Shown here: positions 1 through 54,589 of the stretch, one piece after another
Numbering within the stretch: the stretch's first letter is position 1
How the letters are laid out: each line of letters begins with the position of its first letter
From: Phyllobates terribilis
Lineage: Eukaryota
Direction of reading: 5' to 3'
Length of the DNA stretch: 54,589 nt
NCBI RefSeq assembly: GCF_046119375.1
Contig: NW_027367824.1
Location: 1 to 54,589 of the forward strand
The notes under the pieces: generated by a model
The model's database searches: none
Told to the model about the DNA's origin: nothing
Seen by the model: only the letters and a program-made list of their open reading frames with translations
Position numbers and translations under genes: made by a program

Positions 1-191
1 TACAAATTATTGTTGCATAAATTCTATCCATGTGTGGACAAAATGTTCAACACCCTTTCATGCATGAGACTGTGAGGATCTTTGTGTAGAAATTGTCTTT
101 TATTACAGAAGTTGTTGAGAGATTTGTATACCCACAGATTTACCTTCATCTCCTCTTCTCATCACATTATGAGTTCAACTTCTGCTGATCT

Positions 192-1076
192 CTAGTTAGC
201 TACGATACCTTAATTGCAGGTTTCTTTGATGATGGAAAGGAGGATAGAGCTTTAGAGATCTGGGATGAAATGAAAGCTTCTAAGATTGTTCCTGGTGTTG
301 CAACATATAATGCTGCGATAGCAGGGCTTTGCAAATTGAGGAAGACTGATGAAGCAATCAAGATATTGAACGAACTGTTGGAGAATGGTTTTCTTCCAGA
401 TGAAATCACATATAACACAATCATACACGGGTATTGCTGGGAGAGTAAGATTGAGGAGGCGTTTCAGTTCTATAATAAAATTGTTGAGAAGTCTTTTAAG
501 CCGGATCTGTTCTCCTACAACATTCTTCTACGCGGGCTTTGCAATGAAGGGATGTTGGATAAGGCTATTAATCTGTTCAATACATGGATCTCAAGAGGGA
601 AGGAGGTTAATGTTGTTTCATACAACACTATGATCTCTGCTCTGTGTAAGGCTAGGATGATTGAGGAAGCTATTGATCTTGTCAAACAAATGGAGGAAAA
701 TAAACTTCAGCCTGATGTATATACGCGTAATGCAATTGTTGGTGCACTTAATAATGCGGGCAGGTTTGAGGAAGCTGAGAAGTTTATGGAGAGGATAGTG
801 GATAGTGGAAATGTGAAGGCACAGCTCGTGAAACCTGAAAAAGAAGAAGAGAATAATAAGTGTGATGGGGAAGAGCAGTTTGATTTGAATTCTACAGAGT
901 ATTCAGACCGCATTGCTCAACTATGTGGTGAGAAGAAATATAAAGATGCGATGCAACTGTTTGAAGAGGCTACAAGTAAAGGGATAAGTCTTAGTAGGAC
1001 AACCAACTTTCTGTTGATGAATGGGCTCATAAAAGTAAGGAAACGCATACCTACAGGATCTCAACAACAATTGTAG
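192..1076 (+). CDS. P-class pentatricopeptide repeat (PPR) protein, C-terminal part; resembles Arabidopsis At2g16880 from recall; 5' part missing or interrupted
   Basis: Tandem 35-aa PPR motifs (VSYDTLIAGF, VATYNAAIAGLCK, ITYNTIIHGYCWE, FSYNILLRGLCNEG, VSYNTMISALCK). The frame of ORF 270..1076 is open back to 189, with an in-frame TGA at 186-188. Confidence 0.85.
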   Translation, partial: LVSYDTLIAGFFDDGKEDRALEIWDEMKASKIVPGVATYNAAIAGLCKLRKTDEAIKILNELLENGFLPDEITYNTIIHGYCWESKIEEAFQFYNKIVEKSFKPDLFSYNILLRGLCNEGMLDKAINLFNTWISRGKEVNVVSYNTMISALCKARMIEEAIDLVKQMEENKLQPDVYTRNAIVGALNNAGRFEEAEKFMERIVDSGNVKAQLVKPEKEEENNKCDGEEQFDLNSTEYSDRIAQLCGEKKYKDAMQLFEEATSKGISLSRTTNFLLMNGLIKVRKRIPTGSQQQL

Positions 1077-1526
1077 ATCTCCTTGTGTGCGATAGATGGA
1101 CTCTACCTGTTTGAATGGGCTCAAAGACAACAACTTACAGAAAGTGTACCTTTTCGAAGGACCAATTACTTGTTGTGATCGATTGCAATAATTTGAGGAA
1201 GGCAAACTGGTTGATGAACCAGAATGACCTGGTGAAGAATAAGGTCTTGTGAACTCTAATAATTGGTTCTTACTACTCCATGTGACTTGCTACTAATTTT
1301 TGCTTGTAAAGTAGATTTTTTGTTTGTAAAGTAGAGTTTCTAGTCTCATGAGCTGCTAGATTTCAAACAGGGAAAAAAAGCGAGATCAGAAATTGCATAT
1401 CCATTTTTGAACGGGCTGGTTTTAATTGTGCTATGTGAAAGTGCATAGTGCAAAACATCAAAAATTTATTGTGTTATAAGAAATTATTGATTCGTGTTCA
1501 TATGCAGATATTTTTTTTATAAAATT

Positions 1527-1599
1527 CATAGCCTAGTTCAAATGGTAGAGCAACGTGTTTGTGCACGTTGGTACGGGTTCGAATCCCTCATAGGCTACA
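1527..1599 (+). pseudogene. tRNA-like sequence (degenerate, Thr-UGU-like; tRNA pseudogene or SINE-type head)
   Basis: A-box-like TAGTTCAAATGG (1534-1545) and B box GGTTCGAATCC (1576-1586). Anticodon-type stem ACGTG/CACGT around a 6-nt loop TTTGTG. TAGCC/GGCTA can close the ends, but the acceptor and T stems are imperfect. Confidence 0.55.
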
Positions 1600-1604
1600 T
1601 ATTA

Positions 1605-4440
1605 TGGGTTCATGAATTTATATTGTGTGTTCATGAATTTATATTATGTGTTCATAAGTTTTTTAATTTAAATCCATAGTTTTTTTGTTTATAAAAAAAC
1701 CTTGTAGTTTTCCCCTTTTTTCGAATTCGTTAATATTTTATATCAAATTCAAGAGCAATTTTCAAGGTTCATTAGTTTTATATCATAGGTCCATGAATTT
1801 TATATCGTGGATTCATGAATTTTTTATTATAGATTCATAAATTTTCTTTAATAAATTTATAATGCGGATTCCTAAGTTTTTTTCATTTTAGTCCATGGTT
1901 CATAAATTTGTATTGAAGGTTCAAAATTTGTATTGAAGGTTCGTAAATTTGGATTGAAGGTTCATAAATTTTCTTTAATAAAATTCATTAATCTAAAAAT
2001 TCTATTATGAAAAATTATAAATCTAAAATTCTGTAATAAAATCATAAATTTATATTGAAGTTTCATAAATTTGTACTGATGGTTCATAAATTTGTATTGA
2101 TGGTTCATAAATTTATATTAAAGGTTCATAAATTTGTATTGATGGTTCATTAAATTGTATTGAAGATTCATAAATTTGTTTTAAAGGTTCTTAAATTTTC
2201 TTTAATAAAGTCTACACTGCGATTCATAAGCTTTTTTATTTCAGTCCATGATTCATAAATTTATATTGAAGGATTATAAATTCGTATTGAATGTTCGTAA
2301 ATTTGGATTGAAGGTTCGTAAATTTTCTCTAATAAAATTCATTAATCTAAACTTCTATAATAAAAAATTATAAATATGAATTTCTGTAATAAAATCATAA
2401 ATTTATATTGAAGGTTCATAAATTTGTTTTGATGGTTCATAAATTTGTATTGAAGGTTCATAAATTTATATTGAAGATTCGTAAATTTTTTGTAGTAAAG
2501 TTTATACTGAGGATCATAAGCTTTTTCATTTCAGTCCATGGTTCAAAATTTTTTCTTGAAGGTTCATCAATTTGTATTGAAGGTTCATAAATTTGTATTG
2601 AAGGTTCATACCATGCAAAAAGGTCCTCAAAAGCTGAATGTATAAAATTAAAGTTTTTTATAAATTTGTATCGATGGTTCATAAATTTATATTGAAGGTT
2701 CATAAGTTTGAGTTGAAGGTTCGTAAATTTCAATAAAGAAAATTCAATAATCTTAAATTCTGTTATGAAAAATTATAAATTTAGATGAGAAAAATCCTCG
2801 TAGTTTCTCCTTTTTCTAATTTATGAATATTTTAGCAAATTCAAAACGAATTTTAAGGTTCACTAGTTTTATATCATGGGTTCATGAATTTTATATTATA
2901 GGTTCGTAAATTTTCTTTAATAAATTTATAATGCGGATTCCTAAGTTTTTTCATTTCAGTCCATGGTTCATAAATTTGTATTGAAGGGTCATAAAATTTG
3001 TATTGAAGGTTCATAAATTTGTATTGAAGGTTCATAAATTTGTATTGAAGGTTCGTAAATTTTCTTTAATAAAATTCTATTATGAAAAATTATAAATCTA
3101 TAATTCTGTAATAAAATAATAAATTTATATTGAAGTTTCGTAAATTTGTATTGATGGTTCATAAATTTGTATATAAGGTTCATAAATTTGTATTGAAAGG
3201 TTCATAAATTTGTATTGAAGGTTCATAAATTTTCTGTAATAAAATTTATACTACGGATTCATAAGCTTTTTCATTTCAGTCCATGGTTCATAAACTTATA
3301 TCGAAGGTTCATAAATATGTATTGAAGATTCATAAATTTGTATTGAAGGTTCGTAAATTTTCTTTAATAAAATTCATTATGAAAAATTATAAATCTAGAT
3401 TAAAAATTATAAATCTAAAATTCTGTAATAAATAATAAATTTATATTGAAGTTTCGTAAATTTGTATTGATGGTTCATAAAATTGTATATAAGGTTCATA
3501 AATTTTTATTGAAAGGTTCATAAATTTGTATTGAAAGGTTCATAAATTTGTATTGAAGGTTCGTAAATTTTCTGTAATAAAACTTATACTACGGATTCAT
3601 AAGCTTTTTCATTTCATTCCATGGTTCATAAATTTATATTGAAGGTTCATAAATATGTATTGAAGGTTCATAAATTTGTATTGAAGGTTCGTAAATTTTC
3701 TTTAATAAAATTCATTATGAAAAATTATAAATCTATAATTCTGTAATAAAATAATAAATTTATATTGAAGTTTCATAAATTTGTATTGATGGTTCATAAA
3801 TTTGTATATAAGGTTCATAAATTTGTATGAAAGGTTCATAAATTTGTATTGAAGGTTCGTAAATTTTTTGTAATAAAATTTATACTACGGATTCATAAGC
3901 TTTTTCATTTCAGTCCATGGTTCATAAATTTATATTGAAGGTTCATAAATATGTATTGAAGGTTCGTAAATTTTCTTTAATAAAATTCATTATGAAAAAT
4001 TATAAATCTAGATGTAAAATTATAAATCTATTATTTTGTAATAAAATAATAAATTTATATTTAAGTTTCGTAAATTTGTATTGATGGTTCATAAATTTGT
4101 ATATAAGGTTCATAAATTTGTAATGAAAGGTTCATAAATTTGTACTGAAGGTTCGTAAATTTCTGTAATAAAACTTATACTACGGATTCATAAGCTTTTT
4201 CATTTCAGTCCATGGTTCATAAATTTATATTGAAGGTTCATAAATATGTATTAAAGGTTCATAAATTTGTATGGAAGGTTCGTAAATTTTCTTTAATAAA
4301 ATTCATTATGAAAGATTAAAGATTCATAAATTTATATTGACGGTACATAAATTTCTATCAAAAGGTTCATTATATATATTGATGGTACATAAATTTCTAT
4401 CAAAGGTTCGTAAATTTAAATTAACGGTACATAAATTTTT
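1605..4440. repeat. AT-rich minisatellite, 21-bp unit (GGTTCATAAATTTGTATTGAA) with ~300-bp higher-order repeats
   Basis: Dozens of near-copies of the 21-mer. A spacer CGGATTCATAAGCTTTTTCATTTCAGTCCATGG recurs 8 times, near 1866, 2220, 2510, 2935, 3255, 3592, 3888 and 4182. Confidence 0.95.
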
Positions 4441-6934
4441 ATTAAAAGACGAGAGGAGGATTTAGCAAAGATTGTTGGTCCATCACCGTGACGAGATAAA
4501 AAAAATCAGCATTGGTAAATAACAAAACGTTAACACCATAAGATCAGCTAAATATATAAAGACCAATTACTTACAAGTTGTTTTCATCCATGACACCAAC
4601 ATAAAAACAATAGATTCTTGAACACCTGAATTTACATAGCACCATAAAACCACCATAAAAACAATAGGTTCTCTGGGTCACCACAGCTACAACCCATGTC
4701 CAGGCTAATGCGGCAACTCCATCCCTTAATTCTGTCGGTAACCAGGGGAAAGAAGATTTATGATTAGTTCAGGGCAGGGTATTAAAGGTGAAAAAGAGAC
4801 ATAAGTGGAATAGGAATCAAGCCTGTACATATGCTCCACAAAGTCATCAATTAGAACTGGCCAAGCACCTGCAATCAAGTAAGTTGGAGTTGAGCATATA
4901 AGTAGTTTTTTTGGTAAGGAGATGATATCACCGTTGACTTTTTTACCAAAAAAGATAGTACAAGGACATAACTTTACCTAGATTTCCCACTCTACGCAGC
5001 AAATCACAACATAATGATATCATGATGTTCAACGGACCAATACATAGCACCCTTTCAAATTGACTGGATGTTCAACGAGACCTCGTTCCTTCCTGGCATT
5101 GTTAAAAAAATATCAGATTGTAAGCTTCATACAAACACCTGAATTTACCATACATATTGATCATTGAATTCCACAAGATGATGTCATGATGACAACTTGT
5201 TCATACAACAAAAGATGCAGAATAAACAACAAATGCTTCAGGAAAGACAAATTCAGCAACAACAATAACAAAATCAAAATAGCAGATTAAGTAACTACAG
5301 ATTCCTCAGCAGATTCAACAACAACTTATACCTCAACAGATTCAGCAATAGCAACAACTCAAGAACAACAGATTCCGCGGCTCCAACAACAACAACGGAT
5401 GATGGGTCAATCATATTATTTTCAGTTGGCGACATACAAAAAATATAGTAACAAAAAACAACCAGAACTCTGGTAGACGAAAATCAGCAAGTTTAAAGCT
5501 ATTTGCACCTCATTTCCAAAATCAAACAGCACATGCTAATCACACATCTACAACAACAACAGAAAATCCAATTAAAAATTGAAACCTGTTTTTTTCTGTT
5601 TCCAGCACTGGGCAACAACCTACAAAATCAAATTTCCTCTATTCCAACCTCAGCAATTCAATCTCTCAAAAAGAAGAAAATAAATTTGCTGAACAATTAA
5701 AACAGCTAGCTACAACATCAAGTTAAACGGCAAAAGGAATAAATAATTGGAAAATCATGGAAACATTCCAAGCAAGAACAGAACAGAGGGAAAATATATG
5801 GTACCTCCGTCCATCTGATGAATGTTCCGCTGTTATCGTATCCTTTCAAATTAGCCACACTGAATCTGAGCAAACAAAATTAGTCAATGAAAGACTCGTC
5901 CAACACAAAATTAAACGCCCGATCCTGGCGTAAACTAAAATTCTGAAAGATAAACATCATCTCAGAGGATACGTCATGAACGACACTTTCAGACATCAGA
6001 AACAAAATTTTCGGAATATAACTTGGAAAATCAATTACTGTAACTTTCAGAAAGCATGAAATTGTTATAGCACAGAAGATAGGTCATCTCACAGAAGCCA
6101 AATCCGACAAGAATAGATCATTGCAGTATGACAAACAGCAGCAGCCAAATGCAAAATTGGTATTACTAATCACATACTACTGAATTTAGAGCAAGAATTA
6201 TCATTAGAAGTTCAATCTTAATTTCTCTTGGAGAAAAACAGATGTATACATCAACTACAGTGCAAAGTAAAACACCACAAAAATTCATATCCACCAAGTA
6301 TCAAAGCCAGATTGTGTTTGAATCAGACCACTAATTTACCCATTATTACTAGAGAGATAGATTCAACAAAAGCAGTAATTAATCTCAAATAACTCCCATT
6401 GAAGAATTAAGGATTTTTAATGTAACAACTCCCTAACCTGATTTAATCTTTCACTCAACTAGTTTCGGAAGACGCCGAATTGGGAGGAAATCGAAAATGC
6501 AATCACAAGATCCATGACCACCTAAACTTGTGACAAGGAAGAACCTGCAATCATCATAATCTCCGATCCAGATTCAGGCATGCCAACTTGAGATCTCCAC
6601 CAGGACAAGGAAGAGGATCCCTATGCCATCGTCGATTTCAGATAATAGGAAGATCCGTCATCGGAAGAATCTCCAACATCTAGGCTTTTCGGATCAATGA
6701 TTCTAAGTAAGATTGATGGTTAGGGTTTCAAAACAAGGCCGTAATCATCATCGGAAGAATATAGCGTCGTTGTCATCGGTTAGGGCTTGTAGAAGGGCAA
6801 TTCTGCAGGTCGGGTCTTTGCAACATGAGCACTGTTTGAATAGAAGAGAGCGCAGATGGAAATTCGAGGGAGGAAGATACACATGTGGAGAGAGATCAGG
6901 AAAGAGGAAGGGAGAGGGCATCTATGGGTAAAAG

Positions 6935-7069
6935 ACGTATATGCCCCTCCGTATTAAATTTTACAACAATAGGATGACGATTATGAACCATTAGATCAAG
7001 TAAAATGGACGGATGAGATATGTACTCACCTACTTATTTTAGTGAGTGTACTCATTTGATCTTTCCTCT
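6935..7069. mobile_element. Possible orphan terminus (TIR-like) of a Mutator-like DNA transposon
   Basis: Imperfect palindrome GTACTCAC...GTGAGTGTAC (7022-7051) followed by TCATTTGATCTTTCCTCT, abutting a truncated Stowaway. No matching second terminus was found. Confidence 0.3.
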
Positions 7070-7269
7070 GTTTTATATATCAAATATCTCTAATTATATG
7101 TTATTAAAATTCGTAAAAGTTTGATAGTATTAAAGTACTAATTGAAACGAATAAAACAAGATCCCACATGATTATATTTTTTTTATATATTGAGAAATAT
7201 CATGAATTTTTTATAATAATATAAATAATTTATAAAAAGAAAGAAGAAATATACATGGGAAGGAGGGAG
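7070..7269. mobile_element. Stowaway MITE, left end missing
   Basis: Right terminus GGAAGGAGGGAG followed by TA (7270-7271). The internal sequence is the reverse complement of the internal part of the 12140-12396 Stowaway (ATCTTGTTTTATTCGT...AGTACTTTAA). Confidence 0.7.
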
Positions 7270-7454
7270 TATCAAGTGACAGCTTTCTACCAATTCTTTT
7301 GCTTCCCAAACGTCGTCGCTACATTTGGAGCATTTTATTTTTTTTTATTTTTTTTGCAAAAGAGCAAAAATTACCCATAAGATGTTTTAGGAGAAATGAA
7401 TGTGTTTCGAGTTGACAGATTGGGGAGGATGAAGAAGCCAGAATAAACGGAATA

Positions 7455-9309
7455 ATGAGTTTATGCCGATTCGGTCTACACAAAGCTCCACCATTCCATC
7501 CTCACCATCCACTGAAGCTTCTTCTCAGACCCTCCTCCCCTTTCTACCCTTCCATTTCACCCAAATTTACGCGCCTGCCACTCCCCTTTCTGCACAGGCC
7601 GCTTCATCTCCTCACTCCCATTACAACCTCAACATCAACAACAAAAACAACAAGGGCTTTCAGTTTTTCGCCGTCGTCTTCTCTGCAACAATCCATGGAA
7701 TTCCCACCGGAGGGTTATCGGAGAAATGTCGGCATCTGTCTTATCAATTCTTCTAAACAAGTAGGCTCTGCTTTTCATTTGATCTTAAAAACTTCTGAAA
7801 CTGTACACGCGTGTTTGAAAAACGAGTTTATTGTGCAGATTTTTGTTGCTTCCAGGCTTGATATTCCTGATGCTTGGCAAATGCCTCAGGTAATTTTGCC
7901 CCAATTTACTTTCCCTATAAAAGGTTGAATCTTTAATATACAAATTTGATTATATGCTGCCAAAGGTGAGCATCAGCAGATTTTAGTTATTAAGTGAAAG
8001 CTCCAGACTTGTTCATGTTTGTGGTTGAATTTTTGAGATGTTCAGCAAGACTGATTAGATGCTGATTATGTCTGTATATTTAGGGAATTTTAAATACAAT
8101 TAGCAATAAACCATAGTTCTCTAAATGGCTAAACTATAGGTTGAGTTGATATTGATCAGTTGATGGCTCACTGTGGCCCAGGATAGATTTGTTCTGATTG
8201 GTCAAAACCTATTTCTTATCCTAACTATCACCAGTTGACTATATGATTTGAGTTAGTTGATTACTGAGGATCGTGATATTGCTACTATATTCTTGTATGA
8301 TAATTTTCCTTAAACTTCATCTTGATGGTTTACCAAAATTTATGTCATACCAGTGCAAGTGTTACTAGTGCAATACAATAAATAACTTATCATTTATCAA
8401 TTATCCAAACAGGGTGGTATAGATGAAGATGAAGACTCTGTAAGTGCAGCTATCAGGGAATTGAGAGAAGAAACCGGAGTCTCATCAGCACAAGTCATTG
8501 CTGAGGTTTGGTTTCTCCGAATTGTCTTTCTTTGTATGACATTTTCTCTTATTTAGAAACTTGATTTATATAATATTAAAATCTGTGTGTCTCTTATTTA
8601 GTGTATTACTCGTTGATCTTTTCATAATTTGGGGAGACTTCGAACAAGATGATATATATCCAATGGAGTTTACTTCTCCTTTCTTCTTTGATATAACCTA
8701 ATTTTTTATCTGCATAGGTACCTTACTGGTTATGTTACGACTTCCCACCAGATGTAAGAGAAAAACTGAGACATCAATGGGGATCTGACTGGAAGGGTCA
8801 AGCTCAGAAGTGGTGAGCATTCAGAAAATTTCATTTTCTAGGTTTGTGTAACATGCTTGATAAAGGGAATAGTAACACAGTGACAGTACTGGTGATTATC
8901 AAAGAAAAAATCATCCTTTTTTCTGATCCATTTAACTAAGCAAGGTCCATATCTGGTGATTGGGAATGATAGCATGAATATTATGTTACACTTATATTCT
9001 TATCAACTTACCATATTCTCATATTTTTGAAACATGGTAACCACAGGTTTCTTCTGAAATTAACCGGTGATGAAAGTGAGATTAATTTGAACGGAGATGG
9101 TTCAGAGAAGCCGGAGTTTGGGCAATGGTCATGGATGCCTCCAGAACGAGTCATTGAGCTTGTGAGCCGCACTTATCTGAACATTTTTCTTTCATTTCCT
9201 GCCAATATTAATTTCATTGTCAATTTATGTTCTTGGTTTTCAGGCTGTGGGCTTTAAAAGGCCAGTTTACAAAGAAGTCTTGACAGTCTTTGCTCCCCAT
9301 CTCCAGTAA
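7455..9309 (+). CDS. NUDT26: Nudix hydrolase 26-like, chloroplastic (Ap4A/RppH-type). Exons 7455-7760, 7839-7889, 8413-8505, 8718-8812, 9047-9161, 9244-9309; 241 aa
   Basis: Joined GT-AG exons give one open frame: a Ser/Thr/Pro-rich transit-like N-terminus, PPEGYRRNVG, WQMPQ, an intact Nudix box GGIDEDEDSVSAAIRELREETGV, WKGQAQKWFLL, KPEFGQWSW, ending FAPHLQ-stop. Confidence 0.93.
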
Positions 9310-9512
9310 GATTATCAATATTACAGCAGTTGGTGGATTATCTTTGATCCTTAAATGAAATCTTGGCCTTCTTGAATCAGTCTGTTGTTTGAACACCTAC
9401 TTTAGTGTATCTTCTTCCCAATAAAAGTGTTTTTTTTCCCCCGCTTAAGTATGACATTGACTTCTCCAAATTGTGTTTTCAGTGAAATAGTTTTATAGTG
9501 GCTTGTATTATA

Positions 9513-9785
9513 CTCGCTCCGTTCACTACAAAATGTCATTTTAGCCTCTAATATTTGTTTGGAAAAGATTGTCATTTTAGGTATTTAGGTGGTGAGTTAC
9601 GAGATTTGTTATTGAAAATTGTAAATTTTTATTCTTTTTATGCAAATTATGATCGTTGATTAGTTAAAAATCAGGTGAGTTATGAATTTTAAGAAAAAAG
9701 TATAATAAGAATATAAGGTAATTATTGGATTTCTTAGTTTTTATGCAAATGTTCTAAAATAACAACTTTTGATAAACTGAGGTAG
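9513..9785. mobile_element. Degenerate Stowaway MITE downstream of the Nudix gene
   Basis: TA-flanked termini CTCGCTCCGTTC ... AAACTGAGGTAG, resembling the CTCCCTCCGT consensus; AT-rich interior. Confidence 0.6.
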
Positions 9786-10017
9786 TAGCTGACTTCTTAT
9801 TTTTCGCTGGTTAATCTTTGAAACTTGTTATTAAGCCGCTGTTTAGTTATGTTTTCTAGAGAGGGAGATCATTTTCATGTCAAAATACATGGATCATATT
9901 TTTTATATTGGGGAGATGTTCTTAAATTTGTATATAAAGAGAGATGGGGAGTATTTCACCTCTCTTGAAATTCTGTCCTAATATTGGGGAAACATATATC
10001 CTTGTTTAAGGGAGTAA

Positions 10018-10100
10018 TTAAGCCATTTTCTTAAGACCATTTTGGAAATTGAACAATTTATTAAGCCATTTTCTTAAGAACATTTTGAAAATTGAACAAT
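10018..10100. repeat. Two-copy tandem duplication, 43-bp period
   Basis: TTAAGCCATTTTCTTAAGA(C/A)CATTTTG(G/A)AAATTGAACAAT at 10018 and 10061. Confidence 0.85.
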
Positions 10101-10445
10101 AATAAGAAAATGGTCTAGATTCATTTGCTTTCCTTTTAACTTTCCAGATAGTGATACCAAACAGAGCCCAAGTTAGATGGAACAATCAAAGAACTTGTCA
10201 TTTGTGGTAAACCATTAAAAAGATTTAAATCCTAAAATTTGAAACCAAACATTGAAGCCAAGACAGTTTGTACTTTGTATCACTCAGCCAAATTATCTGT
10301 GTAAGTTTTTTTCCTATCAAGAAGAAAGGAAAGGTAAAAACAGAAAGAACAGTTGCTCTGTTAAAAATCTTACTGAATTATGAGCCACGACCAAACTTTT
10401 CTACAGCATAAACAAAGCATACAAAAGATCTCAAAACTTCAATTC

Positions 10446-11903
10446 TCATCTACTAACCACAGAAGAGATTTTCTCTTGAATCAAATCATGTATATGATCA
10501 CTAACAATCTCAGCAACAACCTCAGGAGAGAATCTCCTGATCATATCCTCCCTACCTCTCCTACCTTTCTCCTTCGCCTCTTTCGGGCAATTTATCACGC
10601 GCCTCATCAAAACTCGCACTGAATCAATACTTGGCTCAGCCCACAAATGACCCTTAAACGGTCCATCCATAACCTCACTCATCTTCTCCACTTCAATACC
10701 AAAACTATTCTCCTCTCTCAGAAACTCTCTTGGCCCTGACCAGTTTGTAGCTATCACAGGCAAACCCATTGCCATGGCTTCCACTATTGGCCGGCCCCAC
10801 CCTTCACCTCTGGAAGGAAGAACGAATGCGTCTGCTGACCTGTACAGTCTCGGGAGATCTACCTGGCTGATGTGGCTGTCGATCACGTAGATCCTAGCAT
10901 AGCCTTGCTCTGGTTTTTTAATGGCGGAAGTTTCTACAAAGCGAACTATCTTGTTGTCGAAATCCCCTTCTGTGTGATATGGGTTTGTAAGGAGGTACAA
11001 TGCTACGTTATCAGCACTGGTGAATTCGTTTAAGTATGCTGATAACAACACATCCCAGCCTTTTCTGTATTCCCATTTGAACACACTCAAGAACACGAAC
11101 TCTGGTGTTCCGTGATTGCCTAAAACTAGCTTTCCTAATGAATGGAGATCCAAAGGACTGTGCTTTTCAGGGTCGAAGAACTGAACATCAACCGGCTGAA
11201 CGATCTTGACGACTTTTGATTTGTGGACGCCGCTTTGGATGAAGGTGGAGACATGGAAATCAGTAGGAACCCAAACGAGATCCATTTTGTTACATCTGTT
11301 AACATGTTCAGTGTTGAGTCTATCAGTCTCAAACATGGTCCGGCCGATAACAGCGAGGAAGTCTTTGTACCGGCTGGTCGGAGGACAAGGCCAAGTGTCG
11401 AATAGAGGGGGGTTCCAGGCGCCGGGCTCGCTGTGGCAAACGACAATGGTTTCATTGAGCCTGCATTGAGTGTGATGGAGCGCCATTGCTAAGGCTCTCA
11501 TGAAGTCGGTTAACCCTTCCCAGAATTGGAGGGATTGGAGGTCTCCGTGGTGCTCGATTCGGAGTTTGAATTGGGGGTTTTGGATGTTATGGTGAATTGA
11601 AGTGATGTATGACCATGCTTCTGAGCTGTAGCCTCCGCTTGAGAGGAAAGGGGCCATCCAGAGAACGCAATAGGGGGCATTAGGGTTGCGGGTTCGGATT
11701 TGGTCTGAATTTGGGTTTGGGTGGGTGGAGAGTGCGGATTTTGAGGTTCGGGTGGGGAAGTAGGGTGATTTGATGAAGGTGAGAGTGAGTGCTAGCAGGA
11801 GAATTGAAATGGGAATGATGTAGAAGGAGGAGAAACAGGGTTTGGTTTGTGCGATTGGAGGACGGATTTGGGCGGATGCTTCTGAGTTTCCAGTTCCTTC
11901 CAT
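10446..11903 (-). CDS. Glycosyltransferase family 4 (GT-B, group 1) protein, intronless, 485 aa; At3g10630-like from recall
   Basis: Long open frame whose first ATG is at 11903 (MEGTGN). N-terminal hydrophobic anchor IIPISILLLALTLTF, GT4 EX7E motif FVLPSRGEGWGRPIVEAMAMGLPVIAT, and VFKWEYRKGWDVLL. Confidence 0.92.
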   Translation of the reverse strand: MEGTGNSEASAQIRPPIAQTKPCFSSFYIIPISILLLALTLTFIKSPYFPTRTSKSALSTHPNPNSDQIRTRNPNAPYCVLWMAPFLSSGGYSSEAWSYITSIHHNIQNPQFKLRIEHHGDLQSLQFWEGLTDFMRALAMALHHTQCRLNETIVVCHSEPGAWNPPLFDTWPCPPTSRYKDFLAVIGRTMFETDRLNTEHVNRCNKMDLVWVPTDFHVSTFIQSGVHKSKVVKIVQPVDVQFFDPEKHSPLDLHSLGKLVLGNHGTPEFVFLSVFKWEYRKGWDVLLSAYLNEFTSADNVALYLLTNPYHTEGDFDNKIVRFVETSAIKKPEQGYARIYVIDSHISQVDLPRLYRSADAFVLPSRGEGWGRPIVEAMAMGLPVIATNWSGPREFLREENSFGIEVEKMSEVMDGPFKGHLWAEPSIDSVRVLMRRVINCPKEAKEKGRRGREDMIRRFSPEVVAEIVSDHIHDLIQEKISSVVSR

Positions 11904-12139
11904 GGAAAACGAAGACCGAAATGCTACAGAGTTCCGCAATGGAATGAGGAAGACAGGGATGATGGTTGAATATGTCTGAATCAAGCAAACAGCAGCAGGA
12001 ATTCAGTAAGATGTTCTAAAATTAGACAACATCACGAATTTGGATCAAAAGGTACTACTAAAACACTCCCTAATTTATCAAATCAGACTAAAATTTTCTT
12101 TATTATTTCTATTAGAACATTATAAAAATATAAAAGGTA

Positions 12140-12396
12140 CTCCCTCCGTCCCACAATGATCTTCCCATTTCATTTTTATACACTATTCACCTTCTTAGAA
12201 AATTTTCTCGATTTCTCTCAATGTATATGGAAAAACATAGTCATGCATAATCTTGTTTTATTCGTCTCGACGAGTACTTTAACTACATATAAATTTTACG
12301 ATTTTAGTGACATGTACTTGAAGATATTTAGAGATAAAACGTGTCTCGGCAAATGAACCCAAAAGAAACGGGAACAACATTATAGGACAGAGCGAG
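12140..12396. mobile_element. Stowaway MITE
   Basis: TA target duplication (12138-12139, 12397-12398) and TIRs CTCCCTCCGTCC / GGACAGAGCGAG. Confidence 0.85.
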
Positions 12397-12489
12397 TACT
12401 ATCTAGAGAAGTAAAATTATTTTAGTGTAATAATTATATAGACATAAATATTATAAAATAATCTTTTAATAAAATAACATATATTTGTA

Positions 12490-12766
12490 GAGGGCTGATC
12501 GGGTGCGAACTGATTTTTCCGTGCGGACTGGCCGGACTATTGTAGTGTACCAGTATATTACTGGATAGTGCACCAGTGCACTACTAGAAAGTGCACGAAT
12601 AGTGTGTTGAGTAGTGCACCAGTGCACTACTGGGGAGTGCACCTTAGTACACCGAGAAGTGCACTGAGAGTGCACCAATAATATGCTGAAAAGTGCATCA
12701 GTTGTGATAGTCCGCACAATCCGCACAATCCGCACCGAAAATTAGTGCGCACCGAAAACGTCTTCT
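12490..12766. mobile_element. Mutator-like MITE
   Basis: About 50-bp imperfect TIRs (GGTGCGAACTGATTTTTCCGTGCGGACT versus its inverted copy at the right end). Flanked by 9-bp ATATTTGTA / ATATTTATA (8 of 9 match). Internal AGTGCAC repeats. Confidence 0.7.
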
Positions 12767-13205
12767 ATATTTATATCCAAATAAATTTAAATATTTTAAA
12801 GTAGTGTGCATTTGTATCCGAAAAGAGTAAAAAAGAAAGAATAAATATTTGATTAAAAAAATCTATGTAGAGTAGCCCTAGCATGAATTGAATACGAAAA
12901 CAAAGACGACATAGTGGTAAAATTAGCTTCTATAATTTGGTTTTCGCAATTGTATGAGAAGCCAACAATATTATTAAATTACAGAAAGATCATAAAATAG
13001 TATAAATTAGTTATTGATTCAGATATAAGATTTAATAAATTAGAAATGTCTTGGTAAATTTACCCAAAAAAAAATACGTTACAAACGTGTGACCAGTGAG
13101 GGCTATAGCCACTACTAGGTCGACTCCATTAGACCCAGCATTTTGCGAAGTATATGAACCCTTCCGAGCTTACCCATGGGCTTAAAACTAGAAGGAAAAA
13201 AGCTA

Positions 13206-13355
13206 CTCCTTCCGATCCAATTTGATCTTTCCATTTTTTCTTTTAGCGTTTTTGTGGAGATATATTTTGTTACGTAAATATCTCCAAATATATGTGTATA
13301 ACAGTTATGAAATTTAGATATTATTAAACTACTCGTCGAGACGAATAAAACAAGA
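13206..13355. mobile_element. Stowaway MITE fragment downstream of uricase
   Basis: TA followed by CTCCTTCCGATCC terminus. Internal ACTCGTCGAGACGAATAAAACAAGA is the reverse complement of the 12140 element interior. Confidence 0.6.
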
Positions 13356-13470
13356 CCACACACACGTTCATTCAGAAACAATATCAAGAACACAAAAAGC
13401 AGCATCTCCAGATAAAATTATTCATGAACCTGGTTGGATTACAAGAACCAATTTCGCGCAACGAACCTCA

Positions 13471-16400
13471 CTACAATTTTGACCAGAGGCGCGTCAAGCT
13501 TGCTTGAATCGTCCCATGCGGCTCATCCGTCGGTAGGTACACATCATCATCAAACTGCATAAACAGATTCATCACAGAGCTCATTTCTTACTAACATCAA
13601 GATATGAATTTAGGGTTTTGGGTGTAAATACCTTCACCATTCCAGGATTATCTTTGCTCGACAGATTGACAGGGATGAAGTGAATATTCGGCATTTTCAG
13701 CTCTATCGATTCTATATCTTCAAACCTGAAAACGGCAATCGTTTATCATCAACTGGGTTAACTTTTTAGAATGACGGTAATAATAGCTGACCTGGCAAGG
13801 GTGACTTTTCCCATTTGGTAGAGTGTGCTCTGTACAGATGAGCTGTACACTCCTTTCGGAGGACCGAAGAAAACCTCAACCAATACTTTCTTCACAGAAT
13901 CATATTTCTCGCTGAAATACCCTTGTTTTGAAGGTACACTACCTACAGATTGGTAAGGATACCTGTATTCATAATATTCCACTTAATCAGCATATTTGAA
14001 TTCTGCAAAAAAAAAATGAAAATGTATATACCTCCATGTAGCGGTGACCTCAGTTGCCAGCATTCTTTCACGTGTTTCTGGCAAAATTGTGTACTTGTCT
14101 CGAATGAACTTTTCAAAACCTGACTGTTGAATGAACTCAGTAAAGTTAAATTGTCAAACATATTTTCACAAAGAAATGCTTTTGATGTTTTCTCGCTGAA
14201 AAAAAAATTATATGTTTACCTGTGTAGTTTTTAAGACGGTTAATCCTTGAACACCTGAAGTTATCTTCAGATCACCTGACTTCTTCAGGATCACTTCTGT
14301 CACGTGCTTTTCAGATCCAAGTTCAAATCCTACGCAAGTGGAATCAAGACTAGTTCATTTTATTTGCACAAGATGGATAAGAATATTTCATTAGTTCTAA
14401 ATTGCATATAAATGTTAGGTTGATACAGATTGTTATTGGAGTAAACTCAGGGTGCTTAATGAATATATCTAGCCTCAAAGTTTAATAAATCATAATGAAG
14501 CGTCAGTCAAGATCCTTAAGCGAATTTTCTATCATTATATTATTAGACAAAGAAAAAACAAACACATTTGTTCTACTAGTTCTTTCTGACAATGTACTAA
14601 AGACTTACCATGGTTATGAGGTTGACCATTTATGTAAACACGCTTCCATGGTTTCTCAACTATCTTGATAATGGCAGCTGTAACCTGCAAAATGAAAAAA
14701 GATTTAGGATTGTTACCAATTCCAATGATCTTACAACACAAACATTTAACCCCACTTAATATTCATAGTTTCATAAGAATGTTTCTCCTCTATCAGATAC
14801 ACGTAGTAATTTTTTTGTGTAATTTTGAATGTTCCTGATTTCCAGGAAGACTTAAGGTGTAAATAACAGAAAAGTTGGTAATATTTGGTAAAACCCAAAC
14901 CTTTTACCATGAGAAAGTAAATATGTTAGCTAATTAAATAGGCCCATTAGGCCCATTAATGTTATTAGGGTTTTATTAGGTTATCTAGTAGCTTTAAATA
15001 AGAATTAGATTAGGAATAGGAGATTATCCAAGGGATCAATTAGAACGCAGTGTGCCCTAGGCTCTTTGAAGGTGTGACTTCATTGAGATTTCGCTTTTAT
15101 CATTGTTTAAGTTATCAATAATAGCAGTTAGTTTGTTAGTTCATCCTCTTGTCTAACAAAAATACCAAGACCAGACCCTTTGATTATATCTGAAGTTCAT
15201 ATCAACTATTTGGCAAGGCGTATATGAACATGTACTCTATAAAAATGACCACATCAAGCAAGCAGTAAAAGCACAGATACTTAACAAAAATGCAACAACT
15301 ACTATAGGCAAGAGCCAGCATACTGAACAAAGATTATGAAAATTCAGTGTTGTACATACCTGCTTATAGTATGATGTGAAGTGTTTTGCAAGGACAATAG
15401 CAAAATCTTCAGGGGAAAGTTGCTGCTTACATTCCTTTGCTTTTACATATACCTGTAATTTGGTTAAGTTGTAAATTTTGAATAAAATCAGTTAGAACTG
15501 AATAAGAAGAAAGCTCAAGTTAGATTACAAGGTGTTTTTATTTGATGGATTAATATTCATATTTCACTCTCTGAACCTGGTAATGTATTATAACCAAACA
15601 TTTAAATAGAGCCTTACCAAACAAGGGGTGGCTTTGTTGCTTACAAGTATATAACTATTTGGCATACACTCAGATATTAGACAGCTTATTAAGACAGCCA
15701 TGACTTGATAGTTTTACATGCAAACCAACAGCTAATCCACTCTAATTTTTACTGATGTCAAAATTGAAATTCTTTTATTTGAATAAAACTCAGTTAACTG
15801 AAACTGTGTTTAGACTTTCTTTAACTAGTGTCACTCCTATTGGCATCTTGCACAAACACATCATCTAGATTTCGAGAACGAATTTGATGATGAATCTGAA
15901 AATTCATCACGTTAACTTATCAAAGCTAAGTAGTTTTTGGTTGGATAACAGAAGCATCCCACGATGAAGTCATTAGATCAGTCAACACATCTTCTAAACC
16001 GATGGTCCTGATTTGTTAACTAAAAGGAACTATCTCTTATGATAACAGAATCACGATTTTAGCTGTTCCCTTAGAATTTAGGGAATCAAAACTCACCGAT
16101 GCCCAAAACTAAGTAACCAGTCAAAATCTCAAAAAAATTGCAACATAAAATTCCATGTCTATTAGTTAAAGAGAAGCCCCAAATAGCAAAAATAGATCGG
16201 ATCCAAGATCACTAGACAACATATTCACAATTTTGAAGTGTTTAATCTTACTAAAACAACATGACAAAGGGGGGAGAAATTACAGTATTTTTCATGGTGT
16301 CAGTGGCGACGATGTCAGAGTTGTCATCGCGAACATAGGATGAAACGCAATCGGAGAAGAGGCTGATGGAGACGTTCCATTCGACAAAGGAGTGAGATCC

Positions 16401-16487
16401 GTCGTCGTTTCGCCAAACTCTGCCAACCCTGACCCTATCCTTGCCGTGTCTCTGCTCGAACTTCATCCCATCGATCACGTCCGACAT
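13471..16487 (-). CDS. UOX: Uricase (urate oxidase), peroxisomal. Exons 16487-16284, 15452-15360, 14684-14609, 14329-14220, 14123-14032, 13962-13792, 13725-13632, 13554-13471; 307 aa
   Basis: All introns GT-AG with consistent phases. Motifs HGKDRVRVGRVWR, DNSDIVATDTMKNTVY, VLKTTQSGFEKFIRDKYT, SVQSTLYQMG, MPNIHF and PTDEPHGTIQA; C-terminal SKL peroxisomal signal. Confidence 0.96.
14924..15158 (+). mobile_element. Probable short solo LTR in uricase intron 2
   Basis: TGTTAG...CTAACA termini and an internal TATA-like TTTAAATAAG. Flanked by AAATA on the left and A+AAATA on the right (TSD off by one base). Confidence 0.5.
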
Positions 16488-16578
16488 GGTTGAGATTCTT
16501 CCGTCCTCTGTTGTTACTCCTGAATTTCTTGCTCGTGAGAGTTTCGCGAATTCATCCGACTCATAAAAGCCATTTGGC

Positions 16579-18927
16579 TTTTTTTTTTTTTTTTTTTTTA
16601 ATAAAGGAAAGAAATTAGGGGGCTACACATATCTTGACGATAACCGCCCTAGAGCATCCTCACGGATGAGAGTCAACAGCTCTAAATCTTCTTTCCAGAC
16701 CTTTCACTCGTCCAGAAAACCCAGCTTGGCAATACGATCAACCACCAGATTAATTTCCCGGAAGATATGCGAAAACCTGAAAGCAGGATAAGACAATAAA
16801 TTAACACAAATATCATTCACGATTTGGTTAATTCCCCAGGGACGGCGCCAAATGCCATTCAAAACGTTAATCAGGCATAAGTTATCCCCTTCAATTTCCA
16901 CGATTGAAAGATTCAAGTCTTTAACACATTTTGTTGCAAGCCTTAAGACACATGCCTCAGCTTGTAAAGCCGTTAAATTGTTTCCACTTGCCTTATCCAT
17001 AGCAAGGACTTTTCCACAAGAGTCCCTAATTACAAAACCCATCCCTACATTTTCATTTATGTCTAGTGCTCCGTCAAAATTCACTTTAAAAATATTCCAA
17101 CTTGGTTTAACCCAATGAATCTTCTTCATCTTCCTTCTCCTTACATGTTTCTTCCTCCTTAGCTCTCCTTCCCCCGTTTCGCAGCAATCTTTGTTAATAT
17201 TTTCCGTTTTCTTCCAATATTGTCGAAGGTTAATTATATATTCTGTTAAATTTTTGATTTTCTTATCTGTATTTACTTCAAATAGGCATTGGTTCCTAAA
17301 GAACCAAATAACCCACCATACCGTAGCAAGGGTAATAGCTTGTTCCGCTGATAGTTGGCCAAATAGGTTTTTAAGAATACTTTTTATTGGTAAATTGTCT
17401 GTATGAATATTCATTATAATCTGTGGTATCGACTGGTCTTGGTTTCTAACCTGTCTCATAGTAAATGGGCATTTGAAAAATAAGTGTATGACATCCTCCG
17501 AGAAACTCTGGCAGTTGACACAATTTAGCGGGACTGCAACACGCATGTTTGCCAATTTTCTTTTAGTTGGTAGCCCATCATGTGCCATCTTCCACAAAAA
17601 ATTCTTTACTTTTGGATATGAATCAATTTTCCAAATCCAGGAAAAATAATCGGTTTGATGATGCCCCTTGTTGGTAAGCAGGTCATAGGCTGATTTGGTA
17701 TTAAAGTTTCCATTTCTATTTGGTGCCCACATAATCTTATCTGGAAAATTATTATTTGGCAGCACTATATTGGAGATAAATTCAACACCTTCCCGATTAA
17801 ACAGTTCATTTAATCTCACTTTGTCCCATTTTTGTTCCTTGATAAGGAGACTAACTTTGGTGTCATTATCCCCATCCACGTGTGCTCTCCTGAATTCTTC
17901 AATATTCTTTCCCACAAGCCATGAATCCTTCCAAATGCGCGTGGATTCTCCATTTCCCAAACACCAGACAAGACCTTTACTAAATTCCGGAATGAGCTTA
18001 ATAAGCTGTGACCATTGCCAAGATTTATTGTTCCTACTTCCTTTATAATCTAGTAAATGACACCCTTTAAGATATTTTTCTTTAATGATGTTGACCCAAA
18101 TATTTCCGGGTTCTGCCAGTACTTTCCATAGAAGCTTCATCTGAAGAGCTTTATTAATCGCTTCCGGTTTTCTAAGTCCGATGCCCCCACTGCTTTTTGA
18201 CTTACAGATTTTATCCCATCCCATAAGCGGAGAATATTTGCCGTTTTTATTCCAGAAAAAATTCCTATTAGTTCTATCAAGTTCGTCATGTGTAGAAGAA
18301 AGCAATATGAAACTTTGCATAATATAATTCGGTTTAGCCAACAGATTAGCTCTGATTAACGTAGCCCTCCCTTCCTGAGAAAGAGAGGAGGCTTTCCATT
18401 TGGTTAATTGGTTTTTTGAGGAGAGGATAACATCTTTAAATGTGTCTTTATTAACTCTACCATTAATAATCGGGCATCCCAAATATTTCTCCAAGGATGA
18501 GGAAAGTGGAATATTTAAAACAGATTGGATAGCTAACTTTGCTTGGTTACATGTTTTCACAGTGGTTTTGAAAGCCGATTTCTGGAAATTCACACACTGT
18601 CCTGAGATTTCGCAGTAATCATCAATTATCCTTTTCAAAGTGCTAGCAGCATCATGTTTTGCTTTCGCAAAAATGATGATATCATCTGCAAAAGACAAAA
18701 ATGGGATAGTAATCATATTCTTAATGATAGGAAATCCAATATTTTTATTTCCATTGCTCTCAAACTGGAGTTTCCTGGCAAAACTTCTGCACATAAAATG
18801 AATAAGAACGGGGATAAGGGGTCATCTTGTCTAAGCCCTCTACCGGGGATAAACGTTTCCGTTGGACCATTATTAACGAGGACAAAAAATGAGACCGTAG
18901 TGACACATTCCTTAAAAATGATGATAT
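16579..18927 (-). mobile_element. 5'-truncated L1-type LINE (RT C-terminal part, zf-RVT, RNase H-like) with poly(A) tail and TSD
   Basis: 21-nt poly(T) on the + strand (16579-16599); CATTTGGC(TTT) duplicated at 16571 and 18928. The 696-aa ORF contains FADDIIIF, KYLGCP, FLWKMAHDGLPT, C-x2-C...HLFFKC and KVNFDGA. The upstream RT motif [13 protein letters not shown] is in another frame (1-bp frameshift near 18780). Confidence 0.93.
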
Positions 18928-19852
18928 CATTTGGCTTTCACTTATCGCGGGACAGCTCATAGAAAATTTATTAAACAATAATGTGAGAGAATTTTTGTGC
19001 TGAAAGTGGCAAGGCAATATTCCTCAATAATTACTCTTTAATTTGACACTATCATGAATTGAAATTTCCATAAACGTAGAAAATATATTAACTATAACTT
19101 TATTTAGATGATTGATGAACAATTGTATGATGATAGTAGATATGAAATTTGTATTAGATATTCTAATGGTGAATTATTCACCTTATTTACCTCCTAATTT
19201 TATGGGGATTAACTTAAGTTTTGTCTCCCCAATTTTTGCCTATAAATAGAGGCATTTTCTAGTGTAAATAACACACCAAAATAAGAGCAAGAATACTCAT
19301 CTAAAGTTCTTGATCTCTCCCTTTCTCTTTCACAATTTAAAGTTATTTTAGTGGTCATTTAAGTAAGATTAGGACATCTTGTCTTACTAATCTAAAATCT
19401 TAGATTAAGACACTTTGTCTTAATCACCACTTATCAAGAATCACCAAGGTATAAACTCCACTCTTTTATTAATACAATCATAGTTATACAAGAGTTATTA
19501 CAAAATCGATTTGAGAAGTATGCTCAGTAGTTGCCCAAAACTCAGCATCTTCTACATCAGAAACTCGTTTTTCTTCTTCTTAGATCTAGAACGATTTTTT
19601 TTATCAAAAATAGAAACATATTATTAGATCTAAACAAAATACAAACAAGATACTAGATTTACTTACCTCTTTCGACTTCTCATTTCAAGCTCCCTTCAAG
19701 TACTTTTCTCGATTTTAAAATGGAGCTTTTTAAATCGAAATGATGATAATTAAAACGATAATCATAATAAGAACAAGGCAAATGAAAAACTCGGTTAAAA
19801 ACCAATCGTTACTAGCTCTTAAACGACGATGAATCTCATCGGAATCCATGGA

Positions 19853-20228
19853 AATGGAGGTGAGGAAGAAGAGGATAAGAATGGATAAAAAGGGAGGGAG
19901 AAGGGGCCGTAATTATAAAGGATAAAGAGGAGAATAACCGGTATTAAAGTTTCCGCCATAAGTATGCTTATATAATTTTTCCTTACATTATCCTTATATT
20001 GTATGACCCCTGTTTAAAATTATACTTTTGACTCTATGACAATGGAGGTGAGGAAGAAGAGGATAAGAATGGATAAAAAAGGAGGGAGAAGGGGGGCGCA
20101 ATTATAAAGGATAAAAAGGAGAATAAACGGTATTAAAGTTTCCCGCCATAAGTATGCTTATATAATTTTTCCTTACATTATCCTTATACTGTACGACCCC
20201 TGTTTAAGATTATACTTGACTCTATGAC
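19853..20228. repeat. Two-copy 188-bp tandem duplication in the Bianca 5' leader
   Basis: AATGGAGGTGAGGAAGAAGAGG...GACTCTATGAC at 19853-20040 and 20041-20228. Confidence 0.9.
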
Positions 20229-20399
20229 AATATGACAATCATTTTAATTAAATGATATGATACACCTATATTAACATGATCATTCACCCTTTTTAGATAT
20301 TCATGTATACCGCTTCACACACGATATATAATCCATATATGTATAATAATGAACATCTAATTAACTCATATTTTACAACTTTATTTGTAGAACTTTTAA

Positions 20400-21482
20400 A
20401 TGGCAAGTATTACAAAGAGAGAATTTGAGATTCTTGACTTATCGGGTCATAAATACCTCGAGTGGAAGGTAGATTCCCTCACTCACCTTAAGGCAAATGT
20501 TCTTGAACAAACAATTGATGAAAAGGGCAACACAACGACACAAGAGAAAGAAAAGGCTATCGTATTCCTCCGCCACCATATACATGAAAGCCTTAAAACT
20601 GAGTATTTATTTGTTGATGATCCCAAAGTATTGTGGGAAAATCTAAATGAACGTTATGGCCATATAAAGGAGGTCCTCCTCCCACAAGCACAACACGATT
20701 GGAGCAACTTAAGGTTCCAGGACTATAAGTCCATATCAGATTATAATAGTGCTCTATTCAGGATCACATCCCAACTTAAGTTATATGGTCAAGAAGTAAC
20801 TGAGTCACAAATGTTGGAGAGGACGTTCTCCGCCATGCATGCATCTAGTGTTGTGTTACAACAACAATATAGGGAGAGGAAATTCACAAAATACTCAGAC
20901 TTGTTGAAAGTATTATTGGTTGCTGAAAAGAACAGTGAAATCTTAATGAGAAATTATAATATGAGGCCCACTGGCCCCATAACGCTTCCTGAAGCAAACG
21001 CTGTGGACAATGGATTTCCTGAAGGAAACGCCAATCAATATAAGGCACAACGTAATTATGGCCGCAGTCGTGGTCGCGGAAGCCGTGGAGGCTTTCGTGT
21101 CCGAGGAGGTCGTAGCAGCTATGGCAGAAGTCGTGGCCAAGGATACAACAAAGGTCATGGCAACAACCATGGCTACAAAGTCACAAAGGGGGATGGAAAG
21201 CAAAAGGTCCAGACGGGTCAAGCAGGACCCTCCCAAAAATCCACTTGTTATATATGTGGCATGACTGGTCATTGGTCAAGACTATGTCGTACACCCCCAC
21301 ACTTAGTGAGGTTGTACCAAACTGAGAAGGGAAAAGATAAGGTACCTGAGACAAATTACACTGAGAATGAGAATGTTGAAAATATTAACATGCCAAATAT
21401 GGATACCCCTGTATTCTTTAACCAAGAAGGAGGTACCAATTTGTCTCTGAACCTTGACGATGATAATGACTACGTCTTTTAA
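20400..21482 (+). CDS. Gag ORF of the Bianca-like element (360 aa, intact frame, CCHC knuckle)
   Basis: MASITKREFEILDLSGHKYLEW, a UBN2-like region LRFQDYKSISDYNSALFRI, an RG-rich tract, and CYICGMTGHWSRLC. Confidence 0.88.
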   Translation: MASITKREFEILDLSGHKYLEWKVDSLTHLKANVLEQTIDEKGNTTTQEKEKAIVFLRHHIHESLKTEYLFVDDPKVLWENLNERYGHIKEVLLPQAQHDWSNLRFQDYKSISDYNSALFRITSQLKLYGQEVTESQMLERTFSAMHASSVVLQQQYRERKFTKYSDLLKVLLVAEKNSEILMRNYNMRPTGPITLPEANAVDNGFPEGNANQYKAQRNYGRSRGRGSRGGFRVRGGRSSYGRSRGQGYNKGHGNNHGYKVTKGDGKQKVQTGQAGPSQKSTCYICGMTGHWSRLCRTPPHLVRLYQTEKGKDKVPETNYTENENVENINMPNMDTPVFFNQEGGTNLSLNLDDDNDYVF

Positions 21483-24400
21483 GGATTGAACTAGTCTTGA
21501 ACGTCTATGCCACGTCTCATATGTATAATATTGTATAATATGCATTCCCTTTTTCTTTGTTATCGCATAAAATCATGTATAATATAACTAAATATGTAAT
21601 ATTTTTCTTTAAGTACTTGTATAATATAACTATCCTTGTGTGATATATATGAAGTTTTTTTTGACATTTTACGTATCACTTTCTTTCTTTTTATACAGTG
21701 GACATGGAGCCACCTAAAGTGAACTCGATGGGAAGGAGAAATGTCTTCTAGATAGTGCAACAACGCACACCATTCTAAGAAACAAAGATTATTTACACAC
21801 CTAAGAGCCTATGCAGGCAATGTCACTACAATCTCGGGTGTGTCTAAGCTCATCGAAGTCTCCGAAAGAGCAATTGTCCTACTTCCATGTGGAACAAAAT
21901 TAGTAATAAATGATTCATTGTATTCAAGTAAATCTCAAAGAAATTTACTGAGTTTTAAGGATGTGCATAAAAATGGATTTCATGTGGAAACCACAAATAA
22001 AAATGGAAAAGAATATTTATGCATCATAAGCCATGAATCTGGCCTCAAAAGGATCCTTGAAAGAATGCCAAGTCAAACATCTGGGTTATACTATACGTAT
22101 ATTCATCCACTTGAGGTCAATGCAGTAATAAGGAAAAAGTCAAATGATAAAGTTTCATTTACATTATGCCATGAACACCTGGGTCACCCAAGGATGATAA
22201 TGATGCACAAATTCACAAAGAATTCATTCGGACATCCGCTGAAAAATATCAGGCTTCTATCACCAAATGAACTCAACTGCATTGCATGCTCACTTGGAAA
22301 GATTATTATAAGATCCTCCAAAAGTAAAATAGCAAGTGAGCTGCCTACATTTTTGGAAAGAATCCAAGGGGACATATGTGTACCAATAGCTCCACCTTGC
22401 GGGCCATTTCGATATTTTATGGTGCTAATTGATGCATCTACACGTTGGTCTCATGTTAGCCTATTTTCCACTCGAAATACTGCATTTGCTAAACTCCTTG
22501 CTCAAATAATCCGATTGAGAGCACATTTTCCAGATTACACAATCAAAAAATCCGACTTGATAATGCCGGAGAATTCACTTCCCAAATCTTTAATGATTTT
22601 TGCGTGTCAATTGGGATTGATGTGGAACATCCCGTAGCTCATCTTCACACATAAAATGGTCTTGCGGAATCCTTAATAAAGAGATTACAATTGATTGCTA
22701 GACCATTATTGATGAGGTCTAAACTTCCCTCATCAGCATGGGGACATGCTATATTACATGCTGCAGCATTGATTCGATTAAGACCAAGTGCGAACCATGA
22801 GTAATCCCCATTACAATTAGTATTTGGAAAGGAACCAGACATTCTCACATCTCAAAGTATTTGGATGTGATGTTTATGTCCCCATTGCTCCATCCCAACG
22901 CACCAAGATGGGACCACAAAGAAGATTGGGAATATATGTTGGTTTTGAATCACCATCGATTATAAAATATCTTAAACCTATAACGGGTGATTTATTCATA
23001 ACAAGATTAGTTGCTTGTCATTTTGATGAAAGAACTTCCCAAACTTAGGGGGAGAAAAGAAAATGGTTGACCCAAATACAAAAGAGGTCATGTGGAATGC
23101 AATAGCATTGTCTCACCTTGATCCAAGAACAAAAATGTATGAACAAGAGGTACAATAGATAATTCATCTACAAAATGTTGCAAATCAACTACCTGATGCA
23201 TTCATAGATACCAAGAAAGTGACAAAGTCACATATACCAGCAACAAATGCTCCAGCAAGGATTGAAATACCCATTGGACAGCCTGAAGCGTCCATAACAA
23301 ATAAGTCCACAACGCGTTGAAAGCGTGGAAGACCTCTAGGTTTAAAGAATTTGAAACCAAGAAAATCAAAGGACCCTTTGGATATGATAGGACTAAGAAA
23401 GATAGGCAGCGAAATTGAAAATGAAAATGTTTCACAAGAAAATGACATCTTGGACAATGATCAAAATATCAATAATTATGAAATTTCTATTAATTATACT
23501 TATACAGGTATACAATGGAATAGAAAAGATGTCGTTATTCATAACATATTTGCCTACTCAATAGCTATAGATGTTGTGTCAAGGGATGAGGACGCTGAGC
23601 CAAAATCAGTTGACGAATGTCGTCAAAGAAAAGATTGGCCAAAATGGAAAGAAGTCATCCAGATAGAATTAAGATCCCTATAAAGGCGAGAAGTTTTTGG
23701 ACCTGTAGTCCATACACCAAATGGTGTAAAACCAGTAGGATACAAATGGGTTTTAATAAGAAAGCAAAATGAGAAGAATGAAATCGTCAAATATAAGGCA
23801 AGGCTTCTAGCCCCAAAGTTTCTCCCAAATTCTCGGAGTTGATTATAACGAAACATACTCTCCAGTGGTTGATGCAACTACATTAAGGTTCCTCATTGGC
23901 ATGACTATATTCGAGAAATTACATATGCGTCTTATGGATGTCGTAACCGCATACTTATATGGGTCACTTGATACAAGCATCAATATATGAGAGTTCTAGA
24001 TGGAATAAGACTGCCCGAGTCTAACAACTCTAAGCCTCGAGGGTTATTCTCTATAAAGCTAAAGAGGTCGTTGTACGGATTAAAACAATCTGGAAGGATG
24101 TGGTACAACCGTCTTAGTGAATACCTCATGAAAGAAGGGTATAAGAATGATGCCACTTGCCCGTGCTTTTTTTGTCAAAAGATCCAAAAAATGGGTTTGC
24201 AATCATCGATGTATATGTTGACAATTTTAACATCGTGGGAACTCCTCATGAACTCAAAGAAACTGCAAAATATTTGATGAAAGAATTCAAGATGAAAGAT
24301 CTTGGACAAACTAAGTTTTGTATTGGTTTACAAATTGAACATCTAGATGGAGGAATTTTATTCCATCAATCTAATTATACTGAAAAAATCTTGAGAATAT

Positions 24401-26514
24401 TCAATATGGATAAGGCACATCCTTTGAGTTCACCCATGGATGTTCGATCCCTTAGTGTTGATAAGGGCCAGTTTCACCCTCAAGAAGAGGACGAAGAAGT
24501 CCTCGGTCCTGAAGTACCATACATTATTCAATTGGTGCTTTAATGTATTTAACTAACAATACAAGACCAGATATTGTTTTTGCGATGAATCTTTTATCCA
24601 GGTTTAGTTCCACTCCTACAAGGAGGCATTGGAATGGGATCAAACACATATTTCGCTATTTAGGGGGACACATGATCTGGGGTTGTTCTACCGTGCTCAA
24701 GAGATGTCACGGTGGTCGGATATGCAGATGCAGGATATTTATCTGAATAAAGCCAAGTCACAAAATGGTTATGTGTTCCCCCCACATATGGAGTCACAAC
24801 CATATCATGGAGATCAAATTAGCAAACGGTGACTACAACATCATCAAATCAAGCAGAGTTGATTGCACTTTACGAGGCAGGAAGAGGATATGTGGCATTA
24901 CGAGCAATGATCACATTCATCCAGAAGGAATGTGGAGTGAGGCCTATCACCAACGGGCCAACGATGATCTATGAAGACAACTCAGCATGCGTTGCTCAGA
25001 TGAAGAAAGGGTATATCAAAGGAGATCGTACAAAACACATTTTACCCAAATTCTTCTCTACTCATGAATTGGACGAAGCTGGAGAAATCAAAGTTCAACA
25101 GATCTGGACGAATGATAATTTGGCTGATATGTTTACAAAGTCATTAACTCCCAAGAAGTTTGCAGAACTAGTATCAAGGATTGGAATGTGCAGACTCAGA
25201 GACACCCATTGATCTCATGGGGAGCTTCATGCGCGCTGCACTCTTTTTCCCTTCGATCAAGTTTTTTTTTCTCCCACAAGGTTTTTGCCTGACGAGGTTT
25301 TTAATGAGGCAGCATCAAGGCATATAACGGGATTCACAGTTGTACTATTTTTCCTTCGATCATGTTTTTATCCCACCGGGGTTTTCCTAACAAGGTTTTA
25401 ACGAGGCAACACTCATCCATATCCTGCAATAGTTCAAAGGTGAATATTCAAGGGGGGTGTTATGAATTGAAATTTCTACAAATGTAAAAATTATATCAAC
25501 CACAACTTTATCTAGATGTTTGATGAACAATTGCATGATTGTAGTAGATATGAAATTTGTAGTAGATATTCTAATGGTGAATTATTCACCTACGAATTTT
25601 ATGGGATTAACTTAAATTTTGTCTCCCCTATTTTGCCTATAAATAAAGGCATTTTCTAGTGTAAATGGCACACCAAAATAAGAGTAAGAATACTCATCTA
25701 AATTTTCTTGATCTCTCCCTTTCTCTTTCACAATTTAAAGTTATTTTAGTTGTCCTTTAAGTAAGACTAAGACATCTTGTCTTACTAATCTAAGTCTTAG
25801 ATTAAGACACTTTGTCTTACTCGTTTATAACAGATACATTAATCTCATTCATCGACTCACCAATATTTTTGTTATCACCAAAAAAGGAAAAGGCTAGAGT
25901 GGATTTTGAATAAGTGAAAGAAGTTTTTCATATTTCTATGATGTGTATTGGATTGAATTCGACCCTATTCAAAATCGGATTACTCCGAAATTCCGGATTA
26001 AACTATGCTTAATCTGAAATCCGATATAAAATGTCAGATCGGGTTCAGTACAAAAATCCGAAATTAAAAAATGCATCTACATAAATAGCTAATCTCTTTA
26101 CAATCCTTTCTTTTAAAGATTATTAAATTGAACCAAATAGATTAGAAAGACACTTTGATTAGTCTTTTATACCGATCTATTTTAGTAATACATTAATGGA
26201 GATAACCCCGATTTGATATGAACCTCATTTTTCAAAAGGACGGTGGTAAAGAAGTGGTGGGCCTGGTGGCCGACTAGCCGGTGGAAGAGGGTGTGATGTG
26301 GTGTTGGAATGGAGGATGCGAAACTCAAAAGTTGGAACTCGGAGTGGTGGCCAGTGGGGAGAGACACCTTCGGTGATGCACTTGTGCTTGGTAGGAGACC
26401 CCGTTGCACTGGCCGTCGTTGAAGGGACTAGGGAACGCTGGAGTACGAGATTCGATTTTGAAAGGATAGGTGGAGGTCTCGGGGAAGGAGGCGAGATTGA
26501 AAAATGGAAATTAG

Positions 26515-28415
26515 TTTTCTTTGTTTAAAGAAAGACGGTGCTCTCCGTACGTGTTAATTAGAAAAACAAAAGTGGGTTACAACAAAATCAAACACTAAAA
26601 TCCTCGTCCATCAGCCCCAGAACATCCTCTGGCACCGAATCCAAAATAAAAATGGCAAGAGGATAAGAAAAAGCAATAGAAGCCAACGAGTCCGCAACTT
26701 TGTTGGATTCTCATAACACATGACGAAACTGGCATTGTCAATCCCTACTAATTAAGCATGTAGCAAGCGCGCAACAAGACTGGATAGTGGATGACAACTA
26801 TCCATAGGTTTGCGTAGTAACAGAGTCGCTAACAGCGGATATGTAAACCATCCTGATACCAAGGTTCCAAGCGAGGGCAACTCCACTAATAATGCCCTAG
26901 AACTCAACCATGGGTACAGAGAAAGAGCTCACATTGTGAATGAAGCCTCCCACCCAAGCACCCGCGGAGTCCCTAATAATACCTGATGTAGCCGCTCTTC
27001 CATCTCACACCGCCCCGTCCGTATTGAGCTTGACCCATCCATATGACTTGGATAATAGACAAACTTCTCTCCAAATATGAATCTCTAGACTTGGCCACGA
27101 GCCTGAATTCTTCATACTCCCCCTAGATGAAAGCCGACTTGTCTCCACCTAAATCTTCCTTTTCAAATCACCACCAATTATGCCATTTTCATATTGTCCA
27201 AAGTGCCATAGAAAACAGCTCCGACCATCGGTCTTCCTCAGATCTTCTGAACAAAATATTCTCCCTGAGCCACCGGTGTTCTCCCAGCTCAAAAAAACGC
27301 ACCCGTTGTGTTTGGTCACCTTGTAGTCCCGGAAAAGATGTAGCACTGTCTCCGCCAGCCCTGGGCACCTCGCACACTGATCCGATCTAGCAATATATCT
27401 TTGCTTCCTCTCCGCGTTAGTGAGCACCACACCCTGAATCAAGAGACACAAGAAGGATTTGACTCTTTCCTGCACAACCAACTTCCATAACAATTTGAAA
27501 ATAATAAAATATTTATTAAGCTCATTACCATCATGGAGTAGCAACTTGTAAGCCGACGCAACTGAGTAGATGTTGTTGGACGCATTGTCCCATGTAATGC
27601 AATCGGACCTCCGTAACTTAGCAACCTGGAGTGGCGCTACACGCAAAAGCACCTCAAGTGGCAGAAATTGACCAAAACTCTCCCACCTCCACCCAAAGCC
27701 GGCGACCGAAATTCACTAACAGTCCTTTCAAGTTGATCCTCGGGAATGGAGACCACAACATGATCCTTGAGACACTCTCCGGAAACTCAGACATCTCTCC
27801 AAAAATGGATAAGCCTCCTGTCACCAACAAGCCAACTCACCACTTTGCACACCATAGAGTCGACTCCCCTTTTAATATCTCTCCACACCGGGGAAGGGTC
27901 CGTCCTTTTCAACAAGAGAAGGCCAAATATACTTCTTCATCACTTTAGCTCAAAGCTCATCCCTTAAATGAAGAAACCTCCAAGCTAATTTCCCTGTTAA
28001 GAGCTAAGTTGAGTTCCTCCATCCTCTTGACGTTAAGACCTCCGAATTCTTTCAGTCAAGTAATGGTCTCGCAACTAACTAAATGCGACTTGTGAACATT
28101 CTCGGACCCGCCCCAAATAAAGGAGAGAGTAAGCTTGTCAATCCATTTTCAATTCGAATCAAGGAAAGGAAGCGTCGCCATAGAGTACACCAGCATCGAA
28201 GACAATGCCGATTTGGCTAGAGTGATTCTCCCGACAAAGCTGAGGTGTTCGCTTCTCCAACCAAAAAGCTTACCATTGATTTTATCAAGTAAGGAGTTGA
28301 AAGTGGCCTTCCTGGTAGATTTGTGAAGAAGAGGGATCCCGAGGTAACACACCAAATCCTCCTTGACCTCATCACGTATGTACCTAATGGCCAGACGTGA
28401 CAAATGAGTCTTGAT
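26515..28415 (-). mobile_element. Second, older L1-type LINE fragment (RT end, zf-RVT, RNase H-like)
   Basis: Minus-strand remnants YLGIPLLH, LSFVGRITLAKSAL, RVKSFLCLL, CARC...ETVLHLFRD and WVKLNTDGAV, with many stops and frameshifts. Ends are approximate. Confidence 0.8.
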
Positions 28416-28544
28416 CGTCACGCGACGAGAGAGGCTGATGTGCCCGTCACGAAGCCCATGGGGTTTGCTCGTGATGGCTGGACCATGGTTGGCTCGTGAC
28501 GTGGAGAGATAAATTATGTATGGAGGTGTTTTATGGGTTCGTAA

Positions 28545-28865
28545 GTATTTTTATTGGTTCGTAAGTATTTTTATTGGTTCTAAATGGTTATTTATACCTT
28601 TTTCTGATATTTTTTACAAGAAAATCACATAAAATCATGATGTTAGGCTTTATAGGGTTGTAAGCCGTTTGACAGGATGAAAACGTTGTTTAAATGAATG
28701 AAATAGGTGTTTTAGGGGTTCGCAAGTATTTTTATTGGTTCTAAATGGTTATTTATGCCTTTTTATGATATTTTTGACAAGAAAATCACATAAAATCATG
28801 ATGTTAGGCTTTATAGGGTTGTAAGTGCATTCAACAGGATGAAAACGTTGTATAAGTGAACGAAA
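28545..28865. repeat. Two-copy tandem duplication, ~160-bp period
   Basis: ATTGGTTCTAAATGG...CAAGAAAATCACATAAAATCATGATGTTAGGCTTTATAGGGTTGTAAG...CAGGATGAAAACGTTG starts at 28573 and again at 28734. Confidence 0.85.
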
Positions 28866-29259
28866 GATTTTGTATTCATTGTTAATGGTTGTAATGACCT
28901 ATTTGAGATGTTGTGACATAATATATGACATAAAATCATCACCCTATTGATATTTGGTACGTAACTCACTTCGTCTAGACTTTTAGGATTTATTTGTTTG
29001 TCCTATTAGTATGAAACTTGTTTTGAATACATACATATGAAAATGCAAAGTAGCAAGCCTCCATGTGTCTGAAATTCACAATTGGTTTTCTGAAATTCAC
29101 AGTTGGTTACAACTTGTTTACACCCACAATGGATAGAAGATGGATACATCACATATACAGTTGTCTTGCAGAAGCACATTTTTTCTATAAAAGAGTCTTT
29201 GTTAGGAAATGTTTTCTACACCCACAAGCCCTATTTCACAACCCTCACACTAATAGTAG

Positions 29260-29560
29260 ATGGATTCTTCATCATCCTCATCAGTCATAACGAATAAAGT
29301 GTGTTATTGTGGTTTTCCTTCAGTGCAACTAACCGTGAAGGGCCGGTGGAACTTTAGTAGAAGGTTTTGGGGGTGTCCAGAATTCGGAACATATGATGTG
29401 AAGAAACCAAATAACAAAGGAGGTTGTAATTATACAGAATAGATTGATCCACTATTCAATGAGTGAGCACAAGAGGTTATTGATGAACTACGGAAAGAGA
29501 GAAATGCGTTAAGTGAGCAGAATGAATGTCTTATGAGGTTTAATTTTAAGGATAAAAAAG
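29260..29560 (+). pseudogene. GRF-type zinc-finger plus coiled-coil pseudogene (TE-associated type)
   Basis: MDSSSSSS...CYCG...SRRFWGC...GGCNYTE*ID...E*AQEVIDELRKERNAL. Stops at 29440-29442 and 29464-29466 lie where Trp and Arg are usual. Confidence 0.7.
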
Positions 29561-32500
29561 ATATTAAATATTTATATGAAGTTAGAGCGGTTAGAGACAT
29601 AAGGCGTCTTAGAGATCCTAACCCATGATTTCACTTTTTTATGAAACTTTGTCGGGAACATGCGACTTTGTCCTGGGAGAGATATAGAAAGAAGAATCAT
29701 CTTATTTAGAATTAATATAATGTTATTTGAACAATGATTAATCAGACAACGTGTAACATTAATTATCTTGATTTTGTGATCCCTATTTAGTTTCATGGTA
29801 AGTGATTAAGAAAATTTGTGTATTATTAATAAGACTAGAAGTTTTACACAACCAACGTACTCATTAACAACTTAAAAATGAAAACTTAGATGACCATTAA
29901 GAAACAACACACTTAACAGTAAAGATAGAAAATCCCACAAGGAAACACAACGAAGCCCATTAAACCCACACTGGGCCAACAATGTCTAATCCGGGAAATG
30001 GGCTTATAACTAGGCCCTAATTTGAAGACTCTCATCAAGTTATTCTTGGATTTCGAAATGCATTTGGTCCCTAGTGTAGTGTAGCTATCACATATGTGAC
30101 CTTACCATTCAGTCTTTTACAGGCTTTGCAACTTAAGACCCGGGGCATTGTCTCCTCTCATCATGAGAGAGATATTAAAAATTGCATGTGAGTTGTATTG
30201 TAACTGAATCCTTCTCTCCCTCCAACTTGAACTATAAATACAGTGGTTTATGGAAGGGCAAACTCATCCCAAAACATCTATTCCCTTGTTCATTTTGGAG
30301 TGTGATGCATTTTGCAAGGGAGTCTCTCAGGTATCGTCGTGATGGTATGATTTTCCACTATTACTATACTTACGACAAACCGCAATGGCAACGACATGCG
30401 TCCAATTCCAACATGGACGACACCAACCATTGAGCATGAGTTCTATGGTGTTCCTCAAATAGAGGAAAATTTTTATTATATGATGACTTATAACAATCTT
30501 TATAAACTACAACATTAAAAAATCATCTTGTTCAACAGGAAACTGAAGCAACATATGACTTCAATCATCATGAAGATGATGCTCTGCTTGTTTATACTGT
30601 ACTAAATTCAAACGAATCCAGGATGCACGGATCTAGAGTGGGACGTTATATCTAAATAGTGGAACAAGGCAACAAGATTGGGGAAAGACCCAGGGGTGTT
30701 GAAGTTATGGTTTAACGTGCTGAAACAACTGTTTGCGGAATGGACAAGGTTTGAAAGGGATTTTCCTGGTCCCCACCATCCTATTCATGATGATGAATGG
30801 TGGAAAAAAACTTGTCTCTCGGAGAAATTCAGGGGTCGTCCCATGGCATCCAACACGTTTCAGCTCCTAGCTTGAGTCCCAGCCAACTTCATGGGTTGAA
30901 CGTCACATTTGGCAATTACATGGCGAAGATTAGTCTTCTATTGTTGTGTTGTGTTCTAGTTATTTCTTTATGTATCATGTAACATTATTTATCTTAAATT
31001 CTGTAACCTTATTAAGTTTATGTTGGTCTTATGTATCGTGCAATGTTGTTTATCTAAATGGATCTTTCGTTTATTGTTTGTGATATGTTGACTTGTTGAA
31101 TCTGGGCCCAAATATTCTATTTCGGCGAAACTTGGCCCATGTAGACAAAAACTGACATGTTTGTGGACTTATAATTGTTTTGCCCTTTGAAACTTTCTTG
31201 GGTCAAGTCCATATAGTGTTCAAAGCCCAACACCAGGCGTGTCACGTCTCGTGCCAGACTGGCTCGTCACGAGCGGGGCTGTGGTCATTCGTCACGGGCC
31301 GAAGGCTATTCTAGAACCTCAGAATTAGGTTGTCTTATCAAGCCCATACTTATTTTTGATGTAACAATGGCTCGGAACTGCATTGCACAGACCAACTTTC
31401 CATAGTTTGACCACTTACACACTCTTCCTTCAACCACATATCCTTGTTCCCTTACTTATACACCCTTCCTTCACCATCTTTATTCAAATATTATATTCAC
31501 TCCTTCTTCCCCTACTTATACACCCTTCCATAGCTCTTCCTTCCCATCTTTCTCAAAAAAAAATTGAAGAAGTTTTTCTATCAAAGTTCAAGAAAATGTC
31601 AATTGAAATGGTAGAAGATGTAGATGATGATAATCAAATCATTGCCATCATGAAGAACAAATGGTAGATGGTGTTAAACCAAATGCATTCTATCAAAATG
31701 AAGGAAATTTGTCTCAAAATTATAAAAATGAGGTTAGTTTCAAGTCAAATATGATAATGTATAGTTCAAACAATCATCATGTTAAATTTTGAATAGATAA
31801 GTCTGATGTCATAGTAACACGTATGTTTTATTTTGCATTATGTGGTAGAACAAGTTAGTTTCAAGTCAATTTATTTATTATGATAATGATATATATGTTT
31901 TATGTTGCATTATGTGATACAATAAGATAGTTTGATGTTGTAGTTGGATTGAAAATATGATATTATAGTTATGGTCATGTAGAAACTACACATATCCAAC
32001 AAAGATAATTAACTGCATTTTAACATTAATTTTGTAGTTCTAACTTTACACAAATGAAGATATAAGAATATAAGTGATGCTGTAATTCAAACATTATATG
32101 TAGTTTGATTAAGAAGTTAGATGCGTATAGTGTCTATTTTTAATACTATCTAGATAGCACCAGACACATATCCATCATATGGCTCGTACAATACTGGAAA
32201 TCATTTTTATGGACAAGCATACGTTCCTGACTCGTATCCAAGCCTAGATCAGATACCGGTCTCATTTTGTGTTTGGATGCACTCCAACAACAACAATCTT
32301 CTGAATACACCGTCATTCCAAATAAAACCTCTAATTGATCCATTCGATTTGTCAATTCTTAAATTCAGTCTTGGCATACTCTTGGATAAAGAAGACAGTC
32401 CTCCTAAGCACACTTTTTGGCCAAATAAACCATGTCATAGTACTCCAGATGCAGATACATCTATGCAACCAAATTATAGTCAGGTTCGCAAATGTGGGGA

Positions 32501-33807
32501 TGGCCACCCCTGTACACACTGCAAAGAAGGAGGTTTGGAGGTGGCTAAAATGGAATTGAGGGTTTTGGGCCGGTTTTTGGCTTTTATACGCCAAAAGCCG
32601 CGCCTCGTCACGAGCGGCCCGTAATCGCTTCGTTATGAGGCGTTGCATATGCGCTCGTGATGAGCCAGTAAATGAGGATTTGTGACGAGTGCGCCATTAA
32701 CCGCGGTGTGACGAGCGCATCTACAGTGACTCCTGATGAACCGGTCCTTGACCATTCGTGACGAGCGAGGGTGCGACAGTTAGTGAAAAGTGTTATGTGA
32801 CGTAGAAAGGGGATTATAACCCTAATTCCCCTTTAGTGATCACCTATCATAGAAAGGGAACTATGTGCCACAATGGAGAAACGAAGGTGGTCGGCGTTCT
32901 TCACCACAGGTAGGCTCCGATTCTACAAGTTAAGACATATTAGCACATTGTTAGAGTTCTTTAGTTTTGATGTTGACAAATCGCTTACTAACTTGTTTAC
33001 CTGAGTGTTACTTGCAGTTACTATTTTAGGGAAGCTTCCCTATTGGGAAACTTTCCTTAACAGGTAAGAGACTTCAAAAAGGGAATCAATCAACCATATT
33101 ATTAAGGAAGGAAGTATGGGCCGAGAGATATGAGACAATAATGGATTAAACATTTAAGATTCAGATTAATCAAATAAAGAAGCAAATCTTAAGGTGTTAA
33201 GATTTGATTTTGAAGAAGATCTTGAAAGAGATATTATGGAGGTTTTTCTCAAGGAAGAAAAAGAAGAAAATCAAGAAAAGATTAAGAAGTCGTCCAGTTA
33301 GGAAAAGAATCATGAGAGATGATTTTATTTGAAGATTTGGTCAAACAATATGGCAATAAATATATTGCATATCTTGCTCAAGGAAGATACGCCGCTTTTG
33401 GCCTATGAAAGGATTCGTCTTCTACAATGAAGAGAAGGGTTGAACGACTGAAGAAAAACACAATATACTGGGTTAAGAGAGCCACACATCTGTAGGGTTG
33501 AGTTTGGGTACGAGTGAGAAGAGAGATTTGATAACTCTGAGTTCTCTATTTGTAACAAACAAGAAATCCAATAAGAAGAGTGTGTGATTTTCAAATCCTT
33601 CTAGTGAAGAACTAGAAGGTAGCGGTTTCACTCAATACTAGTTTTGTATTGAGGTTTCCACTCTAAATATTGTGTCAAACTTTTACGAATTTTTTATTCC
33701 GCTGCGTGACGCTCAGGGAAGTGACAGTCGCTTCCCTCGTCGCTTACGTCACAACGATCCAACAATTGGTATCAGAGCGAGGTTCTTGTTGTGACTGAAT
33801 TCAAGAA

Positions 33808-36800
33808 ATGGCCTCAAGCAACTCAATCAATGATTCCTTCTAGAAGCCTCCAACACTCAAGAATGGAGAGTATGACTGGTGGGTGGAACAATTTGAATCC
33901 CACATTTGTGTTCTTCACGGACAATTATGGAAGATATTTGAGTTCGGAGATGAAAAGATCTGGGTCGATGCAACTACAAAGTTGGCTATAAAGGAGAGGA
34001 AATATTACTCAAACGCAGACTACAAGACTCTCGAACTCAACATGAGGGCAGAGAAACTCCTACACATGGCTCTTGGTCCTTCGGATCTAAGGAAGGTTCT
34101 TCGCTGCAAAACGGCGAATGACATATGGGAGGCACTCAAGAGAATGTACGGAGGAAACGATGATGTGAAGAAAAATAGAATTCTTGCTGTACAAAAGGAT
34201 TATGACAACGTGGCACAATATAAAGGTGAATCCTTAGAAGACTTTCACTCCAGATTCCAAACCTATGTTGGACAACTAGAATTTCTTGGAGAAGTTCTTC
34301 CTGATTGGAAAATCACACATCAGTTCCTTCAGGCCTTGAATTCCAAGTGGGACTCAATAGCTCTTGCCCTACAAGCTCAGAATGACATCAAGTCAATCAC
34401 ACTGGAAGACTTAGTAGCCCGACTACAAAGCAACACTGGAGTTCAACTAAGGAAAACTGCTCGACGGGAAAGAGAAAAGAGCCAAAACATAGCTCTCAAG
34501 ATTGAGAAAGCTTTCGACCGGGCTCAAATGGAAGGAGGAATTGAAGACGAAGATGAGGACATTGCTCTGATTACAAGAACTTTCAAGAAAGTATTGAAAG
34601 GGAACAAAGATATTCAACGCTCATCGGAGGGAAGTAACAAAAATCTCAAGGAAGTGATGTGCTATCACTGCTAAAAGAAAGGACACTTTGCAAGAAACTG
34701 CTTCAAAAAGAAGGATGGAGAACCTCCAGTGCAAACAAGGAAAACCGCAATGGTGGCAACCTGGGGGGACTCTGACTCTAACGAGGACGCCTCCCTCGTT
34801 TCTGGTGAACTATACTTAATGGAAAACGAGGATGCTTCTGATGATGAGGTAACTGAATCTATTGTCATCTCTAAATTAAAAGGAAAAACTAAAGAGCATC
34901 TAATAGGCATTATTAGAAAACTTGAAACTAAAATTGCTAATTTGAATGAATCCCTCGAGGAAAGGGAGGAAATTGTCTCAAATCTGCTCGAAGACAATCA
35001 TGGTTGGGCAGAAAGGGTGAAAAACCTGGAGAAAGTTTCCTCTGTGACTTCGGAGAAATGAAAAATATGTCCTATACTAGAAGAAAGAATTGATTCTATC
35101 ACTAAAAACACAAAGGGCCTAGAAATTGATAGGGAAGTGACTAGGAAATTGATAGGGAAGTGACTAGGAAAGTGATAGAGGGATTCATTCAAAATTGCTA
35201 ATTTGAATGAATCCCTCGAGGAAAGGGAGGAAACTGTCTCAAATCTGCTCGAAGACAATCATGGTTGGGCAGAAAAGGTGAAAAACCTGGAGAAAATTTC
35301 CTCCGCGACTTCGGAGAAATGCAAAATCTGTCCTATACTAGAAGAAAGAATTGATTCTATCACTAAAAACATAAAGGGCCTAGAAATTGATAGGGAAGTG
35401 ACTAGGAAAGTGATAGAGGACCTTAAGAAAGATGAAGAAGAAAATAAAGAGGCATGGAAAAATGAATTCACTATAGAAAAGGCAAATAAATTAAAAGAGG
35501 ATTTTGCTAAGAGATTCACTCCAAAATGTGGCATAGGATACGTTGAGACTGCCACAGGTAAGGGTAAGGTAAGTGACTCGAATACGGAGGTTAAACCTTC
35601 AATTCCAAAGGATCAGTGTAATAGCCCCAACACTGGGTGCAATCACTGTATTTCTAAGGATAAATGAGAATCCCCCTTACCTGAACTGAATAACCGGTTT
35701 AATGGTCAAAAGGCTTATGCAATGTGGATTAAGCAATTCGAGAATGAAAAACCGAATCATATAGACTTTGAGGCTAGGAAAAATAATAAGACCATTTGGC
35801 CTAGTCAAAGTAGATATGTTAATCTAAAATGTCATAGGATATGTTGGCACTGTGGGAAAGATGGACATTATAAACATGAATGCTACTCTAGGATTAGAAT
35901 GCTACAAAAGGTTTACAAGTCTTCTAATGAACGTCAAAATATTCCCGAGGCTAAGTAAAAAACAAATAAACAAGTAAAGGTGATTAAGCATGAGAATGCT
36001 TCCCCTAAACCCGATAAGCCTAAGCTTATTTGGGTTCGTAAGAACTAATGCTTTATATGCAGGGGAAAGTGAGGAAGAGTTCCTGGTACATAGATAGTGC
36101 ATGCTCAGGGCATATGAAGGGAAACAGGAACTGGTTCAACTCACTTAAGGAAGACTCTGGAGCCTCAATCACATTCGGAAACGAGAGCAAAGGAGAGGTA
36201 ATTGGTACAGGACAAGTAGGTATTTCTGAACATGTCACTGTGGAGAAAGTGAACCTGGTAAACAACCTAAAATTCGATCTTCTAAGCGTAGCTAAGCTAT
36301 GCCTTGGAGGAAAAAATGAGGTTATCTTCACTATTAAGGACTGCATTGTGAGAAATGTTGAAACTGGAAAGATTGTGTTGAAAGGACTATGTGATGGGAA
36401 AGTCTACAGGGTTGATCCCTCATTTATCCTGACAGGGAAGTGTGTCTCGCTTCCCTGAAGGAAGATTCTGACATGTGGCACAAAAGATTCGGACACACAA
36501 GTCTCCGACTCTTTTCAAAACTTCACTCAAAAGAGTTTGTGGAAGGATTACCCAAAGTTGAAGCTCAAAATGGTCAGGTATGTAGTGCATGCATAAGAGG
36601 TAAGAAATCAAGGATATCCTTTAAATCCAAAATGGAGGTAAGTACTCTCAAACCTCTTGATCTTATTCATATGGATCTGTGTGGACCCATGCGCACCTTG
36701 ATCCGTGGTGGAAACAAATATGTGTTTGTTATTGTTGATGACTTCTCCAGGTATACGTTGACTATCTTTCTTTCAACAAAGGAAGATGTATTCTCAGATT

Positions 36801-39307
36801 TTGTCGTGTGGAAGAAGAAAACTGAGCTCAAACTAGTAAGCAAGTTGAAGTCCATCCACACTGATCACGGAACTGAATTCGACAACTCCTCTTTTCTCTC
36901 ATTATGCAGGGATTGTGGAATCGATCACAACTTCTCAGCTCCTAGAACTCCACAAGAGAATGGAGTGTTTGAACGAAAGAACATAACCTTGGAAGGAATG
37001 ACAAGAACGCTCTTAATCGCCAGTGGCCTTCCTAGCACCTTCTGGGATGAGGCTTTACATGCTTCTTGTTACATCCTGAATAGAGCCTTTCTAAGGCCCA
37101 TGTTGGAGAAAACATCCTACGAGCTACTAAAATGGAGGAAATCAAATATAAGTCACTTACGTGTGTTTGGTTGCAGGTGTTTTGTTCTTATAAATGGAAA
37201 GGAAAGTTTGGGAAAGTTTGATGCTCGAAGTGATCCGGGAATCTTTGTGGGGTACTCCTCACATAGTGAAGCATACAAGGTCTTCAATCAATGAAAAAGG
37301 AAGGTAGAGGAAAGTTTTCATGTTCGATTTGATGAACTAAAAATGGTGGGAACTGAGCTTGTTGATCTAAATGCACCTCCACTATCTGATGATGAAGACT
37401 TTCAAGTACTAGAGTTTTCTGAAGAACGCACAAGTGAGGAGGAGATTCCTCTTTCCCCACTCATAGATACTCCGAGCAATGATCCACAAAGTAACGATTC
37501 CCCGTCTCAAGAGAATCAGATGGATGAGGAGGAACCAATGGATCACACTTCTCAAAATGTGACCAGCAATCCGGTTGTCTATGATGCTACATCTCTAGCA
37601 CCATGCTCTCGCACTCCTTCTTCTTACCTCAGAGACTACGAATGCCCTACCATTCAACACCCCCAGGTAGTCGATCAGGTGGTCGACCCGGTAATCGACC
37701 AGGTAAGCGACCTGGCAGTCGACCATGTAAGTGATTCTGACCCTAACTCTTGTGCGTTCACTTCTTTCCTCTCCCTCGTAGAACCAAAGACTATAAGTGA
37801 GGCACTCAAGGATCCATAGTGGGTAAAAGCAATGCAAGAGGAACTCCATCAGTTTGAACGAAACAAGGTTTGGAGATTTGTTCCTAGGCCAGAGAACAGA
37901 ACCATCATTGGCACAAAATGGATCTTTAGGAACAAACTCGATGACAAGGGACAAGTCACAAGAAACAAGGCAAGACTTGTTGTTAAAGGGTACAATCAAC
38001 AGGAGGGAATCGACTATGATGAGACATTTTCTCCCGTGGCTAGGTTAGAAGCTATTAGACTCTTGATTGCATATTCTGCTCACCATGGTTTTATATTGCA
38101 GCAAATGGATGTCAAAACAACATTCTTGAATGGCGTACTGAAAGAGGAAGTATATGTAAGTCAAACACCAGGGTTTGAGGATCACTCTCATCCAAACTAT
38201 GTCTTCGCGTTAGATAAGGCGTTGTACGGTCTTAAACAAGCACCTCATGCCTGGTATGAGAGGCTATCACAGTTCCTTCTCTCACATGGATATGTGCGTG
38301 GGGAAATAGACAAAACTCTCTTCCTTCTCAAAGAAGGGAAACATACCTTGGTTGTTCAAGTTTATGTCGATGACATCATTTTTGGCTCCACAAATGAGGT
38401 GTTAGTTACTAAGTTCACTAGACTCATGGAAAGTGAGTTCGAAATGAGTATAGTGGGAGAACTAAAGTTCTTTTTAGGACTGCAAATAGTTCAATCCAAG
38501 GAAGGGACCAAGGTACATCAACAAAAGTACATCCATGAGTGCATCAAAAAGTTTGGTATGAATGATGCTAAACCTTTTTCTACCCCTATGTCACCAAATA
38601 ATTCACTAGGAAAGGACGATAAGGAGAAGGATGCTGACCAAACTTTATATAGAGGAATGATAGGATCTCTATTATATGTAACGGCTAGTAGGCCATATGT
38701 TATGTATTGTGTGTGTTTATGTGCTAGATTTCACGCAAATCCAAAGGAAACACACGCCAAGGCCATGAAGAGGATTCTCATATATCTCAAGGGAATAATT
38801 GATCTATGTCTATGGTATCCCCGTGGTGGTGATCTATCACTGGTTTGGTATACAGATGCGGACTTTGCTGGGAATAAGGTGGATAGAAAGTCTACTTCTG
38901 GAATGGCTCAATTCCTTGGTCCATGTCTTGTCTCTTAGGGATCAAAGAAACAAACCTCAGTTGGACTCTCCACAGCAGAAGCTAAATATGTACCTGCAGC
39001 CGCGTGTTGTTCACAACTTCTGTGGCTTAAACAACATCTAAGAGATTTTGGCATATTTCTTGACTCAGTTCCTATACTTTGTGATAACACTAGTGCTATA
39101 AATATATCTAAGAATCCTGTGCAACACTCTAGGACAAAGCACATCGAGATAAGGCATCACTTTCTTTGTGATTGTGTCAAGAAAGGAATGGTCTCAATGA
39201 ACTTCTGTAGCACAAAGAATCAAATTGCTGACATCTTCACTAAGGCACTCAACAGGGAACCCTTTGAGAAGCTCCGTATGGAACTTGGTATGATTTCCCT
39301 TGACTAA
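33808..39307 (+). pseudogene. Disrupted gag-pol polyprotein of the SIRE-like element
   Basis: Gag UBN2-like region, two zinc knuckles, WYIDSACSGHM protease, WHKRFGH / LDLIHMDLCGP integrase, [14 protein letters not shown] and [23 protein letters not shown] RNase H. Confidence 0.9.
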
Positions 39308-42045
39308 ATGTTATTCTCTTACGCTTCTCCCGATGATTGGTTGAAATCATGTGTGTATTGTTATTATATGTTGCATATCATAATCCTTGTAGGAGTAGCA
39401 TTTCTAGATTATACTTATTTTCCTTCCATGCGTCCTACCCCTAGTCACTTCCCTGGTTAATTACGCTTGGTTTAAGAAATTTTGACTCGCAAATCACATA
39501 GGTTTTTTTGTAAGCCCAAAAGATTCCTCACGATGATTTTTTAACCCGACATTATAAGCCCAAATGACGGAGGAAATCTACAGTGTCCCAAAGCCTCGTA
39601 TAGCATGTATAATCCTATGAGCACTTTTTTCGTATATTAACTGGATTCGTAATTCTATGCTTAATAAACACATGAACATATATGTTAAAATTTTTTTTTG
39701 TGTAATGGTCTCCTTGTGAAACCATCTTTGGTACGTGTCCCTACTCATTACACAACTTCGCTATCAAACACATACATGAGGTAAGCGACAAGGTAATCGA
39801 ATCTGCTGAAGTCTTGCACAAGAAGGAAAATCTTGCGATAGTTAGGGGAAATCAATTTGCAGGGTGTATATTTGCCTACGTGGACGTGATGTATGATATG
39901 ACATATCTATGGCGGGCCTGTTCAAAACCCAACAACAAATTCAACACAAAACTCTCTAGTAAGAGGAGAAGAGATCAGGGAAGGAAGAAGGAAATTGACT
40001 CTAAGGAATCTTCAAAAGGGTACATCTGCTGACCCAGTAGGTGAAGGTGGATCAAAGCACAGGAAACTTCAAGCCAATGTAAATGGCTTGATGAATCATC
40101 TGGAGAAGCACCAAATAGAAATAGAGAAGCACAAGTCTGATGTCGAGTCGAAAGCCGTGTAACTTGCTCTCCTCTAATGTGTTTGATCCCCAAACACCAC
40201 CCCTTGCTCATCTATCCATACTTCTCTTGACTCTTTTTGGTTAAAACTTTTGTGATCTGTTTGTCTTTTGCTCTAAAACTGTCGTAGTATACTTTGGATT
40301 ACATTAGGGGTTGTGCTTGCGTGCGCAAGACAACTTTGTATGGTCATATGATTTCCTTGCCTATCTTGGTGTATTTTTGCGCTTCGTATAATGAATTTAC
40401 TGGCTTTTTGATGATGCCAAAAGGGGGAAAGTTTAAGGGTGTCATATTTTGAGGGGGAAGTTGCTTACTAGGTTACTTACTCGAGTCATCTTAGGGGGAA
40501 TTGTCAAGTGTCTATATGTGGTCCTTCAATGCTTTATACTTGACTTTGATCTTAAATGTTTAAAGTGTTTGTCACCATCAAAAAGGGGGAATTTGTTAGA
40601 GTTCCTTAGTTTTGATGTTGACAAGTCGCTTACTAACTCGTTTACCTGCTTGTTACTTGCAGTTACTATTTTAGGGAAGCTTCCCTATTGGGAAACTTTC
40701 CTTAACAGGTAAGCGACTTCAAAACGGGAATCAATCAACCATATTATTAAGGAAGGAAGTATGGGCCGAGAGATATGAGACAATAATGGATTAAACATTT
40801 AAGATTCAGATTAATCAAATAAAGAAGCAAATCTTAAGGTGTTAAGATTTGATTTTGAAGAAGATCTTGAAAGAGATATTACGGAGGTTTTTCTCAAGGA
40901 AGAAAAAGAAGAAAATCAAGAAAAGATTAAGAAGTCGTCCAGTTAGGAAAAGAATCATGAGAGATGATTTTATTTGAAGATTTGGTCAAACAATATGGCA
41001 ATAAATATATTACATATCTTGCTCAAGGAAGATACGCCGCTTTTGGCCTATAAAAGGATTCGTCTTCTACAATGAAGAGGAGGACTGAACGACTGAAGAA
41101 AAACACAATATACTGGGTTAAGAGAGCCACACATCTGTAAGGGTTGAGTTTGGGTACGAGTGAGAAGAGAGATTTGATAATTCCGAGTTCTCTATTTGTA
41201 ACAAACAAGAAATCCAATAAGAAAAGTGTGTGAGTTTCAAATCCTTCTAGTGAAGAACTAGAAGGTAATGGTTTTACTCAATACTTGTTTTGTATTGAGG
41301 TTTACACTATAAATATTGTGCCAAACTTTTAAGAACTTTTTATTCCGCTGCCACTACTAAATATTGGGTCTATTGTAATGCCTGAAAAGTATTACAACAA
41401 GGCCAATAACCATTACAATAGGTCTATGGTAATGGATGAAAAACAGTTACAATAGAGGCCGTTGCCCTAGGTTTTAGGTAATAGATTTTTGTTCTATGGT
41501 AACAGTTCCATAAATTCAACAACAACCATTACAAAAGGCTTTAATCCATTACATTATACATGCATTATATTAGGTATAAAACCATTACATCTGACATAAG
41601 CATTACACTAGATACTAAGGCATTACCTTAATTCTAACCGTTGCCTTTTGCATATACCCATTACCTTAATTATCTAATGTAATACATCTTATTAAAGAAA
41701 AATGTGTTACACTAGACAATTTAGGTGTTACATAAAAGCATACCAATTTCACACAATTTAATTGTATATATATATTAATTTATAAACCAATACTTCAAAC
41801 CAAATTTAGAACTACTAATTTATAAACCATTATATAATCTAGTATGATATTACAAAAGATCATAGTACTTTATTAGAAGTATATAATATAGTATTTCACC
41901 ATGTCCAAAATGTCAAACTCTTGGCTATGTTGATTGTCAAATTCCTAACATAAACACCATATATATACTCAAAACTATCTAGATTAATATACCCAAAAAG
42001 TTGCCAAGTCTTGTAAGTGATTGTAGTTGAGTAGTTAACTCCCAT

Positions 42046-42150
42046 CTTCAACATTGTCTACATCTTCAATATCTTCTCCATCTTCACATCTTCCACATCT
42101 TCTAAATCTTCTACATCTTCCACATCTTCTAGATCTTCCACGTTTTCATC
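42046..42150 (-). repeat. 9-bp GAAGATGTG-type repeat forming an acidic (E/D/V) exon-like block
   Basis: The minus strand reads DENVEDLEDVEDVEDLEDVEDV after an acceptor TTGCAAATAG at 42151-42160. Confidence 0.6.
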
Positions 42151-42490
42151 CTATTTGCAAAACAAAACTTAGAACATATAGATAAAAAAATCAAGGATAT
42201 TGATTCACATCAAACTCAATAGCAGTCAAACACTCATATTTTTCAATAGTTGTTTTCCTATGAAATCAAACACAATCACATTTTAAATCACAAGATAACC
42301 ATATCAACCAAATTGATGGACAGTAGCCAAACACAATCACAATTTAAGTCAACACAATCACATTTTAAGTCAAGGATATTTAGCAAAACCACAACAACAC
42401 AACAATATGCAAACTTCAGCCAAACCACAACAGGAAATTAGTGATTCAAACTAATAGAGAATAAAATATGGTTTGTATCAGAAACAGTAC

Positions 42491-43635
42491 TTGTTGTCAT
42501 CAGAGTCATCAATATCAGCATCTGAACCAACTGATGTAATAGTGACATCAGGCTTAAGTTGAGCAGACTGAAGTAATGGGGGCATTACAACATTCATATA
42601 AGGGATAAAATCTTGTCCAAGGAACTTGCAAAGTCTATACCAAGCCTGGCAATTAGCAAATCATGTCATATCACATATATTGTCTCATTCATAGTTTATT
42701 TAAAAGTTAACAACATCTTAGAGGCTAAAAACATACTTGCAACATATAGCTAGTAGTTGGATCATCTGCTTCCAATTGTGATTCTTGCCACGACATGAGG
42801 ACTTCCATGACCTAAGCATCATTATAGCAATTTATCAGAACACTCGTTCAACAAATTTAGGGGAATTTGATATTCATATCAGGATATTAAGTATACGTAT
42901 GAGATGTCAATAACAAATGAGCTTAGCAGACAGTCACCAAGAACTCAAAAATTAAAAGAAAAAACATGAAAAAGGGCTAAAAACCAAACTTGCTTTGCAT
43001 CATCTCTAAATTTCTCTTTTCCAACAGCCATCCCAACTAAACTAATGCACTCCATAGATTTCACACGCAGCATGCGGTAAGACTTGTCATTAGCATTTAT
43101 TAAAATGGTTTTCAGGTACGGCATTATAGCATCATAGTACTTCTGGAAAAGCTCCTGGAAAGATACACATAACAACAGAGAATTAGTTTCTGAGAAGAGA
43201 GAGAATACTCAAATTTACTAAGATGTCTAACAAAACCTGTGATGAATCAGCAACTGATGCCAAAGCCGTCAATGCACCTTCTTGTACCATTTGCTTTCCA
43301 TTCTGTAATCCATTTGCAAATCAAAAGATAAGCCACATAATCCAACAGAATAAGCTCGTCTAAGTTGTTATAAAGCTCATCTAGGTACATCAAATTTGTT
43401 CAATAGTTATAATATGTGTAATCTAAAAGGGTTTTTTTCTTCTAAATACTACATACATATTCATAGATAGGGATTAGAGAGAAAGACATAGCAACGAAAG
43501 TTCCTTATGAGGTGGATGCAAGAATATTTACGCGTTGTACCATAATATATTTATGATTGTGGAAAGAAAATTTACCTGCAGAAGCACAAGTAATTTGCTA
43601 ACTATGCCATCCAAGTATGGAGTTAATAATTCGAT
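42491..43635 (-). pseudogene. Captured importin-5 (karyopherin beta-3) fragment. Exons ~43635-43576 (partial), 43302-43237, 43154-42990, 42811-42737, 42645-42491
   Basis: Exons translate to PYLDGIVSKLLVLLQ / NGKQMVQEGALTALASVADSSQ / ELFQKYYDAIMPYLKTIL...KSMECISLVGMAVGKEKFRDDAKQ / VMEVLMS...DDPTTSYMLQ / AWYRLCKFLGQDFIPYMNVVMPPLLQSAQLKPDV. GT-AG introns are retained. Confidence 0.88.
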
Positions 43636-44563
43636 GATCACCAGAAGCACAAGTAATTTTTGAACTAAACTTTGAGAATATCTGGAGGAAGGCAGCCAAG
43701 TCGACGCCATATATAATTCGATGATCAGCAGTCACATTTACCTACACCAGATTTAAAGTTTAGTTCAAAAATGTCATCAAATTCACAAACACACAACTCG
43801 AAAATAGAATAGCAGAACACTCTTAAGATAATAAAAAAAAGTCAAGCTGATTGAATCTAGATGGATATTACGGCATCCTGCTGAAAAGAAAACCTTTCGG
43901 TCTCAAAACATGGAAAGATTTCTACACTATAAATGTTGTAACATCTCCTTAGTTTCTTGGTCACCCAAAAAAGTGACCATATCTTAACACCCATGAGTAT
44001 GTCCATCTCGGATCTCCTTAACCATTTTAGTAAACAGCAGAGGTGGAATGAGTGGGAAACATCAATGAAAAGGTGTAGAAGAAAATCTTATATAAATTAT
44101 TAGCACATGTCAAACTGAGATAAATAGACAGTCAATCATCAAGGATAGTTGTAACTAAGAGGGATGGGATAGCTTGAAAATGATATGTAATTCATGTGAC
44201 TAGCAAAAGGTGAATGGAAGATTATGTATAAGACAATTAGAGCTACTGTAAGAAGAAGCTACTATTTTAGACAACTGAAAAACAAAAAGAGAGGCCCAGA
44301 CGGAATATAAGCAGCTAAATAATAATGCAATTCTAGAATAATTTTTAAAGCATGGATGGATAGTTAGTATAGTAGCAATATTGTAGATGTTATGAATGAA
44401 TAGAACTTACTAGCATTTTGTTCTTAACAAAAAAGAACCCATCTTTATCAGCAGCAACAGTAGGTTTTGATGCTCCAACAGCCATTATAGCTCCCTGATC
44501 ACGACATTCCACTATTAGCATAGCTTAAAGAAGATACAACTAGTATTGAAAGTTGGGACTTAC

Positions 44564-45854
44564 ATCTAAATATTGTTCCAATCTCTCAACCAGCTCATGT
44601 GGTAGAGGCTCTGGCAAATTAACAGTGTTCTTGTAGAATTTGTCCAACCACAGCTCTGTGCTCGTCTTTTTTCTCTTTCCTTTCACCGGTTCACCAAGAG
44701 GAGTCTTCAGGTACTCACTTACAAAACCTTGGACAATCTGTATTCAACAAGTGATTTTTAAGAAAGTAAATAATGTCATTACAATGAAGCGTACTAGAGA
44801 TGGATACCTATGATGTATCATGGATTTTCCGGAGTGAAAAATCAACGCGGGCATAGATTGTGTTCCTCTGGAAATTTTGCTGGATTAATTATAAGAACAT
44901 TTATGATGTAGTAATACAATATGAGCTTACTAGTGCAACATCTCTTAGAATTTGACTAACATGAGAAACATTAGCAAATGGGCCGAAAGGATGGCAACCA
45001 GTTGCCCAAAGCCAATTTAAAATTGGTCTTTCATGAATATGAGAAGCTTTCTCATATGGAGCACTCAATCCCCTACAATTGATGCAAGCCCTGCTAATAT
45101 ATGTCGTTGTGCTTCAGATGGAACATCATTCATCTTTTCTGTTTCTGATATATAACTGTCAAGGAAGAATTAGAATTAAAATATGATTAGAGACTTCTCA
45201 TACTTTGTATGATTTGAAGAAAAATTCCATGCTAGCTTACCTCAAAGGTATCTTATCATTTTTATGCTCCAGTACAATGACAACATCATTATTGGTCCAG
45301 ACAAGGCTTTCATCTTCCATCATAAGATTTGGATCAACATCAGCAAGTGGTAACACAAATCTGCAAGAGAAGAACTAAACATTTTTTACAATTCAAATTT
45401 GATTATATCAAATAGTCCAACATTCACTAAAAGATAAACTAGATAACAATTTTGAAAATTTAACAAGGTAAAAGTGCCTTACACAGGAACTACTCTTGTT
45501 CCATAAGTCCGGTACAAATCTCCCTGTTTGTATATTGCTCTCTTTTTCTTTTCCTTGCTATTCTTGGGTCTGTAAGTTTCCCATATTGGCTTATGCTTGA
45601 GTATAGAATCACTTGATATAGATTCCTCAATCCAGTTTTTCACAACAAGGCAGAACCACCATGAGTATCATCAACCCAATTCTACACTTTTATCTAGATT
45701 TTTGAGTCTGAGACTAATCAAATTACAAATTGATGGTCCAACAATAAACTTACCTGGCGGAGGAAAAAATTGTCTGAAAGAGAGGGATCAACTACCTCCA
45801 GTATACCAGCAGCAAGCATATCAGCTGAGCGCTCCATCTCCTGTTTCATGCATT
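44564..45854 (-). pseudogene. Captured fragment of an At5g58100-like uncharacterised plant protein. Exons 45854-45754, 45637-45483, 45360-45241, 45155-44931, 44867-44808, 44737-44564
   Basis: Exons read EMERSADMLAAG / GDLYRTYGTRVVPV / FVLPLADVDPNLMMEDESLVW / AQRHILAGLAS...GCHPFGPF / RNTIYARVD / SEYLKTPLGEPVK...PHELVERLEQYLD. Defects: one frameshift (~45070), a TAG at 44808-44810, and a lost AG acceptor at 45638-45639. The family name is from recall. Confidence 0.75.
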
Positions 45855-46494
45855 CTGAAGGTAATTTGTTTTTGCAATATATCCACTAAAGTGACATCCA
45901 ATTTTCAGACATTCAACTCATCCTGTTCCAAACATAGTTAGCAAATCAGCCATAAATAGCTCCTATTTTAAAATTGTCAAAAATAGTACGCTCATATTTC
46001 CATTACCCTTAAGAAGATAAAACAGATAGCGAGTCTGCGGCATTTTAAAAATGGATAGAAGTCCATCCCCTTTTATCTATATTTAGGGCCTGAAAGCACA
46101 ATGTGCCAGCAGCCACTCAGAAATATCTATTAGAAGAAAATTACAGTAAACTCTCCATAATAATGGCTAGATAACAAAGTAATTATTTTCTCAAATACTC
46201 CAAAATAGTGAACACCAGAGTTCAGGAATGTTATCATACACAAAGTAATTATTTTCTCAAATACTCCAAAATAGTAGATTATTCACAAAAAAGTCCACAA
46301 GTATACTGCAAATAAACTCACAAAAAAGTCCCAAATACTCCAAAATAGTAGATTATTCAAAAAAAAAAAGTATACTGCAAATCCATAAATCAAAAACAGA
46401 ATGAAACAACAAAACCCAATCCTGAGATAGTTGTCTTCAGTGGCAGCATTCTCATATTCTGATCTGGCCTAAATTAAAACCCACAAAGGGTTCA

Positions 46495-46650
46495 ATGTGC
46501 CAACAAGTTCTAGAGATTAGTCGTTCTAACAAGTTCAGAAGTGCATTAGAACTATTTAAGTCCATGGTAACCCTTAAACTAAAACCTAACTTACATTCCT
46601 GCAACTCACTTCTATCTTGTATTTTAAGGAATGACATGCTTGACGATGCT
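46495..46650 (+). pseudogene. Captured PPR gene fragment (about one motif; resembles At3g29290/EMB2076 from recall)
   Basis: ISRSNKFRSALELFKSMVTLKLKPNLHSCNSLLSCILRN, then similarity is lost abruptly. Confidence 0.65.
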
Positions 46651-48083
46651 AATAGCTCATCTCAAAGTCATATACAGATGAAGACGCTAACTATTCAAAC
46701 TGAAGCATTTCACCGATTAAATAATAGAATGAAGCACAACATTGTTCCAACATACAAGAAGCACGGGGAGAATGACCTTAATATATAATGTTGCAGCAAA
46801 GGGACATGAATGGAAGAGCATTGGGCACTTGTTCTACACTAGGCTAACTGTAAAGGACATTAAACAAGTTCTAATGAAATTTGAATGATTTATCAACAAG
46901 CAACTGGCTAGTCATTTGCGCTACTAACACAAACTACTTTAGATGACATAAAAGTGAATTAAAATGTGTAGATCCTAGAAAAACCTATGCATTCTTTACA
47001 TTCTTAAATTGGAAACAGAGTTCATCCTACCTGAGACCAGCCTTTTCATTTGAGTGCAAAATGCAAACAGAACATAATTAACTCACTGAATCTGCAGGCA
47101 AAAGCAATCACTAGTAGTCCTGCGGCAATATCCTTGAAACACAAAACACACAATCAAATAGATCCGCTCGAATGAAGACCAAGACAATACACAACGTCCA
47201 CCTACAACCAATGTTAAGCATAGTTTCAATCAGACATATCAATAGGTGTGACCATGAAATACACAACTTGACAATGAATATGACAGAAACAAGGAGATAG
47301 AGGTTACTGCAGAACTCATAAATTCATGGACTCTGAGTCGTTCAATCAAATCACCAATCCTCATTCAGCAGTTTGCCAGGCACCTCGCAGTTTGGGTTAT
47401 TATCACCCCTGCGACTGATATTGGTCGTCTCTATGCTGGTGAGTCATGCTGGAAAAATCAACAGAGAGATCAGAGTAGAGAGAGACGACCTTAGAGATAT
47501 TGGCGTTGATCTCGGGACTTAGGGCGACATTCGTGGCGAGCTTCTCCGGAATGGGAATTAGGGCTTTGCTGGAAAAACTCAATCGATAGAGAATGATGGG
47601 AATTAGTTGCGCTGAATGGGAATTAGGGGTTTTGGGGAATTAGGAGTTTCCCGCATCACGCCTCCTTGTCCTGCCTCCCGTCCTTTTTGATAGCCCTTTC
47701 TTTCTTTTCATTTGTGGAAATCAACCCTGCCTTTTCTTTATCTCCCACCCGCGCTCACATAATTTTTTTACTTTGTCAAAATTTAACTGTAACCCTTGCT
47801 TATTTTTACCGTAACTCTGGCTCTATATTTTATCAATTTTACAACCATTGCCTTTGTTTACACTGTTGTTACCTTATGATAATCTCTTTAACCTCAACTG
47901 TTACACTAGACTTCCATACTAATTAAAATATGAGTCATTACACTAGACTATATATTGTAATAGCAAAAAAAAACATAACAAAATTTCCATTACCTGAAGC
48001 TTGTTATTTAGTAGTGTGCGTGACGCTCAGGGAAGTGACAGTCGCTTCCCTCGTCACTTACGTCACAACGATTCAACACACAT

Positions 48084-51000
48084 AAACAAATTCAGTTATT
48101 GTTAATCGAGTAGGTTGACTTTGACGTAGAAGTCCAATCCCATTTCTCATGTTCTATTTATGTCATTTCAGTATATAGCCATTCAAATATCATATATACT
48201 TCTCTAAGCTAATTTATCAACTATGAAAAAGTGTAGTTGACCTTCAATTGAAAATTGAGTGTCATCAGTGGTTGGCTTCTCCAATTCACATAGATTTTTG
48301 TGAAACTATGTAAAGATTCGAACTTATGAGACGTTTGTGCATAAGGGTTTATATATATGCATACTCATCCATCTCCTAGTATAATGGCGAGATATTGTTT
48401 ATGTCGAATACAGGTTGATTCGGACTCTGAAGATGCGAAGAACTGTCACTCTTTAGTTTAAGGTAAGATGATTCTTACTTCTTTTTACATATTTTTATCG
48501 TTATATGATCATAAGTATATTCTTATTTCAATCATATTGTCTAAGTACATGCATTGGATGCCTCGGCATGACTGAGATTGCTAGTGATTGATGATTAATA
48601 GTTAGTGGATGATTGTTGATTGATCGGTTATGAGGATAGCGCTTCTCTTCATAATTGGGACAATGCGATGATAGCCTTACCGACCATGTATAGGGTGTGA
48701 TCTTATGTTGGTTTAAGACCAAAGCAAATAGTGAAAGTCCCATCTTGAATATGTGATTCCGGATAATGATTGAACGGTTATAAGGTTGGCATTGCTCCTC
48801 ATAACTGGGCTAGTGTGATGATAGTCTCACCGACCACGTATAGGGTGTTGCCTTACGTTGGTGTAAGGTCAAAACCGATGGTGAAAGTCCCATCTATTAG
48901 TCTATTGATGGATAGTGGGGGTTATCAAGAGCTTTAAGTGATGTTAGAATTGATTTAAACCTATTATGTGATAAAATATAGTGATATTTGATGAGTAATA
49001 GTATATATAGGTGTTTGATGATTCTTGCTAGTCTTTCATTAGACTAACCCAATCTTGGATTGGTTGGATGGTGATTCAAATCCACTAGTCGTCAGGTCTT
49101 TGCATGTTCAAAGTAGCAGGGAGGTGTCCGATCACACTTCAACTTTTTCAGTTACAGGGTTTTTGTTTCGTTTAACACTTTTGAATATTGTATATAATTC
49201 AAGTCTATTTTCGTAGTGACTTTCTTATCATGTAGTGTGATATGAATTTTGGAGAAACTATTACTATTACATTTTGGAAAACATCATTAAAAGCATGGTA
49301 GATCTTATTGGTCTGCGATATTGTGACACCTAAGATTCGGGATGTTATAGAAATTGGTATCAGAGCCAGGTTGTTTTCAAAAATGTTTTAAAATGGTTTT
49401 GACAAAAATGTGATCAGGACTCCTGATGCTACCTGCAAGTAAGGTTTATTTTAGTTAAGCGTTACTTATCATAGAGTACTAATAAGAAATTATGTTCGGA
49501 ATGGTTCCGAATGTTGGGCGAGGTCGAGGGCGGGGTCGAGCATGTGGGCATGGGAGAGAATGAGTCCCCCAAGCTCAACCTCAAGAGGGAGATGCCGGTA
49601 TCCAAGTGGCTAATGATTTTGTAGGGAGACAAGAGATTCCTATTGGATCACCTTCAGTGCTGTCCTAGGGGCACTGACCCAGGAACATTTGTTGTATTAC
49701 AACAACTAGAGACTTAAGTTGTACAAGCAACAATGGATCAAGTGACTGTGCCACAACCGATGCCAACTCTCAGCCAGATTATGCGGGCCAACAACATCAA
49801 GAGCCTTCATTGTTGCACGAGGGTTTAACAGGTACATGGAAGTTGTGTCAAGAATAAAGTCTCCTACTTTTGATGGTTCTGTTGAACCTACTACTGTGAT
49901 GTTTTGGTTGAATTGAATTAATAGGTTGTTTAAGGGTGTGAGGTGTCCAGCTAGTGAGAAGGTTGCAATTGCTACCTACTATATTATTGATGATGCTAGT
50001 GATTGGTGGGACACTACTCATCCTAATAATCATGAGGCTTCTTGGGATGAGTTCAAGACGAAGTTAGAGGACATATACTTTCTTGAAGCCTTGATGGATG
50101 CCAAATTGCATGAGTTCCAGTACCCGGAAAATGAAGGATTAAAGTTACACCAACTAGATGCAAAGTTTAATAAGTTATTGAAGTATGCTACTTCTGTTAT
50201 CAAGGATGAGAAAGACAAGATCAAGAACTTTCATAGATGGTTGTATCATGAGATAAAACCTTTGATGTCGATACACAGTTGTACAACACTGAGCAGTATA
50301 TTGATGAGTGCTTGGCTATGAAGGCTTCTATTGATGAATCTAATCAGATTATTGATTCTCACGTCGGTAAGAAGAAAAAGACTCATACTGTAGCTGGAGA
50401 AGGTGGGTCTCACAACAATGGTTTTAAGAGGCCATTCTCTAATTTGGGAAGTGCTGAAAATAATGGCAACAACAAGCCAACTCAGAGTGGTGGTTCACAG
50501 ATGACAGTCGGTTTCCAATCATCAGGAGCCCAACCAGGGTGTCTAGAGTTGCACCTCGTTGCTTTCATTGTGGTGATCCTCAACACAAGAAGACCGACTG
50601 TACAAGCCACATCACACTTTCTATAAATGTGGGAAAGTTGGATACCTTTTTTTTGTTGGAAACAAGGGATAATTCCGGAGCAGTCCCAAGCATCTTTGCC
50701 CGCTTATCGCGCACCCCAGAATCAAAATCAACCTACACTAGTTCAATATCAGCAGAACAACAATGGGAACAAGGGTAAAAAACAAGTTGGTGGGCATCGA
50801 ACACCACAATTTTATGATACGAGGAAAGTTGATGAGCATGATGCGCCGAACCACATGTACCATCCTTATTCAATTTGAGCCAGTCTATTTTTTATTTGAT
50901 TCTGGTGCTACTCATTCATTTATTGTTGAGAGTTGTGTTGATAGGATTGGACTAGTATGTGATATAGAGTGTGAACCTTTTGTTGTTGGGTTGTCTAATG

Positions 51001-54000
51001 TTGATAAACTAGTTGGGACTAGGGTAATTAAAAACTTTCCTACCCTTATAAGGGGTATGGTTGGGTGACCTAATTGATATCAGAATGTTGCATTACAATA
51101 TCATTCTGGGAAGAGATTGGCTTTCTCGTCATGGTTTTACTCTTGATTTTACGAGTAAAACAGTAACAATGATGACAGATGAAGGCTCGCTGCATGTTTT
51201 TTAGGGTCATGATCCCAATGACTCGAGCAGAATCGTTACTGAGGTGTCAGAAGTGAGATTATTAAGATAAGGTTGTGCTAGCTATGTGTGTTATGATTTG
51301 GAAGAGAAGAAATGCAGGGTGCAGTTAGATGATATTTGTATTGTGCGGGACAAACCAGATTTATTTTCAGAGAAATTGCCAGGGCTAGCACCGAGACAAG
51401 ATGTTGATTTTAGTATTGGGTTAGAACCCAAAATTGTCCCGATATCTCGAGCTCCATACATAATGGCACCAGTGGAGATGTTGGAATTGAAGAAGCAGTT
51501 CGAAGAACTTTCTGAACTGGATTTTCTAGACCTAGCATATCATCGTGGGGAGCACCAATTTTGTTTGTCAAGAAAAAGGATGGTTCATTTCGAATCTGTA
51601 TTGACTATAGGGACTTGAACAAGGTGACAATCAAGAACAAATATGCACTCCCTCGTATTGACGATCTGATAAACCAATTGCAAGGAGCTACAGTCTTTTT
51701 GAAGATTGATTTGAGATCTAGATATCGTTAACTAAGGATACGAGAAGAGGATATTCACAAGACTCTCTTCAGGACACGTTATGTCCATTATGAATTTTCG
51801 GTGATGCCATTCGGGTTGACTAATGCTCCAGATGTCTTTATGGACTTAATGAATCAATGCTCAAGGAGTATTTAGACCGCTTTGTAGTGGTCTTCATTGA
51901 TGATATATTGGTCTATTAACGAAGTAAGGAGGAGCATGAGATGCACCTCAAGCCAGTACTTGATGTGTTGAGGGAACAACTACTATATGCAAAGTTATCA
52001 AAATGTGACTTTTGGTTACCTGAAGTGGCATTTCTAGGCCATGTAATCTCCAAGGAAGGAGCGATGGTAGATTTGCAAAAGAGAGAGGCTTTTGCAGGTT
52101 GGAGACATCCTCATAATGTTAAGGAGGTTAGAAGTATCCTTGGGCTTATAGGTTATTATAGACGGTTTGTGGAAGGGTTCTCTAAAATTGTCCAACCACT
52201 AACTAGTTTATTATGCTGGAAAAAGAAGTTCGAATGGGACACGAGATGTCAGAAGTGTTTTAAAGAGCTTAAAAGATGACTAACTAATGCACAGACAGTA
52301 GCCTTACCACAGGGAACTGAAGGATTTGATGTATATAGTGATGCTTCTAAGAAAGGATTGGGTTGTGTTATAATGAAGAATGGAAAGGTTATTTCATATG
52401 TCTCATGTCAGCTCAAACATTATGAGGTTAATTATCCCATGCATGATCTTGAGCTTGTAGATGTAGTCTTTGCGCTTAAGATCTGGCGACACTATCTATA
52501 TGGGGTAAGATGCCCAATCTTTAACAGATCACAAGAGCTTGGAGTATATTTTTACTCAAAGAGAGTTGAACATGAGACAAAGAAGATATTTGGAGTTGAT
52601 TAAATATTATTATATCGATATTCTCTACCACCCGGGAAAGGCTAACGTGGTAGAAGATGCTTTGAGTAGGAAGTCAAGTCCAGAGAATTTGATCGATTGT
52701 CTAATGACTCAGCCAAAATTATGACAAGATATGTTGAGGAATAACATAGAAGTTTTCTTTAAGAAGGATCATATTCAATTAAATGTGATGGAAATCCATT
52801 CAACACTAGTAGAGATGATCAAGGAGAAGCAACCTTATGACCCAGTCTTGAGTAGGATATGCATGGACATTACTCAAGGAAAGGCCCCTGGATTCTTGAT
52901 TCGTGATGATGGGATATTGATATTTCAGATGCGGTTTTGTGTGCCAGTTGATAGGGAGCTCAGAGACATAATCCTTATAGAAGTTCACTCTTTGGAATTT
53001 TCCGTACATCCATGAGCCAGTAAGATGTACAAGGATTTGAGGAGTAGTTATTAGTGGAGTAACATGAAGCAAGAAGTTGCAGAGTATGTGTCTAGGTGTT
53101 TAACGTGTTAGCATGTTAAGATTGAACACCAAAGGCCAGCTGGTGAATTACAACCACTTCCTATTCCTGAATGGAAGTGGGAGGATATTGTTATGGACTT
53201 TGTTGTCCGTCTTCCAAGATCAAAGAAGGGAAATGATACTATATGGGTCGTCGTTGATTGCTTAACAAAATTTGCGCAATTTTTAGCACTTAATTCGGAA
53301 CTTGATTCGGACTTTGGAGATTCGAAGAATTGTTACTCTTTAGTTTAAGGCAAGATGATTCTTGCTTATTCTTATATAATTTTATTGTTATATGGTTCTA
53401 AGTATATCATTATTTCAATTATGTTGTCTAAGTACAATCGTTGAATGCCTCAGCATGACTGAGGTTGGTAGTGATTGATGATTAATAGTTAGTGAATGAT
53501 TGTTGATTGATCGGTTACGAGGATGACGTTGCTCCTCATAACTGGGTCAGTGTGATGATAGCCTTACCGACCACATATAGGGTGTGGCCTTACGTTGGTT
53601 TAAGGCCAAATCAGATGGTGAGAGTCCCATATTGAGTATGTGATTCTAGATATTGACTGGACGGTTATGAGGATGGCACTGCTCCTCATAACTGGGCTAG
53701 TGTGATGATTGTGTCACCGACCACTTATAGGGTGTGGCCTTACATTGGTTTAAGGCCAAAACCGATGATGAAAGTCCCATCTATTAGTATATTGATGGAT
53801 AATGGGGTTATCAAGAGATTTAAGTGATGTTAGAATTGATATAAACTTATTATGTGATAAAATCTAATGATATTTGATGAGTAAGAGTATAAATAGGCTT
53901 TTGATTATTCTTTCTAGTCTTTCATTAGACTAACTCAATCTTAGATTTGTCCTTGGTTAGTTGGTGATTCAAATCCACTAGTCACCAGGTCTTCACAGGT

Positions 54001-54248
54001 TCAACAATAGCAGGGATGTCTCCGATCACAGTTCTCAGCTAAAGGGTTATGTGTCATTTCACACTTCTGAATACTTTATGTAATTCAGGTATATTTCTGT
54101 TGTGACTTTCTTATCATGTAGTGCGACATGAATTTTGGAGAAACTATTTACTATTTTATTTAACTAGTTTATTTGGAAGACTTCATTAAAATCCTGGTTG
54201 ATCTTATTGGTCTACGACACTGTGACACCTAAGATTCAGGGTGTTACA
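48084..54248 (+). mobile_element. Ty3/gypsy LTR retrotransposon, Tekay/Del-like chromovirus, heavily decayed and internally deleted
   Basis: 5' LTR ends at 49349 (true start not found); PBS TGGTATCAGAGCC at 49355-49367. Gag, PR (LFDSGATHSF), RT ([21 protein letters not shown]), RH and the integrase start occur in gypsy order. The 3' LTR remnant 53302-54248 ends GGGTGTTACA and matches 48415-49349. Confidence 0.88.
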
Positions 54249-54589
54249 ATTTTTAAGGTTAATTAATGCACCAATTTCACTCAAATATGGGATTTTAAGA
54301 CCGAGTACTTTGTCACCATCTTCTCAAAGTTGAAATTGATCATCATGAGTACTTATTAAGCGAAGGACCATAGGTGAACGTAATGGTGTGCTTTGTCAAT
54401 GTAAAATATTTTCAATACCTTATCGATGTAATTTGTTTGATGGATAAATATTCCATCTTTCAAATATTCAATTTGTAAACCGAGACAGAATTTGGTTCAT
54501 CCTAAATCTTTCATTTCAAATTCTAATTAAGTATTTTGCAGGATTCTCAAGTTTGTTGGTTGTTTATCGATAATGTTTAAGTTATCTAC

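Follow-up and report, generated by a model that had tools for sequence, protein, structure and literature searches.

A transposase-less CACTA element carrying fragments of several host genes inside a copia LTR

Introduction

Exons of unrelated genes that lie side by side between short inverted termini raise the question of whether they are the remnants of resident genes or the cargo of a mobile element and, if they are cargo, of how pieces from different donors came to be joined. Such an arrangement is found on contig NW_027367824.1 of the NCBI RefSeq assembly GCF_046119375.1, in a window (the whole stretch of DNA that was analysed) of 54,589 nucleotides without N. Here, we describe the ends and insertion site of the element at 41352-48016, the gene fragments inside it and the joint between two of these fragments, and compare it with gene-capturing transposons that are already known.

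Ends and insertion site of the element

The element is surrounded by a retrotransposon LTR, and TEs are dense in this region. A complete copia retrotransposon with the TSD CACAT, a PBS (TGGTATCAGAGC) and a polypurine tract occupies 32949-48078. Its 5′ LTR (32949-33764, plus strand) is uninterrupted, contains a single TGC at 33703-33705 and represents the empty site; its 3′ LTR (40594-48078, plus strand) is divided by the element into 40594-41351 and 48017-48078. The left flank (40593-41351) is 96.4% identical to 32948-33705 and the right flank (48017-48078) is 96.8% identical to 33703-33764. On the 5′ LTR the two matches share just the 3 bp TGC, which fixes the TSD and both borders of the insertion exactly. 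The original prediction would have been overturned if the exon blocks were parts of resident genes extending beyond the TIRs, and this is excluded, as the sequence outside them is a copia LTR split in two. The LTR pair (816/817 bp) differs by 28 mismatches and one gap, and its divergence (K = 0.035) corresponds to approximately 1.4-2.5 My if substitution rates between 1.3e-8 and 7e-9 per site per year are assumed. The CACTA element inserted into the 3′ LTR with duplication of TGC. The insertion would be younger than the copia element, in which case the LTR divergence provides an upper bound of its age.

The element itself is approximately 6.7 kb long, non-autonomous and of the Pack type. Copies of the TGC at 41349-41351 and 48017-48019 adjoin the left TIR (CACTACTAAATA, 41352-41363, plus strand) and the right TIR (48005-48016, minus strand, the inverted CACTACTAAATA), which match each other at 12 of 12 bp; within the window, CACTACTAAATA occurs only at these two places even when one mismatch is allowed. 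The CACTA...TAGTG inverted termini and the 3-bp TSD that characterize the CACTA superfamily are therefore present. In addition, the left subterminal region (41364-41680) contains nine CATTAC/GTAATG motifs in approximately 330 bp, compared to a background of 0.57 per kb across the window, and the right one (47780-48004), which is multi-copy in public runs, contains TTACACTAGACT twice and CATTAC twice, the CATTAC cluster being weaker here than at the left end. These repeat clusters inside both ends, putatively of the TnpA-binding type, are counted as a further feature of CACTA elements. Two local repeats were also observed, a 9-bp tandem repeat (CATCTTCNA) at 42043-42156 and a group of 66-74-bp repeats at 46174-46382 with exact copies of 36, 28 and 18 nt.

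No transposase family of Pfam matched any of the 147 translated segments of at least 26 aa (66 + 81) from the element, no autonomous relative with the same ends is present within the window, and an exact look-up of ten element ORFs among 15 billion proteins returned none. Mobility would depend on proteins of the TnpA/TnpD type supplied in trans by an autonomous CACTA, which may recognise the termini of the element and its subterminal repeats of the CATTAC type. Two other classes of gene-carrying elements were considered and rejected: a Pack-MULE because the TSD is 3 bp (versus 9-10 bp) and the TIR is a 12-bp sequence starting with CACTA (versus Mutator-type TIRs of approximately 100 bp or more), and a Helitron with gene fragments because a crude scan of both strands of the element revealed no 3′ GC-rich hairpin followed by CTRR-T. 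Thus, the perfect TIRs and TGC TSD of the original prediction are confirmed by the TIR search and the empty site, and the lack of a visible transposase by the domain search. The locus is very probably a transposase-less CACTA (En/Spm superfamily) of the Pack type, which carries a multi-gene cargo and has moved as a unit.

Gene fragments in the cargo

Five or more plant genes, unrelated to one another, contributed to the cargo: importin-5, a DUF7906 gene, PDH-E2, an ELF4-like gene and a PPR gene. The ELF4-like, DUF7906, PDH-E2 and importin-5 fragments are arranged head-to-tail on the minus strand and the PPR fragment is on the plus strand. Two of the fragment ends are located within exons. Because introns and AG/GT borders are retained, capture took place at the DNA level. 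Both the presence of at least three intron-containing donors and the DNA-mediated capture had been proposed previously, and the number of donors now rises by the addition of two cargoes absent from that proposal, the ELF4 half and two PDH-E2 exons. All exons were searched singly, each by itself.

Five exons of importin-5 (IPO5/Kap121, HEAT-repeat body) were found in colinear order on the minus strand, in agreement with the five that had been placed at 42491-43635. The best supported are e3 (42990-43154), within a segment (42948-43208) that matches residues 521-590 of human importin-5 (E 1e-15, PDB), and e5 (42496-42645), which begins at a CAG acceptor, is truncated near 42491-42496 and falls within a match of 42481-42660 to residues 605-654 of the same protein (E 3e-9, PDB). 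The evidence for the other three is weaker. The sole PDB match of e1 (43576-43626), which is broken within the exon at 43626, is to yeast importin beta-3 residues 475-494, at a colinear position with an E value of 1. The short exons e2 (NGKQMVQEGALTALASVADSSQ, 43237-43302), with its AG/GT borders, and e4 (VMEVLMSWQESQLEADDPTTSYMLQ, 42737-42811), with AG/GT borders and its position, had no significant match in the PDB search, nor did the longer frame of e1. Joints of public contigs at 43157/43241 and 43305/43570 coincide with the borders of e2. Exons e2 and e4 are identified as probable importin-5 exons by their location, their splice sites and matches that are weak or indirect.

The PDH-E2 (dihydrolipoamide acetyltransferase) fragment, also on the minus strand, consists of a last exon (43670-43741), cut at 43670, and a penultimate exon (44411-44502), inside which the fragment starts. 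The former matches profile positions 200-222 of 232 of the Pfam family 2-oxoacid_dh (E 0.0012), and the latter matches named E2 fragments with E values down to 1.8e-8 and 82-94% identity; matches to E2 loci from other plants are limited to the 44411-44502 exon. Neither exon had a match in the PDB search, and a search of NCBIfam returned nothing. The fragment is identified as a plastid-type pyruvate dehydrogenase E2, the second exon on the same kinds of evidence as importin-5 exons e2 and e4. Contigs encoding the best match of this fragment were rejected as copies or parents, as an exon-only match of 83% points to the E2 genes of other plants. Separately, a RING-H2-like patch of 16 aa was noticed in the E2 intron (43860-44087, minus strand; zf-rbx1, E 4.5e-4), which may be a chance match.

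The ELF4 piece (47424-47552, minus strand) is the C-terminal half of the domain and matches Pfam Elf4 at profile positions 39-81 of 83 (E 5e-14, 52.4 bits, cutoff 27); a local 65-bp duplication lies upstream of it. The PPR-like piece (46495-46650, plus strand), which had been recognised before, comprises approximately 1.5 repeats and is supported by a match to PPR_2 with an E value of 1.3e-6 and 28.9 bits, slightly below the Pfam cutoff of 30. A PPR gene elsewhere in the window (270-1076) was rejected as its source because the identity is 35%. A glycosyltransferase gene, also in the window (10446-11984), has best matches of 63-67% identity with Caryophyllales foremost, which is a faint pointer to origin at most.

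A six-exon piece of a DUF7906 (KNS3/KNSTH-family) gene lies at 44564-45849 on the minus strand. In order, its exons are 45849-45754, 45640-45481, 45360-45242, 45155-44926, 44867-44808 and 44737-44564, and in tblastn they together span residues ~446-726 of 817-aa DUF7906 proteins; the full-length relatives carry Pfam DUF7906. Several signs of decay were detected: a one-base frameshift in a G run of exon 4 (45069-45073), where orthologues read ...LASAVGGLSAPYEKASH uninterrupted; an in-frame TAG in place of a Glu conserved in all orthologues, at the last codon of exon 5 (44808-44810); and no visible AG acceptor before the second exon. At the protein level, the fragment is 72-76% identical to orthologues, approximately 10 points below the 82-86% among the orthologues themselves. 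The block had originally been assigned to an At5g58100-like gene at 44564-45854; its six exons are real, and the label holds only to the level of the DUF7906 family. The orthologues found (~810 aa) are shorter than At5g58100 (~945 aa), so the donor may instead be another homologue of KNS3 (At5g58100), to judge from protein length. Two such homologues are At3g28720 and At4g16180 (PMC11629988).

Assembly of the cargo

The E2 and importin-5 fragments are separated by 43 bp of filler (43627-43669, minus strand), which is tiled by three exact templated patches that overlap both filler edges. Patch 1 (43673-43656) is an inverted copy of 43772-43755, patch 2 (43659-43642) a direct copy of 43596-43579 and patch 3 (43640-43626) a direct copy of 43727-43713. 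All templates are within 100 bp, the patches overlap by 3-4 nt of microhomology, and matches of this kind were reached by none of 2000 shuffles. On both sides of the joint, loose ends of public contigs reveal how the donors continue: on the importin-5 side (behind 43626) the translation is NFSESCTPEI, which continues the parental gene, and on the E2 side (before 43670) it is IIENPDTLIM, the C-terminus of the parental E2. The original prediction supposed that intact parent genes exist elsewhere, and these contigs answer this in part, since they carry the importin-5 and E2 exons past the breakpoints. Exon-only matches with different introns were also seen in public contigs.

Templated filler of this type is a mark of error-prone templated repair and is compatible both with a capture joint and with a later internal deletion. 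The fragments may have been joined, or the DNA between them lost, through error-prone repair of double-strand breaks in which the template was switched repeatedly; polymerase-theta-like end joining and interrupted gap repair are candidate routes. A tentative and rather doubtful reading is that the joint records cargo assembly itself, two internally broken host exons having been merged through polymerase-theta-type end joining or a series of template switches, rather than by neighbouring insertion and aberrant excision. The latter is the only mechanism of transduplication given for TIR Pack-TYPE elements in a 2026 review (PMC13317346). Were the reading true, and were such joints shared by the other copies and by other Pack-CACTAs of this genome, it would follow that cargoes from several donors arise within the element through error-prone repair of breaks.

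Same-strand strings of fragments are typical of maize Helitrons, which counts in favour of a different history, in which a mosaic of gene pieces was built elsewhere (in a Helitron, a Pack-MULE or a pseudogene-rich patch) and later taken up en bloc by the CACTA. Uptake would have occurred by neighbouring insertion, as proposed by Catoni et al., or by nesting. Consistent with this, four same-strand fragments are spaced at 40-60 bp and CACTA subterminal sequence is absent from the intervals, whereas repeated rounds of neighbouring insertion would predict otherwise (PMC6379663). However, the crude two-strand scan detected no Helitron 3′ end, neither an internal long TIR pair nor a second TSD is present, and the filler templates lie inside both joined fragments, so no third vehicle is needed for the joint. 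En-bloc uptake is therefore considered improbable.

Copies, expression and function

Contigs from public runs suggest that the right end is repeated. Depth in the terminal bin at this end exceeds that of the interior by 10-20 times, a contig depth that is not a copy number, and loose ends behind 48016 enter different, unrelated flanks. Variant contigs with 95-99% identity cover the cargo in four runs; the criterion of more than one copy for Pack-TYPE elements derives from packFinder, which drops singletons. No single contig or long read spanning the element was seen, and no RNA run contained the stretch.

There is no sign of a functional cargo, and we infer that it is non-functional passenger DNA. 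A domesticated element, whose minus-strand exons enter a chimeric transcript or protein or which supplies small RNAs regulating the parents, would fit the canonical splice sites and open frames kept in most exons, and a precedent exists in soybean, where fragments in Tgm-Express1 are spliced as exons (PMC1947982). Such a role is nevertheless highly improbable considering the frameshift, in-frame stop and missing exon 2 acceptor of the DUF7906 fragment, its reduced identity relative to true orthologues, the location in a retrotransposon LTR within a TE-dense region, and the lack of any RNA run with the stretch. That the TIRs and TSD merely match by chance around resident gene remnants, as might be suggested by a TIR of just 12 bp and by at least two matches in 6 of 100 window shuffles at up to one mismatch, is already refuted by the sister LTR, which is uninterrupted at the insertion point with one TGC, and is further contradicted by flanks that together make up one LTR and by a multi-copy right end found on unrelated flanks in other runs.

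Comparison with known systems

Members of the Tpn1 family of Japanese morning glory, which are En/Spm-related and non-autonomous, carry intron-containing pieces of host genes as the present element does; their TIRs are longer (28 bp) and differ in sequence. Another close system is Tgm-Express1, a soybean CACTA of 5.7 kb (Zabala & Vodkin) that carries fragments of five unrelated genes (PMC1947982). Both have CACTA ends, no transposase, a similar size (5.7 versus 6.7 kb) and five host fragments in which exons and introns are kept, whereas they differ in terminal sequence and donors; in addition, Tgm-Express1 resides in an F3H intron and its splicing has been shown, while the present element lies in a copia LTR and is known from sequence. 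DNA from several loci is also often contained in maize Pack-CACTAs (Gisby & Catoni 2022, PMC8903248). Contrary to the original prediction, a multi-donor cargo is therefore not unusual, being already described in both soybean and maize.

With the Pack-CACTAs of Arabidopsis and maize, the element shares CACTA TIRs, a 3-bp TSD, the lack of a transposase and genic DNA inside (PMC6379663, PMC8903248). For these elements, capture of the genomic DNA between two neighbouring insertions has been proposed (Catoni et al. 2019, PMC6379663), a model that predicts transposon sequence between cargoes, whereas the present fragments adjoin one another, in one case through templated filler. Internal deletions of MuDR and Ac/Ds by interrupted gap repair, cited in PMC6379663 (its refs 36-37), have filler DNA at their junctions. 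Those junctions resemble the present joint in their short microhomologies and in filler copied from nearby, and differ in that the joined sequences are transposon DNA there and captured host exons here.

Since multi-donor CACTAs have been described before, the present element belongs to a known kind: it is a further example of the gene-shuffling transposons known since 2005. It is at the same time a specimen of textbook quality, with an exact empty site, an upper age bound and five donors in one window, and it offers a base-level view of a fragment-to-fragment joint, which is rarely described for Pack-CACTAs and bears on how these elements acquire and merge host DNA.

Structure of the insertion and its host element

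The left border of the element reads ...TTATTCCGC TGC|CACTACTAAATATTGGG at 41352, and the right border ...CTTGTTATTTAGTAGTG|TGC GTGACGCTC at 48016. Even with one mismatch tolerated, the 54.6-kb window contains just two copies of the 12-mer CACTACTAAATA, inverted, at these two positions; because two matches arise in 6 of 100 shuffles, this terminal match is weak on its own. A genuine CACTA insertion is settled by the empty site in the upstream LTR: 32948-33705 matches the left flank (40593-41351) at 96.4% identity and 33703-33764 the right flank (48017-48078) at 96.8%, the two matches share exactly TGC as their overlap, and the aligned upstream copy (...TTATTCCGC TGC GTGACGCTC...) is unbroken. 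The perfect TIRs and TGC target site duplication (TSD) of the original prediction are thus confirmed by the inverted 12-mer pair and the single TGC in the uninterrupted LTR, as is its lack of a transposase, for which a Pfam scan of every open segment on both strands of the element (66 of at least 40 aa, 81 of 26-39 aa) gave no family. Nine CATTAC/GTAATG motifs lie in the left subterminal 330 bp (window rate 0.57 per kb); the right end is poorer, with CATTAC and TTACACTAGACT present twice each.

The matching repeats are the LTRs (816 and 817 bp; 28 mismatches and one gap, 96.6% identity) of a complete copia element (32949-48078), which has a 5-bp TSD (CACAT), a tRNA-Met-type primer-binding site (TGGTATCAGAGC), a polypurine tract, and gag, integrase, and RT ORFs between the LTRs (33883-38938). 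Since the CACTA element sits in the 3′ LTR, its insertion postdates the arrival of copia. From a JC distance of 0.035 and substitution rates that had to be assumed (1.3e-8 to 7e-9 per site per year), we infer an insertion age below about 1.4-2.5 My.

The window is transposon-dense. Direct repeats at 48415-49011 and 53302-53897 (87% identical) surround a Ty3-type gag ORF (49926-50321) and are probably the LTRs of an older Ty3/gypsy element whose start lies no more than about 340 bp from the 3′ LTR of copia; the left repeat holds a 150-bp tandem duplication (48617-48895). A LINE-type ORF with RVT_1, zf-RVT, and RNase H-like RVT_3 (16704-18794, minus strand) and a second, broken copia gag/pre-integrase region (20400-25212, plus strand) were also observed, as well as a single-ORF GT4 glycosyltransferase gene like AT3G10630 (10446-11984, minus strand), whose top relatives, foremost Caryophyllales (Ancistrocladus, Saponaria, Nepenthes, and Gypsophila), are only 63-67% identical, a faint hint of the lineage of this genome.

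Captured gene fragments

The importin-5, At5g58100-like, and PPR pieces proposed originally were all recovered, the second by tblastn as six exons of a gene identified at the level of the DUF7906 family, and pyruvate dehydrogenase E2 and ELF4-like pieces were missing from that list. Every cargo exon was searched singly. The importin exons are all on the minus strand. Exons e3 (42990-43154) and e5 (42496-42645) match human importin-5 residues 521-590 and 605-654, respectively, and the sole PDB family match for e1 (43576-43626) is to residues 475-494 of yeast importin beta-3, while e2 (43237-43302) and e4 (42737-42811), individually too short for significance, are identified by colinear order and AG/GT borders.

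The DUF7906-family exons (minus strand) span residues ~446-726. A 67-aa frame (44543-44743) matched 55 of 1.84 billion proteins searched (best E 5e-26), and the full-length ones among these, such as the 817-aa Ziziphus LOC107419002, contain DUF7906; At5g58100 (KNS3) has two homologues (PMC11629988). Compared exon by exon, the captured copy is 72-76% identical to seven orthologues, which reach 82-86% among themselves; it is therefore decaying. Exon 4 carries a one-base frameshift within a G run, exon 5 ends in TAG where every orthologue has Glu, and no AG acceptor is visible ahead of exon 2.

The E2 piece (44411-44502 and 43670-43741, minus strand) is of the plastid-type enzyme. Frame 44393-44524 matches short proteins named by their source as pyruvate dehydrogenase E2 component (named hits E down to 1.8e-8; 82-94% identity to all its protein matches), and frame 43601-43741 matches Pfam 2-oxoacid_dh positions 200-222 of 232 (E 0.0012), with a 670-bp intron bordered by GT and AG between the two exons. 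Within this intron, a 16-aa RING-H2-like patch, HSFHLCCLLKWLRRSE (43860-44087, minus strand; zf-rbx1 E 4.5e-4, under cutoff), could stem from a very small sixth donor or be a chance match.

The ELF4-like piece (47424-47552, minus strand) covers Pfam Elf4 positions 39-81 of 83, passes the curated cutoff (E 5e-14), and has a 65-bp local duplication upstream. The PPR-like piece (46495-46650, plus strand) matches PPR_2 slightly below cutoff (E 1.3e-6); the PPR gene at 270-1076 was rejected as its source, with only 35% identity. Internal repeat arrays occur at 46174-46382 (66-74-bp units with exact copies of 36 nt) and 42043-42156 (9-bp CATCTTCNA units, read on the minus strand as an acidic E/D/V repeat).

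Related sequences in public sequencing runs

Contigs were drawn from four runs of three organisms. Those matching the importin exon to 43626 run on into sequence encoding NFSESCTPEI, in frame with LTPYLDG, and past 43670 those matching the E2 exon encode IIENPDTLIM, both as expected of intact importin-5 and E2 genes there. Therefore, longer, parental-type copies of both pieces exist, and both breakpoints are intra-exonic. A 3.8-kb contig (X5) matches both e5 and e3 (identity about 80%), 244 letters apart versus 353 in the element, with joints at exon borders (43157/43241 and 43305/43570), a pattern that points to a gene with different introns.

Loose contig ends before 48017 represent further copia LTR copies without the CACTA insertion, and low-agreement ends behind 48016 would be elements sharing the right end in other flanks. 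Contig depth of the terminal bin is 10-20 times that of the interior, which, because depth does not equal copy number, is only suggestive of a multi-copy family. One contig of organism B (run X2) tracks the DUF7906 block to 45955 and then reads CAAAATTTCCATTAC..., 15 nt that are also present in the right subterminal region (47979-47993); it may be a shorter relative without the PPR and ELF4 segments. No RNA run contains this stretch.

A templated junction and comparison with known systems

The 43 bp between the E2 (43670) and importin (43626) breakpoints are tiled by three exact patches with mutual overlaps of 3-4 nt: 43673-43656 (reverse complement of 43772-43755, E2 intron), 43659-43642 (copy of 43596-43579, importin e1), and 43640-43626 (copy of 43727-43713, E2 exon). 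These matches were reached in 0 of 2000 shuffles, and the cluster is conspicuous among all short-range exact repeats within the element. Interrupted gap repair and alternative end joining are known to leave templated filler of this kind (cf. refs 36-37 of PMC6379663). The joint indicates that the cargo was shaped by error-prone break repair, either during capture or through a subsequent deletion between two pieces captured before. Under the neighboring-insertion model (PMC6379663; reviewed in PMC13317346), successive cargoes should be separated by transposon sequence, but none was seen between those of the element.

The element shows every testable feature of a Pack-CACTA and is cleaner and richer than the original prediction held, and the templated joint is its single point of wider interest. 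The multi-donor cargo, which had been considered unusual, has precedents: Tgm-Express1, a 5.7-kb CACTA, carries five unrelated fragments that are spliced as exons (PMC1947982), and maize Pack-CACTAs carry the most distinct loci among Pack-TYPE elements (PMC8903248). Multi-donor CACTAs are thus already known, and the element is real and ordinary in kind.
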